Source: Candidatus Altimarinota bacterium (GTDB taxonomy: Bacteria; Patescibacteriota; Gracilibacteria; UBA1369). Taken from it: a stretch of 64,000 nt of DNA. The notes under the pieces were generated by a model that saw only the letters and a list, made by a program, of their open reading frames with translations, searched no databases and had not been told where the DNA came from. Positions within the stretch are counted from its first letter, which is position 1; every line of letters starts with the position of its first letter. Positions 1 through 64,000 of the stretch are shown piece by piece. The stretch covers positions 5,553 to 69,552 of the forward strand of contig JBGSPQ010000010.1 in the NCBI GenBank assembly GCA_041738505.1, written 5' to 3'. A program made the translations under genes and the position numbers.

Positions 1-1576
1 AGGCCTCTTTGTCGTTTTTTGCCGATGGATAGCGCAGAAAGTACCAGCTGGAATCCACAAAAGTATCCATTGTATCCACTTCGCGCTCCGCTTTGCCACC
101 GCATTTGGGGCAGTCCGTATTCACAAAACTCTCGCAGGTGTTTAAAGGACTTTTGCCGTCCCCTTTGGGCGTAAAATCCACGTCTGCCGGCAGTAAAACC
201 GGCAAATTTTCTTCCAAAACCGGAACCTCCCCGCATTTTTTGCAGTAAACAATCGGAATCGGTGCGCCCCAGTATCTTTGGCGCGAAACAAGCCAATCCC
301 GGAGTTTATAATTAACCACAAGTTTCCCCTTTTTATCCTTTTCCAGCTTGGCGGTGATTTTTTTACGCGCCTCCGCCGAATCCATCCCATCAAAACCCTT
401 GGAATTAACAAGCGCCCCGTCATCCGTAAACGCCTGTTCCGCTATTTTATTTTGCCCCGCGCCCGCTTTCCCCGCAGGCTTAATCACCTCCCTGATCGGC
501 AAATCATATTTCTTCGCGAAATCAAAATCGCGCTCGTCGTGAGCGGGAACGGCCATCACCGCGCCCGTGCCGTAGTGCATCAGCACATAATCCGCAATCC
601 AGACGGGAATAACCTCTCCGTTCACCGGATTTACAGCGTACGTACCCGTAAAAACACCGGTTTTCTCCCTTCCCTCCGCGGACCTGGCAATGTCGGTCTC
701 CTTTCGCGCTTTTTCTATATAATCCTTAATATTTTCCATCTGATCCTTCGTGTTGATTTCCAAAACCAGAGGATGCTCCGGCGCCAGCACCATATAAGTC
801 GCCCCAAACAGCGTATCCGCTCGGGTGGTGAAAACCGCCACCGATTCACCCGATTTCGCCCCCTCTTTATCGCACAGCTCAAACACAATCTCACTGCCCT
901 CGCTCCGCCCTATCCAGTTCTTCTGCATTAAAATAGTCTTCGCCGGCCAGTCCAGCCCGCTGTAATCCAGCAGTTTCTCGGCGTAGTCGCGGATGCGGAA
1001 AAACCATTGGGTTAAATCTTTCTTTGTAACTTCATGTTTGCACCTTTCGCATTGGCCGTCCTCCACCTGCTCGTTGGCCAAAACCGTCTGGCACGAGGGA
1101 CACCAGTTCACCGGCGCGTTCTTCCTATACGCCAGCCCCTTTTTATACAATTGCAAAAACACCCACTGCGTCCACCTGTAATACTCCGGAGAAGAAGTCA
1201 CCACCTCTTTTTCATAATCATACATCGGCCCCATTTCCCGCAGTTGTTTGCGCATATACTCAATGTTCTCCGCGATGCTCACCGTGGGATGCACCCCTTT
1301 TTTGATCGCGTAATTTTCCGCCGGCAGACCGAAACTGTCATATCCCATCGGTTCCAGCACGTTATAGCCTTTCATCCTCATATATCTGCCCCACGAATCC
1401 GACGGCGCAAAGTTATACCAGTGTCCGATATGCAGTTTGTCGCCGGAGGGATATGGAAACATCACCAGATTGTAGTATTTGGGCTTTTTATCCTCCAGAT
1501 TGCATTCGTAAAGACCGGCATCATGCCATTTCTTCTGCCATTTTTGTTCGGTTTTCCGCGGTTCGTATTTATTCAT
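1..1576 (-). CDS. leuS: Leucyl-tRNA synthetase, N-terminal ~525 codons; the 3' end runs off the window
   Basis: Absent from the ORF track because there is no stop in the window. My reverse-strand translation from ATG 1576-1574 reads [24 protein letters not shown]...[13 protein letters not shown] (HIGH motif), CPSCQT..CERC and CKKCG..CPKCG zinc knuckles, WIGRSEG and [10 protein letters not shown] blocks. It is open to position 1. Confidence 0.9.
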
Positions 1577-1639
1577 AAATCATCGGTTAATAAGCAACTG
1601 CTGTGCGTGATTGTCCGCTCCGCACCGGTACGGCAGTGT

Positions 1640-2239
1640 CTAAACGCCCGCCGGCCCCGTTTCCGCGATAGAATATACCCCAAAAATCAGAAATAGAACA
1701 TACACAACTCCAAAAAACAGTAGATTTCTGACCATCCTTCGTCTATTCGGTTTGAACCCCGTATCGCGCTTTTTGGAGCGGTCATACTGATAAAGCAGAA
1801 GTTCATATCCGTATGTTGCCAGAATTATCAAAATCAAACCCACAACAACAAGTGGGTTAAAGTACCACATCTCCGCGAAACGAAATTCCGAAAACCAGGG
1901 GGCCATCCGCTCATTTCCAATCAGATATCCCACACCCATTATCAAAATCAAGTGAGCGGACTGATCCAATAGAAAAGTTTTTACAAATCTGTTCGCGCTT
2001 TTCTCAATCTGAATTTTGGCCGAGTCAATAAAAAAATGGCTTACTGTAACAATCAAAATAGCCATGAAAACCGCCGGACTGGGCAAAAACGGAGCCATAA
2101 TAACAAGTCCGCTCAAGCCGTGGATGACGGTATGAATCAGGGTGCCTTTCCAGCTTTCATGTTTCATTTTTACAATACGGTCCGGCTGGAGCACAAAGTC
2201 GGCGATAAAATGGGTGAGAATCAGGTATAAAGTGGGCAT
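1640..2239 (-). CDS. DUF3307-like integral membrane protein
   Basis: 199-aa ORF with multiple hydrophobic segments. N-terminal THFIADFVLQPD matches the H-x3-D-F-x-x-Q signature I associate with DUF3307. Confidence 0.55.
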   Translation of the reverse strand: MPTLYLILTHFIADFVLQPDRIVKMKHESWKGTLIHTVIHGLSGLVIMAPFLPSPAVFMAILIVTVSHFFIDSAKIQIEKSANRFVKTFLLDQSAHLILIMGVGYLIGNERMAPWFSEFRFAEMWYFNPLVVVGLILIILATYGYELLLYQYDRSKKRDTGFKPNRRRMVRNLLFFGVVYVLFLIFGVYSIAETGPAGV

Positions 2240-2303
2240 TGGCGGAGGAAGGTCGGATTAATTGAAATAAGTACGCGAATCGGCCGGGCAAAAGGGTGGA
2301 AAA

Positions 2304-2771
2304 CTATCCGGTTTGTTCCTTTTCCGCCCTGTCATTGATTTTATATCTGCGCAAAAATTCGTCGCTGATTCTGCTGGCCATACCGTGACTGGAGGAAACC
2401 AGATTTATAAAGTCGTCTTTCATTAATTTAAAAGCTTCCGTATCCTCCGCCGCCTGAGTGCTGGCATTACGGGGTTTTTCGCTGATCAGGGCCATTTCGC
2501 CAAAGAAGTCGTTGTCGCCCAACATTGCCACTTCCTGTTCCGCGGTAGGGTCGGTGGAGCCGTGAAACACCCGCACCATTCCGCGCTTGATGATAAAAAA
2601 AGAGTCTCCGGGCTCGCCTTCCTTAAAAATCAGATGGCCTTTGGGGAAGTACTCAAGAGTTATATGGGTGATGATTTCCCTGTGATCGTCCTCGTTAAGA
2701 TCCTCCAGCAGAGGGATTTTTTTTAGAATGTTGAGGATTGTGGACACGTCCTCATTACTGATGGGAGCCAT
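2304..2771 (-). CDS. Stand-alone cyclic-nucleotide-binding (cNMP/Crp-type) domain protein
   Basis: The ORF 2304-2777 begins with TTG; the first ATG is at 2771. FFIIKRGMVRV...FFGEMALIS...RNASTQA is the classic cNMP-binding beta-barrel/phosphate-binding-cassette pattern. Confidence 0.75.
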   Translation of the reverse strand: MAPISNEDVSTILNILKKIPLLEDLNEDDHREIITHITLEYFPKGHLIFKEGEPGDSFFIIKRGMVRVFHGSTDPTAEQEVAMLGDNDFFGEMALISEKPRNASTQAAEDTEAFKLMKDDFINLVSSSHGMASRISDEFLRRYKINDRAEKEQTG

Positions 2772-2871
2772 GGGCAAGTTGGATTAGAGGATTTAATATT
2801 CACTCAATTTTACCCCAAAACCGCCAAAAATACAATCGGGAGGCGGGGCGCAGTGACTACGACACGCGAGC

Positions 2872-2941
2872 CAACCTTCCACGTTGCTCAACGCCGCCCC
2901 CCGCAAGCCAGAGTCAACCTTCCACGTTGCCCCCGCAAGCC
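2872..2941. repeat. Short direct repeats (CAACCTTCCACGTTGC and CCCCGCAAGCC, 2-3 copies) inside a C-rich, G-poor tract (~2860-3120)
   Basis: CAACCTTCCACGTTGC at 2872-2887 and 2915-2930. CCCCGCAAGCC follows each copy, and a third partial copy AACCTTCG starts at 2942. Confidence 0.6.
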
Positions 2942-3101
2942 AACCTTCGTTCATCTTCCCTCAACCATTACATCTCGCCACTAAACCTCGCGCGTTTGCA
3001 AGCCACTTTCAACTCAATCCTCCTATTTACCTCCATTCCTAAGCCCCACGTACACCCTCTCCTCCGCATGCGCGAGCCCCTTTTAACCCAAACCTCCTTA
3101 T

Positions 3102-4187
3102 TTACCCCCCGCCCCTAACCCCCACATACCCCCCCTCCTCCACGTGAGCCAGCTCGTGGTGCGCTTTGCACAGCGGTCGCAAGTGGCGCGGATCATGACT
3201 GCCGAAAGTGGCGAATGGTTTTTGGTGATGAATGTGCGCGGCCGGCTTCCCGCAGTGTGGTGCGGAGCAGACGTTGCCGTATTTTGCCGTTACAATTTTT
3301 TTTATTATTGCGGGAACGTGACGCGAAGTGGGTTTGCCGATAATGTGTTTTTCCAAACGCGCTTGCAGTTGCTCTTGCCCCAGCTTTTCCATTTCTTCTT
3401 TGATTTCGTTCTCCCTTTTTTGCAAAAATTCCATGAAAAGTGAGTTAACATCAATTCCCTTGGCCTTGAGTTCCCGGATTTTGTGCTTTAGTTCAGGCGA
3501 AAAGGCGGCGAGGATGTCTGCGTCTGGCGTTGCGTCGGTTGGTGAGTTGGGAGTTGTGTCGTGTGTTGTGTTTGTCGTTGAGCCATTTCCTGCGCCGGTT
3601 GTTTCATCCCCGGTTTCGTAATCATTTTCCCGTGTGTCAAAGTGATGCACGTGCAGAACTTTTTGGTCGATATTTGTTTTATTAAAGCCATTTGGATTTT
3701 CGTTGTCGCTTTCAGTTTTCAACTCCCTGACATATATTTCCAGCGCGCGACTGGAGAGGATTTCCGTTTTCCTTAAGAGCTCGTGTTGATTTTCCGCCGT
3801 TGCGATGGAAGCCACTCTGGCGAGCTTGTTGGCGCTGATTTTCCCTTCCACCAGGGCCGCGTGCAGAACCGGTGTGTCGGCAAATCGCTGACCCAGGCGC
3901 AAAACCAGATCAACCTGCTTTCTACTCATCCCAGCCAGCCTAGCCGCGAATTCGTAGATGCAGGTGTAACCGCGCTTTTCCAGCCAGGATTTGCGGGGCG
4001 GTTTTTGTGGTGTTAATAAGTTGAGTTGATCGGCCATCCCTCCATCACCTCCCCGCGACTCCATCTCTCTGCGCCAAACCTCCGGCAGAAGCCCCGCGAA
4101 TCTTCGGCGCGCGTCCAGAGCTTGGCGCCCCCATTTTTTGCAGATTGAATAAAGTTCACTGTCCGAAAATTGATTTAAATTCTTCAT
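3102..4187 (-). CDS. HNH endonuclease with DUF222-like N-terminal domain (paralogue 1)
   Basis: 361 aa. C-terminal CSAPHCGKPAAHIHHQKPFATFGSHDPRHLRPLCKAHHELAH is an HNH/zinc-knuckle motif. The N-terminus aligns by eye with the ORF at 43616-44635 (GLLPEV, HEFAA..AG(M/I)S, LHAAL.EG.IS.NKL, IATAENQ, SSRALE). Confidence 0.8.
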   Translation of the reverse strand: MKNLNQFSDSELYSICKKWGRQALDARRRFAGLLPEVWRREMESRGGDGGMADQLNLLTPQKPPRKSWLEKRGYTCIYEFAARLAGMSRKQVDLVLRLGQRFADTPVLHAALVEGKISANKLARVASIATAENQHELLRKTEILSSRALEIYVRELKTESDNENPNGFNKTNIDQKVLHVHHFDTRENDYETGDETTGAGNGSTTNTTHDTTPNSPTDATPDADILAAFSPELKHKIRELKAKGIDVNSLFMEFLQKRENEIKEEMEKLGQEQLQARLEKHIIGKPTSRHVPAIIKKIVTAKYGNVCSAPHCGKPAAHIHHQKPFATFGSHDPRHLRPLCKAHHELAHVEEGGYVGVRGGG

Positions 4188-4316
4188 GAAATATATATTA
4201 AAAAAATACGGAAATTGACCGCTAAAAGCCCAAATACAACCTACCGAAAATTAAGTACAATGTGCGCGCCATCCCGAGTCGCCCGAAGTAATTGCGCGCC
4301 GGCTAAATACAAACTA

Positions 4317-4395
4317 ATTATAGCCAAAACAAGCCAAAAAACCACTATTCCGTCTTGCCCACTAATGTCAAATTGCGGTGTAGCCGTCGCTTGTG
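4317..4395 (-). other. Conserved block upstream of HNH paralogue 1 (CACAAGCGACG-13 nt-TTGACA-43 nt-TATAAT)
   Basis: The same boxes with identical 13-nt and 43-nt spacings occur upstream of HNH paralogue 2 at 43510-43588 (there the last box is TAAATT). A GGCTTGTT box is also shared. Confidence 0.55.
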
Positions 4396-4489
4396 AAAGC
4401 CAAAAGATGATAGTCGAACCCTCGGGCGGGATGAAAAAAATGTTGTAATCTCTTTATTTTGAATACGTACTTGACAGAAATAACAAAAC

Positions 4490-5140
4490 ATGTTAATAGT
4501 TCAGTGTCTTCTGTTTATACTATTTATTAATCTACTAAATATGAAGAACTCAATTGATTTGACACAAAAGCAGGTGGAGTTCCCACAAAACACTGCAAAT
4601 GAAGGGGTAAATGCAAACAGTTGTGTCCAAAATAATATCAAAGGACAGCTGGTTAAGGTCTTATCGAAAATTACCAGTTGTGATGATGGAAATACAAGTA
4701 TTAAGGGAAGATACATCTATGCTACGGACACTCCAAACGATTCAAAAATCAAATCACCCCCTTGGAACGGGGCGGAATGTACGGATACACCGGAACTGAT
4801 TGACGGAGTTAGTGGTGTGGTTAATGAGAATGAAAAGCCTCAACGGTTGCCAAACATAACTCAGGACAGCAGTGGTATATTTTATTCACAATTAGACTAC
4901 GGTTGTATTTATAATTCGACAGACTGTAGTAACGGCGACGACGAAGGAAGTGCAGGCGAAGATGGGGAGGGCGGAATCGGAGGAACTGCAGGCGTCGGAG
5001 GAAGTGCCGGCGAAGGAGGTACAGGAGACGACGAAGGAAGTGCAGGCGAAGATGGGGAGGGGGGAATCGGAGGAAGTGCCGGCGTCGGAGGAAGTGCCGA
5101 CGAAGGTGGTACAGGCGGAATCGGAGGAAGCCTAGGCTAA
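4490..5140 (+). CDS. Hypothetical Cys-containing protein with C-terminal Gly/Asp/Glu-rich tandem repeats; possibly secreted
   Basis: 216-aa ORF. The N-terminus from ATG 4490 is hydrophobic (IVQCLLFILFINLL); an alternative ATG is at 4541. The C-terminus is GDDEGSAGEDGEGGIGG(T/S)AGVGGSA(G/D)EGGT repeated. Confidence 0.5.
   Translation: MLIVQCLLFILFINLLNMKNSIDLTQKQVEFPQNTANEGVNANSCVQNNIKGQLVKVLSKITSCDDGNTSIKGRYIYATDTPNDSKIKSPPWNGAECTDTPELIDGVSGVVNENEKPQRLPNITQDSSGIFYSQLDYGCIYNSTDCSNGDDEGSAGEDGEGGIGGTAGVGGSAGEGGTGDDEGSAGEDGEGGIGGSAGVGGSADEGGTGGIGGSLG
4934..5137 (+). repeat. 90-nt (30-codon) in-frame tandem repeat, about 2.3 copies
   Basis: Units start at 4934 and 5024 and are nearly identical; a partial third unit runs 5114-5137. 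Confidence 0.85.
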
Positions 5141-5246
5141 GGCGGCGTTCTGGCCGACAGGAGATCAAGAAGAAGGGAGGAGTAGATATTTTCATAATTT
5201 TTCAATTAAAAGGGGGGGTGAGTAACATCATCCCCCGATTCGGCCA

Positions 5247-5275
5247 TTGACAAAGAAGTTAAAAGATTATACAAT
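5247..5275 (+). promoter_or_regulatory. Sigma70-like promoter TTGACA-17-TACAAT
   Basis: TTGACA 5247-5252 and TACAAT 5270-5275, about 95 nt upstream of ATG 5369. Confidence 0.5.
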
Positions 5276-5368
5276 GTAATGTCACGATTGATATTCTCGC
5301 TACTCTAGCATAAATGTATCCGCAGGTTAGCCGCTCCGATCGAATCACTAAAAAATAAAAACAAACAA

Positions 5369-6307
5369 ATGTACAAATTCTGGAGAAACAATAAGAACGT
5401 CATATCGGTGGGATTGTCGCTGTTTGTGGTTTCAGTAACATCCCTGATGGTTCTTCTCAATAACGAAAACCTGTCGGCTGACATTAAAACCAACCTAATC
5501 AAAGAAACCGCAAATTCTGAGCAGACCCATGAAGAGGCAGTAGCATACGGGCCTTTTAATTTGGGGGAGGGAGCCGCTCTGCTGGTGGGTATGGACGGAC
5601 TAATAAACTTTGCCAATGAAAAATTCGGCGAGTCCACGGATTTTGATCCAGCGGATATGAAAGGCCAGCTGTTCTTTAATTACATCCATCCCGAAGATCT
5701 GGCGGGAGTTCTTTCCGCTTATGGAAAAGTACTTTCTTCCAAGGAACCGCAAATGCTGGTCGGCCCTTTCAGAATGAAAAACGCCGCCGGCGAGTACACC
5801 GTGCAGATGGCCGCGATGCAGCCGGTTGTGGAGGAGAACAAAATGCAAGGTGTCGCGGTAATGACACGCGCCATTTCGGCCGAATCCGTGCCGGTTGAAG
5901 AAATTGAAATTGAATATGCCGAGGAAGTTGATGTCTCGGATGAGGAACCCCCGCAAGAAACAGAGGAGACTCAATCCACACAGTATTTAATTGATGATTT
6001 GTCCGAGGCGGGATTTGCCGGATTTGAAGAAGAAGCCGCCGAAGAAGAAGAGGAAGTTTTGAGCGAAGCTGAGGTGGAAACGCAGGCGGAAGTGAAAACG
6101 AAAGTGGAAGAACCCGCGGTGGAAAAAAACGAAGAAAATATAAAAAAAGGGAACTCCGATTCTCAAAAAGACGAGGCCAAACCCAGGAAGAAAGACAAGC
6201 AGATTAGAAACGAATCGGATAACGACAAACGTCTGGTGGTGGACAATCTGGCAAATCTGATCAACAAAGTCTACCGCGACCCCGACGTATTGGCGTATCT
6301 GTTCTAA
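5369..6307 (+). CDS. Membrane-anchored PAS-domain protein with highly acidic C-terminal tail
   Basis: N-terminal TM segment (ISVGLSLFVVSVTSLMVLL). A PAS-like core (GMDGLINFANEKFGESTDFDPADMKGQLFFNYIHPEDL...FRMKNAAGEYTV) is followed by an E/D-rich low-complexity tail. Confidence 0.6.
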   Translation: MYKFWRNNKNVISVGLSLFVVSVTSLMVLLNNENLSADIKTNLIKETANSEQTHEEAVAYGPFNLGEGAALLVGMDGLINFANEKFGESTDFDPADMKGQLFFNYIHPEDLAGVLSAYGKVLSSKEPQMLVGPFRMKNAAGEYTVQMAAMQPVVEENKMQGVAVMTRAISAESVPVEEIEIEYAEEVDVSDEEPPQETEETQSTQYLIDDLSEAGFAGFEEEAAEEEEEVLSEAEVETQAEVKTKVEEPAVEKNEENIKKGNSDSQKDEAKPRKKDKQIRNESDNDKRLVVDNLANLINKVYRDPDVLAYLF

Positions 6308-7302
6308 AACGATTCCCTCGCGCTCACATCATCGTCTTTTGAAAGTTCCAGAAAAGTAAAAGTCCACACCGAAGCCGCAAAAACGTGAATGGTGCCGTTT
6401 AAATATGCCGCCAGATAAAGCAGTCCCGCACCAATAACGCCACCCACCCCAAACGCCAGAATCGGCGCGGCCGTGGAAGTCACAAAATAAATAATTGTCG
6501 CCACCACCGCCGGGATCAAAAGCACAAACACAATCTGCACCAGAATCCTCACCGAAATAATCAACATTAAAACCGAAAGCAGCAGAGTTTCCTCCAAGTG
6601 CGTAACCACCAGCACGCAACTCTTGGAAATGGATTCAATCACTCTCTTGTCATCAATCACAATAAAAAATTCGGTGTAGGCAAAAAGCAGGGTAAGAATA
6701 ATCCCCACAATCGCAAAGAATATCGCCAGCGGCAGAAAAGCGTCCAAAGCTCCCCAGCCCAGATTCCGCGCCACAAAAGACGTCCATGAAATCATGGAAA
6801 CAAGACTGAAAGTTCTTATTATCCATGAGTATTCAAACAGCGGCAGAAAACTGAGCATCCCAAACCTGATCCCGTCCCTTGTCCGCACGTCCTGACCATT
6901 CCTTTTTCTGGCTATCAGCTGAATAATCGCACCCTCGCAAAAAGACGGCACCAAAAAATAAAAAATCATCACCACAATCACACCGATAATAATCGGGCCC
7001 GTCCAGGACAAATTATCCTGCAAAACCCCAAGCACATTGGTCACAAACACAACCGTAAAACTGCTTTGCCAATTCTGCATAAGCGGCGAACTTAAAATCG
7101 CATAGTACTGATAAACCAAATACAAAATACCCGCCAACGTCCCGAACAAAGCCGGCAAAAAAGCGTAAACCATTATCAGCTTTTTATTGTCCTGGGTAAA
7201 ATCCCAAGCCTCTTTGATTATCTGCCTGTAGGAAATACGCATAAGCTCAAAAAAGCTGAAAAAACTACTCCATATCTTAATCCATTCATCAAGACTTGCC
7301 AA
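6304..7302 (-). CDS. Polytopic membrane protein, function unknown
   Basis: 332-aa ORF with about 8 hydrophobic helices. The first codon is TTG and the next in-frame ATG is at 7242. The convergent 4-nt overlap with the previous gene fits the compact layout. Confidence 0.5.
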
Positions 7303-7352
7303 GGGTGAGTATATTTGCTAAAGTAACACCTGATCTTTTCACCCAATTGAAC

Positions 7353-7616
7353 ATGCAGAGAGAGAACAAAAAGAAAGTAATTCAAAAATTCGCGGTACAC
7401 CCAAAAGACACGGGTTCCCCGCAGGTGCAGATAGCCATTCTGACGGAAAGAATCAACCAGCTTTCCAAACACCTGGAAGAGCACGCCAAAGACAACCATT
7501 CCAGAAGGGGACTTCTGATGATGGTGGGCAAGCGCAGAAAACTTTTGAATTATTTGAGACTCAACGAGAAAGATTCTTACGAAGATCTTCTCGGCAAACT
7601 CAAACTAAGAAAATAA
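7353..7616 (+). CDS. rpsO: 30S ribosomal protein S15
   Basis: From ATG 7353: [68 protein letters not shown]. This is the S15 hallmark (DTGS.EVQ, H.KD.HSRRGL) at the expected 88-aa length, immediately upstream of pnp. Confidence 0.92.
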
Positions 7617-7660
7617 TCTTTAAAAACCAGTAATTTTTACCCCCTTAAAGTGAGCCGGAG

Positions 7661-7724
7661 GTACAAGTTGCAGATTTGAGTGCGTAAGCACAAAGCAAAG
7701 CGGATTCAAACTTGTTACTTGTAC
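7661..7724 (+). promoter_or_regulatory. Long imperfect hairpin in the rpsO-pnp intergenic leader
   Basis: GTACAAGT (7661-7668) pairs with ACTTGTAC (7717-7724). An inner TTTGA/TCAAA pairing extends the helix. Confidence 0.35.
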
Positions 7725-7739
7725 TGGGACTGATTTGAC

Positions 7740-7765
7740 GGGGGCATATCATAACCCCCATTTTT
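7740..7765 (+). terminator. GGGGG/CCCCC hairpin plus T5 directly before the pnp start (rpsO terminator/attenuator)
   Basis: GGGGG 7740-7744, 10-nt loop, CCCCC 7755-7759, TTTTT 7761-7765, then ATG at 7768. Confidence 0.45.
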
Positions 7766-7767
7766 AT

Positions 7768-9879
7768 ATGGAAAAAAAGAATCTATCGATTGATGTCGCC
7801 GGCAGAACAATGACAGTTGAGACCGGTGTTTTGGCGAATCAGTCACACGGAGCCGTTACCGTAACTTACGGCGAAACAGTGGTTTTTGCAAGCGCCATGA
7901 TGGGCGAAGTACGCGAAGGCACGGACTTTTTTCCTCTGACAGTTGATTATGAAGAGAATTTCTACGCGGCCGGCAAAATCAAAGGAAGCCGTTTTGTAAA
8001 AAGAGAAGGCCGTCCTTCTGAAAACGCGGTTTTAAATTCAAGGCTAATTGATCGTCCTATCAGACCGCTTTTCCCCAAAGGCATGGTTAACGACGTACAG
8101 CTTATCTGTACGGTGCTTTCCGCCGATATGGCGGCCGATCCTGCGGTTACCGCTTTAAATGCGGCATCAGCGGCCATCTGCATTTCCGGGATGCCATTTG
8201 AGGCGCCCGTCGGTGCGGTAAGGATGGGACTTGTGGAAATTGAGGGTAAAGAGGAGCTGGTTATCAATCCGTCACTGGCTCAGATTAACGCCGGAAGGCT
8301 GGATCTGGTGGTTGCCGGAACAAAAGACGCCATCACCATGGTGGAGGCCGCTTCCAACGAAGTCAGCGAGGAAATCATGCTCAAAGCGCTGGAAATGGCG
8401 CACGAAGAGATCAAAAAAATCTGCGAATTCCAGGAAAAATTCCGCGCAATGGTGGAGGTTGAACCAAAAGTGCCGGTCATTATCACGGTGCCCGAAGCCG
8501 TCAATAAATCCATGGAAGAATCCCTCACCAAAGAGATGATGGATTCCATAGAAGGCAAAACCAAGCATGATGTGAAAGACAAAGTTAAAAAAATTGAAAA
8601 TGAGTTGATTGAAAAATACGCGGCACAAATTGAAGCCGGCGAATTTACCAAGGGAAATCTTAAAGAGGCTATCAACAAAGCGCTGGAAAAGAACATGCGC
8701 GAAAATATTCTAACCGACGAAAGAAGAATTGACGGCAGAAAAATAGATGAAATCCGCGTGCTCAAAAGCGAAGTCGGCATACTGCCCCGCCCTCACGGCT
8801 CCGCGCTTTTCCAAAGAGGTGAGACGCAGGCGCTCACAATCACAACGCTCGGCGGACCCGGAGACGCGCAGATTGTGGACACCATGGACGAGGACATTAC
8901 CAAAAGATATTTTCACCACTATTCATTCCCGCCTTATTCCGTGGGTGAAACCAGAATGCTTCGCGGACCTTCGCGCAGGGACATCGGCCACGGCGATCTT
9001 GCCGAAAGGTCGCTCATTCCCGAACTGCCCCCCAAGGACAAATTCCCCTACACAATCTGGGTTGTTTCCAACATTATGAGCTGTAATGGATCCAGTTCCA
9101 TGGCTTCCGTATGCGGATCCACATTGTCACTTATGCACGCAGGCGTTCCTATCAGAAAACCCGTTGCCGGTATTGCCATGGGTCTTGTTTCCAGAGACAA
9201 GGACATCACCAAGGGATACAAAATTCTCACCGACATTCAGGGCATGGAGGATTTTGCCGGAGACATGGACTTTAAGGTGGCCGGATCAAAAGACGGAATC
9301 AACGCTCTGCAGATGGATATCAAAGTAAAAGGACTCTCCATTGAAGTTTTGAAAGAGGCATTGGAAAGAGCCAAGGCCGGCAGAAGCGCCATTCTGGACA
9401 ACATGCTTGCCACCATCGCCGAACCCAATAAGGAACTTTCCAAATACGCTCCGTTGATTATGATGATTAAGATTAATCCGGATCTGATTAAGATTGTAAT
9501 CGGCAAGGGAGGGGAAACCATCCAGAAGATCACCGCGGAAACCGGATCGGAAATTGATATTGAACAGGACGGATTGGTTACCGTAACCGCAAAAGACCAG
9601 GAAAGCGGAAACAAAGCGCTGGAATGGATCAATAGGCTTACCTACGAACCCAAAGCAGGCGAAATTTTTGAAGGCAAAGTCGTTAAAATCATGGATTTTG
9701 GTGCTTTCGTTGAATTCCTGCCCGGCAAGGACGGACTTGTGCACATTTCCCAGCTAGCCAAAGAGCGCGTCAACAAAGTTGAAGACGTGGTCAAAGAAGG
9801 GGACACCCTTAAAGTTAAGCTGATGGAGGTGGATTCACAGGGCAGATACAACCTTTCCCACAAAGCCACGCTGGAGTAG
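7768..9879 (+). CDS. pnp: Polyribonucleotide nucleotidyltransferase (PNPase)
   Basis: The ORF 7735-9879 begins with TTG; the first ATG is 7768 (MEKKNLSIDVAGR). It has two RNase PH-like domains, then KH (GKGGETIQKI) and S1 (GEIFEGKVVKIMDFGAFVEF..GKDGLVHISQLA) domains. Synteny with rpsO supports the call. Confidence 0.95.
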   Translation: MEKKNLSIDVAGRTMTVETGVLANQSHGAVTVTYGETVVFASAMMGEVREGTDFFPLTVDYEENFYAAGKIKGSRFVKREGRPSENAVLNSRLIDRPIRPLFPKGMVNDVQLICTVLSADMAADPAVTALNAASAAICISGMPFEAPVGAVRMGLVEIEGKEELVINPSLAQINAGRLDLVVAGTKDAITMVEAASNEVSEEIMLKALEMAHEEIKKICEFQEKFRAMVEVEPKVPVIITVPEAVNKSMEESLTKEMMDSIEGKTKHDVKDKVKKIENELIEKYAAQIEAGEFTKGNLKEAINKALEKNMRENILTDERRIDGRKIDEIRVLKSEVGILPRPHGSALFQRGETQALTITTLGGPGDAQIVDTMDEDITKRYFHHYSFPPYSVGETRMLRGPSRRDIGHGDLAERSLIPELPPKDKFPYTIWVVSNIMSCNGSSSMASVCGSTLSLMHAGVPIRKPVAGIAMGLVSRDKDITKGYKILTDIQGMEDFAGDMDFKVAGSKDGINALQMDIKVKGLSIEVLKEALERAKAGRSAILDNMLATIAEPNKELSKYAPLIMMIKINPDLIKIVIGKGGETIQKITAETGSEIDIEQDGLVTVTAKDQESGNKALEWINRLTYEPKAGEIFEGKVVKIMDFGAFVEFLPGKDGLVHISQLAKERVNKVEDVVKEGDTLKVKLMEVDSQGRYNLSHKATLE

Positions 9880-9905
9880 AGATTTTGTATTCGGATAACA
9901 AAAAA

Positions 9906-9935
9906 ACGGCGGGCAAACATGGCCCCGCCGTTTTA
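9906..9935. terminator. Bidirectional intrinsic terminator between convergent genes
   Basis: An A-run, then ACGGCGGG (9906-9913), a loop, CCCGCCGT (9924-9931), then TTTT. Confidence 0.6.
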
Positions 9936-9943
9936 TATGTAAA

Positions 9944-11884
9944 TTACTTTTCCTCAATTACATAATCGGACTCCTCTTCGGGATTGGTTTGAATTGAGGC
10001 GATCAGTTCGGGAAAATCAAATTCCCTCACGTGTTCGCGCAAAGTTTTTTGCAGACGTTTTAAATCATCGGTGTTTTCTGGGTGTTCCTCCTGCAGTTTT
10101 TCGGCCTCGCGGACACAAACAGCCATCTCTTTAATAAATTTATAAAGTTTTTCATAGGCAGCGCTGTAGCTCTTTGATTTTAAAACAACCTCTTTTTTTT
10201 GACCGTCTTTTACCATCGAAACTTTAACCTTTTTTTGGAAAAGACCTTTCTGCAGTAAACCGATTTCACCGGAAAGTCTGCCGAAATCGGGAATTTCGGC
10301 GGGGGATATATACTTGCCGTAAACATTCTGCAACCGCTGATAAAAGCGCTGAATCTTGGCCACAAAATAAACCTTCATAAACTCGGTGGCTCTTTCCGTT
10401 CGCGGAGCATCAATTTCAATCAGTCTGCGCGTTTCCGCGGTATGTGAAAGCACTTTCCGGCTAAAACTTAAGTAAGGCTCAACGGGAGGGGTGCCTCCCT
10501 GCGCGTATGAACATTCCCGGTCAATTCTATCCAGTGTGCTTTCGGTTCTTTTCCTTCCTTTAACAGTGGGAGTCCGATCCAGATTTACACCAACCGATTT
10601 ACTTTCAAACATCTCCATTACTCCGTCAAAAGGAATTTGCTGTCTGGTGATATAATCCTCGCTAAGCACATTGTCCTGCGAAAGATGGGAACTGATTCTG
10701 CGGATTCTATCCACCCTGCTCTGGAAAAATTTTCTGATTCTGGCCGGATAAAGGCGTGCGCGGGTGGCTTTGGGATTGATTTGTTCGATTTTTTCATTTC
10801 CTCTCACCGTCCGCGAGGTTTTAAGTTCAACCGAAGCATCAATCAGTTCCTTGATTTTTACTTTGTCTTCATCCTCCACATACTTCAGACTGTCCGCCAT
10901 CTCATGAAGTTTAGCGCGGGTTGATTCCAGATCTTCCGGCTCCATCGGCCATTTTTCAAGATCTGCATGAATCTTAAGAATAGAGGTTTCCAGTTCGCGA
11001 AGCAGTTTTATTTCCTGTTTATAACTTTCTTCCATGATATGAAAAAGCCTTCTGTAGGCTTTATGTATATCTGTCACAAACATGGTTTTCTTTCCGCGTA
11101 TAACTTGAGTTCCCAGTACATATCCCTCTTTTTTCCCCGAACCGATTCTCATCAGTCGGAAGTAGTTATTGTCCGATTCATGCCAGTTTTGGGGAATGCG
11201 GATGCTTTCCAGATTACTTATGATTTCTTTGATTTCCGGAATCGCGCGTGCCATGTAAGCCATTCTTTCCGCCGGAGTCATTCTTTTTCCTTTTTCGGGG
11301 ATGTATTCCTCCAGTCCCAGATTTTTTAGTTTGGTCGCGTTGATGCTCGCCGGATCAATCACAATACAGGACATGTCTTTGTCCTTGGAGCAAAGTTCCT
11401 CTCTTTGAAAGGCGATTCTTTCCGTTGGCGGAGTAAACATTTCCTGAAGTGTCTTTAAAATCGTGCGGGGAGAAGCTTTAAATTCCGCTTCGCTCGCGGA
11501 AATTCTTATTGCATCGGATGTTTTAAGAGAGTCGGGAATCATTGCCGACAGTTGATTTGCTTTGGCCTTTTCCACTTTCCACCGCTCGCTTTGTTCCAGT
11601 TGCTTCAATATATAAAAAATCCGCACGCGGGTCAGATCCTTATTTCTTTTGATTGTCTTTTCCGGCAGGGGTTCGCCGTCCGGATCAATAAAAACCGACT
11701 CAACCAGATTGCAGGTCCGGGCTTTTAGCAAATCCATATACTCGGTGTTTTCTTTGGAATAATCCACAAGCACGTCCTCAAAAGCGGGGAAGTCGTTGGG
11801 ATAATTCAAATCACTAAGTGAGGGGGTGGATGCGGGGGCGCCGCCGGGCGTTTCGGTATCGTTTGAAGTGTTGATTTCCGACAT
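9944..11884 (-). CDS. Large soluble hypothetical protein (646 aa)
   Basis: Long uninterrupted ORF with an ATG start, no TM segments, and no motif I recognise. Confidence 0.6.
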   Translation of the reverse strand: MSEINTSNDTETPGGAPASTPSLSDLNYPNDFPAFEDVLVDYSKENTEYMDLLKARTCNLVESVFIDPDGEPLPEKTIKRNKDLTRVRIFYILKQLEQSERWKVEKAKANQLSAMIPDSLKTSDAIRISASEAEFKASPRTILKTLQEMFTPPTERIAFQREELCSKDKDMSCIVIDPASINATKLKNLGLEEYIPEKGKRMTPAERMAYMARAIPEIKEIISNLESIRIPQNWHESDNNYFRLMRIGSGKKEGYVLGTQVIRGKKTMFVTDIHKAYRRLFHIMEESYKQEIKLLRELETSILKIHADLEKWPMEPEDLESTRAKLHEMADSLKYVEDEDKVKIKELIDASVELKTSRTVRGNEKIEQINPKATRARLYPARIRKFFQSRVDRIRRISSHLSQDNVLSEDYITRQQIPFDGVMEMFESKSVGVNLDRTPTVKGRKRTESTLDRIDRECSYAQGGTPPVEPYLSFSRKVLSHTAETRRLIEIDAPRTERATEFMKVYFVAKIQRFYQRLQNVYGKYISPAEIPDFGRLSGEIGLLQKGLFQKKVKVSMVKDGQKKEVVLKSKSYSAAYEKLYKFIKEMAVCVREAEKLQEEHPENTDDLKRLQKTLREHVREFDFPELIASIQTNPEEESDYVIEEK

Positions 11885-11955
11885 GGTGCATTGTTAAAAA
11901 GGCGGTCAATTTAACATTAACCCGGCGGCGCTGTCAAAAAAAAATCATCGGACAG

Positions 11956-12198
11956 CTACTCTGTTTCTCCGCCCTCGGTCGTTATTGCCACCACCGATGT
12001 TGTTGCCCCCTCCGTTGTTGATGCAGTTACATTTTCCGATGGAATATCTTCTTCCTCAACAACATTTATGGAAACTTTAGTGTTTTGTTCCGCCTGTTTG
12101 GATTCCGGCTCCGCCGCGGGTTCCTGCGACTGACAGCCTCCCAATGCCAAAAATAATCCCACCGAAAAAACGGAAACGATTAAAAATTTATACTTCAT
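11956..12198 (-). CDS. Small lipoprotein
   Basis: MKYKFLIVSVFSVGLFLALGGCQSQ is a signal peptide with lipobox L-G-G-C. Confidence 0.6.
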   Translation of the reverse strand: MKYKFLIVSVFSVGLFLALGGCQSQEPAAEPESKQAEQNTKVSINVVEEEDIPSENVTASTTEGATTSVVAITTEGGETE

Positions 12199-12280
12199 GG
12201 AAAAGTATTAAAAGTACCAATAACAAATTTTATCCTCAAAACCGCCCAAGCGCAACCGGGGCGGAAAAGAAATTTCAATA

Positions 12281-12357
12281 TGGAGCGGGTAAGGGGATTC
12301 GAACCCCTGACCTTCTGCATGGCAAGCAGACGCTCTAGCCAACTGAGCTACACCCGC
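12281..12357 (-). tRNA. tRNA-Gly (anticodon GCC), CCA encoded
   Basis: The reverse complement GCGGGTGTAGCTCAGTTGGCTAGAGCGTCTGCTTGCCATGCAGAAGGTCAGGGGTTCGAATCCCCTTACCCGCTCCA folds as a 7/4/5/5 cloverleaf. The anticodon loop is TTGCCAT. Confidence 0.92.
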
Positions 12358-12450
12358 AAGAACAAAGAAAAATTGTCAATCACGCAAGTACAGAATTTAA
12401 AGCAAACCGGGAAAATTATCAACATTTTATTTATTTTCGCACTGGCGACC

Positions 12451-12479
12451 TTTAAATAACTCGGTAAAAATGATATAAT
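12451..12479 (+). promoter_or_regulatory. Extended -10 promoter (TTTAAA-17-TGaTATAAT)
   Basis: TATAAT at 12474-12479 preceded by TGa, about 35 nt upstream of ATG 12514. Confidence 0.4.
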
Positions 12480-12513
12480 TTAGAGATCAATCAATTTCTT
12501 AAATCATATATAT

Positions 12514-13140
12514 ATGAGAAATCAATCAAACACTCATCCGCTGGCAACAACCAGATTTGTATATCAAAACGTTGGAGCCGAGAAATCCGGTGAAAACGTG
12601 GACGAGCAAACCTCGCAGTCCGAGCCATTGTCGGGGGCGCCTGAAGATGTAAATAAAACAAAAGAGCAGGGTGGCAATATGATCGGGAATGCCATGGAAT
12701 CTCCAATGGAACTTGCCGATACAGATCCACAGGCACTTTATCAAAAATGTCTTGACGCGGATAATCTGTTTTTGAAAGCAGTGGACAGAAATTTATATGC
12801 GGGCAAAGAGGAAGAGGTTGAAGGCAAGTTGATACGAGCGGGCGAACAGGTTCCAGTTGTTAAACCGGGTGTGGAAAAATATAAAACCGCATACAAGGCT
12901 CCAAACAAACCGAACGTCGCCACTCCTAATGTACTTGTTGAATACATGGCCAATGAAGTTTACAAAAAGTTGGGAACGTCTTTTACAGATGCCAACGGCA
13001 CCACAAACGAAGCTCGCGGCGATAAATTATATAACTATATTTTTGGAAGCGGAGACGAGAAAAAGGAGAGTGAAAATGCAAAAAAAGTGGCTCAATGGTT
13101 CAGCGACGCCAAAAATGCCATAGAGCAAGGCATTGGCTAA
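12514..13140 (+). CDS. Hypothetical protein (208 aa)
   Basis: ORF with an ATG start and its own promoter-like element. No recognisable motif. Confidence 0.5.
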   Translation: MRNQSNTHPLATTRFVYQNVGAEKSGENVDEQTSQSEPLSGAPEDVNKTKEQGGNMIGNAMESPMELADTDPQALYQKCLDADNLFLKAVDRNLYAGKEEEVEGKLIRAGEQVPVVKPGVEKYKTAYKAPNKPNVATPNVLVEYMANEVYKKLGTSFTDANGTTNEARGDKLYNYIFGSGDEKKESENAKKVAQWFSDAKNAIEQGIG

Positions 13141-14432
13141 TCCTTATTGAGTATTGATGGGATTTTCTTTGCTCCCTGAATTACCATAAATCCTTCTCCA
13201 GCAATCGCTCCTGCAATAATAAGAGCTATTTGAAGGTATAGGTCATACACAAAGTATATCGCCGAAACAAATATCATGCCGGCCAATGCCAGCGCAGCAA
13301 ACTCCCTCTTTAAAAACCAAATCTCCTTCTCAAATGCAAATAGCGTTATCAAAACCAGATCATAACCGTAGGAAATCGCGGCAAGCAGTAACATCATCGG
13401 CAAAACAAACCACATTTCCGGCAGAAAATATTTTTTGTGAGTCAGGAGTTCAATCATAAACGGGCCCAACAGCGAACCGAAAACCACCAGCGCGAAGCCG
13501 GCTCCAAGCAGAAGTTTCCATATTTTGCCATATAAAACCCTGGCCTTTTGAAGATCTCCGTTCACAAGATATTGCTTTAACCCCGGCAAAACCGAGAACA
13601 TCAGAAAAGTGGAAAACAAACTTAAAACCTGCGCGATTTTAAAAGAAATATTAAACGTCGCGAACTGTTCGTCGGTCAGAATTTCTCTCGCGAATAAATC
13701 AGGCAGAAAGCGGAAATACAGGTTATTGATAATGTTTATTATCCCAAACGGCAGACTGACGATGAAAATATTCCGCGCCAGATTAACGTCCAAAACAAAG
13801 CTCCATTTAATTTTCCGGTAAACAAATATCAGACTCAATGCCGCGGTTACAAATCCTCCGCTCAAAACGGCCAGAAACACCAGCGGAATATGGCCGCCGT
13901 CCGCCCCCTGCGGAAGATAATTCACAATCCAGAAAATCACTCCCAGATTCACAATTCTTCCCGCCACAAGCGCTATAACCGCCCGCCCCATCAGATAATT
14001 GGCTTGCAGCATACCATCGCAGACAGAGGTGACATAATCAAAAAACAGCGCTCCCAGAAAAATAATCGCGCCGGTTAAAAAGATCGTGTCGGAGCCTTTT
14101 ATTACAAGATAAAAAATCGCGCTCGCGAAAAACAGTCCCGCCGTAACCATTCGCAGAACCAGCACGTTAAAAAACACCTTCCCGTCCTGTGGCGCTTTGC
14201 TCATTTCACGCACGGTGTTGGCAAAAATGCCCAGATTCGCCGCCACGCTAAAGAACAGCGCGTACTCCGATATGGTTGCATAGATGCCGTATTCACCCTG
14301 CGTCAGATAGTTGCAGATAAGCTTTAAAGTGACGGTCGCAATCACCAGTTGCGTCACCTTTCCGAATAACTGAACCAAAGTGGAAAAAGCGATCTTCCCG
14401 CTCAATACCCTTAATGCCAGTTTTCTGATCAT
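13137..14432 (-). CDS. Wzx/MOP-superfamily oligosaccharide (lipid-linked) flippase-like membrane protein
   Basis: 431 aa with about 12 hydrophobic helices. The size and N-terminal pattern are typical of polysaccharide-biosynthesis flippases. Confidence 0.55.
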   Translation of the reverse strand: MIRKLALRVLSGKIAFSTLVQLFGKVTQLVIATVTLKLICNYLTQGEYGIYATISEYALFFSVAANLGIFANTVREMSKAPQDGKVFFNVLVLRMVTAGLFFASAIFYLVIKGSDTIFLTGAIIFLGALFFDYVTSVCDGMLQANYLMGRAVIALVAGRIVNLGVIFWIVNYLPQGADGGHIPLVFLAVLSGGFVTAALSLIFVYRKIKWSFVLDVNLARNIFIVSLPFGIINIINNLYFRFLPDLFAREILTDEQFATFNISFKIAQVLSLFSTFLMFSVLPGLKQYLVNGDLQKARVLYGKIWKLLLGAGFALVVFGSLLGPFMIELLTHKKYFLPEMWFVLPMMLLLAAISYGYDLVLITLFAFEKEIWFLKREFAALALAGMIFVSAIYFVYDLYLQIALIIAGAIAGEGFMVIQGAKKIPSILNKD

Positions 14433-14440
14433 AAATTATA

Positions 14441-15271
14441 TTAAAACGCGGGTGGCAAAACTTCTATCATGCGCTTCGCGCCGTTTTCAATAGGCACGGA
14501 GTAATCATGCAGGGCATTTGAAATTACATCCCACGTATAAACATAATTTTCTCCGTTTTTTGTGCCCACATCATGAGTGATGATTTTTCCTTCCTTATAG
14601 CCTTTAACCAGCACCACATGATACATCGGGCCGCCGTTTTTGAAATTGGGATTATAAAGTTGCTTCCCGGAAAAAGTCATAATTATGAAATGGCCGTCAT
14701 TGATAACTTTTTGTACGTCTTCAAATGATGGATTTTCATGAATAACGGTTTCCAGAAACAAATATTCCTCCAGAATTTCCGCCGTCTGATCCACACTTGT
14801 ATGTATATAATCACCAAATCTGTCTTTCTGCCATTCCACAAGCTTTAAAATCTCATCATTGAATTGTTCGCGCGACCAGTTGTGACTAAAATATTCATTG
14901 GCCACAAGAAGTACGGACGCCTCTTCGCACGCTTCCTGCCATGGTAAATCCCAGTTTCCAAAAGGAGCCTGGGCATAAAACACCGCTTTCAGATTAAGTT
15001 CGGCGGGAAATGATTGAACCTGTCCTGCGTCAATACCTTCCCCGTTCGTTGTTTCCCCGTTTTGATCCGATGTTTCGGCATCTACCGATAAATCCATATC
15101 ATTGGAATCCTCCCCGTCGGAAAATATCCCCCCCGTCCTAATCGTCGCGCTGTCCACTTCAATCGGCACGGGCTCTTTCTCGAATCTGACCGTTTTATAA
15201 TACAGATAACCTTCTCCGGCCATCACCAGTACCAAAAATCCCAAGATATAAATTTGAGTCATTTTATTCAT
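14441..15271 (-). CDS. Membrane-anchored C39-like (papain-fold) peptidase domain protein
   Basis: N-terminal TM segment. YAQAPFGNWDLPWQEACEEASVLL (candidate catalytic Cys) and YHVVLVKGY (candidate His) resemble the Peptidase_C39_2 family. Confidence 0.5.
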   Translation of the reverse strand: MNKMTQIYILGFLVLVMAGEGYLYYKTVRFEKEPVPIEVDSATIRTGGIFSDGEDSNDMDLSVDAETSDQNGETTNGEGIDAGQVQSFPAELNLKAVFYAQAPFGNWDLPWQEACEEASVLLVANEYFSHNWSREQFNDEILKLVEWQKDRFGDYIHTSVDQTAEILEEYLFLETVIHENPSFEDVQKVINDGHFIIMTFSGKQLYNPNFKNGGPMYHVVLVKGYKEGKIITHDVGTKNGENYVYTWDVISNALHDYSVPIENGAKRMIEVLPPAF

Positions 15272-15376
15272 GTTTCCATTATGTATTTACCTCTTCATTA
15301 TTGATATCTTATCTTGATATTGCAAGGAAAACAAAAGCTGATGGGTTTATTGAAAACATTACGAAACTATAAAATA

Positions 15377-15404
15377 TTGACAAAAAACAGCAGTAATGCA
15401 TAAT
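15377..15404 (+). promoter_or_regulatory. Sigma70-like promoter TTGACA-16-(TG)CATAAT
   Basis: TTGACA 15377-15382, TGCATAAT 15397-15404, and ATG at 15437. Confidence 0.5.
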
Positions 15405-15436
15405 AGCACCCCTAAAATATCCCATCAAAGCCAAAC

Positions 15437-16099
15437 ATGCGCAACCCATTAGAAACTTTACCCGAAGCCGGAAATGGTGACGAAAGTTTTGACGAAATCT
15501 GGGAAAAAGCCATAGATCGATGGGGTATAAATTCATCCAAAGCCGAAGATATAAAAAATAAGCTGGCGGGCGGAACCGCTGTTCCTTCAGTAAAAGAACC
15601 TCCGCGTCCCTCATCCCGCGTAGCCCCAAAGCCCGTGGATGAATCGTTAAAAGAAGATGACTGGATTTGCGAGCGCCCGACAATCCCCATGGATGAGCCT
15701 AAACCTGATTCCCTGGCGGTCACTCAAAGATCATCGGAGCTGATGCCAAAAACGCCCGATGACACCCCGGAAATTATCATCAACGAAACCCAAACCGACA
15801 TCAAGTCCGAACTTCTGTTTTTGCTGATTGAAGAGGCCGTTTTAAGAATCAGAAATTTTGAATTTGAATCGGTGACGGTGGAACCGGGTAAAAGCCATTT
15901 AACCAATGCTATCGCCAAAACTCTCGGTAATATTTGCGAAGCCGAAGATCTGCTTTTAATGATCGCCGTGGACGCGAACAAATTTACGATTTTAAAAAAA
16001 GGCTGGATTGATTATACTGGACGAGTTATGGATGAGAAGAAAGGATATGTCTTCCATTCCCTGCTGAAAACCTATCCCAACGCGGTTACAATCAAATAA
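15437..16099 (+). CDS. Hypothetical protein (220 aa)
   Basis: ORF with an ATG start downstream of the promoter. The N-terminal half is Pro/acidic-rich. No recognisable motif. Confidence 0.5.
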   Translation: MRNPLETLPEAGNGDESFDEIWEKAIDRWGINSSKAEDIKNKLAGGTAVPSVKEPPRPSSRVAPKPVDESLKEDDWICERPTIPMDEPKPDSLAVTQRSSELMPKTPDDTPEIIINETQTDIKSELLFLLIEEAVLRIRNFEFESVTVEPGKSHLTNAIAKTLGNICEAEDLLLMIAVDANKFTILKKGWIDYTGRVMDEKKGYVFHSLLKTYPNAVTIK

Positions 16100-16131
16100 C
16101 CGTTTCCCCAAGTATTTTATAACTGTTGAAT

Positions 16132-16614
16132 ATGACGCCGGATATCGCCCCGGGTGAAAAAGTAACCCCGGATGGGAATTTATATGCAAATTCGCACCAA
16201 ATTGATGAGCTGATTGGCAGGACTCCGAAAGTAGTCAGAAGGGCCGTTCTCGCCATCCTGGAAACACCTCCGGTAATCACCGAAAAGGAGCCGGATGATG
16301 AAATGGTGCTTCGCAATATGAAAATTCTGGCCGAGAATATCGGACCCAAACCCACCGACCTTACATTGTTTATACCATTAAACGGCAAACTCCCGGAACT
16401 GCTTAGGAAGAGCGGATGTGAATCGCTGGAAGCTCTTGTAGAAAAAATTCAGTCAATTGCCATCAAAGAGCGACTGGGTTTTCTGACCGGAGTAGATCAT
16501 GACGCCCGCCAACTGGTCGTGAATATTCACAAACAACCGGGTAAAGACTACTCCAGACCCATGTCAAAAGAGGACCATGATTTCATTTGTCTTTTTGACA
16601 CTGAAGTCTTTTAG
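16132..16614 (+). CDS. Hypothetical protein (~160 aa)
   Basis: The ORF 16126-16614 starts with TTG; the first ATG is 16132. It is co-oriented with and 30 nt from the preceding gene. Confidence 0.5.
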   Translation: MTPDIAPGEKVTPDGNLYANSHQIDELIGRTPKVVRRAVLAILETPPVITEKEPDDEMVLRNMKILAENIGPKPTDLTLFIPLNGKLPELLRKSGCESLEALVEKIQSIAIKERLGFLTGVDHDARQLVVNIHKQPGKDYSRPMSKEDHDFICLFDTEVF

Positions 16615-17702
16615 GGTTTGTCAGTCGGTGTTTCATTTAGTCCGCTTTTGGAGACGCCCTGCTGTTTTTTCATCATCAGGAAATACGCACCCGCCACAAC
16701 AACAATCACAATAAGCGCGATGCCAAAAGGATTGTGCAGTACCATGGAAACCAGTGATGTAACTGTTGTCAGAAGCAAAGCCGCCAGAAAAGTCACCGCC
16801 GTAACGGCCGTCTTGCCCAGTTTTGAAACAAAAGGCAGAGCCTCAAAAGCCACTGTCAGCGGTTTAAAAATCAGAAGAAGTCCCATCCACATAACAAAGA
16901 ACCCGATAATTCTCCAAACCCAGCCTTCGGTTTTATATTCCTCTTTCAGAACCGAAATTGCGTCTTCGTTGGTTCCCCAGAAAACGCGGTAAAGCCCTTT
17001 TTCGTTTTCACCGTGGTGGGCTTCCATAATATTACCGTCGAATCTTCCAAACACCGTGGATTTCTGCCCGGGATTCACAGCACTGTAACTGATTCTCACA
17101 TCTCCCACTTCCGGTTCCTGCAAAGTGCCGTAACCCCTAAATAGATAGTCATCGGCCACCTGCGAAAAATCATCTAAATAAACCATCTCCTCATTCAGAG
17201 ACACTTTATCGTAACCCGGCCATCTCACTTTATTGGGATCAACCTGGTAATCTCCCACAAATGCCTTATCCGCGAAAACCGTCAGATTCTTGATTTCCAT
17301 AGGATAATTTTCATGACCGCGTGCGTCGTTGAAATCTTCGCTGTCCGCGGGCTCGCTCACCCATGCGGTTTCATAGGTGTAATACTTAACATCATTATCA
17401 TCTGTCTCTACATCTTCCTCCCAGGCGTACATTTCCACATTCCTCTTTAAAGCCACATAATCACCCTCGGCAATATACTCATCGCCTATTCGACCTTCGG
17501 ATTTAAGTTCTCCTGTAACATAAACAAAATCATTCCCTCCGGCCGCAGTCGCATTCACGGCTTTATTAGCCACTATGCTGTAATCCGTCCGTCCCTCGGT
17601 GTTAAACAGCACCACAAAAGAAACCAAAAAAATCAAAATACCCACAACCATACCGCCGATGGAGCCAATAAGCTTATCGCCGAAACCTTGCGCTTGAGCC
17701 AT
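16611..17702 (-). CDS. Membrane protein with one N-terminal and about three C-terminal TM helices around a large external domain (possibly TMEM43/DUF1625-like)
   Basis: 363 aa. The topology is read from hydrophobic runs. VEMYAWEE resembles the motif I recall for DUF1625, but the family call is from memory. Confidence 0.45.
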   Translation of the reverse strand: MAQAQGFGDKLIGSIGGMVVGILIFLVSFVVLFNTEGRTDYSIVANKAVNATAAGGNDFVYVTGELKSEGRIGDEYIAEGDYVALKRNVEMYAWEEDVETDDNDVKYYTYETAWVSEPADSEDFNDARGHENYPMEIKNLTVFADKAFVGDYQVDPNKVRWPGYDKVSLNEEMVYLDDFSQVADDYLFRGYGTLQEPEVGDVRISYSAVNPGQKSTVFGRFDGNIMEAHHGENEKGLYRVFWGTNEDAISVLKEEYKTEGWVWRIIGFFVMWMGLLLIFKPLTVAFEALPFVSKLGKTAVTAVTFLAALLLTTVTSLVSMVLHNPFGIALIVIVVVAGAYFLMMKKQQGVSKSGLNETPTDKP

Positions 17703-17758
17703 AGTGAAAGATTATCAAATATTTACCAATCGATTATGCCACATCAATTAAGCATTTA

Positions 17759-18460
17759 TCAAATTCCGTTAACTTCACTTTTAAGAACAAGGTCGTTGCC
17801 TTCTTCCGTGACCATATATAAACAACCGCTCGGTTGAATGAATATTTGTGATTTGCCTCCGGTCGCCAGATAGGCCGCAATGGTGCCCGACCCACAAGCT
17901 GTTTCATTAATTATCGACTTCGTTTTTCTCACAAATACTGTGATATTCAATTTGTAATTATTATCCATGGAAATCAGCCCGACAGAGGGGAAACGCTCAA
18001 TATCTTTCCCGTATGTCCTTAGATAATTTTTTAAAGTTTCAGTCTGATCTACTTGATCCTTCGCATTTCTCACGAAGTGGGCAATACCATCCATCTTTAC
18101 AAGGGTGGAGCCGTCTCTTAACTTAACCGGCAAAAAATCATTTCTGATATTTATGGAAACCCAGTAAGCAAGTTCACATGGATAAACTCCGTTCAGGCAT
18201 TCCACATCTGTTTTACGTGAACCGGTCTCTCCATAATTCCAAAGTGCCAGACTTCGGATGGCATTAACACAAAGTTCGTTACCCATCATAGTCAGTTTAA
18301 TATCGCTTTCTTTTGATTTTTCAATAAAACCGACCTGCTCAACATCATCGGATAACTGGGATTTGCCAATCTTATGATATTCGGCAGGTTGAATAATATT
18401 CGCTCTATTATCTATCAATAAAGTTGGATTGCCCCCCGGAACAAAAATACTTTTTTTCAT
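17759..18460 (-). CDS. DapF-superfamily (DAP-epimerase fold) two-cysteine racemase/epimerase, CntK-like
   Basis: 233 aa with GGNPTLLI near the N-terminus. MGNELCVNA and ETACGSGT place one Cys in each half, as in PLP-independent racemases. EQVGFIE resembles what I recall of the histidine racemase CntK. Confidence 0.55.
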   Translation of the reverse strand: MKKSIFVPGGNPTLLIDNRANIIQPAEYHKIGKSQLSDDVEQVGFIEKSKESDIKLTMMGNELCVNAIRSLALWNYGETGSRKTDVECLNGVYPCELAYWVSINIRNDFLPVKLRDGSTLVKMDGIAHFVRNAKDQVDQTETLKNYLRTYGKDIERFPSVGLISMDNNYKLNITVFVRKTKSIINETACGSGTIAAYLATGGKSQIFIQPSGCLYMVTEEGNDLVLKSEVNGI

Positions 18461-18462
18461 TG

Positions 18463-19407
18463 TTAAAGTTGTTTAATGAATGATTGAAGTGTGTCAAAAC
18501 CGCTCTTGAGAGATGCAAAATCTTTTTCACCAAAACATTTGCGTCTTTCAATAATCGTATAGTCTTTGCTGTCGGAAAGAGCTGTGAGCAGATAGAGAAA
18601 ATCCTTAAACAATTCCGGACTCACCTTTTCCAGAAAAGTTTTCACGTCGGGTTCATCTATACCGCTTTCAATCACCGGTTCCCCAAAGCATTTGAAATAA
18701 GGGGGACGGTTGCCGATTTTTCCAAACAGCTGGATCCTGTCATAAGTTTTTTGAATGTCTCCACGGCTTGCACCGATGATTTTACGGACATTAAAGAAAA
18801 TCTCCTCTGCCGGTCCGCCCACCATCGCCAGCGCATCAAGATCAAAATCCGGAGGATTATCAATCAAAAATAAATTCTCATCATCCGTCACGGGTTCACG
18901 CATAAAAAGAGCGTGTTCCGCCATATATGCCAGAGGATTGCGAATTGTCTGCCCTTCCTTAATTCTCTTTTCCGCGAATGTTATAATTGCTCGATTATTT
19001 TCTTGGATGAGGGTATCAACAAGTTCCTGAACAAGTTGCCGGCGTTCCGCGGAATCTTCTCTTTCCCTGGAAATCAGGACGTCACCTTCGGTCTTGGCAT
19101 AGAAAGCCTTTATGAATTGACGGATATATTCCGAAACCAGCTGAACGTTATCCTCAATTATTGCCGGATCTTCACCCAACCTCATTTGCGCCCTATCGGC
19201 GAAGTAAAACTGGCCGCGCGTATTTTCGCGACTTTGCATCGCAGACAAAAGTGGCATCAAATAAGCCAGAATGCGTACGGGAACGCCCGGAGTGACATCC
19301 GCGCTCATCCCTGTGGAAAACAGGACCCTTTTTTTCGGATTCATACTTTTTAACAGTTTTTCACTGGTATTTTTTAGTAACGGGAATATGGGGGTATTTT
19401 TAGACAT
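18463..19407 (-). CDS. Hypothetical protein (314 aa), first gene of the operon with the racemase
   Basis: ATG start. Its stop lies 2 nt from the downstream gene's start codon. No confidently recognisable motif. Confidence 0.6.
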   Translation of the reverse strand: MSKNTPIFPLLKNTSEKLLKSMNPKKRVLFSTGMSADVTPGVPVRILAYLMPLLSAMQSRENTRGQFYFADRAQMRLGEDPAIIEDNVQLVSEYIRQFIKAFYAKTEGDVLISREREDSAERRQLVQELVDTLIQENNRAIITFAEKRIKEGQTIRNPLAYMAEHALFMREPVTDDENLFLIDNPPDFDLDALAMVGGPAEEIFFNVRKIIGASRGDIQKTYDRIQLFGKIGNRPPYFKCFGEPVIESGIDEPDVKTFLEKVSPELFKDFLYLLTALSDSKDYTIIERRKCFGEKDFASLKSGFDTLQSFIKQL

Positions 19408-19431
19408 GATGTGTAAAATAAAAAAATATAT

Positions 19432-19460
19432 AAAAAAAGACCGACATTTCTTTGTCGGCC
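19432..19460 (-). terminator. Intrinsic terminator in the 5' leader (attenuator) of the 19407 operon
   Basis: The minus strand reads GGCCGACA-AAGAAA-TGTCGGTC followed by TTTTTTT. It ends about 25 nt before ATG 19407. Confidence 0.6.
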
Positions 19461-19492
19461 TGCTACTGATATGGAATTACTTCAATAAAAAC

Positions 19493-19564
19493 TTACATGC
19501 AGCGATGCACCGACAAATGATGGTCGGTGTGATGATGCTGGCTGGATGTAAGTAATTGATACAT
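19493..19564 (-). CDS. Candidate 23-codon His-rich leader peptide MYQLLTSSQHHHTDHHLSVHRCM
   Basis: The ATG at 19564 is about 25 nt downstream of a consensus -10. Six of the 23 codons are His. The codons overlap the 5' arm of the first leader hairpin. Confidence 0.45.
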   Translation of the reverse strand: MYQLLTSSQHHHTDHHLSVHRCM

Positions 19565-19589
19565 TAAAATAGATTGAAATCCTGAGTGT

Positions 19590-19617
19590 ATTATACCCAA
19601 CAAAAAACTTATGTCAA
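19590..19617 (-). promoter_or_regulatory. Consensus sigma70 promoter TTGACA-16-TATAAT
   Basis: The minus strand has TTGACA (19617-19612) and TATAAT (19595-19590), between tRNA-Phe and the leader. Confidence 0.65.
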
Positions 19618-19626
19618 ATTTTAATC

Positions 19627-19701
19627 TGGTGCCGAGGGGCGGAATTGAACCACCGACGCAGGGATTTTCAATCCCTCGCTCTACCACTGAGCTACCCCGG
19701 C
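19627..19701 (-). tRNA. tRNA-Phe (anticodon GAA), CCA encoded
   Basis: The reverse complement GCCGGGGTAGCTCAGTGGTAGAGCGAGGGATTGAAAATCCCTGCGTCGGTGGTTCAATTCCGCCCCTCGGCACCA folds as a cloverleaf. The anticodon loop is TTGAAAA. Confidence 0.92.
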
Positions 19702-19799
19702 AAACTATTTTCACGGTCTGAAGACAGCACAAAAAAACTTACCTTAATCCGCCTCAAATTTCAATTGAATAATATAATAAAAAAAATCATACAATGGTC

Positions 19800-19828
19800 T
19801 TGACTTACTAAAAACTATTTGCTACAAT
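19800..19828 (+). promoter_or_regulatory. Near-consensus promoter TTGACT-17-(TGc)TACAAT facing the ORF-free region
   Basis: TTGACT 19800-19805 and TACAAT 19823-19828, preceded by TGc (extended -10). Confidence 0.6.
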
Positions 19829-19889
19829 ACTATGATGATTCAAAAAAGGAACGAATTATCCCGACCATTGAAAACCAGACCGTACCGGC

Positions 19890-19982
19890 AAGATAGGGAG
19901 AAAGCTGCCAGAAACCATTGATATTGCGGACCTTTAAAAAGTCTTCGTATCCATATTTTCTGTCAGCTTCCTCCCTAAGCTT
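19890..19982 (+). repeat. Hairpin module A: AAGATAGGGAGAAAGCTG - 56 nt - CAGCTTCCTCCCTAAGCTT
   Basis: The 5' box (19890-19907) is complementary to the 3' box (19964-19982) apart from small internal loops. Confidence 0.7.
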
Positions 19983-20296
19983 TCGGGATTGGAATAATAA
20001 TTGATATCCCCCAGATATTAATTACTACTTAAATCTTGTTTCTGACGGGCTTGTATATCAGGAATAAAAGTTTAAGGCAAAGACGAGTGTTTCTTTTTAA
20101 GTGATTTCATTTTATCGCGGCCTGTGCTTCGATATTTTAAATCTCTTAAATCAAAACGCTTCTGAAAGACTGTTCACTTTAACTTCGGTTATTGCGAATA
20201 TAATTCTACAATAAATTGTAATCTTGCATTTTGTTGGTCTTTCCTTCCAGTCCCCACTTAGGGTTTTGTACTTTGATTTTTAGGTCCTCACAGCGG

Positions 20297-20377
20297 AAGA
20301 TAGGGAGAAAGCTGTTAATGGCATATATGTTGACCCACCTCTTCATATAGTTCATTGGCAGCTTCCTCTCTAAGCTT
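20297..20377 (+). repeat. Hairpin module B: AAGATAGGGAGAAAGCTG - 44 nt - CAGCTTCCTCTCTAAGCTT
   Basis: The 5' box is identical to module A. The 3' box differs at one position (C to T, which still pairs with G). The loop is unrelated to loop A. Confidence 0.7.
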
Positions 20378-20688
20378 CTTGGCTTGGTGAGTATTCCGTG
20401 TTCAAGAGTCCCCCAGGTTCTTGACGCGCCTTTCTTTTTCGCTTAGTGGGTTCGCAGGCTAAGCTGTAGAGAGTTTGGGATTAACTTCGTTTGTCGTCTG
20501 TGATGTTTTGTTTATCGGCTTCGGTCGATTTTCAAACGTTACAAATCGGTAAGCGAGAGAGATTCTGTCCTGTATCAGTGATGATTCAGGCTAAGAGACT
20601 GTTCCGGAGAAATAATCTTTTTTTGGGACGTTGACCGTTTACTTTTCTTTCCCTGGAGTTTGGGGAGGACTTGAAAAATTATAAGGAA

Positions 20689-20775
20689 CCCGGTGAGAGT
20701 GCTGTCTTCTGTCTGAGTTTGGTCACTAGTTTTGACCCTCAGTCATCAAGACAGCTCTCTCATCGGGTTTTTTTT
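20689..20775 (+). terminator. Long intrinsic terminator (20-nt arms, nested inner hairpin, T8)
   Basis: CCCGGTGAGAGTGCTGTCTT (20689-20708) pairs with AAGACAGCTCTCTCATCGGG (20748-20767) with one G-U and one mismatch. An inner GGTCA/TGACC hairpin is nested inside. TTTTTTTT runs 20768-20775. Confidence 0.6.
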
Positions 20776-20789
20776 GAACCCCGTAACCG

Positions 20790-21308
20790 TTATTTGCCGC
20801 AAACATCCCAGAGACCTTTCGTTTCATCTTTGGCCACTTCCTGCAGTGTTTCAAAGGAGTCGTGTTTGGAGTAAGCGTGGTCTTCATCAAAATAAACTCT
20901 CGCCAGACCCTCTTTAATCAATTCTTCATTAAGCATTCTGCCGTCCGCCAGATAAACATACTTTAGATCCCTCCCGTGGATATCTTTTTCCCCCGCGTCC
21001 GGATCGCTTTCCAGAGTGACTTCGCGGTTATTCTTAAAAAACAGGTTGGCTGCCAGATCTTTAGATTCCCCGCCAAAGCACTGGCGAACTTTTTCGCCGT
21101 CCAGGAAAGTGGTTTCCGGAGCGTCCGCGCCAATCAGCTGAACCTTGGAAAGCTTCCCGTTTTGCATCACGATGTAGGAATCGGGATCGATCATGTGCAC
21201 AATCTTGGCTTTATTCTGAAAGAAAAACGGCCAAAGCACATACTGATAAAGCAGGAATATCACCAGCGCCAGTATCGCGAGACTGATTAAGGGACGGAGA
21301 ATTCTCAT
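20790..21308 (-). CDS. Membrane-anchored staphylococcal-nuclease-like (thermonuclease/SNase) protein
   Basis: N-terminal TM segment. VQLIGADAPE...GGESKDLAANL...HGRDLKYVYLADGRMLNEELIKEGLARVY matches the SNase active-site blocks. Confidence 0.75.
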   Translation of the reverse strand: MRILRPLISLAILALVIFLLYQYVLWPFFFQNKAKIVHMIDPDSYIVMQNGKLSKVQLIGADAPETTFLDGEKVRQCFGGESKDLAANLFFKNNREVTLESDPDAGEKDIHGRDLKYVYLADGRMLNEELIKEGLARVYFDEDHAYSKHDSFETLQEVAKDETKGLWDVCGK

Positions 21309-21350
21309 AATAAATAATTAACAGGAAACGGATGCTAGCACAGTTAACTT

Positions 21351-21368
21351 TCGACTTCCAGAAGTCGA
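21351..21368. promoter_or_regulatory. Perfect 8+8 palindrome TCGACTTC-CA-GAAGTCGA abutting the -35 box (candidate operator)
   Basis: It lies 3 nt upstream of TTGGAA (21372-21377)-17-TATAAT (21395-21400), which precedes the CDF transporter gene. Confidence 0.35.
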
Positions 21369-21371
21369 GTG

Positions 21372-21400
21372 TTGGAATTATGCTTAAAATGTTGTATAAT
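21372..21400 (+). promoter_or_regulatory. Promoter TTGGAA-17-TATAAT
   Basis: A consensus -10 lies 20 nt upstream of ATG 21420. Confidence 0.5.
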
Positions 21401-21419
21401 ATATGGATAACAATCAATC

Positions 21420-22643
21420 ATGATATCGCGCAAAAAAGAGTTGGAAAATACGAAAATGGGGGCAAAGGTGGCTTTGCAGGGCCTGGTTAAAGTCGCGATA
21501 CTTGCAATGGCCAAGCTGTTCATTGGTATTTTTACGGGGATGATTGTTTTAATTGCGGACGCGCTTTCCAGTTTTGCCGACCTGCTGGCGCTTTTTGCGG
21601 CGTTTCTGGGTCTGAAGATCAGCACGAAAAGCGCGGACAAGGGTTTCAGTTACGGTTATTACAAAGTGGAGACATTCGCGTCACTGTTTGTATCCCTGAT
21701 TATCGTTTACCTTGGAGCCGAAATATTTATTAAAAGTCTGGAGCGTTTCAGCGAGACGGAAGTCGCCCATTATCAGATTCTTGGTGTGATAATGGTGATT
21801 ATCACTTTTTATGAATCATATCATCTGGCGCACAAGCTCAAACACACCGGCAAAGAAATCAATTCGCTGGCACTGCTTAACTGCGGTAAGGATAAAATTG
21901 TGGATATGTACATTCAGGTAATCGTACTTGTTGGTATCGGAGCCAACTATTTTCATATTCCGTATCTGGAGGGGGCGATTGGTATGGGTATTTCGCTTTA
22001 CACACTCAAAGAGGGTGTGCTGGCGGCGAAAGAGTCGCTGTATTTTCTGCTGGATTATTATGATGATGACAAACTTATCAAAAAAATACGCAAAACAATT
22101 CTGGAAAATTCCACGGTGGTGAAAGGGGTGCAGGATATCAAATTAAGGAGAGCCGGAACTGTGATTTTTGGCGAGGCTTTATTGGAACTTAATCCTTACA
22201 GCGAGACCGGAGACATCCGCAACGAGCTTACAAAACTCAAAGTCATGGTAATTGATTTGGAAGAGTATCTGAAAGATTTTTCACTGATGATAACCATACC
22301 CAAACCGGCAAAAGTGCGGTTGGCGTTTCCGGTGGTCAAAGACGACGGTCTGGAATCGGTGCTGGCCAAAACCATGGAAAAAACCTCCGCTTATGTGTTT
22401 GTTGATATTGACGGTAAGAGACTGAAGAAATTCTCATCGGAAAAATTCCGTTTCCGGAAGGATGATTTTTCCTCCATGACCGATTTTCTGCTGAAACATA
22501 AAGTGCACATTGTCATTAACAACGACATGCATAGCCTGCTTTATTATAACGTGCGCCATCTAAATCACATTCCCGTTTATCCCAACTTCGGCAACATTGA
22601 AACCGTAAAGAACGCGGTTAAACTTCTGAAGATAGATTTGTAA
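21420..22643 (+). CDS. Cation diffusion facilitator (CDF) transporter fused to an extra C-terminal ~110-aa domain (possibly NifX/NifB-like fold)
   Basis: TM core IADALSSFADL...FSYGYYKVETF...(CDF signature) plus a cytoplasmic CTD. An additional segment follows: KVRLAFPVVKDDGLESVLAKTMEKTSAYVFVDIDG...HIVINNDMHS. Confidence 0.7.
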   Translation: MISRKKELENTKMGAKVALQGLVKVAILAMAKLFIGIFTGMIVLIADALSSFADLLALFAAFLGLKISTKSADKGFSYGYYKVETFASLFVSLIIVYLGAEIFIKSLERFSETEVAHYQILGVIMVIITFYESYHLAHKLKHTGKEINSLALLNCGKDKIVDMYIQVIVLVGIGANYFHIPYLEGAIGMGISLYTLKEGVLAAKESLYFLLDYYDDDKLIKKIRKTILENSTVVKGVQDIKLRRAGTVIFGEALLELNPYSETGDIRNELTKLKVMVIDLEEYLKDFSLMITIPKPAKVRLAFPVVKDDGLESVLAKTMEKTSAYVFVDIDGKRLKKFSSEKFRFRKDDFSSMTDFLLKHKVHIVINNDMHSLLYYNVRHLNHIPVYPNFGNIETVKNAVKLLKIDL

Positions 22644-23064
22644 GGGCGGTTTTTAAAACCAGCGGGTGATCAAATCCCAGAGGCGGGGGATTATTGGCCG
22701 GAAACCATTCCGTTTCCGCGGCGTCGTCCCCGGCTTTTATTTTCACAAGGGCGCTGTCCACAAACCCAACGTAGGCAACAGAAACAATCGTGCCGCGCGG
22801 GTCCCGCCCCGGCACCGAAAACACACCCAGCAAATCCAGTTTCACTCCTTTAAGCGCCGTTTCCTCCTCCAACTCCCGCGCGGCGCACTCCTCGCACGAT
22901 TCGCCCCACTCCATAAAACCGCCCGGCAACGCCCAATTGCCTTTAAAAGGTTCATGTCCCCTTTTTACCAGCAACACCCGTAAATCGGCCCCCTCCCCCG
23001 AAAAAATCACCAAATCACAGGCCACAGTCGGTCTTTTACCCTCTCTGCCAAAAATATCCGTCAT
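22618..23064 (-). CDS. NUDIX hydrolase
   Basis: Nudix box GGFMEWGESCEECAARELEEETAL. Confidence 0.85.
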   Translation of the reverse strand: MTDIFGREGKRPTVACDLVIFSGEGADLRVLLVKRGHEPFKGNWALPGGFMEWGESCEECAARELEEETALKGVKLDLLGVFSVPGRDPRGTIVSVAYVGFVDSALVKIKAGDDAAETEWFPANNPPPLGFDHPLVLKTALTNLSSEV

Positions 23065-23101
23065 AAAAAAGTCCGTAAATACGAGCCGATTATAGCAGAA
23101 A

Positions 23102-25612
23102 CTATTTTTGTTGTGGAACGGGAAGCTTAACTATCCTAATCGTCGCCTTCTTTTTGATGTTGGGCAGACGTGTGGTGATAGTTTCCTCTTTCAGCTTTTC
23201 ATCCGGTTTTCGTTTGGATGGAATAAGCGCAATTTTCAGCACGTCATCAAGGGTGCTGGCATATTTTAGAGTGACACCGCGTAAAATCACCGCGGGAATT
23301 TCCGTAACATCCTTTTTGTTTTTCTCGGGCAGAATTATTGTTTTGATATTCGCTCTCTTGGCCGCCAGAATTTTTTCCTTTAGTCCGCCGATAGGCAGAA
23401 TACGGCCTGTTAAAGTCACTTCCCCGGTCATCGCCACATCCCGCCTTACTTTCTGGTTGGTCAGAAGTGAAATCAGCGCCGTGCAAATTGTTATACCGGC
23501 CGATGGTCCGTCTTTGGGAACCGCGCCCTCCGGAACATGAATGTGAATATCGGAAGTTTTGAAAATATCATCACTGATATTGAATTTGTGTGAATTGCTT
23601 CTGATGTAGCTCAAAGCAGCTCTCGCCGATTCCTGCATCACATCGCCCAGATTGCCCGTCATAATCAGATTCTTGTCGCCCGGCATCCTTGTTGCTTCAA
23701 TAAATAAAATATCCCCGCCGTAAGGCGTCCAGGCCAGACCTGTCGTAACTCCAACCCTGTCCTCCTCCTGGGCCTTTTCAAACTCATATTTATCCACTCC
23801 CAGATACTGCTCCACCTTTGCGCTGTCAATTTTTGGAGTTTTGACCAGTGTCTTTTCTATCAGATCCTTGGCCACTTTTCTGCAAATGGAGGCGATCTGC
23901 CTCTCCAGTTCACGCAGACCGGCTTCATTGGTGTAGCTTCGAACCAGTTTTAAAATCGCATCATCCGTAAAAATGAGCTTTCTGCTTTCCAGTCCGTTGG
24001 CGATTTTTTGTTTGGGGATAAGGTATTTTTTGGCAATCTGCAGTTTTTCCTCCTCGGTGTAGCCGGGTAGTTCAATCACCTCCATTCTGTCCAACAGCGC
24101 CGGCGGAATCGGATCAAGAAAATTGGCGGTGGTAATAAAAAAGACCTTGGAAAGGTCAAACGGCACGTCCAGATAATGGTCGGTAAAAGCATGATTCTGC
24201 TCCGGATCCAGCGCTTCCATCAGCGCCGCCGCCGGGTCCCCCTGAAAGTCCTTTCCCACCTTGTCTATTTCATCAAGCATAAACACCGGATCGTTATAAC
24301 CGGCTCTTTTTAGTGATTGAATGATTCTTCCGGGCATCGCTCCAACGTAGGTTCTCCTGTGTCCGCGAATATCTGCTTCGTCACGTATGCCTCCCAGTGA
24401 GGTGTGAACAAAAGACCTTCCCAGAGCCCTTGCAATGGACTGCCCGAGAGAGGTTTTTCCAACTCCGGGGGGGCCGACAAAGCATAAAATCGTCGCGCCT
24501 CTTTTGTTATTCAGCTGGCAGACCGCCAAAAATTCCAATATGCGCTCTTTCACTTTTTCCAGTCCGTAATGGTCTTCATCCAGAATTTTGCGCGCCTTTT
24601 TAACATCCGCTTTTACCGGACAGCTTTTTTCCCATGGCATGTCGCACAGCCATTCAATATAGGTGCGCGCCACCGTGTATTCGGGTGAAATCGGAATGAT
24701 TTTTTTCAAACGGTCCAATTCTTTTCTGGCGATTTTTTCCACGCTATCCGGCATTTCCGCCTTATTGATTCTCTGTTCCAAATCGCGAATATCCTCCTTA
24801 TCCGTCATTCCCCCCATACCCAAAACGTCCTCCTCATCTTCCCCAAGCTCCTTTTTGATAGCCTTCAACTCCTGCCGGAGCAGATAATTGCGTTCACTTT
24901 TGTTAAGTTCCTGGGAAATATCGGTATGAATTTTTTTGCGGATTTTTGAGAGTTGGATTTCCTTGTTCAGATAATCCAGAATCAGTTTTATTCTCTTTGC
25001 GGAATCGGTCATACTCAACAGTTCCTGCTTTTTGATAATTTCCAGCGTCAATAATGAGCAGGCCAAATCAAGAATGTCATCAAAATTATGTATTTTACTT
25101 AGTCCCGTGATTACTTCCGGAGGAAGATTTTTGCCCTCCAACGCCAGACGTGCGATCAAATCCTTGATTTCCTGGGCGCCCGCTTCCAAATCGACATTCG
25201 CATCTTCGCTCTTTTCAATGGGTTTGATGTTTGCCTGCAAAAATGGTTTTTCCTGAGTGAACTGTCTCACCTTGAAACGGCTGATTCCCTCCACCAGAAC
25301 CATCGCGTCGTTGCCGGTGCCGCTCTTAATAACCTGTAATACGGAAACACTGGTACCGACATCAAAAAGATTTTCAACCGGCGGAACCGGTTTTGACGAG
25401 CTTTTTTGCGTTATCAGCCCAATAAGTTCACCGTCCTGCGAAGCCTTGTTAATGGCATCAATCAGTTTTTCGTTCTTTACATATACGGTGATAATCATGG
25501 ACGGAAAAACGACCAGATCACGCAGAGGAATGATCAGAATATTTAAAGGCAGTTTATAATCTTTTTCCGCAGGGACATCCTGTTCGGTATTCTGTGCGAA
25601 TTCGTCTTCCAT
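23102..25612 (-). CDS. lon: ATP-dependent Lon protease (LonA type)
   Basis: N-terminal LON domain, Walker A GPPGVGKTSLGQSIA, and protease domain PKDGPSAGITICTALISLL with catalytic Ser. Confidence 0.95.
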   Translation of the reverse strand: MEDEFAQNTEQDVPAEKDYKLPLNILIIPLRDLVVFPSMIITVYVKNEKLIDAINKASQDGELIGLITQKSSSKPVPPVENLFDVGTSVSVLQVIKSGTGNDAMVLVEGISRFKVRQFTQEKPFLQANIKPIEKSEDANVDLEAGAQEIKDLIARLALEGKNLPPEVITGLSKIHNFDDILDLACSLLTLEIIKKQELLSMTDSAKRIKLILDYLNKEIQLSKIRKKIHTDISQELNKSERNYLLRQELKAIKKELGEDEEDVLGMGGMTDKEDIRDLEQRINKAEMPDSVEKIARKELDRLKKIIPISPEYTVARTYIEWLCDMPWEKSCPVKADVKKARKILDEDHYGLEKVKERILEFLAVCQLNNKRGATILCFVGPPGVGKTSLGQSIARALGRSFVHTSLGGIRDEADIRGHRRTYVGAMPGRIIQSLKRAGYNDPVFMLDEIDKVGKDFQGDPAAALMEALDPEQNHAFTDHYLDVPFDLSKVFFITTANFLDPIPPALLDRMEVIELPGYTEEEKLQIAKKYLIPKQKIANGLESRKLIFTDDAILKLVRSYTNEAGLRELERQIASICRKVAKDLIEKTLVKTPKIDSAKVEQYLGVDKYEFEKAQEEDRVGVTTGLAWTPYGGDILFIEATRMPGDKNLIMTGNLGDVMQESARAALSYIRSNSHKFNISDDIFKTSDIHIHVPEGAVPKDGPSAGITICTALISLLTNQKVRRDVAMTGEVTLTGRILPIGGLKEKILAAKRANIKTIILPEKNKKDVTEIPAVILRGVTLKYASTLDDVLKIALIPSKRKPDEKLKEETITTRLPNIKKKATIRIVKLPVPQQK

Positions 25613-25764
25613 TCAAATTTATTAAGATTTCCCAGAATTATAGCACAAATAACGGGCAAGGTCTAGATTATGGGTTACATTAAATGTAAAGGCTCGTACT
25701 CCTAAAGCAGAAAATAAATAGATAATATGTCTATAAAATATGGCTTAAATAAGACCTTTGTCAA

Positions 25765-25793
25765 TTGAGGAACCCGGATATTTTTGCTATAAT
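25765..25793 (+). promoter_or_regulatory. Promoter TTGAGG-17-(TGc)TATAAT
   Basis: TATAAT at 25788-25793 with TGc upstream, 37 nt before ATG 25830. Confidence 0.45.
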
Positions 25794-25829
25794 AATCTGA
25801 TTTAAAATAAAAATTAAAACCCAAAAAAT

Positions 25830-26753
25830 ATGAACCCATTATCATTTCTAAAAAGAAACAAGGATACCGCTCAGACCCCCGTCAATAAACGGGCGGAAGA
25901 TGCGGACTACGATGACGATTCGGAAATAAACATTGGCACCAAGGTAAAAATCGTTGCCGCCATGCTGGTGGTGGCGGTGGCAACTTATGTGGCGCTTTGG
26001 GTGCAGGAACCCGCCGATATTAAGATTGATGTTCTCAGCGGAACTACAATCGCCGAAGAAACCGCATTGGACAACGAACCGGCAGTTAGTGAAACAACCA
26101 TGGTTGCCGCCGCGGACACGGATTTTCCCGTGCTGGCGGAGGTCTCCATTACCGATTTTACGTTTACCCCCGCCAACATGACGGTTAAAAAGGGAACAAC
26201 CGTTGTCTGGACCAACATGGATCCCGTGGATCACACGGTTACGGCGGATACTTTTAGCAGTTCCACGCTTGAATCCGGAGATTCATACACTTACACGTTT
26301 GATACGGCCGGAGAATATCCTTACAGCTGTGCTTTCCATCCCCAGATGACCGGTAAAATCATCGTCACGGATGAAGTGGCGGAAACGGATGAGGCGCCGG
26401 ATACCACAAGTACCGAAACCGAGCCCCCCCGCGACCTTGAAGACCTCTATCCCGCACTTTCAACGGCGGGTGACCTTGATGAGGAAACAGCCGTCGGAAC
26501 CGATTTACTGTCGGTCACTACTGACACGGCTGCCTTGAACGATCTTGATGAACCGCCTTCGGATGAACCGCTGATGGTCACTTTTGACGCGGAGGAACTT
26601 ATTGCTTCGGGAGAAGTACGGGAGGATGCCACCGCAGCCATTCAGGAAAGCGACAAGCTGGCCAAATCCGGCCCCGAAGACGTGCTGTATGTGTTTGCCT
26701 TTGCCGCCATTCTCTACTTTAACAGGCGCAAAATCTCCGGAGTCTTAAGCTAA
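25830..26753 (+). CDS. Membrane/cell-surface cupredoxin (type-1 blue copper, plastocyanin/amicyanin-like) with acidic linker and C-terminal sorting-signal-like tail
   Basis: TM anchor. Cupredoxin core VVWTNMDPVDHTV...YPYSCAFHPQMTGKIIV provides the H, C, H, M ligand set. The C-terminus is LAKSG plus a hydrophobic stretch plus RRK. Confidence 0.7.
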   Translation: MNPLSFLKRNKDTAQTPVNKRAEDADYDDDSEINIGTKVKIVAAMLVVAVATYVALWVQEPADIKIDVLSGTTIAEETALDNEPAVSETTMVAAADTDFPVLAEVSITDFTFTPANMTVKKGTTVVWTNMDPVDHTVTADTFSSSTLESGDSYTYTFDTAGEYPYSCAFHPQMTGKIIVTDEVAETDEAPDTTSTETEPPRDLEDLYPALSTAGDLDEETAVGTDLLSVTTDTAALNDLDEPPSDEPLMVTFDAEELIASGEVREDATAAIQESDKLAKSGPEDVLYVFAFAAILYFNRRKISGVLS

Positions 26754-26780
26754 AGGCAAATCTTGTTAAAAAGTTTGCGG

Positions 26781-26811
26781 GAGGGTACACTTGAATGCGT
26801 ACCCTCTTTTG
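26781..26811 (+). terminator. Intrinsic terminator after the cupredoxin gene
   Basis: GAGGGTAC (26781-26788), a 10-nt loop, GTACCCTC (26799-26806), then TTTTG. Confidence 0.55.
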
Positions 26812-26817
26812 ATAAAA

Positions 26818-27669
26818 ATGGATTTGATAAGCCAAATGATGGCAACGGTCATTCTATTCATAGGAGACCAGACCCGCACTTTCTGGGACAACCTGGCGTT
26901 GCTAAATTTTTCCTGGCCTCAGATTGCGTTGGACATTCTGGCGGTCGCGGTGATTTTTTATTTCATTTTTTCTCTCATCAGGGGATCAAGGGCGGTGCAT
27001 GTTTTGATCGGGCTGGCCATCATTCTGGGATTGTACTTTTTAAGCAAGGCTCTTCAGCTTGTGGCTTTGGGGTGGCTTTTGGATAAATTCATGACCATCG
27101 TGCTGGTGGCGATACCGATTATTTTTCAGAAGGAATTGCGCATGGGTCTGGAAAGGCTTGGGCATACCAAATTGTTTGTTTCACAAAAAGCCCGGGAAAT
27201 AGACCGGATGATTTTGCATATAGTAAATGCCGCCGAAGAAATGGGTAAAAACAAGATCGGGGCGCTGATAGTTGTGCAAAAAACGGTGCCGTTAAAAGAA
27301 TATATTGATACGGGAGTCTTACTTGACGCTGCCGTTTCCACCGAACTGCTTTTAAGCATTTTCCAGCCGAAAGGCGCTTTGCATGACGGGGCGGTTATCA
27401 TCGCCAGCGAGTCAATCCTGGCGGCCTCATGTATTCTGCCGCATTCCTTTGAGACCACCGATTCGGGTATGGGGACGCGCCACAAAGCCGCCCTTGGGCT
27501 TTCCGAAAACACAGATGCGGTTGTGGTTGTTGTGTCGGAGGAAAAAGGCACGATTTCATTTGCCGAGGAAGGCCGGATGGAAAGATCTCTGACCCCCCCG
27601 CGGCTTCATCAATTGCTAACCCGATCGCTCGGCGTCGGAGACAAAAAAAAGTTTAACCGTAAAAAATGA
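26818..27669 (+). CDS. cdaA: Diadenylate cyclase CdaA (c-di-AMP synthase)
   Basis: The ORF 26791 starts at a TTG inside the terminator; the first ATG is 26818. Three N-terminal TM helices are followed by DAC-domain motifs GALIVV, GALHDGAVII and GTRHKAALGLSENTDAVVVVVSEEKGTIS. Confidence 0.88.
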   Translation: MDLISQMMATVILFIGDQTRTFWDNLALLNFSWPQIALDILAVAVIFYFIFSLIRGSRAVHVLIGLAIILGLYFLSKALQLVALGWLLDKFMTIVLVAIPIIFQKELRMGLERLGHTKLFVSQKAREIDRMILHIVNAAEEMGKNKIGALIVVQKTVPLKEYIDTGVLLDAAVSTELLLSIFQPKGALHDGAVIIASESILAASCILPHSFETTDSGMGTRHKAALGLSENTDAVVVVVSEEKGTISFAEEGRMERSLTPPRLHQLLTRSLGVGDKKKFNRKK

Positions 27670-28610
27670 TTAAACCTTTCCATCAGATTCATCTTAAACT
27701 GCTCGCCCTGCTGGCGGCTGTGACGCTGTGGTTTGTGGTAATTACGGTAGAGAACACCGTCTATAAATTTCCCGAAAAGGTTGAGCTTAAAACACTTAAT
27801 TTGAGCAAAAACGTGAGTCTGGAAAGCGCTCTTCCGGCGGTTGATGTGTATCTGCGCGTGGATAAAGAGGACATGAAAAAAATCACTAAAAACGAATTGG
27901 ACATATATTTGGATTTGGCCGAATTTGAAGCGGGGGAGCGGACCGTACCGGTTGTTGCTTTATCCAAAAGCCCTCTTGCCCAGGTATTAAAAACCGAACC
28001 GGCAGAAGTAAGGATTAAGATTTCACCCGTTATTGAAAAGGAGGTGGAGGTGAAAATTGTGGTTGAAGGAAAGCCCCGGGACGGATACAAGGTGGAGAAA
28101 ACGGAAATCCTTTCCGAAAAAGTTACGGTTTCGGGGGCGCAAAACGTGATTGATATGTTGGAATTTATTGAAGGAAAGATAATTCTGGACGGCTCTCAGA
28201 CGGAAAATCTTAAACAAAGCATACAGCTCTCCGTTCCCGGAAACGCACAGGTTTCGCAGCAGCTGCTTACATTTAATCCGGCCGAAATCGTTGTGGAGGT
28301 GACTATTGTTTCGGAGCTGGAGGAGAAAGAGGTCACGGTTACGCCGCACTTTTTTTCCGAAAATGACAGGAATACATATGAGTCCAAAATTGAAATGACA
28401 CCATTGACGGTTAAAGTATCGGCCGGCAAAGAGATTTTGGAAAACCTGAGTTCCCTTGAAACCAATCCGCTGGAAATCAGCGCTTTGATTAGAAACGGTT
28501 CCATTGAAACCGGATTGTCTCTGCCGGAGGGTGTGACTCTGGCTGATCCTTCGCAGAAAATAACCGTGAAATTCACCGGGGCGGTTCTTGGTGACGGTCC
28601 GACTATATAA
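27666..28610 (+). CDS. cdaR: YbbR-domain protein (CdaR-type regulator of CdaA)
   Basis: ATGA start/stop overlap with cdaA. An N-terminal TM segment is followed by repeated beta-rich YbbR-like modules. Synteny supports the call. Confidence 0.7.
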   Translation: MIKPFHQIHLKLLALLAAVTLWFVVITVENTVYKFPEKVELKTLNLSKNVSLESALPAVDVYLRVDKEDMKKITKNELDIYLDLAEFEAGERTVPVVALSKSPLAQVLKTEPAEVRIKISPVIEKEVEVKIVVEGKPRDGYKVEKTEILSEKVTVSGAQNVIDMLEFIEGKIILDGSQTENLKQSIQLSVPGNAQVSQQLLTFNPAEIVVEVTIVSELEEKEVTVTPHFFSENDRNTYESKIEMTPLTVKVSAGKEILENLSSLETNPLEISALIRNGSIETGLSLPEGVTLADPSQKITVKFTGAVLGDGPTI

Positions 28611-28619
28611 ATATTTTTG

Positions 28620-29426
28620 ATGAGCATGATTTGCGTGCCGGTCAGGGCAAAGACGTTAAATGAACTTACGAAACAGGTTAAAGAGGCTTCAAAAAAGGCC
28701 GACGTTGTTGAGGTTTGGATGGACTGGCTTCCGTTGGAAATCGGCGCGCATCAAGTTAGAAAAATAACGGCGAAACCGCTGATCGCGGTGTGCAAGGGCA
28801 AGCGGGAAAATGGTTCATGGAGGGGAGGCGAGGCGAAAAGAATAGAGCGGTTGATGGAGTGCGCGGCCGCCGGCATTGATTACGTGGACGTTGATTTGCG
28901 CACGCGCCCCGATTTAATAGCGCGCCTCGCAAAAACAACGGGCGGCCGCGCCCCTCACAAACACAATCCACGCCATAGCGCCGCCCTACGTGAAAGCGCC
29001 GCCGCGCACAATCATAGCGCCGCCCTACGTGATAACGCCGCCCCGCACAAAAACGCCGCCCGCCGCACCAAACTGATTGTGTCTTATCACGATTTTAAAA
29101 AAACGCCGTCGTTAAAAACTCTAAAAAGCCTTTACTACCGGGCCGTCACCGCCGGAGCGGACGTTGTTAAGATTTCTGTTTTTGCCAATGCATTTGAAGA
29201 CAACTTAAGGTTGTTGGGGCTGGGCGCCGCCGTTGGCGCGGGCAAACGGCGCCGGCCGCTGATAATAACGTCCATGGGTGAAAAAGGGCGTATTGGCAGG
29301 ATAGCGGCGCCCCTTTTCGGCTCAATCATAGTCTTTGCGGCTTCGGACAAAAAAAACCTGACCGCTCCCGGACAATTAACTCTGGAACAATATAAAAAGA
29401 TTGCGTCGGTAATTAATACCGATTAA
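28620..29426 (+). CDS. aroD: Type I 3-dehydroquinate dehydratase with a ~45-aa low-complexity insertion
   Basis: MSMICVPV, DVVEVWMDWL, IVSYHDFKKTPS (His), and ADVVKISVFAN (Schiff-base Lys context), SMGEKGRIGR. The ORF 28617 begins at TTG; the ATG is at 28620. Confidence 0.7.
   Translation: MSMICVPVRAKTLNELTKQVKEASKKADVVEVWMDWLPLEIGAHQVRKITAKPLIAVCKGKRENGSWRGGEAKRIERLMECAAAGIDYVDVDLRTRPDLIARLAKTTGGRAPHKHNPRHSAALRESAAAHNHSAALRDNAAPHKNAARRTKLIVSYHDFKKTPSLKTLKSLYYRAVTAGADVVKISVFANAFEDNLRLLGLGAAVGAGKRRRPLIITSMGEKGRIGRIAAPLFGSIIVFAASDKKNLTAPGQLTLEQYKKIASVINTD
28974..29051 (+). repeat. GC-rich 39-nt (13-codon) in-frame tandem duplication inside aroD
   Basis: CATAGCGCCGCCCTACGTGA(A/T)A(G/A)CGCCGCC(G/C)CGCACAA... 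begins at 28974 and again at 29013. It encodes HSAALRESAAAHN / HSAALRDNAAPHK. Confidence 0.8.
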
Positions 29427-29453
29427 GCTCTGTTTTTGCATTAATCAAACACA

Positions 29454-30542
29454 ATGAAAATAGGAATCGTGGGACTTCCCAACGTCGGAAAATCAACTCT
29501 CTTTAACGCCATGACCCGCAGTCGCGGGGCCAAAGCGGAAAACTTTCCTTTCTGCACCATAGACCCCAACGTGGGAGTGGTGGAGGTGCCGGACGAACGG
29601 CTTCTGCCTTTAAAGGAAACGGTAAAAACCGACGTTATCATACCGGCGATAGTGGAATTTGTGGACATTGCCGGACTTGTAAAAGGAGCAAGCGAGGGCG
29701 AGGGGCTGGGCAACCAGTTTCTTTCTCACATCAGGGAATGCGACGCCGTGGCGCAGGTTATCCGGGTATTTGAAGACAAAAACGTAACCCACGTTCACGA
29801 AACGATTGACGCCGGACGGGACAAGGAAATAATTGAAACCGAACTGATGCTGGCCGATATGCAGACACTGCAAAAAAGGCTGGCCAGGGCGCGAAGCGAC
29901 GCAAAATCGGGACAAAAGGACAAAATGGCCTATGCCACACTTCTGGAAAAAGTGGAAAAAATCCTTGGAGGAGGGCAAAAAATAATTGATGCCGGCCTCA
30001 CCGGCGAAGAACTGGAGGAATTACACGATCTGCATTTCATCACCGCAAAACCCATTCTCTATATCGCCAATGTACACGAAGATGAAATCGGACTGCTGGA
30101 CATAAAAAGCCTTTCGGAAAAAATAGGCGTCGGCGAACATGAAAGACTCGTACCCATCTCCGCCAAAATAGAGGAGGAACTGGGAAGCATTCCCGAAGAG
30201 GAGGCCGCGGTCTTTCTGAAGGAACTGGGTCTCGGGGAGACGGGATTAAATGCCCTCATCCGCGCCGCCTATGAAACACTTGGTTTGATTACTTATTTCA
30301 CAGCCGGACCCATGGAAGTGCGCGCCTGGACAATCACCAAAGGCGATAAAGGCCCCCGCGCCGCCGGCAAAATCCACACCGATTTTGAAAAGGGTTACAT
30401 CCGCGCCGAAGTGGTTTTCTGGAAAGATCTGGTTGACTGCGGAGGAGAGGCGCCGGCTCGTGAAAAAGGTCTTATCCGCACCGAAGGAAAGGAGTATGTT
30501 GTAAAAGACGGTGACGTGATGCATTTTTTCTTTTCAAAATAG
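29454..30542 (+). CDS. ychF: Ribosome-binding ATPase YchF
   Basis: [19 protein letters not shown], a TGS-like C-terminus, and the typical 362-aa length. Confidence 0.92.
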
Positions 30543-31262
30543 ATGGAAATCATTCCGGTGATTTATATTCTGGACGGGCAATGCACGGCGCTTTATAAGG
30601 GCGATTACGGTCAGAAAAAAACTTATCGCGGAAGCCCGCTGGAATGGGCGGAAAAATTTATCAACGATGGCGCGGAAAAAATCTATCTTGCCGATTTAAA
30701 TGCCAGAAAAAACGGCGGGTTTGAGCAGAAAGAATTATTTGCGGAGCTGTTAAAAAAAATAAGTGTCCCTGTTTTGGTGGAGGCTTCCTTTCCGGATTTG
30801 GCATCTATCGGAGAGGTTCTTGAGATGGGCGCGGAGCAAATTGTTTTACGTTCACCCGGTATTGAATTTGCCGGAAAAGCGATTGAAACATTCGGTGCGC
30901 AAAAAATCGTTGTACAGATTTTTTCCAAACGTGATGAATTGATAGAAAACAGGGAGAAAAAGAACGCCGACGATTTTACGGACGTGGTGGATTATGCCGA
31001 AAAACTTATTCCTATGGGGGTGAAATATGTGATTTACAAAGACCGGCGCAGCGAAGGAATTCTCACTCATCCAAATTATGATGAAATAGACAGGTTGTTT
31101 CTGACCTGCGGAAAAGACCTGAAAATCTACTCTTCGGGGGGGATTTCCGAAATCCCTCATCTTAAACTGCTGGAAAAAACAGGAGCGCATGGGGCGCTCA
31201 TCGGGAAAGCCTTTTATGAAAGAACCATTGGCGTAGGGGAAGCCATGGAGGCAGTGGAATAA
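30543..31262 (+). CDS. Divergent HisA/HisF-family (beta/alpha)8-barrel protein
   Basis: IIPVIYILDGQCTALYKGDYG, LADLNARK, YSSGGISE and ALIGKAFYE align by eye with HisA. The N-terminal catalytic Asp position reads Tyr, and the GGG phosphate loop reads EAS. Confidence 0.6.
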   Translation: MEIIPVIYILDGQCTALYKGDYGQKKTYRGSPLEWAEKFINDGAEKIYLADLNARKNGGFEQKELFAELLKKISVPVLVEASFPDLASIGEVLEMGAEQIVLRSPGIEFAGKAIETFGAQKIVVQIFSKRDELIENREKKNADDFTDVVDYAEKLIPMGVKYVIYKDRRSEGILTHPNYDEIDRLFLTCGKDLKIYSSGGISEIPHLKLLEKTGAHGALIGKAFYERTIGVGEAMEAVE

Positions 31263-33656
31263 TCATGCCCTCTTTCTGAAATTAACATATTCCATAGAAA
31301 GGTAAGCCAGAATCATCAGGACAAGACCGAGCAGAATAAACCAGTTCAAAGACAGTTCAAAGAAGTATATTTCCGCGAACAAAGTAATCACCGCAAAGGC
31401 GCTCAATAGAAAAGTTAATGCCCAAAAAGTATTTGTCTCGCGCAGTTCGGGGAAGCTCCTTTGGGTTAGTCTTTTAAGCAGGAACACCATCATGAACAAC
31501 ATGAATGTTCCGGCATAAAGCAGAATGCTGGATAAATAGGGGTTTGATTCGTAGGTTAGCTGTGACGAAATATAATGCAGAAAATAGGGGTGGGACGCCC
31601 ACAGCGCGAATGTGAAAGCAATTGCCATGCTGAAGGCGATCTTCCTGCGGAAAAACCTGCGGGTTACATTCCTTACACCGTCTACGTGTTCAATCGCTTC
31701 GCACACCTGGGAGATTTGCGAATAATTTTCAACGCAAATCGTAAATTTGGTAATCAGCTCACCGGTCCAGAAAGAGATGTGTCCTTTTGCAAAGACTATA
31801 TTCAGTTTATGTTCGGCGATTTCACGCAATATTTTGCGCATCTGGCCTATCATATCCCTGCTTATAACCTTTAGAGTGACCATCGTGTAATTTTTGGCAC
31901 TGTCGGTATGAAAAAATTTCCGTTCCAGGAAAAGAACGATTTTACTTGTCGGTACATCCTTGTGCGGATACAAACCATTAACAAAATCCAGCGGGCTTAA
32001 AGTTCCCTCGCCGATTTTAAGCAGGACGTCTTCAATCGTTAAACATCCTTTTTTGTTCTTGCAGAACAATTTAAGCTTTTTTTGAGGTATGTCGTTAATC
32101 ATGCCCAGACCAGCCCAGTCCAGTTCTTTCTGAAGAAGCCTTCTGCCGGTAATGATCTTTTCCTCTTTTGAAACCTTCCTGAAATAATCCAGAATCCTGC
32201 TTTTGGCTGTATTTGTCTTTACAAACGCCAGCCAAGACCTGCTCGGACCTTTTGGCATGTCCGAAGTGATAATATTAACGGTATCGCTGTTTTTCAGCTT
32301 GGTTGTAACCGGAACAATCTGTCCGTTTACCTCCGCCTTAATCGCCCTATTACCGACCTCCGTGTGAATTTCATAGGCAAAGTCCACGCAGGTGGCTTCA
32401 TTGGGAAGATCAACGGTAGTTCCTTTTGGCGTAAATACAAAAATCCTGTCATGGAGAATATCGTCTTTCAGTTTCTCCATAAAATCCGACTCAACGCTGT
32501 TTTGTTCAAGTTTTTGCATTTGCATAATTTTGCATGCCCAGTTGGCCCGCCCGTCCTCCTGCAGATGAAGTGTCTTAGTGGATTTTTCAAAATATTGCGC
32601 CGCTATACCATATTCCGCTTCCAGATGCATTTGCCGACTGCGGATTTGGAATTCGGTTGTCACTCCCTTGATGCCGAAAACGGTGGTATGAAGGCTCTGG
32701 TATCCGTTCTTCTTGGGCAGTGAAATAAAGTCCCTGAAAGTACCGGGCTTGGGCTTGAACAGGCTGTGGATAATTCCCAGCGTGTGATAACATTCATCTT
32801 TGTTATCCACAATAACGCGGAGCGCTATCATATTGTCATATTCATTCAATTTACCGTTTTCACCGGCCGTTCTTTTATAAATGTGGTAAATATTTTTTGT
32901 TCTGCCGTACACACTGCACGAAATTTTTTGTTGAGACAGTTCTTTCTTAATCATCTCAATTGTTGTGTCCATGATATGTTCGTTTTTTTTTCCGCCCATC
33001 TTAAGTCTGTCCGAAATCATCTGATAATCTTCGGGATACAGATGTTGAAAGCACAAATCCTCCATCTCCGTTTTAAGTTCTTCAATCCCCAGCAGATTTG
33101 CAATCGGAACAAAAATTTCCAAAGTCTCTCGGCTTATTCGGGATATTTTTTCCGGCTTGTTGATGGCGTAAAGTGTTCTCATATTATGAAGCCTGTCCGC
33201 CAGTTTGATCAGGATGATTCTTGGATCCTTGGCTGTGTGGATAAACAGCTTTTTCAAAGATTCAACCTGTCTGTTTGCCATTTCGTGCCGGTAATGGACT
33301 TTAGACAGTTTGGTGATTCCTTCCACAAGATAAGCGATTTTTTTGCCGAATTTTGATTCAATTTCCTCTATGGACTTATCGGTATCCTCCGGAACATCAT
33401 GGAGCAGAGCCGCAATCAAAGTATCCTCGTCCACATGCAGAGCACTAAGTATCCTGGCGGTTTCATAAGGGTGAATGATGTACGGATGGCCGCTCTTTCG
33501 TAACTGCCCTTCATGTGCCAGAGCCGAAAAAGCAAACGCCTTTCTTAATTTGATTTCATGCAGGTCCGGCAAATAACGCCTCACCTCGCCGATAAGGTTA
33601 TCAACGTCAACGCTGTATTCTTTTTTCAATTGTTGAAGAAGAATGACACTGCGCAT
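31263..33656 (-). CDS. rel: Bifunctional RelA/SpoT-family (p)ppGpp synthetase/hydrolase with C-terminal transmembrane extension
   Basis: The ORF extends to a GTG at 33701; the first ATG is 33656. It has an HD hydrolase (HPYIIHP, LLHDVPEDT), a synthetase (ALRVIV...GYQSLHTTV), TGS and ACT-like domains, then about 4 hydrophobic helices in the last ~130 aa. Confidence 0.85.
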   Translation of the reverse strand: MRSVILLQQLKKEYSVDVDNLIGEVRRYLPDLHEIKLRKAFAFSALAHEGQLRKSGHPYIIHPYETARILSALHVDEDTLIAALLHDVPEDTDKSIEEIESKFGKKIAYLVEGITKLSKVHYRHEMANRQVESLKKLFIHTAKDPRIILIKLADRLHNMRTLYAINKPEKISRISRETLEIFVPIANLLGIEELKTEMEDLCFQHLYPEDYQMISDRLKMGGKKNEHIMDTTIEMIKKELSQQKISCSVYGRTKNIYHIYKRTAGENGKLNEYDNMIALRVIVDNKDECYHTLGIIHSLFKPKPGTFRDFISLPKKNGYQSLHTTVFGIKGVTTEFQIRSRQMHLEAEYGIAAQYFEKSTKTLHLQEDGRANWACKIMQMQKLEQNSVESDFMEKLKDDILHDRIFVFTPKGTTVDLPNEATCVDFAYEIHTEVGNRAIKAEVNGQIVPVTTKLKNSDTVNIITSDMPKGPSRSWLAFVKTNTAKSRILDYFRKVSKEEKIITGRRLLQKELDWAGLGMINDIPQKKLKLFCKNKKGCLTIEDVLLKIGEGTLSPLDFVNGLYPHKDVPTSKIVLFLERKFFHTDSAKNYTMVTLKVISRDMIGQMRKILREIAEHKLNIVFAKGHISFWTGELITKFTICVENYSQISQVCEAIEHVDGVRNVTRRFFRRKIAFSMAIAFTFALWASHPYFLHYISSQLTYESNPYLSSILLYAGTFMLFMMVFLLKRLTQRSFPELRETNTFWALTFLLSAFAVITLFAEIYFFELSLNWFILLGLVLMILAYLSMEYVNFRKRA

Positions 33657-33833
33657 AAGTCTGATTTTAAGATAACTTGTGAATCTAAAGTATGTCACCA
33701 CCTGAAGAAACGGTCAAATTTCAATTGGTACTTGAGTACAATATGATAAAAACAGCTCAAATAAGCCAAGTTATTGACGTTAGGGCGATAAAAACCTATA
33801 ATTATATTTAAGGTAATCTAATTCCGCAAAGAC

Positions 33834-34841
33834 ATGAACTCCGGAAAAACGAAAAAAAATAGCCAATCCAGAAGCAGAAACGTACCGATTAACGAAGAAA
33901 GCGGGCAAAATCCCGAGGAGGCTCCTCTTGAGCGCGTAATTCATCCCGAAGCGAGCCGCCATTATGAACTCCACATCTCCGCGGCGGCTGATCCCACCCA
34001 TGCCGCTTCAGCCCAAACGGGGGGAGTGGAAAAAAAACACGCATCAACCGGACACCGCCCCTCCGCAAAAAAAGCACCGGCGGACTTTGAAACCGCGCAC
34101 GCCACCCCCAAAAAAAGATCCCGTATCAGCCGGAAAATATGGAACCTGTTGGAGTGGATTGCCGTTTCCGCGCTCATCTTTACCGCGCTTTTCTTTGTCA
34201 TAAATTTTTCGTCGTATTCCATGCTGTTAAAAAACAAGCTGGAAAAAGTGACGGGAACTTTTCAGCTTGATCCTTACATAGAACAAATGATGGATGACGG
34301 GACAGCGCCGGCGGCACAGGAGCCGCTTCCGCCGGTCACCGAAAACTCTTCGTTCAGCAGCCAGATTCCTCCGCTGAAACTGGAAGTCTCGCCGCCGGAC
34401 GACAGGGTGATAATCCCCAGAATCAATCAAAATGTACCGATTGTAAATGTGAGCTCGGAAAATCTGATAAAAAGAGACTGGAACGCGCTGGAAACGGACA
34501 TCCAGGACGCGCTTAAAGAGGGTGTAGTACATTACCCGGGAACAGCCCAGCCCGGCGACAGAGGCAATGTGGTGATTACCGGCCACAGTTCATATTTTCC
34601 CTGGGATCCGGGAAGATTTAAAGATGTTTTTGCCCTGCTTCACGAAATTGTGGTGGGGGACACCGTGATTGTTTACCACGACCAGCACAAATACACTTAT
34701 GAGGTTTTCGAAAAGAAAGTGGTCAATCCCGACGAGGTGGAGGTTTTGACGCAGGAGGGCGATGAAAGGCTTACACTCATAACCTGTACGCCGGTTGGAA
34801 CAAACTTAAGAAGGCTCATAGTATTCGCAAGACCCGTATAA
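33834..34841 (+). CDS. Sortase-family transpeptidase (membrane anchored)
   Basis: Basic N-terminal tail and one TM segment. Catalytic motifs VITGHSSYF (His) and LTLITCTP (TLxTC Cys), then a downstream Arg (NLRRLIV). Confidence 0.75.
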   Translation: MNSGKTKKNSQSRSRNVPINEESGQNPEEAPLERVIHPEASRHYELHISAAADPTHAASAQTGGVEKKHASTGHRPSAKKAPADFETAHATPKKRSRISRKIWNLLEWIAVSALIFTALFFVINFSSYSMLLKNKLEKVTGTFQLDPYIEQMMDDGTAPAAQEPLPPVTENSSFSSQIPPLKLEVSPPDDRVIIPRINQNVPIVNVSSENLIKRDWNALETDIQDALKEGVVHYPGTAQPGDRGNVVITGHSSYFPWDPGRFKDVFALLHEIVVGDTVIVYHDQHKYTYEVFEKKVVNPDEVEVLTQEGDERLTLITCTPVGTNLRRLIVFARPV

Positions 34842-34854
34842 ACAACCGCCTGTT

Positions 34855-35421
34855 TTAAAGCTCCGCCAGTCTAGCCAGAAGTTCTTCCTCTTTTTGCTTT
34901 TCCTCTTCCTGAGATTTCATTTCGGCGCCGGCTATTGCCTGTCTCTTCTCTTTGGTCTCAAACTCTTTCCATTCAATCATGTGTTTTTCATTCAGCTTTT
35001 CCAGCTTATTTTCATATTCCTTATCCAGTTTGTTCAACTGCATTTTTTCATTAAGGAGAATGTCACGGAATTTACCGATTTGATCCTCGGTCATTATCGG
35101 AAGAATCTGAAACCAGTAATCCCTCTCATCCTTATTCATGGATTCCGTCTCCTCAATCAGCTTAACCAGATCGGGAAATTTCTGAGTGACCAGATCGGGA
35201 ACGGTACGCTTGTTTTGGGATGCGTCGGAAACTGCGGCAATCATATCGGTTTCTTCCAGCAGGGAAATATTGGTCGGCGGTTTTTGCGCTGTGGATGCCG
35301 GAGTTGTCCCCGTTTGAGCCGGTTGAGCGCTTCCTCCCTGAGCCGGTTGTGAAGTTCCGGTAGTACCTGCGGCACCTGTCTGTCCGGAATTTACCGGATT
35401 GATTTGTATGTCGTCAGCCAT
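34855..35421 (-). CDS. Hypothetical low-complexity plus coiled-coil protein (paralogue of 55277-55789)
   Basis: Gly/Thr/Ala/Gln-rich N-terminus, then DERDYWFQILPIMTEDQIGKFRDILLNEKMQL, then a K/E-rich coiled coil. The paralogue has the same architecture. Confidence 0.5.
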   Translation of the reverse strand: MADDIQINPVNSGQTGAAGTTGTSQPAQGGSAQPAQTGTTPASTAQKPPTNISLLEETDMIAAVSDASQNKRTVPDLVTQKFPDLVKLIEETESMNKDERDYWFQILPIMTEDQIGKFRDILLNEKMQLNKLDKEYENKLEKLNEKHMIEWKEFETKEKRQAIAGAEMKSQEEEKQKEEELLARLAEL

Positions 35422-35464
35422 GTTTCAAAAATTATATCTTATTATTATACTTAAAAATCGGATT

Positions 35465-37510
35465 TTATGCAATTCGGGCTTGCCGTGAACCTTTCACACG
35501 GGTATCCACTTCATTTAGCATTGGGCTGATTTTCTCCCAATAGCGGCTTGCCGCCGGACTGGAATTGATAATGGCCCGCCCTTGAGAATCTCGGGGATCA
35601 ACCTTTAATTGAAAATGCATCGGATCGCCTTTCTCTCCAAAATGAAAGCCGGGTTCCGGCACCGATCCCCAGGCAAAACCCGACTCAACCAGTGCCATTA
35701 CAACCTGGTCGGGAATATCACCTCTGCCGTCCTTGGGCCAGTTGGTTGACGGATCAATATCAAAAGCCATACCGAAAGCATGGGAGCTCTTAATGTCGGG
35801 ACTTTCCACCCCTCCGATTTTCAGTCCTCGGAAATCATAACCGTGATACCTTGAAATTTGGGGCTTGTAATTTACTTTGCTCTGTTTGATTTTCTCTTCC
35901 GCCGCTTTTAAAAACGGAATCATCATCAGGTTAATACCACCATTTGGTGGCTTTTTAAAGGGCCTGCCCAGAAAAGTCAGTTCGCCGCCGGTGACCGGAT
36001 CCACATTGGTCAAGTACGGTTCGATTTCGGGTTTGGTTTTACCCAGGAGCGAAGGCATACTATCCGTTGTATATTTAGGAGAATTTTTGGCGTTGAGATC
36101 GGTTATTCTTTGTCTCAAAACCGATACATCCGAAAAGACCGGTTTTTCTGTGCCGGGACTGTATTTTTCATTCGCTTGCGGTTGATTGGCTGTGGCATCG
36201 GGAGCCTGCTGTGGCGCCGGTTGTGGGCCGATGGGCGGTTGAGATTCGGGACCTGCGGGAGTTGGCTGTGGGCCGACGGGCGGTAGTGCTTCGGCACCCG
36301 CTGGAGCCGCCTGAGGTTGTTGGGCGGGAGTGGCGGGTGCGGGTTGCGGACCGACGGGCGGTTGTGCTTCGGCACCTGCGGGAGCCGCCTGAGTCTGTGC
36401 GGCGGGCACGGTCGGGCCCGTTCCTTCCGGCACTGTTACAAAACCAAGCCAGTTGTTGAAAAGAGATGACTGGGCGACGGTAACTTCATGAATTTTTCCT
36501 TGATCATTTACCAGTTTCATCATCGGGGGAGGCCCGGGGTTGCTCACAATTGCGGTGGTCTTTGCCTTTTCCTTGTCTTTTCCGTCATGGAAAAACAAAA
36601 CGTCACCTGTTTTTAACTTTGAAATTTCCTTTTCGGCGCTGAAAACGCAGTTCGGCACATTTTTAAGCGATGCCAGAAAAGCGTTTGCATCGGGTTTAGC
36701 GGGAAGATTAAGCACCTTTGCAACATACTCCACATCTTTGTTTGAAGAGGTTAAAGTCTTTGTTTCATCAACTCGGGAGAAATCCACTTTAACCTGTTTG
36801 ATTTCCTCTTCGGTGAATTTTTCACCGCCTGAAGTCAGCGACGTGTCACCGCTGATTTTGGAAAACAAATCTTTCAGCATTTTAAAAAGTTCAGACATCA
36901 ATTCACCCAAACCCATATTTTTGGCAGTCTGTTGATAGTCCTGAAGAGTCTCAACCGTTTTCGCCGCCTGTGAATCCTTGTCTGTGTTTTCTCCGCTTTC
37001 TGCGGTGGGGGCGGCTCCATCGCCTTCGGCTTGAGCCGCCGGGGGTTCCCCGCTTTCGGGAGACTCGGGGGCATTGGCATCGGTTTCGGGAGTTTCCGCC
37101 TGAGTTGCCGGCGCGGAAGGAGCGTCCACGGGGACTCCGCCTGTCACCGGGGCTTGCTCCGTAGCATCCTGCAAAGTGTTCTTGGATCCTTCGGCATGAG
37201 CAATCAGCTCCGCCAACGCTTTCTTTAAATTGGGATCGGCCACTTCGGTCTCCATAAGCAGATGCAGATCGGCCATTTGCCCCTGACTTGACTTCAGCGA
37301 ATCAACAAAATCAACAACCTTTTGTTTTTGTTCCGCGCTAAACTTTTTGGCCGCCGCCGCCGCATCGTACATCCATTCCAATGTAAGATTAATGGATTCC
37401 TCTCTTTCCGGGGTCATGGGTTCACCCATCTTTTCAGCCAGAGTTTTCGCCCATGAGGCAAAGTCAGGTAATGCCGATATGGACTCTTTGGGTTTTTCCA
37501 CAGTAGTCAT
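35465..37510 (-). CDS. Large secreted/cell-wall protein with Pro/Ala/Gln-rich repeats and a C-terminal M15 (VanY/LAS-type) zinc peptidase domain
   Basis: C-terminal SSHAFGMAFDID and GDPMHFQ match the LAS metallopeptidase H-x6-D...H signature. The central part carries PAGAEA.PPVGPQP repeats. Confidence 0.65.
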   Translation of the reverse strand: MTTVEKPKESISALPDFASWAKTLAEKMGEPMTPEREESINLTLEWMYDAAAAAKKFSAEQKQKVVDFVDSLKSSQGQMADLHLLMETEVADPNLKKALAELIAHAEGSKNTLQDATEQAPVTGGVPVDAPSAPATQAETPETDANAPESPESGEPPAAQAEGDGAAPTAESGENTDKDSQAAKTVETLQDYQQTAKNMGLGELMSELFKMLKDLFSKISGDTSLTSGGEKFTEEEIKQVKVDFSRVDETKTLTSSNKDVEYVAKVLNLPAKPDANAFLASLKNVPNCVFSAEKEISKLKTGDVLFFHDGKDKEKAKTTAIVSNPGPPPMMKLVNDQGKIHEVTVAQSSLFNNWLGFVTVPEGTGPTVPAAQTQAAPAGAEAQPPVGPQPAPATPAQQPQAAPAGAEALPPVGPQPTPAGPESQPPIGPQPAPQQAPDATANQPQANEKYSPGTEKPVFSDVSVLRQRITDLNAKNSPKYTTDSMPSLLGKTKPEIEPYLTNVDPVTGGELTFLGRPFKKPPNGGINLMMIPFLKAAEEKIKQSKVNYKPQISRYHGYDFRGLKIGGVESPDIKSSHAFGMAFDIDPSTNWPKDGRGDIPDQVVMALVESGFAWGSVPEPGFHFGEKGDPMHFQLKVDPRDSQGRAIINSSPAASRYWEKISPMLNEVDTRVKGSRQARIA
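36200..36420. repeat. GC-rich 78-nt in-frame repeats encoding the Pro-rich linker
   Basis: CCGACGGGCGGT(A/T)GTGCTTCGGCACC(C/T)GC(T/G)GGAGCCGCCTGAG occurs at 36273 and again at 36351. Confidence 0.75.
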
Positions 37511-37518
37511 GGATTGCT

Positions 37519-37917
37519 TCAGATAATATAAATATCACCGTCAGTTCCTTCCAGTTGCTCTTTATAAATTCTCATCTTATTAACCATATATTGAATTTGG
37601 TAGGATTCTTTGTCTCCCGCCTGCCAGAGTTTAAAAATATCCCTGATCGTCGCCAGCATTTTATAGGCATCCACATCGGCTTTTCCGCGCGCTTCTTCCG
37701 CAAGTCCGTCATACACCGGATGATTGATAAGAGTTCCCGGTACCAGTAAATCAATTTCTTTTTTTTCGATTTTTTCAATCAGCATCCTTAAAAATTCCAT
37801 ATCTTTCGGATCCACGCCGCTGTCATCTTTAAGCGGTTTGTTCAGGTCCTCCTGGTCTTTTGGGGAGAGCTCAACCGACATATAATCGGTAACATTTTTC
37901 TTTTTATCATCAGCCAT
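37519..37917 (-). CDS. Hypothetical protein (132 aa), first gene of the 37917-34855 operon
   Basis: ATG start, 8 nt from the next gene. No recognisable motif. Confidence 0.5.
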   Translation of the reverse strand: MADDKKKNVTDYMSVELSPKDQEDLNKPLKDDSGVDPKDMEFLRMLIEKIEKKEIDLLVPGTLINHPVYDGLAEEARGKADVDAYKMLATIRDIFKLWQAGDKESYQIQYMVNKMRIYKEQLEGTDGDIYII

Positions 37918-38017
37918 AATTTTTGTCTTAATAATCTGTATATTTTATCACAAAAGGGCCCAAAAAACCAGACCCGGCTTCTATGCAGTCCAATCATTGC
38001 GGAAAAATCATTTTTAA

Positions 38018-40072
<2,055 letters not shown>

Positions 40073-40083
40073 CGCGGGCGGCC

Positions 40084-41649
40084 TCACACCACCCTGCCCT
40101 CAAAAATATCCATAATTTTATCTTCAAACTCCTTTTCGGCTTTGTCCTCCTCGGCCGCCCTTTCGCAAAACTCTCCGGAAAGTTTCAGGTGCGCGCCGGT
40201 AACCTCCTGAATGGCCTTTTCGGCTTCCGTTCTGTTGGCCGTTTCCATCAGCTTTTCCAGGTTAAACTTGTTGGCAAAAACCGCCGTCAGCGTTGTTCCC
40301 TCAATACGGGCGGGAACCCCCTGCTGCATGCATCTTTTAGCCACCGGAGAACTGATTTTCTTTGCAATCTCACTCCAGTTTTTCTTAATCATTTCAATGG
40401 AAACATCCACATTGGGAACAATTTTCTGGTGAACCCTTTCATCCGGGATTACCGGTTCCTGTACCGTTACGGCTTCCTCCGGCGCGGCGGGGGTAACGGA
40501 AGGCGTTTTTTGAACAGGCTCCTTTGCCTTTTCCACGGCAATCGGTGTAGCTTCTTGAACCGGCTTCGCAACTTTCTCCGGAGCCTTGGCCGTCTGCACC
40601 GCTTCACTTTTTATCTCCGCGACATTTCGCCCGCCGCTCACGGCCACCGACTTAACTACCGCAATCTCCAGCGGCAATTGGGCAATAATGGAAAATCTGG
40701 TCTGCTCATAAGCGGTTCTAAAATTTTCAATCAGCATCAAAATACGGTTTGTTTCGGCGTTGTCGTTCGCGTCCACCGCTTTCAGCATCGCCTTGCGCAG
40801 ATATTCCAGAAATCTCTTGTTGAAAAAAAGCAGATCAAACCCCTCCTCATGCAAATCGGCAATTTCCTTTAACCCGGCCGCCGCGTCGCCCGCCCGCAAA
40901 AATCCAAACATTTTTTCCATGCTGGCGATTCCGCTAACTCCCAAAACGTCGCAGACATGGTCATAAGTCAGCTTTTTGTCCGTGGAAAGCTGTTCCAGCA
41001 GACCTATCCCGTCCCTCATACCGCCCTCCGCGTGATGCGAAATCAGCTCAATGGCCTTTTCCTCAGCCTCAATTCCTTCCTCTCCCGCGATGTATTTCAA
41101 TCTCGCGAAAAGCACGGAATCGTCAATTCTCTTAAAATCAAACCTCTGACACCGCGACAAAATCGTCTCCGGAATTTTATGCGCCTCTGTCGTGGCCAGA
41201 ATAAAAAAAACGTGGGACGGCGGTTCCTCCAGCGTTTTCAGAAGTGCGTTAAACGCCTCTTTGGTCAACATGTGCACTTCATCAATAATATAAACCTTGC
41301 TCTTGGCTCTTGAAGGGGCAAAGTTGATTTTATCCCTAAGTTCCCTGATTTCATCAATCCCGCGGTTGGAGGCCGCGTCTATTTCAATCAAATCAATCAG
41401 CCTTCCCTCACTTATCTCCATGCAGATTTCACAGGTGTTACACGGTTCGTTGTCTGTGGGATTAAGGCAGTTGATGGCCTTCGCCATCAGTCTGGCCGTT
41501 GATGTTTTACCCGTGCCCCGCGGCCCCGTAAAAAGATAAGCATGGCTGACACGTTCCAGCTTAAGCGCGTTAAGCAGGGTGAGATTGATATGCTCCTGCC
41601 CAACCAGATGGGAAAAAGTCTGCGGCCTGTATTTGCGGTAAAGAGACAT
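40084..41649 (-). CDS. dnaX: DNA polymerase III subunit gamma/tau
   Basis: MSLYRKYRPQTF, GPRGTGKTS, a Zn module C..C..C.C, DEVHMLT and SRCQRFDF. Confidence 0.92.
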   Translation of the reverse strand: MSLYRKYRPQTFSHLVGQEHINLTLLNALKLERVSHAYLFTGPRGTGKTSTARLMAKAINCLNPTDNEPCNTCEICMEISEGRLIDLIEIDAASNRGIDEIRELRDKINFAPSRAKSKVYIIDEVHMLTKEAFNALLKTLEEPPSHVFFILATTEAHKIPETILSRCQRFDFKRIDDSVLFARLKYIAGEEGIEAEEKAIELISHHAEGGMRDGIGLLEQLSTDKKLTYDHVCDVLGVSGIASMEKMFGFLRAGDAAAGLKEIADLHEEGFDLLFFNKRFLEYLRKAMLKAVDANDNAETNRILMLIENFRTAYEQTRFSIIAQLPLEIAVVKSVAVSGGRNVAEIKSEAVQTAKAPEKVAKPVQEATPIAVEKAKEPVQKTPSVTPAAPEEAVTVQEPVIPDERVHQKIVPNVDVSIEMIKKNWSEIAKKISSPVAKRCMQQGVPARIEGTTLTAVFANKFNLEKLMETANRTEAEKAIQEVTGAHLKLSGEFCERAAEEDKAEKEFEDKIMDIFEGRVV

Positions 41650-41706
41650 ATTTTTACGTTTTTGGAGTGTTCATTCTAGCAAAACGAAACCATATTACCA
41701 ATCAAA

Positions 41707-42795
41707 TTATCCAATGATTTTTTTAAAATTTATCTCAAAATTTTGCGTGCTGAATTTCTCCGCGAATTTACGAATTGCGTGTCCGTCATAATCGGGCTCA
41801 TTCACAATCAGTCTTCCCAGTCCGTCTTCCATGGATTCCACTGTGGTTCCGTAAAAAAGTTCGCCTGTTGCACCCGGTACCACATATTCCAGCGCGCCTC
41901 CCTTTGCATAGGCCAGAACGGGCTTGCCGCTTGCCATCGCTTCCACCGGCGCAATTCCAAAATCCTCCTCGGCCGGTAAAATATAGGCCCTGCAGTTTTC
42001 CATAAATGTTTTCACTGTTTCATCATCCTTGCGGCCCATAATATCCACCGTCGGCCCCGCGATGCTCTTTAAATACTCATATTGCGCCCCGCTTCCAATC
42101 ACCACCAGCCGCTTGCCGGTCTTGTTAAACAGCTGTACCGCCAGATCTATTTTCTTGAAAGGAGTTAACGCCGAAACAATCAAAAAATAATCCTCGTGCT
42201 TGCCGGTGACTTTAAACTTATCAGTGTCCACGGGCGGATAAACCACCTCCGAGTCCTGTCTGTAATATTTTTTAATGCGGTTTTTTACGTGAATTGAATT
42301 CGCGATGTATTTGTCCGGCCTGTCCGAAGCCACTTTATCCCAAAAACGCACTCCACCGATAAGTTTATTTATGGCGTATTTTCTTATTGGCCCCGTTTTC
42401 TGTTCGTCCGCGTATTTGTGTGTGTAATCCCAGGCGTAGCGCATCGGCGAATGGCAGTAGCAGATATGCGTGGATTCCGAAGGGGTCAGAATGCCGTGCG
42501 CGTAGGCGTTGCTGGAACTGATAATCAAATCAAATCCGGAAAAATCCAAAGATTCAATCGCGCGGGGCATCAGCGGAAACAGATACCTCTGCCGTTTTCG
42601 CAAAAAAGCCGGCATCTTCTGCAACCACGAAGTCCGCACGCGTTCCTTTGGAAAAACCGAACCGCAGGACTTTTCATCATAAAGAAGAGTAAAAATAGGA
42701 GCCTCGGGATACATTTCCGCCAGCACCGCCAGCACCTTTTCGGCACCTCCGAGTTTAATCAAAAAATCATGTACCAGAGCGACTTTTTTCTTCAT
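41707..42795 (-). CDS. GT4-family glycosyltransferase
   Basis: N-terminal KLGGAEKV. C-terminal EDFGIAPVEAMASGKPV (E-x7-E type motif). Confidence 0.75.
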   Translation of the reverse strand: MKKKVALVHDFLIKLGGAEKVLAVLAEMYPEAPIFTLLYDEKSCGSVFPKERVRTSWLQKMPAFLRKRQRYLFPLMPRAIESLDFSGFDLIISSSNAYAHGILTPSESTHICYCHSPMRYAWDYTHKYADEQKTGPIRKYAINKLIGGVRFWDKVASDRPDKYIANSIHVKNRIKKYYRQDSEVVYPPVDTDKFKVTGKHEDYFLIVSALTPFKKIDLAVQLFNKTGKRLVVIGSGAQYEYLKSIAGPTVDIMGRKDDETVKTFMENCRAYILPAEEDFGIAPVEAMASGKPVLAYAKGGALEYVVPGATGELFYGTTVESMEDGLGRLIVNEPDYDGHAIRKFAEKFSTQNFEINFKKIIG

Positions 42796-42804
42796 CTGTA
42801 TAAT

Positions 42805-42836
42805 AAAAAAGCGCCATCAGTTTAAACCAATGGCGC
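42805..42836 (-). terminator. Intrinsic terminator
   Basis: The minus strand reads GCGCCAT-12 nt-ATGGCGC followed by TTTTTT. It lies between the stop of 42875-43291 and the GT4 start. Confidence 0.55.
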
Positions 42837-42874
42837 CTTTAAGTAAAATTTCAACCGGCCACATGGCTGGATTA

Positions 42875-43291
42875 TTAACCGTTGAACCATGAGCGTTTCG
42901 CGTGGGCGGGGATTCCGCGCCAGTCTGCGGGCGGATCATTATCATTTTGGCGGGGATCCGTAATACCCATGCCCACAGCTAATGTATCCGCTAGGATACT
43001 AACTTTTACTATTTCTCCTTTTTGGCCGGCCTCCACGATCGCCATCAATAAATCACGGTATTTGCCTCTACGACCGATGACTTCCGAAACCGCGCTGTCG
43101 GAAAGGTCACTTGCCATAAGAACGCCGCGCAAATCCGCATCGCTGATTTTATCAAGCGGATGCTTGTCGTTTTCCGGTTTGCCGATCATAAAGTCGTTTT
43201 GGCGGGGGTAAGCAGTGAATTGGCTATTCGTATTAAGATTATTCATTGGAAACAAATAAAAAAATGGAAGCCAAGCTATACTGCTCAACAT
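42875..43291 (-). CDS. Hypothetical protein (138 aa; alternative ATG 45 nt downstream)
   Basis: ORF with an ATG start followed by a terminator. No motif recognised. Confidence 0.4.
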   Translation of the reverse strand: MLSSIAWLPFFYLFPMNNLNTNSQFTAYPRQNDFMIGKPENDKHPLDKISDADLRGVLMASDLSDSAVSEVIGRRGKYRDLLMAIVEAGQKGEIVKVSILADTLAVGMGITDPRQNDNDPPADWRGIPAHAKRSWFNG

Positions 43292-43360
43292 AATCTGTCA
43301 ATAGTCAAAAGGAATAACAATTCGCTCCGCCAGTCGCCCGCTCGCTCGTCCGTCCGTCCA

Positions 43361-43405
43361 ATCCAACCTCCCGCCATCCAACCTCTCCCCATCCAACCTC
43401 TCCCC
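43361..43405. repeat. 15-nt tandem repeat ATCCAACCTC(C/T)C(G/C)CC x3 within a C-rich, G-poor tract (~43320-43440)
   Basis: Units start at 43361, 43376 and 43391. Confidence 0.8.
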
Positions 43406-43509
43406 ACGCCATTTCGCAAAACTCACCAATTCCGCACATTATACGAAATGACTAATATTACGACACATTCCGGATTTTGCTTCTCCTGTAAACTCTAATT
43501 ATTGACTTG

Positions 43510-43588
43510 CACAAGCGACGACCATGACACAGCTTGACAGTTTTTGGCTACCGAAAAGAATTGATTGTTGGCTTGTTAGTGCTAAATT
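43510..43588 (+). other. Conserved block upstream of HNH paralogue 2 (CACAAGCGACG-13-TTGACA-43-TAAATT)
   Basis: Same boxes and spacings as 4317-4395 on the opposite strand. TTGATT (43561-43566)-16-TAAATT could be the functional promoter. Confidence 0.55.
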
Positions 43589-43615
43589 TTAACTATAAAA
43601 ACTAATCAAAAAAAC

Positions 43616-44635
43616 ATGAATAACATCAATGAAACACCTGACAAAATATCGGACAAAGAGTTATACAAAAAATGCGTAATCTATGGAAGACAGGCGCTCC
43701 GGGCGCGCAGAAAGTTCATTGGTCTTCTACCGGAAGTTTACAAAAGACAGCTTTACCAAAAAAAAGGTTGCGGATCAATTCATGAATTTGCCGCGAAAAT
43801 GGCTGGAATAAGTCACGAACAGGTAAACAGAGTATTGAGCCTGGAAAAAAGATTCATTGCCACTCCCATCTTGCACGCGGCATTGGCCGAAGGAAATATC
43901 AGCGTCAACAAACTTCTTAGGCTTGCTCCGATTGCGACTGCCGAAAATCAGGCAAAACTGGCAAAAAAAGCTGAAGTCTTGTCAAATCGCGCGCTGGAGG
44001 TTTTTGTTCAGGATTACAAAAGAGAGAAAACGGGGGATTATGCAAATGGAAGTGGCTTTGTGAAGAAGCAAACGAAGGGCAAATCCGTGCACCACCGCCA
44101 AGGCGGGGTCTCCGACGTGCACGTGCACGGACATGGACACGAAACCATACCGACCATGAATTTGGCATCGAATGTCGGAGCCGCGCCTATGCTGAATCTT
44201 GCACCGGATGTAGAGGCCGAACTCACTCAATTACAGCAAAAAGGCCTGGATATAAACGAAATTCTGCGCCAATTTTTGCACGACAGACAAGCAAAAATAG
44301 AACAAACAAAACGGGAACTTGCCATAAAACAGGCGCGTGAATATGAGGAGAAATCAATGATCGGCATGCCCGCGAAAAGATACATCCCCGCGGAAATAAG
44401 AAAAATCATCACAGCCCAACACGGCACACAATGCACGGCCTACGGATGTGCCAAAAAAGCTGAAAATCTACACCACGAAAAACCGTTCGCCACATTCCGG
44501 TCCCATGACCCGCGCCACCTCAAACCCCTCTGCCGCGCGCATCACGAAATCGTCCACTCCGAAGACGCAAAAGTGTTGCTGCATAAGCGTTTTATGACAA
44601 ACGCACATCTTCCATATTCAGGTCAGCGCCGTTGA
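43616..44635 (+). CDS. HNH endonuclease with DUF222-like N-terminal domain (paralogue 2)
   Basis: 339 aa. C-terminal CTAYGCAKKAENLHHEKPFATFRSHDPRHLKPLCRAHHEIVH. The N-terminus is collinear with paralogue 1. Confidence 0.8.
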   Translation: MNNINETPDKISDKELYKKCVIYGRQALRARRKFIGLLPEVYKRQLYQKKGCGSIHEFAAKMAGISHEQVNRVLSLEKRFIATPILHAALAEGNISVNKLLRLAPIATAENQAKLAKKAEVLSNRALEVFVQDYKREKTGDYANGSGFVKKQTKGKSVHHRQGGVSDVHVHGHGHETIPTMNLASNVGAAPMLNLAPDVEAELTQLQQKGLDINEILRQFLHDRQAKIEQTKRELAIKQAREYEEKSMIGMPAKRYIPAEIRKIITAQHGTQCTAYGCAKKAENLHHEKPFATFRSHDPRHLKPLCRAHHEIVHSEDAKVLLHKRFMTNAHLPYSGQRR

Positions 44636-44718
44636 CTCACGGCAAAACAACATAGAGATTAACATTTCCGCCATTTCTGCTAAAATTCACAATTGAATTA
44701 ATAACTCAAGAAAAATAA

Positions 44719-46014
44719 ATGAACGAACTATTCACAGAGGCTCTAATCATTATTGGCCTTATTTTGATTAACGGATTTTTCGCCGCCGCGGAAATTGCGA
44801 TTATCGCGATGCGCAGGAGCAGAACAAAGGAGTTGATAAAAAAAGGCGATTCACGGGCTAAAAACATCCTTTATTTTCAGCAGAATCCGGAAAAATTTCT
44901 GGCGACAATACAAGTGGGGATAACTCTGGCCGGCACATTCGCGGCGGCTTTTGGCGGTATGACCATTGTTGAAACATTGAGTCCCTTATTAAAGGCGACC
45001 AATATTTCATTCTTTGTTGCGAATGCTGAACCGATAGCATTTGTCATAGTTGTTGTTAGCATCGCATATTTCACCATAATTATCGGTGAACTGGTGCCGA
45101 AATCACTTGCCCTGCGTTTTGCCGAGGGAGTGGCGCTTTTTGTGGTTTATCCGGTCAAATTTGCCTATTATGTTTTCTATTTATTCGTCAAAATTCTGAC
45201 CGTTTCATCAAATCTCATTCTTTGGCCTTTCAAAGATCAAACCAGTTTTAGTGAATCAAAATTGTCGGAGGAGGAGATCCGCTATTTGATTCTTGAGAGC
45301 AGAGAGGCCGGAACAATTGAGAAGAGGGAACACAAATTTATAGAAAATGTATTTGATTTCGGAGATCTTGATGTGTCAAAAGTCATGGTTCCTCATAACA
45401 AGATTATTTCATTTGATATCAACGAGTCGCCGGACACGGTAATCAGCCAATTTATCAAAAGAAATTTTTCCCGCATTCCGATCTATGACGGGGAGAGGGA
45501 CAATATTGTCGGTATTCTGTACAGCAAAGACATAATGATCAGGATTGCCATGAAACAGAAAATTGTTGTCAGGGAATTGATTCGACCGCCTCTCTTTGTT
45601 CCGTCCACGCAAAGGTTGCATGACATTCTTCAGCAATTCCGGAAAGAAAAAATGCACATGGCAATCGTGCTTGATGAACATGGAGGCGTTGACGGGGTTG
45701 TCACCCTTGAAGATATTCTGGAAGAAATAGTCGGTGAAATTAATGACGAAAACGATATTGTTTCAACTGAAATCAGAAAGCAGAAAGACGGCTCATACCT
45801 GGTGGAGGGTTCAACCACGATCACATATTTCAACGAGTTTCTTGAAGCTAAATTGCCTGAGGATGGTCAATACAATTCGGTTTCAGGATTTATTCTGGAA
45901 CAGTTTCGACGTATGCCGCAAAAAGAAGAGAATCTTACTTATGACAAAATGAAATTCACAATTAAGGATGTTTCACAAAAACGCATCAAACTTATTGAGG
46001 TAAAAAAAATATAG
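44719..46014 (+). CDS. CNNM/CorC-HlyC family transporter-like protein (DUF21-CBS pair-CorC_HlyC)
   Basis: Four N-terminal TM helices (DUF21), a CBS pair (VMVPHNKI.., IPIYDGERDNIVGILY), and a C-terminal CorC/HlyC domain. Confidence 0.8.
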   Translation: MNELFTEALIIIGLILINGFFAAAEIAIIAMRRSRTKELIKKGDSRAKNILYFQQNPEKFLATIQVGITLAGTFAAAFGGMTIVETLSPLLKATNISFFVANAEPIAFVIVVVSIAYFTIIIGELVPKSLALRFAEGVALFVVYPVKFAYYVFYLFVKILTVSSNLILWPFKDQTSFSESKLSEEEIRYLILESREAGTIEKREHKFIENVFDFGDLDVSKVMVPHNKIISFDINESPDTVISQFIKRNFSRIPIYDGERDNIVGILYSKDIMIRIAMKQKIVVRELIRPPLFVPSTQRLHDILQQFRKEKMHMAIVLDEHGGVDGVVTLEDILEEIVGEINDENDIVSTEIRKQKDGSYLVEGSTTITYFNEFLEAKLPEDGQYNSVSGFILEQFRRMPQKEENLTYDKMKFTIKDVSQKRIKLIEVKKI

Positions 46015-46041
46015 TTGGGAAGATAAACAATTAATGCTTTT

Positions 46042-46890
46042 ATGCTGATTTTCGGGGCGCATATGTCCATTGCGGAGGGGTTTGGGGCGGCCGCGCAGAG
46101 AGCCGTGGACGAGTACGGCGCGAACGCCATGCAGATTTTTACCAAAAATCCGCGCGGCCGCGGCGTTAAACCCATGGCCGAAAGCGATTTATCATTGTAC
46201 CGCTCATATAAATCGCGGCTCAAATTTGTTGTCGCCCACGGTTCCTATTTGCTCAACTTTGGCAAACCATTGAGCGAAATCCCCTGGGCCGAAAAGGATC
46301 TGCTCACCGATTTTGAAAGGATGGAAGTGCTGGAAGGTGACGGAATCGTTGTGCACGTGGGGAAAGCAATGGGAGGAGACGAACAAAAAGCTTTCCAAAA
46401 CATCACCGAAAACGCCAAAATAAGCATAGAAAAAACATCCAAAACCGGCATCGGCTATTTTTTGGAAAACACCGCGGGGCAGGGGAGTGAACTGGGGTAC
46501 AAGTTGGAGCATTTATCCAAAATCAATAAAGAAATGGCGCCCGCCGGCCGCCGCTTCAAGTTCTGCCTGGACACCGCGCACCTCTGGGCGGCCGGCTTCA
46601 ATCTTTCCACTTCCTCATCCGCCCGCAAAGTCCTCACCGAAATCGAGCAGGCCATCGGGGCCGACAAAATCGCCTGTTTCCACTTTAACGACTCCAAAAA
46701 AGAACTCGGTACCCGCGTGGACCGCCACGACAACCTGGGCAAAGGCCAAATACCTTTGGAAGGCCTGTCGGTCGTACTAAATTATGCCGTTGAAAAATCC
46801 ATCCCCATCATCCTGGAAACCCCCGATAAAGCCCCGGAGGACCGCCAAAACGACCTCATCGTGCTCCAACGCCTGAACAAATCAAACTAA
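46042..46890 (+). CDS. nfo: Endonuclease IV (AP endonuclease family 2)
   Basis: FGAHMSIAEGF..A...A.EYGANAMQIFTKNPRG, and the ENTAGQG, CLDTAHLWAAG and HFNDSK metal-ligand blocks. Confidence 0.88.
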   Translation: MLIFGAHMSIAEGFGAAAQRAVDEYGANAMQIFTKNPRGRGVKPMAESDLSLYRSYKSRLKFVVAHGSYLLNFGKPLSEIPWAEKDLLTDFERMEVLEGDGIVVHVGKAMGGDEQKAFQNITENAKISIEKTSKTGIGYFLENTAGQGSELGYKLEHLSKINKEMAPAGRRFKFCLDTAHLWAAGFNLSTSSSARKVLTEIEQAIGADKIACFHFNDSKKELGTRVDRHDNLGKGQIPLEGLSVVLNYAVEKSIPIILETPDKAPEDRQNDLIVLQRLNKSN

Positions 46891-46907
46891 CCGCCCACCC
46901 CCGCGCT

Positions 46908-48683
46908 TCACCTCTTCAGTCGTTTTAGCAACTCCTTAAGCGTCATCGTATTAATCACATCCTCTTTCGTAAGCCATCCGCGTTTGGCCACCGCCACTCC
47001 GTACTTCAAAAAATCTATCTGCGAAAAGTGGTGCGAATCCGAATCAATACTAAACTTCGCGCCCCATTCCTTTGCCATTTTGCAGTAATAATCAAACAAA
47101 TCCAGCCGCGACGGTTGCGAATTAATCTCCAGCGCCACTCCCTCCGAAATCGCCGCGCGAATCACCTTCGGCATATCAATTTCATACGGTTCGCGTTGGT
47201 TAATCAGCCTGCCCGAAGGGTGCCCCCAAATCGTAACATACGGATTTTTAAGCGCCTTAATAACCCTTTCCGTCATCTCCTTTCCGGGCATCTTAAACCG
47301 CGAATGCACCGAAGCCACCACCACATCAAACTTCTTTAAAACCTTGTCCGGCAAATCCAAAGATCCGTCCGCCAGAATATCGCACTCGGTGCCTTTCAGC
47401 ATCCTAAACGCCGGAGCCCCGGCCGCCGCCTCCTTTTCCAAAACCTTGTTCACCTCATCAATTTCGTCCCATTGCATCTCATAACGGTCCACGGTCAGCC
47501 CGTGCGCGATCGTGGAACTTTTGGAATGATCGCAAAGAGCCATGTATTCATATCCCGCGTCGCGGTAATATCTCGCCACCTCCTCTATCTCATGCGTACC
47601 ATCGCTCCATTTGCTGTGGCAGTGCAAATCTCCTTTCAAGTCCGAAAGTTCCACAGTTTTCGGCAGGCGGCCCTTTTCCGCCGCCTCAATTTCACCCCGA
47701 TTTTCGCGCAGTAGAGGCTCAATAAACGGCAGACCAACAGCCTTAAAAATCTCCCCCTCGGTTTTCCCCCCTACAAGTTTTTCCTCTTCCTTCCCTCGTT
47801 TTTTTAAAATCTCAAAAACCCCGTATTCGCTGATTTTCATCCCCATTCGTTTGGCCCGGTCGCGGATCGCAACATTATGTTCCTTTGAACCCGTAAAATA
47901 ATGCAGAGCCGCCCCGAAAATTTTCTCTTCAATAACGCGCAAATCCGCCTGAATGCCCGACTCCAGAATCACCGAGGTTTTAGTCGGGCCCCGCGCTATC
48001 ACACTTTTCACATCCCCGTATTTCACAAAATAATCCATGATTATTTTTGATTTTTTTTCATCGGCCTCCGCCACCAGAATATCCAAATCGCCGATAGTTT
48101 CTTTCATCCTGCGCAGACTCCCCGCGTACTCAATTTTTTTTACCTCTTTGCATTTTTTCATATAAGTGATGATTTCCTCCGCCAGATTCAGCGCTTGTGA
48201 AAGCATCATTCTTTCCGTATGCATGTCGTATTCCTCCAGCGCCTTTATAATATCCGCTTCGCTGATTTCTCCCATGCCCGGTAAATCGCGAAGCAAACCG
48301 TCTTTGGCCGCGCGTCGCAATTTTTCCGGATTATCAATATTAAGCTGACTAAAAAAAAGTTTCACTTTTTTCGGGCCGACCCCGCGAACCCTAAGCATTT
48401 CAAGTAAACCCGGACTGAACTTTTTCATCATATCCTCATGATAGGAGCACTTTCCGGTTTCAATCATCTCGGCGATTTTCTGCGCCAGATCCTTGCCGAT
48501 TCCGGGAATTTCCTCCAACGCTTTTGTCCCGCCGGAGTTGTAAATGTCACTGCACTCCGTCCCCAAATCTCCGATTGTTAAAGCGGCCTTCTGATAAGCC
48601 AAAACCCGAAAGCGGTTTTCGCCGTTGATTTCCAGCATGTCGCCGATTTCCTGAAAAATTTTCGCAATTCTCTGATTGTCCAT
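46908..48683 (-). CDS. polX: Family X DNA polymerase with C-terminal PHP domain
   Basis: MDNQRIAKIFQEIGDMLEI..ENRFRVLAYQKAA (HhH), GSLRRMKETIGDLDILV (PolX palm), and PHP motifs DLHCHSKWSDG and SDSH. Confidence 0.9.
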   Translation of the reverse strand: MDNQRIAKIFQEIGDMLEINGENRFRVLAYQKAALTIGDLGTECSDIYNSGGTKALEEIPGIGKDLAQKIAEMIETGKCSYHEDMMKKFSPGLLEMLRVRGVGPKKVKLFFSQLNIDNPEKLRRAAKDGLLRDLPGMGEISEADIIKALEEYDMHTERMMLSQALNLAEEIITYMKKCKEVKKIEYAGSLRRMKETIGDLDILVAEADEKKSKIIMDYFVKYGDVKSVIARGPTKTSVILESGIQADLRVIEEKIFGAALHYFTGSKEHNVAIRDRAKRMGMKISEYGVFEILKKRGKEEEKLVGGKTEGEIFKAVGLPFIEPLLRENRGEIEAAEKGRLPKTVELSDLKGDLHCHSKWSDGTHEIEEVARYYRDAGYEYMALCDHSKSSTIAHGLTVDRYEMQWDEIDEVNKVLEKEAAAGAPAFRMLKGTECDILADGSLDLPDKVLKKFDVVVASVHSRFKMPGKEMTERVIKALKNPYVTIWGHPSGRLINQREPYEIDMPKVIRAAISEGVALEINSQPSRLDLFDYYCKMAKEWGAKFSIDSDSHHFSQIDFLKYGVAVAKRGWLTKEDVINTMTLKELLKRLKR

Positions 48684-48770
48684 TTTTATGATGATTAAAA
48701 CCCGATCTTCTCTTGGACGGATGCATTATAACAGATTATAATCGCATCGTAAGCCGTAAAAAATTCACTC

Positions 48771-49415
48771 ATGGCTCAAAGAAACGATCCCGACACCTTA
48801 AAAATACCGGCCTATATGCGTTCAAAGGCCATCGTAAAACGCGACCGCCAACGTCTGCTCTGGACCGCCTGGGATCGCAAAGAGGCCGGGGTAAAGCCAA
48901 ATTCCCCACGTGCGCTGGGAAAGGTGGAAAGACCAAATTCCGTGGCGCCCGGCCCGGTTGTTCCGGGTAGAACAAGAACCGTTTACACGCAAAAATCCAA
49001 AACAACTACCGCAAGAAAGACACCGGCATTCATGCAAAAATCGGTTGCGGGACAAACTCTTCAAAACAGAACACCCGCCTTTTTACGGCCAAGTCCGGCT
49101 CCAAAAATTGAAACCGTGCAAAACGAAACGGATTTTGAATCACCAATAACGCCCTCCCTCCCCCAAAAATTCCCCCACGCAGGCGAGACAACCCACTACC
49201 TTTCCAATATCAACGTCGCGATAATCAAGACAACTGTTCCGTTAAAAATCGGTGACGTTTTGCTGATACAGGGAGACGGATATCTCTTTACCCAGCCAAT
49301 AACCGAAATGCAGATTGACAGAAAACCGGTAAAACGGGCAAAAAAGGGCTCGCACATCGGCCTGAAAGTCACTCACGAAGCCGCTGTAAACGGCACCGTT
49401 TACATTCTAAAATAA
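48771..49415 (+). CDS. Hypothetical protein with three (I/T)PA(Y/F)(M/L) motifs and a C-terminal EF-Tu-domain-2-like beta barrel
   Basis: DTLKIPAYMRSKA (N-terminus), KTPAFMQKS and RTPAFLRPS. The C-terminal IGDVLLIQGDG...GSHIGLKV resembles translation-factor domain II. Confidence 0.5.
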   Translation: MAQRNDPDTLKIPAYMRSKAIVKRDRQRLLWTAWDRKEAGVKPNSPRALGKVERPNSVAPGPVVPGRTRTVYTQKSKTTTARKTPAFMQKSVAGQTLQNRTPAFLRPSPAPKIETVQNETDFESPITPSLPQKFPHAGETTHYLSNINVAIIKTTVPLKIGDVLLIQGDGYLFTQPITEMQIDRKPVKRAKKGSHIGLKVTHEAAVNGTVYILK

Positions 49416-49483
49416 AATGCGGGCATAGGGTTAGACCAAGTGGCTTTATTATGCTAAAATATAAGGAAATTAAATAAACCAGC

Positions 49484-51010
49484 ATGTCCAAAAAACATTC
49501 CAAAACCGTCCGTGTCCAAAACTACATCAATGGCAAATGGGTGCCGGCAATATCGGGAAAGACTTTCGAACGGGAAAACCCCGCTTTTACGAATGAAAAA
49601 GTGGCCGTCTGTCCTCTATCGGATAAGCGCGATGTTGAAGCGGCGGTTAAGGCGGCCAAGAATGCATTCCCTCTCTGGCGGGACACGCCCGCCCCCAAGC
49701 GCGGGGAAATTTTATATAAAGCCGCGCAGCTTCTGGAAGAAAAAAAATCGCTTCTTGGCGATTTGGCCGCCAACGAAATGGGCAAAGTAAAAAAAGAGGC
49801 TTACGGCGACGTGCAGGAGGCGATTGATATGGGCTACTACATGGCCGGCGAAGGCAGAAGACTCCACGGAGAAACAATGCCATCCGAACTCCCGAACAAA
49901 TCCATCCGCACCGTGCGCCAGCCGCTGGGAGTTTTCGGGGTGATCACTCCCTGGAATTTTCCCGTAGCCATTCCCGCATGGAAGATTTTCCCCGCTTTGA
50001 TAAGCGGCAATACCGTTGTTTTTAAGCCGTCGCAGTGCGCGACAGCCTGCGCCTATGAATTTGTAAAAATATTTGAACAGGCGGGACTGCCTTTGGGCGT
50101 TCTGAATCTTGTCTGCGGAAGTGGAAAGGATGTGGGGGAACCGCTCTTTAAACATCCCGACATCAATGGCGTCACCTTTACGGGATCTTCCGCCGTGGGT
50201 ATGAAAATAGGCGAATATTGCGGAAAGAATCTAATCAAACACTCTCTGGAAATGGGCGGCAAAAACGTGATTATCGTCATGGACGACGCCGACATTGACC
50301 TTGCTGTGGACGGGGCTGTATGGGCCGCCTTCGGCACAACGGGACAGAGATGCACGGCCGCTTCGCGCATTATTATTCATGAAAAAGTATATGATCGGTT
50401 CAAGAAAAAATTTCTGGAGGAAATCGCCAAATTAAAACTCGGCTACGCGCTGGAAAAGAACGTGGACATGGGACCTCTGGTCAGCCGCGAGGCTCTGGAA
50501 AAAACATATAAATACATGGAAATCGCCAAAAAAACGGACAAGGCGAAATTGATAGCGGGAGGGGATATAGCCAAAGGAAAAGGGGTAAATGATATAAAAT
50601 TGGCCGGAGGGTACTTTTTTGAACCGACCGTTTATGAAAAAGTCACTCCAAGTATGCGCATATTCCGTGAGGAGATTTTTGGACCCGTAACCGCTTTAAT
50701 CAAAGTGAAGGATTTTGAACAGGCGCTTGAATACGCCAACAATGTTGAATACGGACTAAGCTCGTCCATTTTCACAAAGAGCATTAATCTTGCAGAAAAG
50801 GCCGCCGCAAAACTGGAAACCGGTCTGGTATATATAAACACTTCCACCATCGGCGCTGAAATTCAGACGCCTTTTGGAGGAGTAAAAAACTCCGGTAACG
50901 GCCACCGCGACGCCGGAGGAAAGGGCGGTGCCATAGACACTTTTACAGAAATGAAAGTTATCTCGGTTGATTATTCCGGCCATCTGCAAAAAGCGCAGGG
51001 TATTGATTGA
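49484..51010 (+). CDS. NAD(P)-dependent aldehyde dehydrogenase (candidate glutamate-semialdehyde/P5C dehydrogenase)
   Basis: ALDH motifs [15 protein letters not shown] and GQRCTAASR (catalytic Cys), EEIFGPV. Confidence 0.85.
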
Positions 51011-51020
51011 TAAAAAAACC

Positions 51021-52364
51021 ATGAACAGAGACAAACAAACACCAAAAATCAGAACAAAACTTCCCGGTCCGAACGCCGCAAAATGGGTGGAGTTTCATCT
51101 TAAAAACGCCGCCAAGGCAACATATGAAAAGCACTTTGTCTGGGATCGATCCGCTCCGGCAATCGGTCCATTTTGCACCGATCCCGACGGCAATGTAATT
51201 TTGGATTTCGCCTCTCACGTTTCGTCAAATCCGTTGGGGTACAACCATCCCGCGCTTATTAAAACGGCGGGTGAGCTTGCCAAAATCGATCCCGACAGAT
51301 ACGCGGGCACCGATTTCATCGGTGCCTTTGCCAAAACCCCCGCGCTCTCCAAACTCCCAACGCCCGCCCACCTCCACAACAAACTGATAGAAATCACTTC
51401 GCAGTTCGGCTTTAAAAAAGTGTTTCTGTCCAATTCCGGTTCGGAGGCGGTGGAAAACGCCATAAAATTCTGCTACCAGCACCGCAAAAACTACGGTTAC
51501 GGCTTTACTTTTGACGGCGCCTTTCACGGACGCACGCTGGGCGCGCTTTCGCTCAACCGCTCCAAAAATCTGCATAAAAGCTGGTATCCGCAGATTCCAT
51601 ACATCTTAAGTTTTCCTTTTGATTACTGCCACGGCGAAGATTGCAACTACGCGGGCACTCGTGCCCGCGCCGCCGACTCCATAGAAAAAATGTTGGATCC
51701 CGAAAAAGGATTAATCACTCCCGAAGAAGTGGCTTTCATCATCATAGAGCCAATCCAGGGCGAAGGCGGATACAACATCCCCGAAACAAAATTCATTCAA
51801 ACTGTGGCCAAAACCGCCAAAAAACACGGTATTCCCCTAATCTGCGACGAAATCCAGTCGGGAATGGGGCGCACCGGAAAGTGGTGGGCCAGTGAACACT
51901 TTGGCATCAAACCGGACATCATCACCGCCGGCAAAGCCCTGCGCGTGGGCGCCACCATCGGTCGGGAAAAATTCTTTCCCAAAGAATCGTACCGCATCGG
52001 CTCGACCTGGGGCGAAGGCAACGCCATAGCCTCCGCCGTCGGCTATATGACAATAGAAATCATCCAAAAAGAAAACCTGCTCCAAAATGCCACCGTGATG
52101 GGAAATTACTTCCTAAGTGAACTGAACAAACTCAAATCCGCCCACCCGCAAATCCATGATGTTCGTGGAATCGGGCTTATGGATGCCATAGATTTTACCA
52201 CCAAAAAACTGCGGGACGAGTTTCGTGAAAAATGTCTGCAAAAAGGACTCCTGCTTCTTAGTTGCGGCTACAAAGTTGTCCGTCTGCTTCCCCCGTTGGA
52301 CGTCACAAAAAGGGAAATAGACCTCGCTCTGGAAATAATCAAATCCGTTCTAAATGAGCTCTGA
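51021..52364 (+). CDS. Class-III PLP-dependent aminotransferase (ornithine/GABA/acetylornithine type)
   Basis: First ATG at 51021. LSNSGSEAVENAIK, DEIQSGMGRTGKWW, and TAGKAL (PLP Lys context). Confidence 0.85.
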   Translation: MNRDKQTPKIRTKLPGPNAAKWVEFHLKNAAKATYEKHFVWDRSAPAIGPFCTDPDGNVILDFASHVSSNPLGYNHPALIKTAGELAKIDPDRYAGTDFIGAFAKTPALSKLPTPAHLHNKLIEITSQFGFKKVFLSNSGSEAVENAIKFCYQHRKNYGYGFTFDGAFHGRTLGALSLNRSKNLHKSWYPQIPYILSFPFDYCHGEDCNYAGTRARAADSIEKMLDPEKGLITPEEVAFIIIEPIQGEGGYNIPETKFIQTVAKTAKKHGIPLICDEIQSGMGRTGKWWASEHFGIKPDIITAGKALRVGATIGREKFFPKESYRIGSTWGEGNAIASAVGYMTIEIIQKENLLQNATVMGNYFLSELNKLKSAHPQIHDVRGIGLMDAIDFTTKKLRDEFREKCLQKGLLLLSCGYKVVRLLPPLDVTKREIDLALEIIKSVLNEL

Positions 52365-53235
52365 TAAGCCACAAATTACACTTTTGGGAGCACCGTCCTG
52401 CCTTGGGGGAAACGTTTTCGGATGTCAGGATGGGCCTTTCGCCATCAGAAAAATCCTTATTCCAAAACTGAAAAAAAATAAAATTTCTTTCCGCGATCTG
52501 GGGGACGTGAATCCTCCTATCACCTGCGTAATCACAAATCCCCGGGCCAAATGTCTGGACGAAATCAGGCAAACCGACAACCTGCTGGTAAAAAAAATCC
52601 GCGCGGAAAAATTGTTTTCCTTTAGTATCAAAAATAAATCAGCTACTCTGCCGATTCTATTGGGCGGCGATCATTCCCTTAATTACTCTTTTATCCTGGA
52701 ATTGCATCGCAAAATGGGCAAAATCGGACTCATCTGGTTTGACGCGCACGCCGATTTCAACACACCTAAAATATCGCCGTCCGGCAACGTGCATGGCATG
52801 GTTCTTGCCGGGCTGGCAAAAAAAGTGGGGGAAACTAATATTGTGATTTTTGGAGTGAGGGACCTTGACCCGCAAGAAAAAACGCGACTGGAAAAATCGA
52901 AAGTGACCGTTATCACCATGGAGGAAATCAAAAAAAAAGGGACTGAAAAGTCGCTTAAAAAAGCGCTTAATGCCCTTTCAAAGACAAAGGGCATTCATCT
53001 AAGTTTTGACTTGGATATGTTTGACCCGTCCATCGCACCCGGAACGGGAACCCCCGTAAAAAAAGGCTTAAATAAAACAGATTTGAAAGACCTGATGAAA
53101 ACTCTGCGCACTCAAAATACCCCGCCGATGGTTTCCGCTGACATCATGGAATTAAATCCGCTAAATGATAAGTACGGCAGAACCGCCGGCCTTGCCGCCG
53201 AAATTGTTATCGGTCTGGCAAATCTATCCAAATAG
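52354..53235 (+). CDS. Ureohydrolase (arginase/agmatinase/formiminoglutamase family)
   Basis: Mn ligand blocks GGDHSL, DAHADFN and SFDLDMFDP are all present. The 11-nt overlap with the aminotransferase gene implies coupling. Confidence 0.82.
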   Translation: MSSDKPQITLLGAPSCLGGNVFGCQDGPFAIRKILIPKLKKNKISFRDLGDVNPPITCVITNPRAKCLDEIRQTDNLLVKKIRAEKLFSFSIKNKSATLPILLGGDHSLNYSFILELHRKMGKIGLIWFDAHADFNTPKISPSGNVHGMVLAGLAKKVGETNIVIFGVRDLDPQEKTRLEKSKVTVITMEEIKKKGTEKSLKKALNALSKTKGIHLSFDLDMFDPSIAPGTGTPVKKGLNKTDLKDLMKTLRTQNTPPMVSADIMELNPLNDKYGRTAGLAAEIVIGLANLSK

Positions 53236-54336
53236 AACATCGTAAGTCTGGCGCGCCGCTTTTTCCCATTCAAAACGCGCCACCTGCTTTTCACCTTTGT
53301 TGATCAGCTGATTAACAAAAAATCCGTCGCTTGCCAGCCTTTTTAATCCCACCCCAATCTCCTCCACTTTTTCCGGATCAACCAGAAAAGCCGCGTCCCC
53401 GGCCACCTCCGGCATGGAAGACACCTTGGAAGTCAGAACCGGCCTGCGCATCGCAAAACCCTCCAACACCGGCAGACCGAAACCCTCGTACAAAGATGGG
53501 AAAGCCACAATCCGGCAGGCGCTCATTAAAAAAAGTTTTTCACGTTCGGTAACGTACCCCGGCATAATCACATTATCCGTCAGTCCAAAGCGCGAAACCG
53601 CTTCCACAATTTCTTCATGGCCCACCCCGTTTTTCCCCGCCAGCACCAGCTTCCAGTCCGGAAACTCCTTTAAAAACCGCGAAAAACCCTCAATCAACCG
53701 CACCAGATTTTTCTTGCTTTCCAGCCTGCCAACGTAAAAAATGAACAAATCATCATCCTTAAGCCCAAAACGCTTAATCTGCTTTTCCTTTTCCAGCGAG
53801 TTAAACTGCAGAATTTTGGGATACTCCGGCGCTCCGTGGGGAATCACCACAATCTTGTTCTGCGGGCAGTTGTATAGATTTACCAGATCTTTTTTAGTGG
53901 CTTCGCTGGGCACAATAATCTTCCAGCTCTTTTTGACCGCGCGCCTTGTGGAAAGCTCCAGCATCCAATACTGGGAAAACGAGTAGCAATGTTTAAAATA
54001 ACGAAAGGCCACATCGTGAATGGTAATCACCGACTTTGCGGGCAGAATAAGCGGCAAAGTGTGTGAAGGTACAAAAAGTCTGTCCACCGGATGCCTCAAC
54101 AGCTCATAACTAAGCCTAAAAATCGTCCAGAATCGCCGCGCCCCAATCACCCGCGGTTTCACATTAAATGGCAGATCGGCCGCGAACTTAATCTCACGCG
54201 GGCTGTACAAAAAAGCCTTGGACGTATGCTCCCGCCCCAGCAGGGGAATCAGCTCGTTAAGCAGATGGTAGCTGTACCACTCAACACCGGTGGCTTCGGG
54301 TCCTCCGTAGCGTGATGCGTCAATTCCTATTTTCAT
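53224..54336 (-). CDS. GT4-family glycosyltransferase
   Basis: C-terminal EGFGLPVLEGFAMRRPV motif and a two-Rossmann layout. Confidence 0.75.
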   Translation of the reverse strand: MKIGIDASRYGGPEATGVEWYSYHLLNELIPLLGREHTSKAFLYSPREIKFAADLPFNVKPRVIGARRFWTIFRLSYELLRHPVDRLFVPSHTLPLILPAKSVITIHDVAFRYFKHCYSFSQYWMLELSTRRAVKKSWKIIVPSEATKKDLVNLYNCPQNKIVVIPHGAPEYPKILQFNSLEKEKQIKRFGLKDDDLFIFYVGRLESKKNLVRLIEGFSRFLKEFPDWKLVLAGKNGVGHEEIVEAVSRFGLTDNVIMPGYVTEREKLFLMSACRIVAFPSLYEGFGLPVLEGFAMRRPVLTSKVSSMPEVAGDAAFLVDPEKVEEIGVGLKRLASDGFFVNQLINKGEKQVARFEWEKAARQTYDVLFG

Positions 54337-54394
54337 AATCGGTATCGCGTTATTTCTGACACCGGATGCGGTTCCGGCAACCCATTATACATAC

Positions 54395-55069
54395 TCAGCA
54401 TACCCGCGCCAGCACAATTGCGTAAACCTTTTTACAGCCCGCGTTTTTAAGCGTCAGCGCGCATTCGTTCAAAGTGGAAAGAGTTGTCGCCACATCATCA
54501 ACCAGAAAAACGCATTTGCCCGAAAGACTCAAAATCGTATCTTCAAAATCCTTATCAATCACAAAAGCCCCGCGGATGTTTTTTATCCTGTCTTCGCGCT
54601 TCAGCTCCATCTGCGCTATTCGAAAGTGAATTCGCTTAAGCGGATAAATCACATTAATTCCACAAATCGTTCCAACCCTTTTTGCCAGCAGATCCGATTG
54701 GTTAAATCCCCTCCATTTAAACCTTTTCTTATGAAGCGGCACCGGGCAAAGCACTGCATCGTCTCTATTAAGCGATTCATTCATTTTTTCCGCCATCAAC
54801 CGCCCCAGCGGTATAAAAAGTTCCTTAATCAAATCATATTTAAAAGAGTGGATCAGCCTTGCCGGAAGAGAATGATCTTCATATCTATAAACCGCCATTA
54901 TCCCATCCAAAGGGGAATCTTTTGGGATTGAGATTTGGTCGGCCGTCATCATTTTTTGCAGTGATTTAAAGCATTTATCGCATACAAAAGCCCCCTCCAG
55001 ACCGCAATTAAGACAAAACGCCGGAAAAAACAAATCCTTCAGAAATCCTATAAAAATATCTTTCAACAT
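54395..55069 (-). CDS. comFC: ComF-family protein (zinc-ribbon plus phosphoribosyltransferase domain)
   Basis: N-terminal CLNC..C..C zinc ribbon. PRTase loop VFLVDDVATTLSTL. Confidence 0.75.
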   Translation of the reverse strand: MLKDIFIGFLKDLFFPAFCLNCGLEGAFVCDKCFKSLQKMMTADQISIPKDSPLDGIMAVYRYEDHSLPARLIHSFKYDLIKELFIPLGRLMAEKMNESLNRDDAVLCPVPLHKKRFKWRGFNQSDLLAKRVGTICGINVIYPLKRIHFRIAQMELKREDRIKNIRGAFVIDKDFEDTILSLSGKCVFLVDDVATTLSTLNECALTLKNAGCKKVYAIVLARVC

Positions 55070-55169
55070 AATTTAGCCCTTTACTCAATTAAAACATCTG
55101 CTAAAATAACTAATGCCATAAACGGATTAAGGAATTCTAAAAAAATGCTTAAATCCGCGGGCGGCCCAA

Positions 55170-55246
55170 GGAGTTATAGCTCAGTTGGCTAGAGCGCAGC
55201 ATTGACATTGCTGAGGTCGGAGGTTCGACTCCTCCTAACTCCACCA
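55170..55246 (+). tRNA. tRNA-Val (anticodon GAC), CCA encoded
   Basis: GGAGTTATAGCTCAGTTGGCTAGAGCGCAGCATTGACATTGCTGAGGTCGGAGGTTCGACTCCTCCTAACTCCACCA folds as a cloverleaf. The anticodon loop is TTGACAT. Confidence 0.92.
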
Positions 55247-55276
55247 TTAGACACTCAACAACCATTAACAAACCAT

Positions 55277-55789
55277 ATGCCAGACGATACAAATCAACAG
55301 GGAGCCGGTCAGGGAGCTTCACCGCAGGGCGGCATGCCCGGAGCAGGTGACATGGGGGGATTTATGGGTGGATTTCCGCCTCCTCCTCCGCCAAAGGAAG
55401 AAGATAAGACTCCGGCCAATTACAAAATCGGACAGCATCTGCCAAAAATGATAAATGTGGTCATTCCGGCTCACAACCTTTCTTTTGACGAGCAGTATTT
55501 TCTGCATCTGCTTGCCGGATCCATCTCATTGGCCAAAGACGAAAAGAAACGAATTATTGAGTCAATTCCCAAATTAAGGCAAGAGCAGGTGGACGAACTT
55601 ATCCGCATTTTTGAAGAGGAGAGAGCCAAATTCGCCGAACTTTCCGCCAAACACGTGGAACAATTAAAGAAGCTGGAAAAACAGCATTTGGCTGATTGGC
55701 AGGACATAGAGCTGGAGCAGAAAGCCGGGGAAAAGCAGCAGGCCGACGAAGACGAGGCGGATAAAATCCGCAAACAGTTGGGGCTGTAG
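55277..55789 (+). CDS. Hypothetical low-complexity plus coiled-coil protein (paralogue of 34855-35421)
   Basis: The track ORF 55202 starts inside the tRNA; the first ATG after the tRNA is 55277 (MPDDTNQQGAGQ). It has a G/P-rich N-terminus, then DEQYFLHLLAGSISLAKDEKKRIIESIPKLRQEQVDELIRIFEEE, then a coiled coil. Confidence 0.5.
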   Translation: MPDDTNQQGAGQGASPQGGMPGAGDMGGFMGGFPPPPPPKEEDKTPANYKIGQHLPKMINVVIPAHNLSFDEQYFLHLLAGSISLAKDEKKRIIESIPKLRQEQVDELIRIFEEERAKFAELSAKHVEQLKKLEKQHLADWQDIELEQKAGEKQQADEDEADKIRKQLGL

Positions 55790-55838
55790 AGGGGTTATCT
55801 AAAAAGTTTGTATTCCATTCCGGTTTACATCGGGCATT

Positions 55839-55866
55839 TTGCATATAGATAGAAATATGTTATAAT
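55839..55866 (+). promoter_or_regulatory. Promoter TTGCAT-16-TATAAT
   Basis: TTGCAT 55839-55844 and TATAAT 55861-55866, 50 nt before ATG 55917. Confidence 0.5.
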
Positions 55867-55916
55867 TATATGAATAGTATTTCATTGCATATTTTACTTA
55901 AAATTGGATTAACAAA

Positions 55917-56351
55917 ATGCAGGAATCACAAGCAACAGAAGATTCGGATATAAAAAATTTTCTTCCCGCTACCGTTCGAGATGTGAATTCAACAGATATT
56001 TCCGATATCGAACCTTTGGACGATTTACATTATGTAGAGGATCGAAGAGAAATAACAAATACCGCGGTTCATAATGTTACCCGTGCAAGCGCAAGTGAAC
56101 AGCAAATAAAAAGTCGTACTGCCGAATATGTACGCAGAAGAGAGTATACGGAAGTTTTTTTCCCGGTGATGGATATTGAACAGGCCCTTATGAGAACCGG
56201 TATTGGGAATGAAGTGATTTCAGATTTGATCAATATCATAAAAGTTGGCAGGCAGAATGTGTTTCCACCGGGGTTTGTTATTGAAAAAAAAGGTAAGCGA
56301 TTCTTGAATTTGGCCGTTTTAAGCGGAGAAGATCCTGAATTATTGGAGTAG
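55917..56351 (+). CDS. Hypothetical protein (144 aa) preceding the giant gene
   Basis: ATG start. Same strand as the giant ORF and about 40-55 nt upstream of it. No motif recognised. Confidence 0.5.
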   Translation: MQESQATEDSDIKNFLPATVRDVNSTDISDIEPLDDLHYVEDRREITNTAVHNVTRASASEQQIKSRTAEYVRRREYTEVFFPVMDIEQALMRTGIGNEVISDLINIIKVGRQNVFPPGFVIEKKGKRFLNLAVLSGEDPELLE

Positions 56352-56390
56352 CTTAAAAGTGTTCACGGTGCCTATGAGCTGTTTGTTGCT

Positions 56391-59300
56391 TTGGATAGGG
56401 ATCTGATGATGCAGGGTAAACATTCTGTGCATCTTTTGAATTTTAAGAAAAAAAGAATTGAAGTCGCCGAAAGAATGTCTGCCGAAGTCAGAAAGTACGG
56501 AAGACAAGCGATCGACCTTGAATATGAGCTTGCCGGATTGGATACGTGTCATTCTTTTCAAAGCGAGGAGATTAAAGAGAGTTGTCTGATTTTGCAGAAT
56601 TATTGTCAGGCGATAATGGACAAAATCAGTGCGGTATCGGGACTAAAAAATGTGAAACCAAAAATATATTTGACCAGGTCGATGACAGCCAATGCCTTTG
56701 TATGGGCAGAGCATGGGGAGGAAGGAATAAAGGATTTATTGGAATTGGCACGGGCGGGCAAAGAGGTTGAATTACCGGTTTTTGTTCATGCGGGGCTGGT
56801 GCAGTCATTAAGATATGATGATGAGTTGGCCGGAATTTTTGCGCATGAATTGACACATTTAATGCAGCCCGCATATAACAGGCAAAATTCGGATCAGGAA
56901 AAACAGAGGTTGGAATATGATGCGGATAAAAACGCTCTTCATCTTACCGATGCCGCCGGCTTTAACCCCCGCGGGTTATTATCATGTTTTGAATCCCACA
57001 ATAATCGGGATATTGTTTCAAGCCTCGGTATGTCTTCGCATCCCGCAACCGAATCAAGAATCACCGAGCTGGAAAAGGAATATCATCGCAAGGATCTGCC
57101 ATTGATTAACAGTGGTAAAAGCATGAAACATTTGCCGGAGAATATGTCAGAGGCCGTTAATGCGCTTGAAAAAGCTCAATCGTTAAAAACAAACGATATT
57201 GATTTATCAGAATTGGAAAGAAAAGAAAAATTGGATGAATATTTGGAGCAAAATTCGGGTGCGGATTTGTATTTCAGAAAAGGGTTTAATGGTTCAATTC
57301 ATTCAATAGCTAACAGCAGATTAATAGAGGAGGCGATTCATCAGGAACTGGTGCATGGAACATTGGGACATCGGGCGAGAATGTTAAATGCCTTGAGCTG
57401 TTTTTTAGCCGGTTTACAGCTAAAAGCGGTAAATACCGATCCCGATGTGCGTTACGATTTTGAAAATCCTAAAAGTTACCGGAGTGATATTGGTGCGGTT
57501 CCCGATCTTGATGAATATTTTAATGCTCCAAAAGAGGAGAAATATATCAGTGATTCGGACAATCTTAAAAATTATGAGTTAAACGGAGCCGTTGAAACAT
57601 TCACAAACCTGGAAGAGGAAATGAAGGCACTGGGTTTGGAAACGGAAATTGGCAAATTTCCCAAAACCATTGAAGAGTGGATAAACATGGACAATGAATA
57701 TACCGACCTTTTTTGGAAGCTGTATGATGAAAATGGAGTTCACGACAAGAAGCAACGGTTAAACATCTTAATGGGTGTAATGAGGGTTTATATGACAATG
57801 CCATCGGTCGAAAAGGTCTGCAAAATCGAAAAGGTGACCCGGTATGTGATTAAAAGAAAAGAACCTATCGAACCAAAACCGGAGGGGGTGCTGCAAATGC
57901 TCCCTGAAAGGTTGCGCACGCAAAAAAGAAAAAACGATTTGGAAATTGAGTACGAGGACGTTGAAGTGAAGAAAGAAAAGAAGGAGTCATTATTCAGCTC
58001 ATACGCGAGCGGATTGAATTTACCTCATGGCATGAGAAAAATAGATTATATGGATCAGGCTCCGCTGATAAGGGGTCTGGCCAGGACTCTGCATGATAAA
58101 TCCATTGATGCATATCGGGAAATTTTGACTCTGGACGGTGTGGGGCAGGTTGATCCCAAAGTGTTGGAATTCATTTTGCTCAATTTTTATAACAATTCTA
58201 ACGGAGTCAGTTCAAATCAAGGAGTATTACTGGATGGGTTGGACAATCCAACAATTACGTTTTTGGATCAGGTGGTGAGGGTTTTGGAGTCAAAAAACCT
58301 ATGCAGGAGTTTTTCGGATCCCATAATAGGTAATTTCGGTATTCAGAATTCGCATGCACAGGCATACATTATGGTGATAGCATTCGGGTTGAAACCAAAA
58401 AATGAGCAAGAAAAGGAAATTAGAGAAAACTATCTGAAAAGAGTGATGGTTGATCCTTTTTTAGGCGGCAACAGGGGGGAGACACCCACCTATATATTGT
58501 ATCTTAAGACTGACGATCGGATGCTTGAGCATTTTGATGAGGAGTTTGTTCAAGCTGAACCATGGAGAGGGGATAACTATGATTTGAGTATTATTAATTT
58601 GAGAAGTGTAGCTCCAAGTGTTAGCGCTCATTGGATAATCAATAAAGAGCGGTTTTTGGCAGAAATGCAAAGCGTTTTAAATGGTGGGGAAAGCGGTGCG
58701 GGACTGGAAATCAAAGAAGATGTACGTAAGAAAATAAAAACAAAGATATTAAGAGCGGTTGAGAAAAAACCCCTGCTTAATAGAATGGTAAGTAAAGCCG
58801 ATGACAAAAAAGAACGTGAAATGTTAATTGATGATTTAATGGGTTTATCGGCATTAATGGGAAGGTATGTGGATAAAACCTATGAAGATGTATTGCCAAA
58901 TCATGATTCGGTTAAGGCTATGTTTAAAAAGGAACAGCAATGGTATTCATCTGTTGGGAGCAATCCCGGTCCCGACATTGTAAGGTTTATGGTGAAGGAG
59001 ATCGCAAAAGTTTTTGATGTTTCAACTCTTCGAAAGCATGTTAGGGCTACGGACAAGGATCAATCGGATGAAGATTTGCTCTTCTCCGTATTCGCAAAAA
59101 TGACCTCGGTGGATGATAGGTTGGAAAGGTATCAGGAAGTTACATATTTAAGCAATGAGGCTCATGGGAATGTCGCCCTGGATGAGTTTGTTTATGAATA
59201 TGGTGGTTGGAAAGCATCATACGAACGTTATGATGTTGACGATTTGAAAGGGGCGAGATACCTTTTATATAGAAAAAAAGATTTACCTACGGGTTCCGAA

Positions 59301-62300
59301 GCCGGTATAGACGAAGAGACCCTTTATAAATGGTTGGAAGCATTGGCCGTGACCCGTCCCAAAGCCGCCGAGCTGCTTAAATATCTGAAACGTGATGATG
59401 TAATAATCTATTCTGATGTGATGCGTTTTTGTATGGGCAGTTTTATCGGGTTTAAGAAACTGGGTGAATCACTGGATTTGAAATACAGTGAGGTAAAGAA
59501 AAGAAAAAATGAGATTCGCAAAGGTATAAAAATTGCGCGCCTTTGCGGTGCAATTTATCATGACAAGTGGAAAAATATTGAAGGTTTTAAGCGGATGGAT
59601 GAGCAACTAAGTAACTGGGAGTGGGTTTATGATAATCCGTTTTTTGGGGAAGTTACACCTGATAAAAAAGAGGGCGGCAGTAAAGATAACAAAGCATTTA
59701 TTTATTCCCTTTTAGAAAAGCATGGATCAGCATTGGGGAAATATTATCGATGTGAAACCGGGCATGGGATCGAGTTCTCCTGGCCGCTTCTGATGATTGA
59801 TCTTTGGAATGGTGATTTGGATTTGAAGTTTATTGAAGATGATCAGGAACGGGAAAATGTAAAAAAGATGTTGGATATTGTTTTAGAGAAGATGAAAGAA
59901 ATAGTTGCGGATAAATCCAATCTTGCAGTTGTCATAGCGATGCAGCCGGGGTTTTTCAGGGAATTCATTATAAAAGAAAAGATGAAATTGATTGGCGTGA
60001 AAGATACAGTGGAAGAATTACATGAATGGATGCCTCAATTTTCATCTTTGGCGCATGAGGCCAGTGAAAACAATCAGATTTCGAGTCAGGTGGAAAATGT
60101 GCGGCGGGAAATTGTTAAAAAGAGAAAGGAGGCACTGATTGCGGAGGCCATTGAGTATGTATTGCCGGACACCGTCAGTGATGAAGTAAAAGGCGCAATA
60201 ATTGCATCAACCGGCCGATTAAATAAAATGATGGTCGAAATGGATTGCGATATACATGTTGCTAATAAAAAAGAGCTGAGGGATAAAAACGGCGACATGA
60301 CTGAAGTTGGCAAGACTGCAATCGAGATATCGGAGCGGTACAGGGATGCAATTTTGGAACGATACAAATTGCTGATGGAAATGGAGGTTCAACAGATGTC
60401 AGAGGAGGATTCCGTGGATGAAGAGGATGTATATTTGTTTTCTGATCATGTTATTGAAAATGATAAAAGCAGGTTGGAAGTGGGGCCGGTGTATAGATTC
60501 CAGATTGGAGCACAGCCTTTGATGGATTGGCATGTCAATAAACTTCGAGCGGCCGGCTCGGTTGGTGAAATGAGGGATTGTGCAAAAAAAGTTGATGAAT
60601 TTTTTCCCGATAGACACCCGCTAAAAGACATTTACCTGAAAAATCAGTTAAATCTTGAGCTGTGGCGGATCTTGAGTGATGAAATTGGTGAGATGCAGTT
60701 GGCGGAAATGGGCATAGCTTTAACGGAAAAGAAAATTGATTTAGATAAAGATTTGTCTCATTTTCCCTTATATAAGAATGTAGTGTTTTTAAAACATTAT
60801 TCCGTCTTTAAATTGGAGGGTTTACTTGATAAGTTCCAAAATTTACCGGCAACCACGGTTTCCGGCATCATGGGGAGACTTGCTTATTACATTGAAGAAA
60901 AAGTAAGCGAGGCCTCAAAGCCGGGCATGAGAAGACTGCTGTTTTTGATGGAAGAAAAAGCCGTATGGCCGTCAATTTTAAGTAGAAGAGATAGTGATCC
61001 GGAGATTTTTGAAAAATATTTGAGTCACATTGAAAGGTTTTTCCCCAATCCCTCTTTGGAAAAAGATAATCTGCTGGAAACAATTATGATGGATTTGGCC
61101 TTGAATCAGGCAGAGGTGAACAAAGCCCTCAACTTAAGGTATGCGGAGCAGGTTTTATTGCCGGAACAGAAGGAATCTTTAGCATTAAAAGCACAATATC
61201 AAGCTTTTGAAAAAATAAGGTTCTATGTTTCGAATATGGATCGAATTGAGAGGGCTGAATTTGTACTGTGGCTTATGGGGGGAGAGCCGCCCCTGGCCAA
61301 CACTCTTTCAATTAAGAGCACAGGTATTTCTTTGGATGGAAGAAAAGAGGTTTTCTGGCAAATGACACCCAATGAAAGAAGAAATTTGTTATATGAGATT
61401 TTGCAGGACAATAATGGTTTGTTCAGGGAATATTCTTCCTATGGTTATGGAACCCCCGAGCCCAGGCCCTTTCCGATGGAGGTGAAAAATGACAGCATGA
61501 TGAGATATCTAGTTGAGGAAATTTTTGAGATCACGTTTAAGGGTCTCTTAATAAATGAAAAATTACCTGCCGATCATGAAGAGAATATAAAGGGGCGGGA
61601 TATTTTAAAAACAATATTTGAAGGACTATTTATTCATCAGCAAGATCCCGTTCGCAGGACGGAGTTGTTACTGAATATTATTGAAGCGATTGGGACAGCC
61701 AGAAAAAAAGGCGAGAAGCTGGGAACACCGGAATTAATCAGGTTGATGGCCGAGCAGGGGGGTGTTGTTATTGTTAAATTTTCACAGGTTTTATCCGAAC
61801 AGCCGGACTTATTGCCGGCATCCATCAAGGAAGCATTAAGTGATTTGAAAGATAGTGCGACCGTTGTATCAAAGAGGTCCGATTATGCATATTTACAGGC
61901 GACGGGATGGTTAAGGGATAATGTGGATGGCATAGCCGAAGTTGGTAAGAGCATAGGAAGCGCGTCAATTAAACAGTGTAGAAAAGGTGTTTTGAAAAGC
62001 GGTCAGCCGGTTGCCATAAAAACCAAGAAACCGAGTATAGAGAAATATTATAAGGAGGATTTACAGGTGGTTGGGAAAATACTTTCTTCTTTGGAAGAGA
62101 AATATGAAATTCCTTCTTATTTAATTACAGAGGTTGAAAAGGTGATCCATGAGGAACTGGATTTTGGACGCGAGGTTGATAATCATTTGGCGCTTCGGGA
62201 ATCCTTGATAGAAAGAAAAACGGCTATGTCGGTGGAAGTCGCTAACCGGGACTATTCTTTTCCGATTGAAGTGGTCGCGCCGGTTGCAATTTATCCAAAC

Positions 62301-63137
62301 TCTTCGGCAAATGATGCCGGGGTCGGTTTAATGGTGGAGGAATTTGCCCGCGGACTATCCTTAAATGAAATTCAGAAATTTCAGAAGGCCGTTCGAGAAA
62401 ACAATATTGAAGTGTTGCAAAAAATCAGAAAGAGAATTTATGAAGTATATCCGCAGCAGGCACAGGAAATTGAGGATAAAATCAAGAAATTGGATCTGGA
62501 ACATTTTCAATCCGGAATGGCTTTGGAATTACTTAAACAAATAATGAAGGGTGGAGTTTTTCACGCCGATCTTCATGCCGGGAATATATTTCTTGATTTA
62601 TTGCCCTGTTCAAGAGACGGGGAAATCCATCAGGGAAAAGTTGTTCTTATTGATTTGGGTAGCATGGGGTATTCGAACTATGAAAAAATGCCAAAGGCGG
62701 TACGGCAAGATGTGGAAGAAGGATTTGATGTTAGAGAGGAATTCAAAGATTTTTTGAGTGCTCTTTTTTCACAAAGCGGGCATACGGATAAAATTGCGGA
62801 AATTATCAACAAGTTTACAGGTCTGAAATGGACTGATAAATCCGTTTCGGCATTGATCGGTAAAGGTTTGTCGACTCAACAGAAGGTAAAAAAGATATTT
62901 TATGAGATTTTGAAAGATTGCAAGGATTCAAACGCAGAAATTGATATGCAGTTTAGATATTTTTTGAAAGCGATAGCTACTTCGGCTGATCATTTGGATA
63001 ATTTGAAGAATAAGTTGATGCAGGAAATGATGTACATGATGTCTCAAGGTGGGCAGATCTCCAATGAAGAGAGGGACAAGATGTTTTATACGATTTTACA
63101 GAATGAGCGGTTGTTAAACTTTGGATTAATATTTTAG
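56391..63137 (+). CDS. Giant (about 2243-2248 aa) multidomain protein: N-terminal M48-type zinc metalloprotease, long helical middle, C-terminal UbiB/ABC1-type atypical protein-kinase-like domain
   Basis: The ORF starts at TTG 56391; the first ATG is 56406. IFAHELTHLMQP (HExxH codons at 56844-56858), LEYDADKNALHLTDAAGFNP and SSHPATESRI make the M48 pattern. GVVIVKFSQVLSEQPDLLP, VAIKTKKPS, EELDFGREVDN, GVFHADLHAGNIFLD and VLIDLGSMG make the UbiB/ABC1 pattern (~61720-62800). No TM segment or signal peptide is seen. Confidence 0.8.
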   Translation: MDRDLMMQGKHSVHLLNFKKKRIEVAERMSAEVRKYGRQAIDLEYELAGLDTCHSFQSEEIKESCLILQNYCQAIMDKISAVSGLKNVKPKIYLTRSMTANAFVWAEHGEEGIKDLLELARAGKEVELPVFVHAGLVQSLRYDDELAGIFAHELTHLMQPAYNRQNSDQEKQRLEYDADKNALHLTDAAGFNPRGLLSCFESHNNRDIVSSLGMSSHPATESRITELEKEYHRKDLPLINSGKSMKHLPENMSEAVNALEKAQSLKTNDIDLSELERKEKLDEYLEQNSGADLYFRKGFNGSIHSIANSRLIEEAIHQELVHGTLGHRARMLNALSCFLAGLQLKAVNTDPDVRYDFENPKSYRSDIGAVPDLDEYFNAPKEEKYISDSDNLKNYELNGAVETFTNLEEEMKALGLETEIGKFPKTIEEWINMDNEYTDLFWKLYDENGVHDKKQRLNILMGVMRVYMTMPSVEKVCKIEKVTRYVIKRKEPIEPKPEGVLQMLPERLRTQKRKNDLEIEYEDVEVKKEKKESLFSSYASGLNLPHGMRKIDYMDQAPLIRGLARTLHDKSIDAYREILTLDGVGQVDPKVLEFILLNFYNNSNGVSSNQGVLLDGLDNPTITFLDQVVRVLESKNLCRSFSDPIIGNFGIQNSHAQAYIMVIAFGLKPKNEQEKEIRENYLKRVMVDPFLGGNRGETPTYILYLKTDDRMLEHFDEEFVQAEPWRGDNYDLSIINLRSVAPSVSAHWIINKERFLAEMQSVLNGGESGAGLEIKEDVRKKIKTKILRAVEKKPLLNRMVSKADDKKEREMLIDDLMGLSALMGRYVDKTYEDVLPNHDSVKAMFKKEQQWYSSVGSNPGPDIVRFMVKEIAKVFDVSTLRKHVRATDKDQSDEDLLFSVFAKMTSVDDRLERYQEVTYLSNEAHGNVALDEFVYEYGGWKASYERYDVDDLKGARYLLYRKKDLPTGSEAGIDEETLYKWLEALAVTRPKAAELLKYLKRDDVIIYSDVMRFCMGSFIGFKKLGESLDLKYSEVKKRKNEIRKGIKIARLCGAIYHDKWKNIEGFKRMDEQLSNWEWVYDNPFFGEVTPDKKEGGSKDNKAFIYSLLEKHGSALGKYYRCETGHGIEFSWPLLMIDLWNGDLDLKFIEDDQERENVKKMLDIVLEKMKEIVADKSNLAVVIAMQPGFFREFIIKEKMKLIGVKDTVEELHEWMPQFSSLAHEASENNQISSQVENVRREIVKKRKEALIAEAIEYVLPDTVSDEVKGAIIASTGRLNKMMVEMDCDIHVANKKELRDKNGDMTEVGKTAIEISERYRDAILERYKLLMEMEVQQMSEEDSVDEEDVYLFSDHVIENDKSRLEVGPVYRFQIGAQPLMDWHVNKLRAAGSVGEMRDCAKKVDEFFPDRHPLKDIYLKNQLNLELWRILSDEIGEMQLAEMGIALTEKKIDLDKDLSHFPLYKNVVFLKHYSVFKLEGLLDKFQNLPATTVSGIMGRLAYYIEEKVSEASKPGMRRLLFLMEEKAVWPSILSRRDSDPEIFEKYLSHIERFFPNPSLEKDNLLETIMMDLALNQAEVNKALNLRYAEQVLLPEQKESLALKAQYQAFEKIRFYVSNMDRIERAEFVLWLMGGEPPLANTLSIKSTGISLDGRKEVFWQMTPNERRNLLYEILQDNNGLFREYSSYGYGTPEPRPFPMEVKNDSMMRYLVEEIFEITFKGLLINEKLPADHEENIKGRDILKTIFEGLFIHQQDPVRRTELLLNIIEAIGTARKKGEKLGTPELIRLMAEQGGVVIVKFSQVLSEQPDLLPASIKEALSDLKDSATVVSKRSDYAYLQATGWLRDNVDGIAEVGKSIGSASIKQCRKGVLKSGQPVAIKTKKPSIEKYYKEDLQVVGKILSSLEEKYEIPSYLITEVEKVIHEELDFGREVDNHLALRESLIERKTAMSVEVANRDYSFPIEVVAPVAIYPNSSANDAGVGLMVEEFARGLSLNEIQKFQKAVRENNIEVLQKIRKRIYEVYPQQAQEIEDKIKKLDLEHFQSGMALELLKQIMKGGVFHADLHAGNIFLDLLPCSRDGEIHQGKVVLIDLGSMGYSNYEKMPKAVRQDVEEGFDVREEFKDFLSALFSQSGHTDKIAEIINKFTGLKWTDKSVSALIGKGLSTQQKVKKIFYEILKDCKDSNAEIDMQFRYFLKAIATSADHLDNLKNKLMQEMMYMMSQGGQISNEERDKMFYTILQNERLLNFGLIF

Positions 63138-63148
63138 CCCCCCCTCCA

Positions 63149-63243
63149 CCTCTGAGGTTGATTGAGATGGCTTAAATAAGCCCTTTTAGATTTAGGCGAT
63201 CGCAGAAGAAAGCCGTTTTTTCAACGTGAATCAACCTCAAAGG
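63149..63243. repeat. 15-bp inverted repeat (14/15) separated by 65 nt just downstream of the giant gene
   Basis: CCTCTGAGGTTGATT (63149-63163) and AATCAACCTCAAAGG (63229-63243). An internal small hairpin GGCTT-AAAT-AAGCC plus CTTTT could act as the terminator. Confidence 0.5.
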
Positions 63244-63338
63244 TTAAAGATAGTAGTAAAATAGCTTTGACAAAATAGCAAGAAAGTGTTACAAATATAC
63301 TCCACGTGTAATGATTAGTGGCAATAACCATTTAAACA

Positions 63339-64000
63339 ATGCAAACAACAACCACAACCATGAACCCAAATCTCAACAGACAACCCGGAGTGACCGGCTC
63401 ACCCGCAGTAGCGGTGGAAGCCGCAAAACCGCTGGCCGGTACCGAAAAGAAATCGGTTATGGCCAGAATATCCTCCGTAAGCTCGGGCATATTCGGAAAA
63501 ATCAAAAGTGTAATGCCATTTGTGAATTCCGCCGAAGTTGCGGCGCCGGTGCCGGTTGTACCGAATATTCCCAACTACAAACCGATTACACCCGCCGATT
63601 TAGCTCCAAAAAACACAATGGTTTACCGGCCTCCGATGGCAATCCCGCGCAGAGGTGAGGTGGCAGGAGTTGCGGCTAAAAGAAGCGCTCCCGATTTAAG
63701 CAAAGACCTATTTGCCCATCTTTCCGAAAAACCTGCTGACGATTCTTCCGCTTCCGCCAAAACCGAAGGACAGACATTAACTTTAAATGGACTCACCTCT
63801 GCAAAATTAAGCGTTTACCCGGCGGGCAGTATGCCGAAGGCCAGAGTTATACCCAGAAACGCTCCTGCCGTGGATTACAAATTTGAATACCAAGAACCCG
63901 CGGAAGAAAGTCGTGCAAACAATTTCGCTCCCAATCTTTCCAATGTTTTTAAAAGAAATGCTGTGCTTTCGGCAACAGAGGCGGTAAAACCCGCGGTGGC
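63339..64000 (+). CDS. Hypothetical protein, 5' part (open to the end of the window)
   Basis: My translation from ATG 63339 (MQTTTTTMNPNLNRQPGVTGSPAVAVEAAKPLAG...) has no stop through 64000. It is absent from the track because it has no stop. A possible promoter TTGACA-17-TACAAA lies upstream. Confidence 0.5.
   Translation, partial: MQTTTTTMNPNLNRQPGVTGSPAVAVEAAKPLAGTEKKSVMARISSVSSGIFGKIKSVMPFVNSAEVAAPVPVVPNIPNYKPITPADLAPKNTMVYRPPMAIPRRGEVAGVAAKRSAPDLSKDLFAHLSEKPADDSSASAKTEGQTLTLNGLTSAKLSVYPAGSMPKARVIPRNAPAVDYKFEYQEPAEESRANNFAPNLSNVFKRNAVLSATEAVKPAV

Follow-up and report, generated by a model that had tools for sequence, protein, structure and literature searches.

Upstream of a two-gene operon on the minus strand of this DNA lies a short ORF rich in His codons, set between a promoter and an intrinsic terminator. 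The question it raises is whether the supply of charged tRNA-His decides if the operon is transcribed. A preliminary description of the window (the whole stretch of 64,000 nucleotides analyzed here, from a bacterium that we place in the CPR by the taxonomy of its homologues) had proposed that it does, through ribosome stalling. Our analysis supports that interpretation, and we put at roughly 0.8 the probability of a ribosome-mediated (leader-peptide) transcription attenuator that senses charged tRNA-His.

The leader opens with a sigma-70-type promoter (positions 19590..19617, minus strand, as are all features below), in which TTGACA (19617-19612) and TATAAT (19595-19590) are separated by a 16-nt spacer. 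The promoter had been noticed before; we found that it matches the consensus at 12 of 12 positions and is the sole such match in the 10 kb that were scanned (15000-25000). Transcription is predicted to begin near 19583, about 7 nt past TATAAT. Immediately upstream, a tRNA-Phe(GAA) gene (19627..19701; ARAGORN, with an Rfam tRNA score of 67.5 bits), which we treat as context only, stops 9 nt short of the -35 box, and no terminator was found between it and the leader promoter.

Twenty-five nucleotides separate the promoter from ATG 19564, which starts the leader ORF, MYQLLTSSQHHHTDHHLSVHRCM, of 23 codons plus a stop (19493..19564; TAA at 19495-19493). As first described, the ORF has six His codons. 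Their assignment to two clusters holds for the HHH of codons 10 to 12 (CAT CAT CAC, 19529..19537), the proposed stall site, and for the HH of codons 15 and 16 (19517..19522); the sixth, codon 20 (19507-19505), stands by itself. The ORF lacks an SD sequence, which is no objection to its translation because among 50 genes of the window just 2 have one. A His-rich ORF by itself is unusual but not decisive, because among the 450 short ORFs of the window (ATG-initiated, 10 to 40 codons, six frames), 2 carry HHH and 2 contain at least five His codons. The placement of promoter and terminator and the comparative data given below put the leader ORF well beyond chance.

The four alternative pairing segments of the preliminary description are present. 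Region 1, CACCGAC (19523..19529), overlaps the last codon of the HHH cluster. Region 2, TTTGTCGGTG (19508..19517), can pair either with region 1 over 7 bp, forming an anti-antiterminator, or with region 3 over 8 to 9 bp, forming an antiterminator. Region 3 (19451..19461) consists of the terminator 5' arm, AGGCCGACA, and the first loop bases (GCCGACAAA, 19459-19451). Region 4 (19432..19446) comprises the 3' arm of the intrinsic terminator, TGTCGGTC (19446-19439), and its U-run, T7 (19438-19432). The terminator, whose 9-bp stem spans 19461-19438 and leads into the T run, ranked first among 16 sites in a terminator scan and ends 24 nt before ATG 19407, the start of the first regulated gene. An outer helix, formed by ACTTACATCCAGC (19541..19553) and GCTGCATGTAAGT (19491..19503), encloses the 1:2 pairing, and its 3' strand contains the stop codon.

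The leader is far more structured than its composition predicts. Positions 19585-19425 fold with -40.7 kcal/mol, compared with -24.0 +/- 3.4 kcal/mol for shuffled sequences (z = -4.9; 0 of 200 as good). The MFE fold contains both the 1:2 helix and the outer helix, in agreement with the earlier proposal, as is the presence of alternative 1:2, 2:3, and 3:4 helices. After the complete leader folds, its start codon lies at the foot of the long hairpin, a point against translation. The duplex between region 2 and the terminator 5' arm reaches -17.8 kcal/mol, against -9.4 +/- 2.4 kcal/mol for shuffles, none of which (0 of 300) was as good.

Ribosome-masked folds of the full-length leader kept the terminator in every state, and we therefore simulated the switch with masked folds of a truncated (co-transcriptional) transcript ending before region 4, together with forced-pair energies. 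In the fold without a ribosome, the 1:2 helix and the outer helix formed (-27.2 kcal/mol) and 0 of 9 positions of the terminator 5' arm were paired. When any one of His codons 10, 11, and 12 occupied the A site, the 2:3 antiterminator formed instead (-19.4 kcal/mol) and 7 of 9 positions of the arm were sequestered, as expected from the earlier proposal that stalling at the first His cluster frees region 2. With the ribosome at the stop codon, the arm was mostly free (3 of 9 paired). The companion proposal, that a ribosome at the stop codon masks region 2, holds only in part: the ribosome there covers just the 3' edge of region 2, and termination is better explained by re-formation of the 1:2 and outer helices. 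A stall at His codons 15, 16, or 20 would mask region 2 and thus favor termination.

In the full-length leader with a ribosome on the His codons, the terminator is still the MFE structure (-23.8 kcal/mol versus -21.6 kcal/mol for a forced 2:3 pairing), and equilibrium favors it by 2 to 4 kcal/mol even with a stalled ribosome. The switch must therefore be kinetic, as in trp, and by analogy with that system kinetic trapping of the antiterminator is plausible.

We infer that the 23-codon ORF is translated with RNA polymerase still on the leader. When His-tRNA is plentiful, the ribosome would reach the stop codon and depart, region 1 would pair with region 2, and the 13-bp outer helix would add stability. 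Region 3, left free, would pair with region 4 once the latter is made, and the 3:4 hairpin with its U7 run would end transcription before the first gene. When His-tRNA is scarce, the ribosome would stall with its A site on one of the three clustered His codons, its footprint hiding region 1 and the upstream strand of the outer helix and stopping just short of region 2. Before region 4 is transcribed, region 2 could then capture region 3, through UUUGUCGGU:GCCGACAAA and a short additional helix, so that the terminator would be blocked and the polymerase would read into the aaRS-like and racemase operon. Leader-peptide attenuation requires tight transcription-translation coupling. To our knowledge, such coupling has not been studied in CPR bacteria, which counts against the attenuator reading.

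Related loci, numbered with the prefix L, were gathered with a 6-sequence alignment and compared as 16 independent lineages. The aaRS-like and racemase gene pair is kept in essentially all of the loci L001-L029. In 10 of the 16 lineages, an ORF that ends just before a terminator upstream of the gene pair contains a His-codon cluster. Six of the 16 have strict HHH at positions -250 to -40 relative to the operon, where 0.26 would be expected (P~1e-7), and four further lineages carry HHQHH, HQHGEH, HHYH, or HH upstream of the operon. When all 20 amino acids were put through the enrichment test, His was the sole enriched one. The cluster is absent in six lineages (the L002 group, L009, L010, the L013 group, L020, and L029).

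The His codons occur in two settings. Free-standing His mini-ORFs, which the preliminary description had suggested looking for in relatives, were found in L011, L015 (HHH), and L021 (HHH) in addition to the window. In six other lineages, HH or HHH falls within the last 9 to 17 codons of the upstream ORF, and in this form the His codons lie at the 3' end of a HisR/YerC-type repressor gene that precedes the operon. The closest genome is L011 (Candidatus Peribacteria), whose counterpart of the 314-aa protein encoded by the first gene of the operon, at 40% identity, is the sole moderately close orthologue. Its leader, MKIYNFLTTTQHQHGEHISPDVFVYCLK, lies between a TTGAGA-17-TATAAT promoter and a terminator and has just three His codons, none adjacent. 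The window and L011 leaders have the pattern L-T-[ST]-[ST]-Q-H-x-H-x-[DE]-H-[LI]-S in common, and the region-1 codons for TD in the window are replaced by codons for GE in L011, changed in step with L011 region 2.

Across lineages, region 2 starts 16 to 21 nt past the first His codon, just outside the ribosome footprint. Its pairing with the terminator 5' arm beat 300 of 300 shuffles in the window, L011, L014, L015, and L021 and 299 of 300 in L035. The region 2/region 3 pairs are TTTGTCGG/CCGACAAA in the window, TTTCGCCGG/CCGGCGAAA in L011, and GGCGGG/CCCGCC in L035, and the sequences are distinct again in L014, L015, L021, and L022. Whole arms thus differ in every lineage yet still pair, and we therefore regard the pattern as covariation at the level of the helix. 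Automatic terminator detection gave none for L001, L012, L018, and L022, of which L018 and L022 were resolved by hand; in L001 and L012, His clusters are present and convincing 2:3 pairing was not found. Masked folds reproduced the same switch (stall to antiterminator, stop to free arm) in L014, L018, L022, and L035. In L011, L015, and L021, the terminator arm stays paired with the ribosome at the stop codon in this simple simulation.

The leader and terminator arrangement occurs without any upstream tRNA in L011, L014, L015, L018, L021, L022, and L035. A tRNA sequence lies upstream in the window (tRNA-Phe), in L002 (tRNA-His), and in L009 (a tRNA 3' end). We considered an upstream tRNA as a general part of the mechanism and rejected this, as most loci have none. 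The checks accessible in silico that could have told against the attenuator interpretation, namely, whether the leader ORF or its His codons are missing from relatives, whether the helices fail to covary, and whether the hairpin merely terminates tRNA-Phe transcripts, all came out in its favor.

Other readings of these data deserve weighing. With its own consensus promoter and terminator and its very stable fold, the element could be an independent trans-acting sRNA gene of ~150 nt in which the His-rich ORF is incidental. The sRNA and attenuation readings are not mutually exclusive; terminated attenuator RNAs can work in trans elsewhere, for example, rnTrpL of S. meliloti (PMC7968998). As a substitute for attenuation, we consider an sRNA gene highly improbable: what the lineages have in common is not primary sequence but the His codons and the spacing from them to region 2, and there is no Rfam match. 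In six lineages, moreover, the module of His codons plus switch sits within the 3' end of a protein-coding gene, where a free-standing sRNA makes no sense.

Alternative hairpins alone do not specify a sensor, and the same structures could in principle answer to a riboswitch ligand, to a tRNA bound in T-box fashion, or to a HisR-type protein, with no ribosome stalling. HisR-family genes adjoin the operon in many lineages, and the tRNA genes upstream in the window, L002, and L009 could be read the same way. This is also very unlikely. A cmscan of positions 18000-21000 at E <= 10 returned only tRNA and noise, with no match to T-box, riboswitch, or RF00514 models, and no unpaired sequence that might serve as a ligand pocket is conserved across lineages. 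HisR/YerC is a DNA-binding repressor with histidine as its co-repressor (PMC9413887), and no HisR-family gene occurs in the 64-kb window. The sole conserved feature besides the helices is the in-frame His-codon cluster.

His clusters bind Ni and Zn, the window contains a cation-efflux gene at a distance of 2 kb, and in several lineages the His-rich tails belong to a real protein; the peptide itself, perhaps metal binding, might then be the functional product, with HHH tails as parts of proteins and the hairpins as ordinary terminators. We give this very little credence. In most lineages nothing besides His is shared between the peptides or tails (NIHHHNPTKLGKGLSLTRN, KLHHHSSDLGGRGLR, RLHHHRSIQLRRELS, and SHHPAKNMAG), a shared pattern flanking the His codons is confined to the leaders of the window and L011, and the tails fall outside the TIGR02531 core. 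The codons past the His cluster are constrained instead to pair with the terminator arm, and the cluster shifts between mini-ORF and repressor tail with its spacing to region 2 unchanged. Least probable of all is a chance ORF, with the hairpin and T7 simply ending transcripts from tRNA-Phe or the leader promoter and the operon starting separately and unregulated: tRNA-Phe does end close to the -35 box with no terminator of its own, and HHH does arise by chance in short ORFs of the window, but no promoter-like site exists in the 24-nt gap between the terminator and ATG 19407, the arrangement recurs in the seven loci without a tRNA, HHH is strongly enriched upstream of the operon, and the 2:3 complementarity in the window is better than that of all shuffles.

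The attenuator would control two genes. The first (18463..19407) encodes a 314-aa protein that the preliminary description had called unknown. That stands at the level of sequence families: we found no sequence match in Pfam (including tRNA-synt_1b), NCBIfam, or PDB, the last also searched with the family profile. It no longer stands for the fold. An AF2 model (pLDDT 93) compared with Foldseek has a TyrRS/TrpRS-like (class Ic aaRS) fold, and the best 50 matches are nearly all TyrRS or TrpRS, with one designed esterase (E 1e-6 to 3e-4, TM 0.36-0.59). The modeled likeness is to the Rossmann-type fold of the catalytic domain (TM about 0.5); the protein differs from class Ic aaRS in having no anticodon-binding domain, no HIGH- or KMSKS-like motif in the conserved positions of its family, and no family-level sequence match. 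A cyclodipeptide synthase (CDPS) identity was sought and found neither as a Pfam CDPS match nor among the best 50 fold matches.

Word-indexed homologue searches with the protein and its family profile gave almost nothing; an exhaustive HMMER search recovered 71 representatives, and the family is CPR restricted. In a 25-sequence alignment, neither HIGH nor KMSKS falls in a conserved column, and the positions without variation are R45, Y49, Y68, Y161, H165, E201, R208, G232, Y237, and D269. The protein contains a single His, and the two operon proteins together are His poor (3 of 547 residues, versus a background of 2.1%; P = 0.003).

The second gene (17759..18460) encodes a 233-aa member of the two-Cys, cofactor-independent racemase family (CntK_N/PF26317). 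Its likeness to the histidine racemase CntK had been noted earlier and is borne out by comparison with a solved histidine racemase. NCBIfam scores are 59.1 bits for HisR racemase, 51.8 for CntK, and 23 for DapF; all three lie under the curated cutoffs, the first two far under their equivalog cutoffs of 400 and 300, respectively. The match to PDB 9CR6/9CR1 (F. nucleatum histidine racemase) has an E value of 3e-8, and both catalytic Cys residues align to C67 and C209 of that enzyme (residue numbering from PMC11602996). Judged from sequence, the protein is nearer the histidine racemases than DapF, with the F. nucleatum enzyme closest. Compared with CntK of S. aureus and HisR/FN1732 of F. nucleatum, it is shorter (233 aa versus ~270 aa). 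It has no cntL or cntM neighbors, and its substrate assignment is putative. Distant CntK-like proteins occur in other neighborhoods (with a TyrRS/TrpRS-family gene, with a DAO oxidase, or with neither), an observation that carries no weight in our argument.

The histidine link that had been proposed for the operon is found in its neighborhoods elsewhere. In 13 related loci, a YerC/YecD-family (HisR/YerC) repressor gene lies directly upstream of the operon; repressors from these loci scored 66.8, 80.1, and 54.7 bits against TIGR02531 (cutoff, 42.2), and the best PDB match was 3G1C (E. eligens HisR; E 2.6e-17). Because HisR/YerC genes head the operon in these 13 loci, the module looks like part of a histidine regulon. 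The hisBHAF-IE genes, tRNA-His(GTG), and hisS flank the gene pair in L002-L007, hisS is directly upstream of it in L013, and a HisRS paralog lies inside the operon in L035. M15 and M20 peptidases are also among its frequent companions. Candidate palindromes in L015 (TCAACATgttaatATGTTGA) and L001 are putative HisR operators.

If the attenuator operates as proposed, it labels a CPR-restricted operon as induced by His-tRNA shortage, and together with the HisR, hisS, his-operon, and tRNA-His neighborhoods it would suggest a testable function, the salvage or activation of histidine, with D-His as a possible source. The operon might, for instance, convert D-His to L-His or increase the usable histidine through some other step. 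A class Ic aaRS-like family with no annotated relatives would gain a candidate function and, with it, the first functional handle on an uncharacterized group that might act on D/L-histidine or His-tRNA.

We further speculate, with the odds slightly against so broad a claim, that this is a CPR-wide histidine-starvation module in which a TyrRS/TrpRS-fold enzyme lacking HIGH and KMSKS is coupled to a histidine racemase, under His-codon attenuation that is interchangeable between a free leader and an hisR tail. In the repressor-tail form, the last 9 to 17 codons of a YerC-family hisR gene would double as the leader peptide, and a ribosome reaching the stop codon would physically break the antiterminator. 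If this is true, repressor and attenuator fused in one ORF would constitute a new, compact attenuation architecture. A conserved His attenuator in CPR bacteria argues that SD-poor, minimal organisms still use coupled, ribosome-sensed regulation.

Most descriptions of leader-peptide attenuation come from Proteobacteria, Firmicutes, and Actinobacteria, and we found no report of it in CPR/Patescibacteria in the literature that we searched. The element shares its class of mechanism with His_leader and, from the covariance-model scan, is a different RNA family from RF00514. As in enterobacterial hisL (RF00514) and the trp, phe, leu, thr, and ilv leaders, a short ORF carries tandem codons for the sensed amino acid, 1:2, 2:3, and 3:4 hairpins compete, and an intrinsic terminator stands just before the first gene; in both, the antiterminator is no more stable than the terminator, and the decision is a kinetic one. 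The window leader differs from hisL in the arrangement of its His codons (3+2+1 rather than 7 in a row), in the 13-bp outer helix added around the 1:2 pairing, and in lacking an SD sequence. Its host is a CPR-type bacterium, it has no covariance-model or sequence similarity to hisL, and its targets are aaRS-like and histidine-racemase-like genes rather than his biosynthesis.

His-leader attenuators have also been predicted in Firmicutes without HisR, namely, in the B. cereus group, Peptostreptococcaceae, and Erysipelotrichales (Ashniev et al. 2022, PMC9413887). Those leaders likewise have 3 to 5 His codons, with attenuator, antiterminator, and terminator hairpins downstream, and they reflect the same evolutionary interplay between repression by HisR and attenuation by RNA: with no adjacent HisR, the window and L011 have free-standing leaders. 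In Firmicutes, the leaders control his biosynthesis or transport operons and replace HisR, whereas several CPR lineages combine a HisR-family gene with the switch and carry the His codons in its 3' tail. The CPR loci thus resemble the HisR/YerC (TrpR-family) regulon in that the operon is headed by a TIGR02531-positive gene, and differ from it in the C-terminal HH(H) extensions of the CPR proteins, outside the TIGR02531 core. The mechanism itself is known, and the novelty lies in the phylum, the target operon, and the repressor-tail variant.

On the minus strand, from which the leader region is read, the tRNA-Phe(GAA) gene (19701-19627) is followed after 9 bases by a perfect TTGACA-16-TATAAT promoter (19617-19590), the sole 12/12 match within the 10 kb scanned. 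An AU-rich stretch of 25 nt separates this promoter from ATG 19564, which opens the leader ORF MYQLLTSSQHHHTDHHLSVHRCM, ending with TAA at 19495-19493. The preliminary description counted six His codons in two clusters; the six are present, but they are arranged as HHH, HH, and a single H. Only 2 of the 450 ATG-initiated ORFs of 10 to 40 codons in the window contain HHH. The four proposed pairing segments were all found, namely, region 1, CACCGAC (19529-19523); region 2, TTTGTCGGTG (19517-19508); region 3, GCCGACAAA (19459-19451); and region 4, TGTCGGTC (19446-19439), together with the outer helix (19553-19541 with 19503-19491). The terminator, a GC-rich 9-bp hairpin (19461-19438) followed by T7, ranked first among terminator-like sites, and its T tract stops 24 nt short of ATG 19407 of the downstream operon. 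Folding of the 161-nt leader, a check suggested at the outset, gave -40.7 kcal/mol, compared with -24.0 ± 3.4 kcal/mol in shuffles (z = -4.9). Among all 50 long ORFs of the window, only 2 carry an AGGA, GGAG, or GAGG motif 5 to 20 nt before the start, the start regions being A/T-rich instead; because this motif is so rare, its lack in the leader is no objection. Judging from these start regions, translation initiation in this organism appears to proceed largely without Shine-Dalgarno pairing.

Farther upstream, about 1 kb (19730-20790, minus strand) lacks any ORF of ≥60 aa in a genome that is elsewhere tightly packed. It holds two copies of a hairpin element of about 100 nt (~20385-20285 and ~19990-19885, minus strand), with a conserved basal stem (AAGCTTAGrGAGGAAGCTG ... 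CAGCTTTCTCCCTATCTT) and a variable apical part that retains pairing. The basal-stem 19-mer occurs only at those two sites (0 expected), and the copies fold at -31.2 kcal/mol (z = -2.4) and -43.8 kcal/mol (z = -4.0). An Rfam search of the element returned no match.

The two genes downstream of the leader (18463..19407 and 17759..18460, minus strand) are overlap-packed as an operon. The 233-aa product, originally likened to the histidine racemase CntK, was assigned to PF26317 (CntK_N) and scored 59 and 52 bits against two NCBIfam histidine-racemase models and 23 bits against DapF, all well under the equivalog cutoffs. Its best solved relatives are the Fusobacterium nucleatum histidine racemase structures 9CR6/9CR1 (E = 3e-8), with which both catalytic cysteines align; in the F. 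nucleatum enzyme these are C67 and C209 (PMC11602996). The 314-aa product had been called unknown, and it indeed has no sequence match in Pfam, NCBIfam, or PDB, but its AF2 model (pLDDT 93) resembles TyrRS/TrpRS catalytic domains. Neither HIGH nor KMSKS was found in the family alignment. On these grounds, we regard it as a class Ic aaRS-fold paralog, and the chemistry assigned to both operon products as putative. The family comprises 71 cluster representatives, with named genomes from Candidatus Peribacteria, Magasanikbacteria, and Parcubacteria; judged by this taxonomy of homologues, the window is probably of CPR origin. The operon proteins (window 17759-19407) contain 3 His in 547 residues (1/314 in the aaRS-like protein and 2/233 in the racemase), versus a background of 2.1% (P = 0.003), as expected if they are made during histidine shortage. 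In the aaRS-like family, roughly half of the members retain solely one invariant His, H165 (alignment A1).

The decision moment was modeled by truncating the transcript just before region 4, placing a ribosome mask, and folding the remainder. Without a ribosome, the window leader adopted the 1:2 helix together with the outer helix (-27.2 kcal/mol), with 0/9 of the terminator arm paired. When the A site was placed over His codon 10, 11, or 12, the minimum-free-energy structure was the 2:3 antiterminator (-19.4 kcal/mol), which sequestered 7/9 of the arm, in line with the stall logic first proposed for the leading His cluster; a ribosome positioned at the stop codon left the arm mostly free (3/9 paired). 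A stall at His codons 15-16 or 20 would cover region 2; effective sensing falls to the first cluster. At equilibrium, the full-length terminator is 2 to 4 kcal/mol more stable than the antiterminator, so that switching has to be under kinetic control, the accepted view of the trp attenuator. Mask folding gave the same two-state behavior in four related loci (L014, L018, L022, and L035); in L011, L015, and L021, stalling yielded the antiterminator, and the crude mask model did not separate the outcome at the stop.

The aaRS-like and racemase pair is kept in essentially all related loci with enough sequence, and upstream regions were compared across 16 independent lineages (about 16 being the reachable sample), in which the nearest orthologue of the window shares 40% protein identity. 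Free-standing His mini-ORFs, which the preliminary description suggested looking for in relatives, occur in L011 (Peribacteria; MKIYNFLTTTQHQHGEHISPDVFVYCLK), L015 (MLSDRRSKTSDHHHSLHIVGVFSRVIV), and L021 (MFAQRNVALAVHHHPSPRRGGVVFS), and possibly in L012 (MKKILCNTIHHYHSLR). Those of L015 and L021 begin 6 to 7 nt past their -10 boxes and look leaderless. Strict HHH was found at -250 to -40 of the operon in 6/16 lineages versus 0.26 expected (P of about 1e-7), and His alone among all 20 amino acids was enriched in upstream runs. A TrpR-family gene immediately precedes the pair in 13 loci, and several of these genes have a C-terminal extension with HH/HHH 9 to 17 codons from the stop, then a GC-rich terminator-like hairpin whose 5' arm pairs with the final codons of the ORF. 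The tails, each running to the stop codon, read GHHQHHTGVGCGGSSGH (L001, ~2210-2260), NIHHHNPTKLGKGLSLTRN (L014, ~547-600), KLHHHSSDLGGRGLR (L018, ~547-588), RLHHH(H)RS...RRELS (L022, ~1633-1674, L023, and L027), and SHHPAKNMAG (L035, ~2906-2935). In this sister-lineage variant, the 3' tail of a hisR-family gene seems to house an attenuator that includes region 2 and the His codons that regulate it; ribosome arrival at the stop codon there would be predicted to break the antiterminator. The layout is a more novel by-product than the window element itself. His clusters are present with weak 2:3 pairing in L001 and L012, and none was found in the L002 group, L009, L010, the L013 group, L020, or L029. 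L009 has a tRNA gene 3' end (1-24; …GGCTCCACCA) 310 nt upstream of the pair and an intergenic GTG TGG TGG TGG TAT TAG (199-216), a possible M-W-W-W-Y mini-ORF that may represent either a Trp-type leader or a chance match; its GTGGTGGTGG repeat reads VVV or GGG in the other frames.

In the window, L011, L014, L015, L021, and L035, the best partner of the terminator 5' arm begins 16 to 21 nt past the first His codon, just outside the ribosome footprint. Shuffles paired as well with the arm in 0/300 cases, except for 1/300 in L035. The 2:3 pairs are unlike between lineages (UUUGUCGG/CCGACAAA, UUUCGCCGG/CCGGCGAAA, GGCGGG/CCCGCC, GGGAGUGUUUUCUC/GAGAAUGCUCCC, and others), and thus the helices covary as units even though no alignment of the leaders is possible; the covariation sought in the preliminary description is thereby seen in the window and five loci, where partners differ yet outpair at least 299/300 shuffles. 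In L011, region 1 encodes GE where the window has TD, a change that goes with that of region 2.

We conclude, with a probability of roughly 0.8 and from evidence that is all computational, that the window element is a His-tRNA-sensing leader-peptide transcription attenuator. A free-standing sRNA, a His-rich peptide or tail that is itself functional, a chance ORF next to a tRNA terminator, or a protein- or ligand-controlled switch would each leave unexplained why in-frame His clusters stand at a fixed distance from the antiterminator arm across unrelated sequences, in several lineages inside a protein-coding tail.

Histidine links recur in the neighborhoods of the pair. The TrpR-family genes that precede the pair belong to the YerC/YecD family (55 to 80 bits; cutoff 42), and their closest solved relative is 3G1C, the Eubacterium eligens HisR, whose family binds its operator with histidine as corepressor (PMC9413887). 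In L002-L007 the pair directly follows hisB-hisH-hisA-hisF-hisIE, with a tRNA-His(GTG) gene and its own terminator in between (L002 3708-3784) and hisS two genes downstream; no His leader was found upstream of the pair in the L002 lineage. In the L013 group, a full-length hisS immediately precedes the pair and an M20 peptidase gene lies downstream (L013 4492-5865 and 7732-8778). The L035 operon includes a 317-aa HisRS-core paralog without the anticodon-binding domain (4527-5480), and an EamA transporter is a further neighbor of the module in L035. In L015, a perfect 7-6-7 palindrome, TCAACATgttaatATGTTGA (4136-4155), shares bases with the -35 box of the leader promoter, and TTAACATGTTAA lies upstream of the hisR-like gene in L001 (~1899-1910); both are candidate HisR operators, and the window promoter has no similar motif. 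Elsewhere, two genes, one of the TyrRS/TrpRS family (tRNA-synt_1b) and one for an unknown protein of 454 aa, adjoin a distant CntK-like gene (L030 404-1591). A Peptidase_M15 (VanX/D-Ala-D-Ala dipeptidase-like) gene adjoins the CntK-like gene in L008 (1531-2223) and L010 (594-1292), taking the place of the aaRS-like gene in the latter, which hints at D-amino-acid or dipeptide chemistry.

An Rfam search placed the window leader outside His_leader and every other Rfam family, and a literature search found no paper joining leader-peptide attenuation with Patescibacteria or CPR, as had been supposed. His-leader attenuators are known in Proteobacteria. They have also been predicted in some Firmicutes without HisR (PMC9413887). 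The window attenuator is of the same mechanistic design as the his and trp attenuators; the mechanism is already known, and what is new here is the phylum and the target operon, which is nonbiosynthetic.

Follow-up and report, generated by a model that had tools for sequence, protein, structure and literature searches.

A likely non-coding RNA of about 940 nt, built of tandem paralogous units, between the tRNA-Phe and SNase genes of Peribacteria-type CPR bacteria

The Locus and Its Transcription Signals

The window analyzed here is a stretch of 64,000 nt from contig JBGSPQ010000010.1 of Candidatus Altimarinota bacterium (Patescibacteriota; Gracilibacteria; UBA1369; assembly GCA_041738505.1). 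On the - strand it carries a tRNA-Phe (GAA) gene at 19627-19701, called by both ARAGORN and Rfam, and a gene for a membrane-anchored nuclease of the SNase family at 20790-21308 (Pfam PF00565, E = 2.6e-19). Between them lies a predicted non-coding transcript of ~940 nt (19835-20775, + strand), divergent from the tRNA gene and convergent with the nuclease gene, with full-length homology in relatives. No ORF lying wholly within 19702-20789 exceeds 49 aa. Two mechanical ORFs of 67 and 61 aa begin in the terminator region (at 20671 and 20732, respectively) and exit into the antisense of the nuclease gene; neither is conserved.

The promoter scan detected a sigma-70-type promoter at 19800-19828 on the + strand (TTGACT-17-TGcTACAAT, 10/12 matches plus the TG extension), comprising the -35 element TTGACT (19800-19805), the TG extension (19820-19821) and the -10 element TACAAT (19823-19828). 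Transcription is predicted to start near 19835, an inference made without a start-site measurement. The corresponding pattern TTGAC(A/T)-N14-15-TGnTAnnAT precedes the first module in all but one of 16 lineages (15/16). At the other end, the terminator (20687-20775, + strand) consists of a conserved 83-nt hairpin (20687-20769) with a nested GGUCA/UGACC hairpin, followed by U8 (20768-20775); its arms, 20687-20708 and 20748-20769, are 22 nt long and 91% complementary. A preliminary description of the locus, made from sequence alone, had reported this promoter at the same positions, a long terminator, and six ATG triplets on the + strand of the unit. The promoter and the ATG count held (19832, 19835, 20318, 20327, 20503, and 20581), as did the terminator, although its arms had been given as 20 nt.

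Conservation and Synteny

Homologues occur at a constant position (SNase gene, RNA, tRNA-Phe) in ~15 lineages of Peribacteria-type CPR bacteria, with relatives at 95%, 90%, and ~76% nucleotide identity to the window. Every fetched relative has a gene-free gap of 1.2-1.6 kb between the SNase gene and tRNA-Phe. The tRNA-Phe gene adjoins the RNA in all 13 homologous loci with a called tRNA, and tblastn places an SNase gene beside it in 20 of the fetched loci, at protein identities from 100% down to 33%; the synteny is kept even where this identity is only 33-47%. Conservation of the RNA's 3′ half exceeds that of the SNase gene in 9/9 comparisons (80.5% vs. 65.0% nucleotide identity in L006, for example). 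With the covariance model R1, no module was detected in the 64 kb window outside this locus, and none outside the syntenic gap in the 16 other loci searched. One metagenome match (L017) was rejected as an unrelated palindrome matching by chance. Among the genomes searched, the family is so far restricted to Peribacteria-type CPR bacteria, and nothing in the genomic neighborhood of the RNA points to a partner. CPR genomes are ~1 Mb in size and densely packed with genes. That ~1 kb of non-coding DNA outconserves the neighboring gene, whose proteins stand at 33-47% identity, implies an important function for the RNA.

Architecture of the Units

Paralogous units follow one another in tandem along the RNA; there are two in the window, and between one and three in relatives. 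Each unit follows the same order: a YUUGAAAA linker, a module, two small hairpins, a variable body, and a distal purine box. The linker precedes each module (the leader motif CAUUGAAAAC at 19866-19875, and again at 20270-20281) and also follows the last distal box (20670-20678). In L013 the array is reduced to a single module and the terminator.

Across the family, the module is a hairpin of 80-95 nt with a near-invariant basal duplex, in which the 5′ box AAGAUAGGGAGAAAGCUG pairs with the 3′ box CAGCUUCCUCCCUAAGCUU. The window contains two identical copies of the 18-nt 5′ box AAGATAGGGAGAAAGCTG, at 19890-19907 and 20297-20314, with a spacing of 407 nt; allowing up to 3 mismatches, 2 such repeated boxes were found against 0.03 per window expected by chance. 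The 19-nt 3′ boxes, CAGCTTCCTCCCTAAGCTT (19964-19982) and CAGCTTCCTCTCTAAGCTT (20359-20377), differ by a single C-to-U change that converts a G-C pair to G-U, and the close relatives L002 and L005 keep C at this position. Module A (19890-19982, + strand) is a long irregular hairpin whose basal stem, formed by the two boxes, includes an A.C mismatch and a 1 × 2 internal loop. Its assignment rests on the inverted repeat I1, RNAalifold folding with covariation, the box-pair table of 37 modules, and the R1 score (86.6 bits). Module B (20297-20377, + strand), with the apical loop UUGACCCACCUCUU at 20330-20343, scores 84.1 bits with R1 and is further supported by the repeated boxes, the alignment fold, helix 1 of the covariation analysis, and the same box-pair table. 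Throughout the 37 modules the box stem covaries (U-A/C-G/U.G, A-U/G-C, and G-C/A-U), and the A.C mismatch is retained in 12 of 15 distinct versions. A K-turn or UAA/GAN reading of the internal loop was rejected, on inspection only, as a sequence misfit.

In unit A, the module is followed by hairpin 1 (19999-20023), which carries the loop CCCCCAG at 20008-20014 and whose stem covaries between lineages while the loop is nearly invariant, and by hairpin 2 (20039-20064), with the loop CGGGCUUGUAUA at 20046-20057 and a stem with 3 to 6 double changes per pair. The near-invariant loops of the two small unit hairpins read CCCCCAG and then CGGG or UGGG. They are candidates for a kissing pair, a probable contact inferred from the sequence: in L016 and L021, CCCCC becomes CCGCC in step with a change of CGGGC to CGGCA. 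The variable body of unit A (20065-20256) contains small hairpins, including AAC-UUCG-GUU at 20181-20190, in which the UUCG tetraloop is replaced by GCAA and GAAA in L006, L007, and L010 on an unchanged stem. A pseudoknot between UUGG and CCAG, beside the modules, is plausible in unit A but was rejected, as unit B of L006, L007, L010, and L015 has UUAG in place of UUGG. The unit ends in the distal box CUUAGGG (20257-20263), complementary to the module A 3′ box; all these elements lie on the + strand.

Unit B, on the same strand, has hairpin 1 at 20397-20428, with the invariant loop GUCCCCCAGGU (20408-20418); its helix 3 is 100% paired, 6 of its 13 pairs show double changes, and the loop is identical in 14/14 sequences. 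Hairpin P5 (20430-20473; loop UGGGUUCGCA) is formed by helix 5, with 8 of 13 pairs showing double changes. The multi-helix 3′ body (20476-20656) comprises helices 6 to 12, which total 53 pairs, 29 with double changes, every helix having some. The unit is closed by the distal box AGUUUGGGGAGGA (20657-20669), whose 13 nt are complementary to the 3′ box of module B and which rivals the 5′ box as its partner. The distal purine box, CUUAGGG and its extensions or AGUUUGGGGAGGA in the last unit, can pair with the 3′ box of its own unit.

The unit architecture extends to the terminator, whose hairpin (inverted repeat I2) is a degenerate additional copy of the module: R1 matches 20687-20770 at 21.5 bits (E = 0.004), and its counterpart in L018 at 43.3 bits.

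Secondary Structure, Strand, and Lack of Coding

In the 3′ half of the RNA, 141 pairs are predicted, and 95.9% of the alignment cells are paired, a share that falls to 87.4% in shuffles and to 36-50% with slid partners. Double changes occur in 69 of the 141 pairs, vs. 32.8 in shuffles (0/500 reach 69) and 11-23 with slid partners. The ~15 lineages are related, and counts of covarying cells therefore overstate the number of independent events. However, the lower values of the slid-partner control indicate that relatedness is not the whole explanation of the covariation. In the terminator hairpin, which also includes helix 14, 18 of the 30 pairs of helix 13 show double changes. Toward the 5′ end, module A and the hairpins that follow it covary in the RNAalifold analysis.

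The structure belongs to the + strand, on which G-U pairs, folding energy, and model scores agree. The minimum free energy is -324.5 kcal/mol (z = -10.0) on the + strand and -258.8 kcal/mol (z = -7.0) on the - strand; the paired cells, 304 of which are G.U, amount to 95.9% on the + strand vs. 81.5% on the - strand; and covariance-model scores are ~86 and ~43 bits, respectively. Codon periodicity is absent (variable columns by position modulo 3 number 113/112/116), and no ORF is common to the lineage groups beyond stretches of 11-21 aa that are due to conserved nucleotides. An alternative genetic code was tried and rejected: when UGA is taken as a sense codon, the longest run without a stop grows from 78 to 114 codons, yet the standard code applies, since the neighboring genes are intact under table 11 and 9 of 45 genes use TGA stops. 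Conservation, secondary structure, strand, non-coding nature, the conserved transcription-signal sequences, and the unit architecture are shown.

The central proposal of the preliminary description, an ORF-free, structured non-coding RNA running on the + strand from promoter to terminator beside tRNA-Phe, is supported by synteny, covariation, strand asymmetry, the non-coding character, and the promoter. Two of the outcomes named there as refuting it, conserved small ORFs and the lack of a homologous region, did not occur. Its account of the repeated 18-nt box, the 407-nt spacing, and the single G-C to G-U difference held, with box coordinates one base too high, and the UUCG-capped hairpin at 20514-20529, which falls in the 3′ body of unit B, is as it described. 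Two further claims were not borne out. The loops enclosed by the modules, said to be unrelated, are partly paralogous and can be aligned (common UUG...CUYUCRUAU). An alternative pairing of AAGCTGTAGAGAG (20461-20473) with the module B 3′ box is not supported either: this segment, AAGCUGUAGAGAG, lies within P5, a local helix with 8/13 pairs covarying, and it matches the 3′ box only by virtue of the window's own C-to-U change, which alone makes the pairing thermodynamically possible. When the isolated 3′ half of the window's RNA is folded by energy, the 3′ box pairs with neither purine box.

Alternative Pairing of the 3′ Box

The distal box of A units forms 7 to 11 contiguous pairs with the 3′ box, at a constant relative place in every A unit. 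The 7-bp run of the window's unit A is not significant alone (43/200 shuffles reach that length). In L016 and L021, a change of UAAG to UAGG in the 3′ box is accompanied by a change of CUUAGGG to CCUGGGG. In the last unit, the distal box forms 11 to 13 contiguous pairs in 12/12 lineages, a length reached by 0/200 shuffles in 11 of them and by 1/200 in L018. RNAalifold selects this pairing of 3′ box to distal box for unit B (helix 2), which is 98.8% paired; 7 of its 12 pairs are invariant, and the other 5 vary on the distal-box side only, with pairing kept. Both alternative pairings carry compensatory changes in L016 and L021. The changes in the last-unit distal helix are, however, one-sided, and the sole true compensatory change comes from this one pair of lineages. 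The 5′ box-paired and distal box-paired states are ~0.4 to 7 kcal/mol apart in most homologues. As nearest-neighbor energies are too imprecise to decide, bistability is unproven, and a two-state switch remains an inference.

Proposed Function

It is likely that 19835-20775 on the + strand is the gene of a stable RNA of ~940 nt that acts as RNA. The ends of the transcript, its abundance, action in trans, a partner, and switching are inferred from the sequence, without expression data. The RNA probably represents a previously undescribed family; neither an Rfam match nor a description in the literature searched was found.

Transcription of the + strand would proceed from the strong extended -10 promoter and end at the intrinsic terminator. 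The sequence-invariant basal stem of the module may be the docking site of a partner, a protein more likely than an RNA, and its presence in several modules would make the RNA multivalent, as a platform or sponge. In each unit, the 3′ box would be contested by the 5′ box and the distal box, giving rise to two near-isoenergetic states, each exposing one purine box. This combination of a docking platform and a two-state switch is tentative and, on balance, less likely than not; it is inferred from the sequence, and no partner has been identified. An invariant helix would be expected equally from a catalytic or a purely architectural role; docking is one reading only. In a bolder version, which appears unlikely, CPR bacteria would have in this RNA a large ornate class of their own, the first such, working as a multivalent machine with two stable states. 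Its units would each switch between the 5′ box/3′ box hairpin and closure by the 3′ box/distal box helix, exposing GGGAG/GGAGG, and the exposed box would dock on the 16S 3′ tail or join molecules into RNA-only assemblies; the target ribosomes would be ones that rarely use Shine-Dalgarno (SD) sequences and often lack bS21.

Alternative Explanations

Three alternatives are each considered unlikely. An ornate architectural RNA of the ROOL, GOLLD, or OLE kind would build a large tertiary or quaternary assembly rather than dock protein at its modules, for example homo-oligomers held by kissing loops or by intermolecular box swapping; ROOL, GOLLD, and OLE do make RNA-only homo-oligomers (PMC12286853). 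The large, very stable fold (z = -10) beside a tRNA gene, the invariant hairpin loops with candidate loop-loop contacts, and the fact that the 5′, 3′, and distal boxes could pair between molecules as easily as within one speak for this reading. Against it, there is no match to the Rfam models of these RNAs and, in the viral contigs and phage records searched, no sign of a phage or prophage context; a unit number of 1 to 3, down to one module plus terminator in L013, is hard to square with a fixed three-dimensional architecture; and a conserved self-complementary loop was not seen. Alternatively, the RNA might act on the ribosome or on translation: the purine boxes (GGGAG, GGGGAGGA) would mimic SD sequences, the pyrimidine elements (CCUCCC, and GACCCACCUC in the module B loop) would mimic the 16S 3′ tail, and the RNA would bind 30S subunits or factors that recognize the 16S tail. 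The GGAG/GGAGG and CCUCC cores of the boxes fit, as does the apical loop of module B, GACCCACCUC(C), which is unchanged in 11 of the 14 sequences aligned; this loop resembles the 16S tail GAUCACCUCC. SD sequences are almost absent from the genes of the window (1/45), and Peregrinibacteria are often without bS21 (PMC9297842). However, GGAGG and CCTCC show no enrichment in the RNA over the remainder of the window, and mutual pairing of the SD-like and anti-SD-like elements explains their composition with no need of a ribosome. Moreover, the CACCUCC loop is missing entirely in L016 and L021, and no conserved start codon or ORF follows any box. In a precursor model, which is compatible with the main explanation, cleavage in the YUUGAAAA linkers would release unit RNAs of ~300-480 nt closed by the 3′ box/distal box helix, and the number of units would set gene dosage. 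The units are self-contained (module, two hairpins, body, and closing distal box), they are separated by conserved A/U-rich single-stranded linkers, and their copy number varies; but there is no evidence of processing, and the A and B bodies are so different that the units are not equivalent copies.

The remaining alternatives are weaker still. A cis-acting role is very unlikely, be it that of a leader or riboswitch, of a long 3′ UTR belonging to the nuclease gene, or of an antisense RNA regulating that gene. The SD-like/anti-SD-like hairpins do resemble the sequestering helices of translational riboswitches, the terminator hairpin would be common to the RNA and the nuclease mRNA, and the RNA always adjoins the nuclease gene. 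Yet the unit's terminator faces the end of the convergent gene, so that no + strand gene follows; the pairing, energy, and model scores favor the + strand, which rules out a nuclease 3′ UTR; and the RNA has its own conserved promoter, while any overlap with the nuclease transcript would be confined to the terminator. An mRNA for one or more small proteins, such as a hok-like type I toxin under fold-back control, is also very unlikely and largely refuted. GGGAG stands 10 nt before AUG or GUG in module B of most lineages, where frames for short hydrophobic peptides (10-46 aa) exist, and the three-element alternative pairing is reminiscent of hok mRNA. However, the invariant 3′ box is read in different frames in different lineages (ASSLSF in L006 and L012, SFLPKL in L015 and L023). 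In the window, codon 11 is a stop, and in L016 and L021 a start codon is missing at this place. The groups have no conserved ORF in common, and the sequence lacks 3-nt periodicity. A feature of the DNA itself (a gene in decay, a mobile repeat of the MITE kind, or iterons that bind protein) is likewise very unlikely and largely refuted. It would account for the inverted repeats, for the 18-mer that occurs twice, and for the location beside a tRNA gene, a common integration site, but the position is fixed and syntenic across deep divergence and the rest of the 64 kb window contains no module. The 304 G.U cells would become A.C mismatches in DNA or on the other strand, conservation exceeds that of the neighboring gene, and no match was found in phages, plasmids, or viral contigs.

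A stable, unit-built non-coding RNA remains the preferred reading. For this region of the tree, no large structured non-coding RNA class is recorded in Rfam or in the literature searched. The family shows the duplication of an RNA domain directly, with one, two, or three units and a module reused as terminator, and a candidate switch defined by its sequence offers a ready test case. Its addition to RNA family libraries would stop the gap from being read as empty in CPR annotation.

Comparison with Known RNAs

A cmscan of the whole window against 4227 Rfam families (Rfam 15) at gathering scores returned three tRNAs only, and nine homologous loci likewise gave only tRNAs. A permissive search of 19500-21000 (E ≤ 10) added nothing beyond the tRNA and chance miRNA or snoRNA hairpins. 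Membership of the Rfam families of GOLLD, ROOL, OLE, HEARO, raiA, RNase P, tmRNA, 6S, SRP, T-box, and introns was ruled out for lack of a match, and the link to GOLLD and ROOL raised in the preliminary description is accordingly not supported, with no Rfam family matching even at E ≤ 10. Phage records and plasmids gave no match and viral contigs no module match (24 matches to a 15-mer are chance); a phage or plasmid origin was dropped in the absence of any such match. A T-box was considered separately and rejected: there is no RF00230 match at E ≤ 10 and no + strand gene downstream, and pairing of the UGGN type with the tRNA-Phe acceptor is not conserved; after module B, L006, L007, L010, and L015 have UUAGU in place of UGGU. 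No RNA of this description was found in the literature searched.

Like ROOL and GOLLD (Rfam RF03087 and RF01998, respectively), the RNA is structured, several hundred to ~1000 nt long, without an ORF or an assigned function, and placed beside a tRNA gene. In contrast to these RNAs, commonly encoded in phage or prophage DNA, it is chromosomal and strictly syntenic, consists of 1-3 tandem paralogous units confined to Peribacteria-type CPR bacteria, and matches neither covariance model even with permissive filters. Like the OLE and raiA motif RNAs, which are lineage-restricted and abundant, it has a narrow range, is strongly conserved in both sequence and structure, carries a promoter and a terminator of its own, and has a function that is not evident from context; it differs in the absence of a model match and in its repeated-unit design. 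OLE is accompanied by oap genes, whereas no conserved partner-protein genes lie alongside the Peribacteria RNA.

The sponge RNAs CsrB, RsmY, and RsmZ also present variable copies of a conserved motif per transcript, and their likeness extends to GGA-containing purine boxes that resemble SD sites. Here, however, conservation falls on a long duplex interrupted by a mismatch and an internal loop rather than on GGA in hairpin loops, the GGA-containing boxes are mostly inside helices, and the units measure 300-480 nt, not 20-30 nt. The pyrimidine box with two possible purine partners, and two states of similar stability, recall three-element switches such as the hok tac/ucb/dcb/fbi fold-back, riboswitch expression platforms, and translational T-boxes, although the switch itself is inferred and, unlike in those systems, no ORF or downstream gene is under its control. 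New here are the tandem paralogous units, the terminator as a copy of the module, and the distal purine box as an alternative partner of the 3′ box.

Locus and Homologs

The predicted RNA, a non-coding transcript of ~940 nt (19835-20775, + strand), lies between the genes for tRNA-Phe (19627-19701, − strand) and an SNase-family nuclease (20790-21308, − strand). All elements listed in the preliminary description are present: the 18-mer AAGATAGGGAGAAAGCTG (5′ box), located by repeat search at 19890-19907 and 20297-20314, the complementary 19-mers (3′ boxes) at 19964-19982 and 20359-20377, a UUCG hairpin at 20514-20529, a long hairpin at 20687-20769 with T8 at 20768-20775 and, in a promoter scan, TTGACT-17-TGcTACAAT at 19800-19828, all on the + strand. 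At up to 3 mismatches, the 18-mer has no further copies in the 64 kb window (chance expectation 0.03). The six ATG triplets counted earlier were confirmed in place, as was the ORF-free gap; no ORF wholly within it exceeds 49 aa. Of 16 lineages, 15 have the extended −10 promoter, TTGAC(A/T)-N14-15-TGnTAnnAT, ahead of the first module. In the homologous locus L002 this promoter occurs as a tandem duplication: copies of TTGACA...TGATAyACT stand at positions 95 and 179 of the oriented gap, 84 nt from each other. The 10-mer TGATGATTCA at the predicted RNA 5′ end (19833-19842) recurs inside the 3′ body (20579-20588) and is related to a repeat, D7, whose other copy is at 19529-19543.

The exact nuclease protein identified one near-identical contig, and its homologs pointed to contigs of related organisms. 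Absence of the region from relatives would have refuted the RNA, but every related contig has a gene-free gap of 1.2-1.6 kb between the nuclease gene and tRNA-Phe, homologous to that of the window (blastn identity 95% in L002, 90% in L005, 87% in L023 and ~76% over ~900 nt in L006-L011). Scanning one genome per species for the module pattern yielded two MAGs, titled "uncultured Candidatus Peribacteria bacterium" and "Candidatus Gracilibacteria bacterium"; a similar pattern applied to metagenomes gave a further six, more divergent loci, besides one palindrome that matched by chance. The nuclease gene adjoins the RNA even at 33-47% identity (L013, L018, L019, L020, L021; tblastn). In 9/9 comparisons conservation is higher in the 3′ half of the RNA than in the nuclease gene (for example, 97.8 vs. 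87.5%, 93.1 vs. 77.6%, 80.5 vs. 65.0% and 67.4 vs. 53.3% identity). The viral contigs, phage records and plasmids searched contain no matches to the RNA.

A perfect consensus promoter, TTGACA-16-TATAAT (12/12 matches; 19590-19617, − strand), lies just downstream of tRNA-Phe and faces a gene of 314 aa at 18463-19407. This gene, which has no Pfam match, and one of 233 aa separate tRNA-Phe from a TMEM43-family gene at 17759-19407 of the window and in L001. Both are absent from L005-L009, where the TMEM43-family gene directly follows the tRNA, and in L010 the position after the tRNA is not occupied by a TMEM43-family gene. The difference appears to reflect an insertion or deletion adjoining the tRNA gene. 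In L005, ARAGORN reports no tRNA because an assembly gap (run of N) interrupts the tRNA-Phe gene. Elsewhere, the window contains a very long ORF (2248 aa; 56391-63137, + strand).

Secondary Structure, Strand and Coding Potential

For the 3′ half of the RNA, from module B to the terminator, RNAalifold (14 sequences) predicts 141 pairs. Compensatory double changes occur in 69 of these, compared with 32.8 in column shuffles (0/500 reach the observed value) and 11-23 with slid partners. Cells are paired in 95.9% of cases, against 87.4 and 36-50%, respectively, and covarying pairs occur in all helices except one. In the 5′ units, module A and its two following hairpins show comparable covariation. 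Tetraloops interchange between UUCG, GCAA and GAAA while the stem is unchanged. On the opposite strand these pairs would be no more than 81.5% standard, owing to 304 G.U cells. The + strand also folds more stably, by 66 kcal/mol (z = −10.0 vs. −7.0), and R1, the covariance model of the module, scores ~86 bits on this strand and ~43 bits on the other. Covariation beyond the controls, this strand asymmetry and the conserved promoter leave little doubt that the region is a structured RNA of the + strand with its own predicted promoter, as first proposed.

Variable columns are distributed evenly by position modulo 3 (113/112/116), and ORFs of at least 20 aa, compared between lineage groups, have only stretches of 11-21 aa in common. 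A short frame from the module B AUG stops at codon 11 in the window, passes the invariant 3′ box in differing frames among lineages and lacks its start codon in L016 and L021. On these grounds the RNA is non-coding; conserved small-protein frames, which would have spoken against it, are not found, there being neither periodicity nor a shared ORF. The window genes end in TAA (24), TAG (12) and TGA (9), and table 11 leaves long genes intact, so the organism almost certainly uses the standard genetic code.

Module and Unit Architecture

Modules A (19890-19982) and B (20297-20377) have in common with all other modules a basal stem formed by the 5′ and 3′ boxes. A comparison of 37 modules (15 distinct box pairs) shows covariation of the stem at 17:2 (U-A/C-G/U.G), 13:6 (A-U/G-C), 8:11 (G-C/G.U/A-U) and 6:13 (A-U/G-C). 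In module A of L021, GAUAGGGAG becomes GGUGGAGAG together with CUCCCUA to CUCUCCA, which amounts to two compensatory changes. Of the 15 versions, 12 retain an A.C mismatch and the remaining three have it moved by one pair. The preliminary description had called the module loops unrelated; this failed, as the apical parts of A and B align and have UUG...CUYUCRUAU in common. The 3′ boxes contain CCUAAG (module A, 19975-19980) or UCUAAG (module B, 20370-20375). The 11-nt GAAA tetraloop receptor has CCUAAG as one of its strands. Its other strand, UAUGG, is not matched by the AUAGG found opposite CCUAAG in the RNA, and the tetraloops of the RNA are not consistently GAAA; the likeness is probably coincidental.

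Each module is followed by two hairpins: the first has a near-invariant loop, CCCCCAG or GUCCCCCAGGU, and the loop of the second starts with CGGG or UGGG. In L016 and L021, CCCCC to CCGCC occurs together with CGGGC to CGGCA, from which a loop-loop contact between the two hairpins may be inferred. The module B apical loop, UUGACCCACCUCUU (20330-20343), includes GACCCAC, complementary to GUGGGUU in the loop (20447-20456) of P5, a unit B hairpin at 20430-20473; the 7 pairs are found in the window and L012, and L016 and L021 have a different apical loop and GCGGG in P5.

Every unit terminates in a purine (distal) box complementary to its own 3′ box. In the last unit the complementarity extends over 11-13 contiguous pairs in 12/12 lineages, a run matched in 0/200 shuffles for 11 lineages and 1/200 for L018. 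In A units the distal box, conserved in position, forms 7-11 pairs; the window's run of 7 bp does not reach significance by itself. RNAalifold favors the long-range helix in the last unit, and L016 and L021 combine UAAG to UAGG in the 3′ box with CUUAGGG to CCUGGGG in the distal box. Under constrained folding the two alternatives differ by ~0.4 to 7 kcal/mol in most homologs; without constraints, the optimal fold includes the distal-box pairing in three of them.

In the window the covariance model recovers only the two modules and the terminator hairpin (21.5 bits, E = 0.004). Because the model matches terminators, and that of L018 (43 bits) still reads GGGAGAGAGCUG...CAGCUCCCUCCC, the terminator is a diverged module. 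The number of units is two in the window and close relatives, three in L006-L011 and one in L013, where the ~215-nt RNA consists of leader, a single module and terminator. L014 and L018 each carry a second module, divergent and in first position.

Function

Nothing in the sequence or the neighborhood fixes the function. A leader is ruled out because the terminator of the RNA faces a convergent gene. A mere 3′ UTR of the convergent nuclease gene, which would have refuted an independent RNA, is excluded on sequence evidence by the conserved promoter and the + strand signatures. The leader motif, module and terminator module are conserved everywhere, including the minimal L013 form, and the module basal stem is invariant not only in pairing but also in sequence, retaining a specific mismatch and an internal loop. 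Such a stem would fit a sequence-specific docking site. The varying copy number would favor an additive, multivalent role over one fixed catalytic fold, and two purine boxes competing for one pyrimidine box at near-equal stability may act as a two-state switch in each unit. That this is a structured RNA gene of a new family is very likely, its action in trans being inferred; a multivalent docking platform with a per-unit switch is the favored reading of its role, though tentative and less likely than not; both the partner and the switch are inferred.

Other readings remain possible. The RNA may form an RNA-only assembly like ROOL or GOLLD (PMC12286853), or may be processed into unit RNAs. Alternatively, it could be directed at the ribosome. 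The module B apical loop resembles the 16S rRNA 3′ tail, GAUCACCUCC. Of 45 gene starts in the window (1034-63137), only one has a GGAG-type (SD) motif at −20 to −4, the leaders being A/T-rich, and bS21 is frequently absent from Peregrinibacteria (PMC9297842); these two facts lend the ribosome reading some color. However, the RNA shows no enrichment of GGAGG or CCTCC, its SD-like and anti-SD-like elements pair with each other, and the anti-SD-like loop is absent from L016 and L021.

Comparison with Known RNAs

The Rfam covariance-model check proposed in the preliminary description gave no family match to the RNA, either in the whole window (Rfam 15, gathering scores) or in nine homologous loci; at E ≤ 10 with permissive filters, 19500-21000 gave only the tRNA and chance matches to miRNA and snoRNA hairpins. 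The literature searched contains no description of such an RNA, and the family is very likely new. Precedents do exist for its kind, namely lineage-restricted, large, highly structured bacterial ncRNAs of unknown function adjoining a tRNA gene. What distinguishes this one is its tandem-unit design, its module-derived terminator and its CPR host.

Follow-up and report, generated by a model that had tools for sequence, protein, structure and literature searches.

A small family of giant soluble proteins joining an M48-type metalloprotease to a UbiB/ABC1 kinase-like domain, with a member in a Candidatus Altimarinota bacterium

A 64,000-nucleotide stretch of a Candidatus Altimarinota contig (hereafter the window) contains one gene for a soluble, cytoplasmic, acidic protein of about 2,400 aa that combines two enzyme domains (Table 1). 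From the N- to the C-terminus, the family to which it belongs displays a domain of about 140 aa, an M48-type protease domain lacking transmembrane (TM) helices, some 1,500 further residues, a UbiB/ABC1 domain and a C-terminal tail that is probably helical. Judged by their conserved motifs, the two catalytic centres are intact and do not vary within the family, which is small, rare and apparently without prior description. We argue that the M48 and ABC1 activities are functionally linked, and tentatively propose that the protein is a cytoplasmic protease coupled to a UbiB-type ATPase.

The preliminary description of the window correctly recognised a 2248-aa ORF at 56391-63137 (forward strand), but treated the 144-aa ORF preceding it (55917-56351) as a separate, uncharacterised gene. 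The two ORFs lie in the same frame with a single TAG between them (codon 145), and together are colinear with the closest homologue P0002 (2427 aa) and 12 other full-length relatives. Since the 144-aa ORF is in-frame and homologous to the N-termini of these relatives, the real gene spans both ORFs, and the shorter one encodes the protein's N-terminal domain, severed from the rest by the in-frame TAG. In all 14 other aligned members this domain runs on directly into the M48 part; it falls within the hhalign match to the N-proteins of split forms (see below), and has no Pfam family above threshold. As for the suggestion that the gene has its own promoter, the consensus-like site upstream of the true start is the top-scoring one in 55000-64000, but shuffled sequence of the region gives no fewer such sites (13 found versus 20.9 expected).

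Table 1 Features of the gene and its flanks. Positions refer to the window; residues are numbered from the start of the 2248-aa ORF.
Feature	Position (nt)	Strand	ORF aa	Remarks
Promoter-like site	55838-55866	+		TTTGCA-17-TATAAT, upstream TG, 10/12; consensus match only
Complete gene	55917-63137	+		2406 codons including one internal TAG, plus terminal TAG
N-terminal domain, 144 aa	55917-56348	+		51% identity to P0002 aa 1-142, E 1e-48
In-frame TAG	56349-56351	+		aligned to CAA (Gln) in closest homologue P0002
Codons between TAG and first restart candidates	56352-56408	+		still conserved with homologue (LKSVHGAYELFVALDRDL)
M48-type zinc metalloprotease domain	56595-57086	+	~69-232	Pfam PF01435
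HELTH	56844-56858	+	152-156	
EYDAD	56913-56927	+	175-179	E-x-x-A-D third ligand
AGFNP			189-193	
SSHP	57033-57044	+	215-218	
Central region, first part	57087-59363	+	233-991	no family or PDB match
Central region, second part (pre-kinase module)	59364-61688	+	992-1766	common to short forms
UbiB/ABC1 atypical kinase-like domain	61689-62780	+	~1767-2130	Pfam PF03109
KFSQ	61776-61787	+	1796-1799	KxGQ position
SASIKQ	61959-61976	+		
VAIK	62010-62021	+	1874-1877	
ELDFGRE	62154-62174	+	1922-1928	
HADLHAGN	62562-62585	+	2058-2065	
IDLG	62649-62660	+	2087-2090	
C-terminal extension	62781-63137	+		predicted helical (low-confidence model); then terminal TAG
Terminator-like hairpin GGCTTAAATAAGCC	63169-63190	+		T-rich tail; 32 nt past stop codon; consensus match only

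Profile searches placed both terminal domains above their Pfam cut-offs. The motifs quoted in the preliminary description lie where it had put them. The protease domain matches Peptidase_M48 at E 3.7e-10 (40.4 bits, cut-off 20.3) and PDB 3c37 from Geobacter at E 1e-4 as a single sequence and 3.5e-13 as a family profile, which also matches BepA (E ~4e-4). The H, E, H, E, A and D of the protease and the H and P of [ST]HP are invariant in 14 sequences, and the signature HExxH...ExxAD...[ST]HP is common to the giant and to soluble M48 peptidases such as 3c37 and BepA and LoiP of E. coli. However, the giant scores far below the cut-offs of the BepA and LoiP equivalog models, and no TPR domain was detected in it. 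Without a signal peptide or lipobox it is predicted to be cytoplasmic, unlike BepA and LoiP, which work in the cell envelope.

The UbiB/ABC1 domain matches PF03109 at E 2.5e-20 (73.1 bits, cut-off 22.9) and the PDB entries of MABP-1 and COQ8A/B. As in the UbiB/COQ8 (ADCK3)/ABC1K family, an Ala/Ser-rich loop replaces the Gly-rich loop, and the K and Q of KxGQ, SASIK, the catalytic Lys, the alpha-C Glu, HxDxHxGN and DxG are conserved throughout the giants. A UbiB orthologue is nevertheless ruled out: TIGR01982 matches partially, from aa 1771, with 98.9 bits against a cut-off of 487.55, the UbiB equivalog models thus failing by a wide margin, and identity to ordinary UbiB proteins of 558-577 aa is only 25-26%. 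The giant also differs from UbiB in carrying the domain at the end of a 2,400-aa protein without C-terminal TM helices, in an insertion of about 60 aa within the domain, and in its genomic setting, with no quinone pathway gene among the ~55 window ORFs scanned, in agreement with the preliminary description. The Gly of KxGQ is replaced in the window copy and P0002 (KF[SA]Q versus the family's canonical KxGQ), and Ser stands in for the leading Ala of the Ala triad in those family members that were examined (SASIK), with AASIK in P0013. Owing to these alterations, UbiB-like ATPase chemistry is an assumption here.

The roughly 1,500 residues between the two enzymes, in which no motif had been recognised previously, gave no match in Pfam, NCBIfam, PADLOC, PHROG or PDB, and could hold the real function of the protein. 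This middle is probably helical, as is most of its first part in a low-confidence AF2 model; the two AF2 models (mean pLDDT 39 and 35) are unusable because each was built from two input sequences only. The pre-kinase module is shared with the short forms (hhalign A8 versus A6, probability 100%, E 7e-149; P0024 matches the window by BLASTP at E 2e-81, with 28% identity across 871 aa). It is the stretch best conserved relative to P0002 and contains the invariant motifs WEW, FSWPLx..D.W, QPGFF[KR]EF, HE.SE.NQ, LFSD.VIEN.KS.LE.GP.YR and HPLKD.F.KNQL. The C-terminal extension features a conserved FRYFLKA.AT.ADHLD.LK and ends in a hydrophobic tail (…LLNFGLIF) of a kind that recurs in relatives.

An exhaustive search of 1.84e9 protein representatives returned 32 family matches at E<=1e-3, including about 14 fused giants of 2327-2450 aa and two further, divergent fused forms; the plasmid and viral collections searched contained none. 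All 14 full-length members match PF01435 and PF03109 and no other Pfam family. Fused members are 24-34% identical to P0002 (the window copy 60%), and despite this divergence the active sites of both enzymes are conserved or invariant rather than degenerate. In a sister clade the module is split between two genes that abut or overlap, one for an M48 protein of 912-974 aa and one for an ABC1 protein of 1402-1538 aa: the M48 genes (931, 912 and 974 aa) immediately precede their ABC1 partners, the pairs overlapping by 4 nt at four loci (L085, L086, L090 and L091) and lying 2 nt apart at L088. The split N-protein is colinear with columns 38-576 of the giant profile (hhalign 99.9%, E 9e-32) and the C-protein with columns 1099-2321 (100%, E 7e-149), while the fission point maps by hhalign to ~aa 840 (about nt 58900), in the first central part. 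Neighbours of a fused (L082) and a split (L090) locus are alike in kind (PBP2, GreA, class II aaRS, CTP_transf_like), and the two forms appear to represent one orthologous locus. Fusion and fission at apparently a single locus suggest that the two enzymes work together. As the preliminary description had supposed, the searchable literature yielded no description of a protease-UbiB fusion.

These relatives also bear on whether the gene is what it seems. That the ORF is an assembly chimera of an M48 gene and a ubiB-like gene, for which only the unusual architecture speaks, is refuted, its probability being practically nil: conservation is continuous over the whole length, and independent samples (Logan, ENA, JGI, NCBI) supplied thirteen further colinear sequences of full length, giving 14 colinear homologues in all. 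Because of the internal TAG, the window copy may not be made as one protein, or may be a pseudogene. Where P0002 encodes Gln, a sense codon or a gap is seen in each of the 13 remaining aligned members, and in this genome TAG does act as a stop: it ends 13 of the 45 window ORFs, including PNPase, Lon and arginase, and is therefore not generally recoded. Moreover, database entry P0001 (2243 aa) begins downstream of the TAG, at an implied ATG start at 56406. A pseudogene or functionally split gene, in the window copy only and not in the family, is unlikely but deserves real weight. However, no second lesion occurs in the 7.2 kb; protein conservation continues across the TAG, the 144 upstream and 13 post-TAG codons being conserved like the rest (51% versus 53-60% identity); and the pattern fits a very recent mutation, minority allele or base-calling error equally well. 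The first possible restart codons (TTG 56391 and ATG 56406) lack the A/T-rich upstream region of other window genes, which argues against an evolved two-gene arrangement. Most likely, the TAG is a recent nonsense mutation or a consensus/sequencing error. The two-enzyme part would still be made through a low level of read-through or by renewed initiation at ATG 56406.

We propose, as a possible mechanism, that the UbiB-like domain would act as in COQ8/UbiB: contact with a membrane surface, or with a ligand that is hydrophobic or lipid-like, would lead it to bind and hydrolyse ATP instead of phosphorylating proteins. The UbiB literature favours an ATPase over a protein kinase (bioRxiv 10.1101/149823; PMC8956952). 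The resulting nucleotide- or ligand-dependent change, transmitted via the large central region, could gate the M48 protease or deliver a client to it, giving an energy- or ligand-regulated protease whose clients would be associated with membranes, lipids or the envelope. The gene neighbourhoods are heterogeneous and point to no clear pathway. The closest parallel on record is that of plastoglobules and cyanoglobules, where ABC1 kinases and the M48 protease PGM48/sll1280 occur together on lipid droplets and are co-expressed or co-enriched (PMC12223511; bioRxiv 10.1101/2021.02.05.430006; PMC8956952). There the same two enzyme families share one compartment as individual proteins on the lipid droplets of photosynthetic organisms, whereas here they are fused, and the window showed no evidence of photosynthesis or of lipid droplets. 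By analogy, the fusion would provide a Rosetta-stone link for the ABC1/PGM48 pairing.

Alternatively, the ABC1 domain could be a true kinase that transfers phosphate to a protein or metabolite, with M48 processing the phosphorylated targets or itself and the central region serving as a docking scaffold. The full kinase catalytic set is conserved, AtABC1K6 has been reported as a Mn2+-dependent protein kinase on plastoglobules, and changes to the Ala triad, which here reads S-A-S, unmask kinase activity in ADCK3 (PMC8956952); the loss of the KxGQ Gly in the window copy and P0002 points the same way. We nevertheless regard such a kinase hub as improbable, since the KxGQ domain occludes the substrate cleft (bioRxiv 10.1101/149823), its K and Q are invariant in 14 aligned fused members, and the gene context yields no substrate candidates. 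Somewhat less probable still is a role in xenobiotic or antibiotic tolerance, in which a drug-binding, MABP-1-like ATPase would be joined to a protease clearing damaged or drug-stalled targets. Among solved ABC1 relatives, MABP-1, a macrolide-binding ABC1 ATPase of the mycobacterial Rv3197 type, scores best (PDB 7cy2 and 5yjz, 35.7 and 35.2 bits, versus 24.6 for COQ8A); it is likewise a soluble bacterial protein without TM helices, and the divergent fused P0036 adjoins APH, an aminoglycoside nucleotidyltransferase-like gene, small kinases and an MFS transporter. However, MABP-1 has ~440 aa and neither a protease domain nor a large helical region, its NCBIfam model matches the giant weakly (18.4 bits, cut-off 800), and resistance-like neighbours occur at one of about 10 loci, the others having housekeeping or cell-envelope genes. 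The idea that the giant mediates host interaction, raised in the preliminary description, did not find support, and a secreted or surface effector acting on a host cell is very unlikely. It would suit a large protein from a poorly characterised lineage, in a window that encodes a sortase and many ORFs without a Pfam family, and in L001 the gene adjoins RhuM and Fic fragments. Against it, no family member has a TM helix, signal peptide or LPXTG-like end (maximum Kyte-Doolittle 19-residue mean 1.15 in the giant, with no TM helices at either enzyme domain, as noted previously), which indicates a cytoplasmic location, as does ATP-dependent chemistry. Internal repeats and adhesin or other non-catalytic Pfam domains are lacking, the family is absent from plasmid and viral collections, and its neighbourhoods contain no secretion-system genes.

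The tentatively proposed coupling of a protease to a UbiB-type ATPase has a formal counterpart in Lon and FtsH, each of which unites nucleotide hydrolysis and proteolysis in a single chain; the protease of FtsH is moreover of the zinc HExxH type. Their nucleotide module is AAA+, whereas the giant has no AAA+ domain, ABC1 and M48 being its only Pfam domains, and uses a protein-kinase-like fold instead. The window also encodes an ordinary Lon of its own at 23102-25612.

The giant window protein joins an M48-type zinc peptidase domain to a UbiB/ABC1 atypical kinase domain. The 2248-aa ORF in which these domains had been noticed is present in the ORF listing, all protease and kinase motifs reported for it were found at their positions, and Pfam assigned PF01435 with 40.4 bits (cut-off 20.3, E 3.7e-10) and PF03109 with 73.1 bits (cut-off 22.9, E 2.5e-20, aa 1853-2095; residue numbers refer to this ORF), confirming both domains of the preliminary description. 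Each Pfam family also matches all 14 full-length family members, including P0002, the closest homologue (best E 6.8e-16 for PF01435 and 1.5e-28 for PF03109), and no further Pfam family is common to them.

On the protease side, the zinc-site motifs are H152-E-L-T-H156 and E175-Y-D-A-D179, of which E175 aligns with the ExxAD glutamate of PDB 3c37. The H, E, H, E, A and D of HExxH and ExxAD are invariant in a 14-sequence alignment of full-length fused members, where HExxH, the 'QP' following it, R.E..AD, AG.NP and the HP of [ST]HP are invariant or nearly so, and the profile built from these sequences matched 3c37 (E 3.5e-13) and BepA in the PDB. We predict a zinc endopeptidase with an intact catalytic site. 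Among characterised M48 members, HtpX, Ste24 and OMA1 have transmembrane helices, and BepA and LoiP a signal peptide or lipobox. The window protein has neither the membrane nor the envelope placement typical of these enzymes, its N-terminus being hydrophilic and acidic, and it scores far below the cut-offs of the NCBIfam equivalog models for BepA, LoiP and HtpX; an envelope location is typical of characterised members, not defining for the fold.

On the kinase side, the similarity to UbiB starts earlier in NCBIfam, at aa 1767-1771. The window protein has K1877 in VAIK, an ELDFGRE motif, D2060 and N2065 in HADLHAGN and D2088 in IDLG, and the columns equivalent to the beta-3 Lys, alpha-C Glu, catalytic-loop Asp/Asn and metal-binding Asp are invariant in the 14 sequences. 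There is no or almost no variation in the K and Q of KxGQ, in ASIK, the catalytic Lys, the alpha-C Glu, H.D.H.GN and D.G, and the degeneration of catalytic residues that had been named as a possible refutation is not observed across these orthologues. At the KxGQ position (motif as defined in bioRxiv 10.1101/149823 and PMC8956952), the window protein has K1796-F-S-Q1799 and P0002 has KFAQ, so that K and Q are kept and the glycine is lost; most relatives carry the canonical [IV]KxGQ, and K and Q are invariant across the alignment. The nucleotide loop, G-S-A-S-I-K-Q, is Ala/Ser-rich rather than Gly-rich, with Ser at the first Ala of the triad; SASIK occurs in nearly every member with an ABC1 domain and AASIK in one. 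The protein is not a UbiB orthologue, since it falls below the equivalog cut-offs of TIGR01982 (98.9 vs 487.55 bits) and PRK04750 (81.4 vs 667 bits). As the preliminary description had stated, no ubi, men or prenyl-quinone gene occurs in the window (approximately 40-55 ORFs scanned), and at the relatives' loci no quinone gene was noted except one generic UbiE-like methyltransferase in L087.

The 144-aa upstream ORF, previously listed as a separate unknown gene, is better read as the in-frame N-terminal domain of the giant gene. P0002 (2427 aa, JGI sample 3300078331) is approximately 59-60% identical to the window protein over its whole length and is its only close homologue in a 5.8-billion-cluster database; its 156 additional N-terminal residues align with the upstream ORF (51% identity, E 1e-48). 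Both window ORFs lie in one frame, and the sole interruption is a TAG codon, with the motif DPELLE(stop/Q)LK..HGAYELF kept on either side. The N-domain is contiguous with the M48 part in all 14 other family members that cover this region. TAG is an ordinary stop in the window genome, ending 13 of 45 window ORFs, among them PNPase, Lon, arginase and the giant gene itself. Genome-wide reassignment of TAG to Gln or pyrrolysine is rejected on the same 13 ORFs, which have normal lengths and full-length Pfam matches. An internal start evolved after the TAG is likewise not supported, because the sequence 5' of the candidate restart codons (TTG and ATG) is unlike the A/T-rich leaders of other window genes; such leaders stand in place of a Shine-Dalgarno-like sequence, which is present ahead of just 3 among 35 tested ORFs with an ATG start. 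Split relatives, which encode the two domains in separate genes, differ from the TAG-interrupted copy in that their two ORFs overlap by 4 nt at L085/L086 and L090/L091. We conclude that the complete gene spans 2406 codons, a single one of which has been altered by a recent nonsense mutation or by a base error; the TAG may also be read through. The practical outcome is a corrected gene model that the upstream ORF joins. The giant gene also stands out by a strongly positive GC skew, where other parts of the window lie near +/-0.1, and by a reduced GC content, for which the purine-rich codons of a Glu/Lys/Asp-rich protein may be the cause.

Coordinates of features in the window and at the loci of relatives
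Locus	Feature	Positions	Strand	Remarks
Window	Giant ORF	56391-63137	+	2248 aa
Window	Upstream ORF, read as N-terminal domain	55917-56351		144 aa
Window	In-frame TAG	56349-56351		CAA (Gln) in P0002
Window	Complete gene (predicted)	55917-63137		2406 codons
Window	Candidate restart codons	TTG 56391, ATG 56406		
Window	Hydrophobic C-terminal tail	63093-63134		
Window	Skewed part of giant gene	56001-62000		GC skew +0.23 to +0.32; GC 0.40-0.41
Window	tRNA-Val	55170-55246		
Window	Small ORF overlapping tRNA-Val	55202-55789		start probably ATG near 55283
Window	TMEM43-family match	16611-17702	-	PF07787, E 5e-42
Window	ORF without Pfam family	9944-11884	-	
Window	ORF without Pfam family	43616-44635	+	
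Window	ORF without Pfam family	3102-4187	-	
Window	ORF without Pfam family	6304-7302	-	
L082	Fused locus	50-11833		
L090/L091	Split locus	5266-20281 (L090)		M48 gene 912 aa, ABC1 gene 1426 aa; 4-nt overlap
L085/L086	Split locus			M48 gene 931 aa, ABC1 gene 1451 aa; 4-nt overlap
L088	Split locus			M48 gene 974 aa, ABC1 gene 1538 aa; 2 nt apart
L089	P0036 cluster	4122-13497		Logan SRR8426595
L001	RhuM-family gene and Fic fragment	1311-2280		upstream of P0002 gene

With a profile of the central region (aa 571-1760, trimmed alignment) as query, HMMER was run exhaustively against 1.84 billion representative proteins and returned 32 matches at E<=1e-3. Besides fragments, these were the window protein and 12 other full-length representatives (2327-2450 aa), nine short forms with lengths of 1402-1538 aa, and two long but divergent proteins, P0035 with 2480 aa and P0036 with 1808 aa. 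Full-length members are 24-34% identical to P0002, compared with 60% for the window copy. Word-indexed searches recovered only the window protein itself and P0002 with the whole protein, only ordinary UbiB proteins (25-26% identity) with the kinase segment and no match with the N-terminal and M48 segment. Scans based on a two-sequence alignment, with peptide patterns specific to the window/P0002 subclade, found no relative in GTDB species representatives, JGI metagenome contigs or IMG/VR. Plasmids gave no tblastn match to the central region, and the family was not found in plasmid and viral collections. The earlier view that such a fusion is undescribed agrees with the searchable literature, including two surveys of giant bacterial genes, in which none was found. 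The M48 and ABC1 domains themselves are of known kinds; the novelty lies in their obligatory association, in the N-terminal domain and in a central region of 1,500 residues.

At every short-form locus examined, an M48-containing gene lies directly upstream of the ABC1 gene. In profile-profile comparison, the upstream M48 proteins are colinear with columns 38-576 of the giant profile (99.9%, E 9e-32), which span the N-domain, M48 and the post-M48 region, and the short forms with columns 1099-2321 (100%, E 7e-149). A split pair therefore corresponds to a giant cut approximately 40% along, near aa 840 of the window ORF, and the two halves add up to 2338-2512 aa, bracketing the giants in length. 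Genes of matching kinds, for PBP2, GreA, a class II aminoacyl-tRNA synthetase and CTP_transf_like, surround the module at both L082 (fused) and L090 (split), which points to fused and split modules representing one putatively orthologous locus. A rough tree of the C-terminal module common to both forms, built by neighbour joining without support values, places the fused giants in one clade and the split forms in its sister, with the divergent fused proteins P0035 and P0036 outside both; this topology suggests an ancestral fusion followed by one fission.

The central stretch of approximately 1500 residues, in which no motif had been recognised, indeed has no match in Pfam, NCBIfam, PADLOC, PHROGs or PDB sequences, and the 14-sequence profile matched only M48 and ABC1 proteins in the PDB. 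It is conserved nonetheless at WEW, FSWP, the G and E of QPGFF.EF and the HE....N of HE.SE.NQ, which are invariant in the 14 sequences. Self-BLASTP of the window protein gave no internal repeats, and AlphaFold2 models from a two-sequence alignment were of low confidence (mean pLDDT 39.1 for aa 1101-2248 and 35.0 for aa 1-1150). Searches of the window protein against PADLOC and PHROGs gave nothing apart from the two known domains, the PADLOC defence models yielding only marginal local matches (E>=1.6e-4) on the kinase catalytic loop. The protein is acidic (398 Asp+Glu vs 330 Lys+Arg) and, as claimed earlier, lacks transmembrane segments, including the C-terminal helices usual for UbiB: its highest 19-residue hydropathy is 1.15, and no family member exceeds 1.61. 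With no transmembrane helix and no signal peptide, it is predicted to be cytoplasmic. The last residues of many fused members, among them P0001 (the database copy of the window protein), P0002, P0007, P0014 and P0018, form a brief hydrophobic stretch (for instance ...LLNFGLIF, ...LINIDLLF or ...LINFDLLGL), and many short forms end in ...LKPL.E..P.L...LG(L); such a tail might anchor the protein peripherally to a membrane, or serve as an autoinhibitory or degron-like peptide.

Two predicted catalytic centres, both intact, have thus been kept together in evolution, in a single chain or encoded by two genes that abut or overlap, and we regard the architecture and a functional linkage of the two activities as very probable. 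UbiB/ABC1 proteins are ancient and very widespread, mutations in human members cause disease, and their biochemical role is debated between ATPase, lipid or small-molecule kinase and protein kinase. The conserved fusion and its two-gene form offer Rosetta-stone evidence for M48-UbiB/ABC1 cooperation. As a tentative proposal, the ABC1 domain would serve as a nucleotide switch that responds to a ligand or a membrane and, via the large central region, gates the M48 protease or feeds it. In its way of working, and in that only, such a coupled ATPase-protease would resemble Lon and FtsH, which carry an AAA+ module beside the protease, whereas no AAA-type Pfam match occurs in the window protein or any of 14 relatives. 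The fusion also fits the unexplained co-residence of ABC1 kinases and the M48 protease PGM48/sll1280 on plastoglobules and cyanoglobules, the lipid droplets of plants and cyanobacteria, where they are co-expressed (PMC12223511; bioRxiv 10.1101/2021.02.05.430006; PMC8956952), a parallel drawn by analogy and not by orthology. A far broader reading, which we think improbable, is that the giants represent an energy-dependent protease of a new class, whose protein-kinase-like UbiB ATPase, in place of AAA+, would sense a lipid or hydrophobic ligand and drive or gate M48 through a helical apparatus of approximately 1,500 residues with a novel fold, and that UbiB/ABC1 proteins generally partner M48 in surveillance of lipid-associated proteins; if true, the ABC1K-PGM48 pairing in plastoglobules would be explained.

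Other explanations were weighed against this coupling. UbiB-family proteins behave as ATPases activated by membranes and phenolic lipids, and their KxGQ domain occludes the protein-substrate cleft (bioRxiv 10.1101/149823; PMC8956952); that the giants, with their conserved kinase residues, act as a true kinase hub is quite unlikely. On the ABC1 side, the family profile matched MABP-1 (7cy2, 5yjz) and COQ8A/B in the PDB, and the window protein reaches 18.4 bits against the MABP-1 model NF050082 (cut-off 800); we give little weight to an MABP-1-like drug-tolerance factor, and less still to a secreted effector, against which stands the lack of a transmembrane helix or signal-peptide-like N-terminus in any family member. 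For the window genome only, the TAG-interrupted copy could be a pseudogene, which appears somewhat unlikely; decay of the N-domain is not raised, its identity to P0002 comparing with 40-60% in most neighbouring variable regions. The chimeric assembly join proposed earlier as a test is refuted. A soluble family without transmembrane helices and with two natural halves could be tractable for testing the effect of a UbiB domain on a partner enzyme; the family also adds approximately 1,500 conserved residues without a recognisable fold.

Except at the P0036 and P0002 loci, the relatives' neighbours are chromosomal housekeeping and cell-envelope genes, encoding PBP2, BacA, glycosyltransferases, MreB, DUF4012, aminoacyl-tRNA synthetases, GreA, the CCA-adding enzyme, an ABC transporter and Ham1. 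In L084 the giant gene directly follows BacA (undecaprenyl-diphosphatase) and a PBP, and PBP2/BacA neighbours hint at a link to the cell envelope or polyprenyl lipids. At L089, the genes after P0036 encode an APH phosphotransferase, an aminoglycoside-nucleotidyltransferase-like protein, two small AAA_17/18 kinases and an MFS transporter; this cluster is antibiotic- or xenobiotic-like, and the nearest solved ABC1 structure is that of MABP-1, a macrolide-binding ATPase. Upstream of the P0002 gene, after a partial radical-SAM gene, a RhuM-family gene runs into a 69-aa Fic fragment that looks like a truncated or frameshifted Fic/Doc gene, and these genes are possibly remnants of a mobile or toxin element. 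Apart from these RhuM and Fic remnants, the neighbourhoods are not defence islands.

The window itself is ordinary bacterial chromosomal DNA with PNPase, Lon, RelA/SpoT, LigA, DnaX and PolX, and also encodes CdaA, CdaR, a sortase, an agmatinase-like arginase, an aldehyde dehydrogenase, YchF, HisA/F and a type I dehydroquinase; its Rfam matches are tRNAs only. No GTDB species representative has a Lon more than 52% identical to that of the window, and the matches are scattered over many phyla. The scarcity of Shine-Dalgarno sequences suggests that translation in this lineage starts independently of them, and may help to place it taxonomically; together with the sortase, CdaA and CdaR it gives hints in that direction. 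The overlap of the small ORF with tRNA-Val moves its probable start downstream; its small product is rich in Gly, Pro and Met at the N-terminus, highly charged and helical at the C-terminus, and has no Pfam match. Unusually many sizeable window ORFs, one of 645 aa, lack any Pfam family, which fits a poorly sampled lineage. The window also encodes a member of the TMEM43 family, better known from eukaryotic nuclear-envelope proteins.
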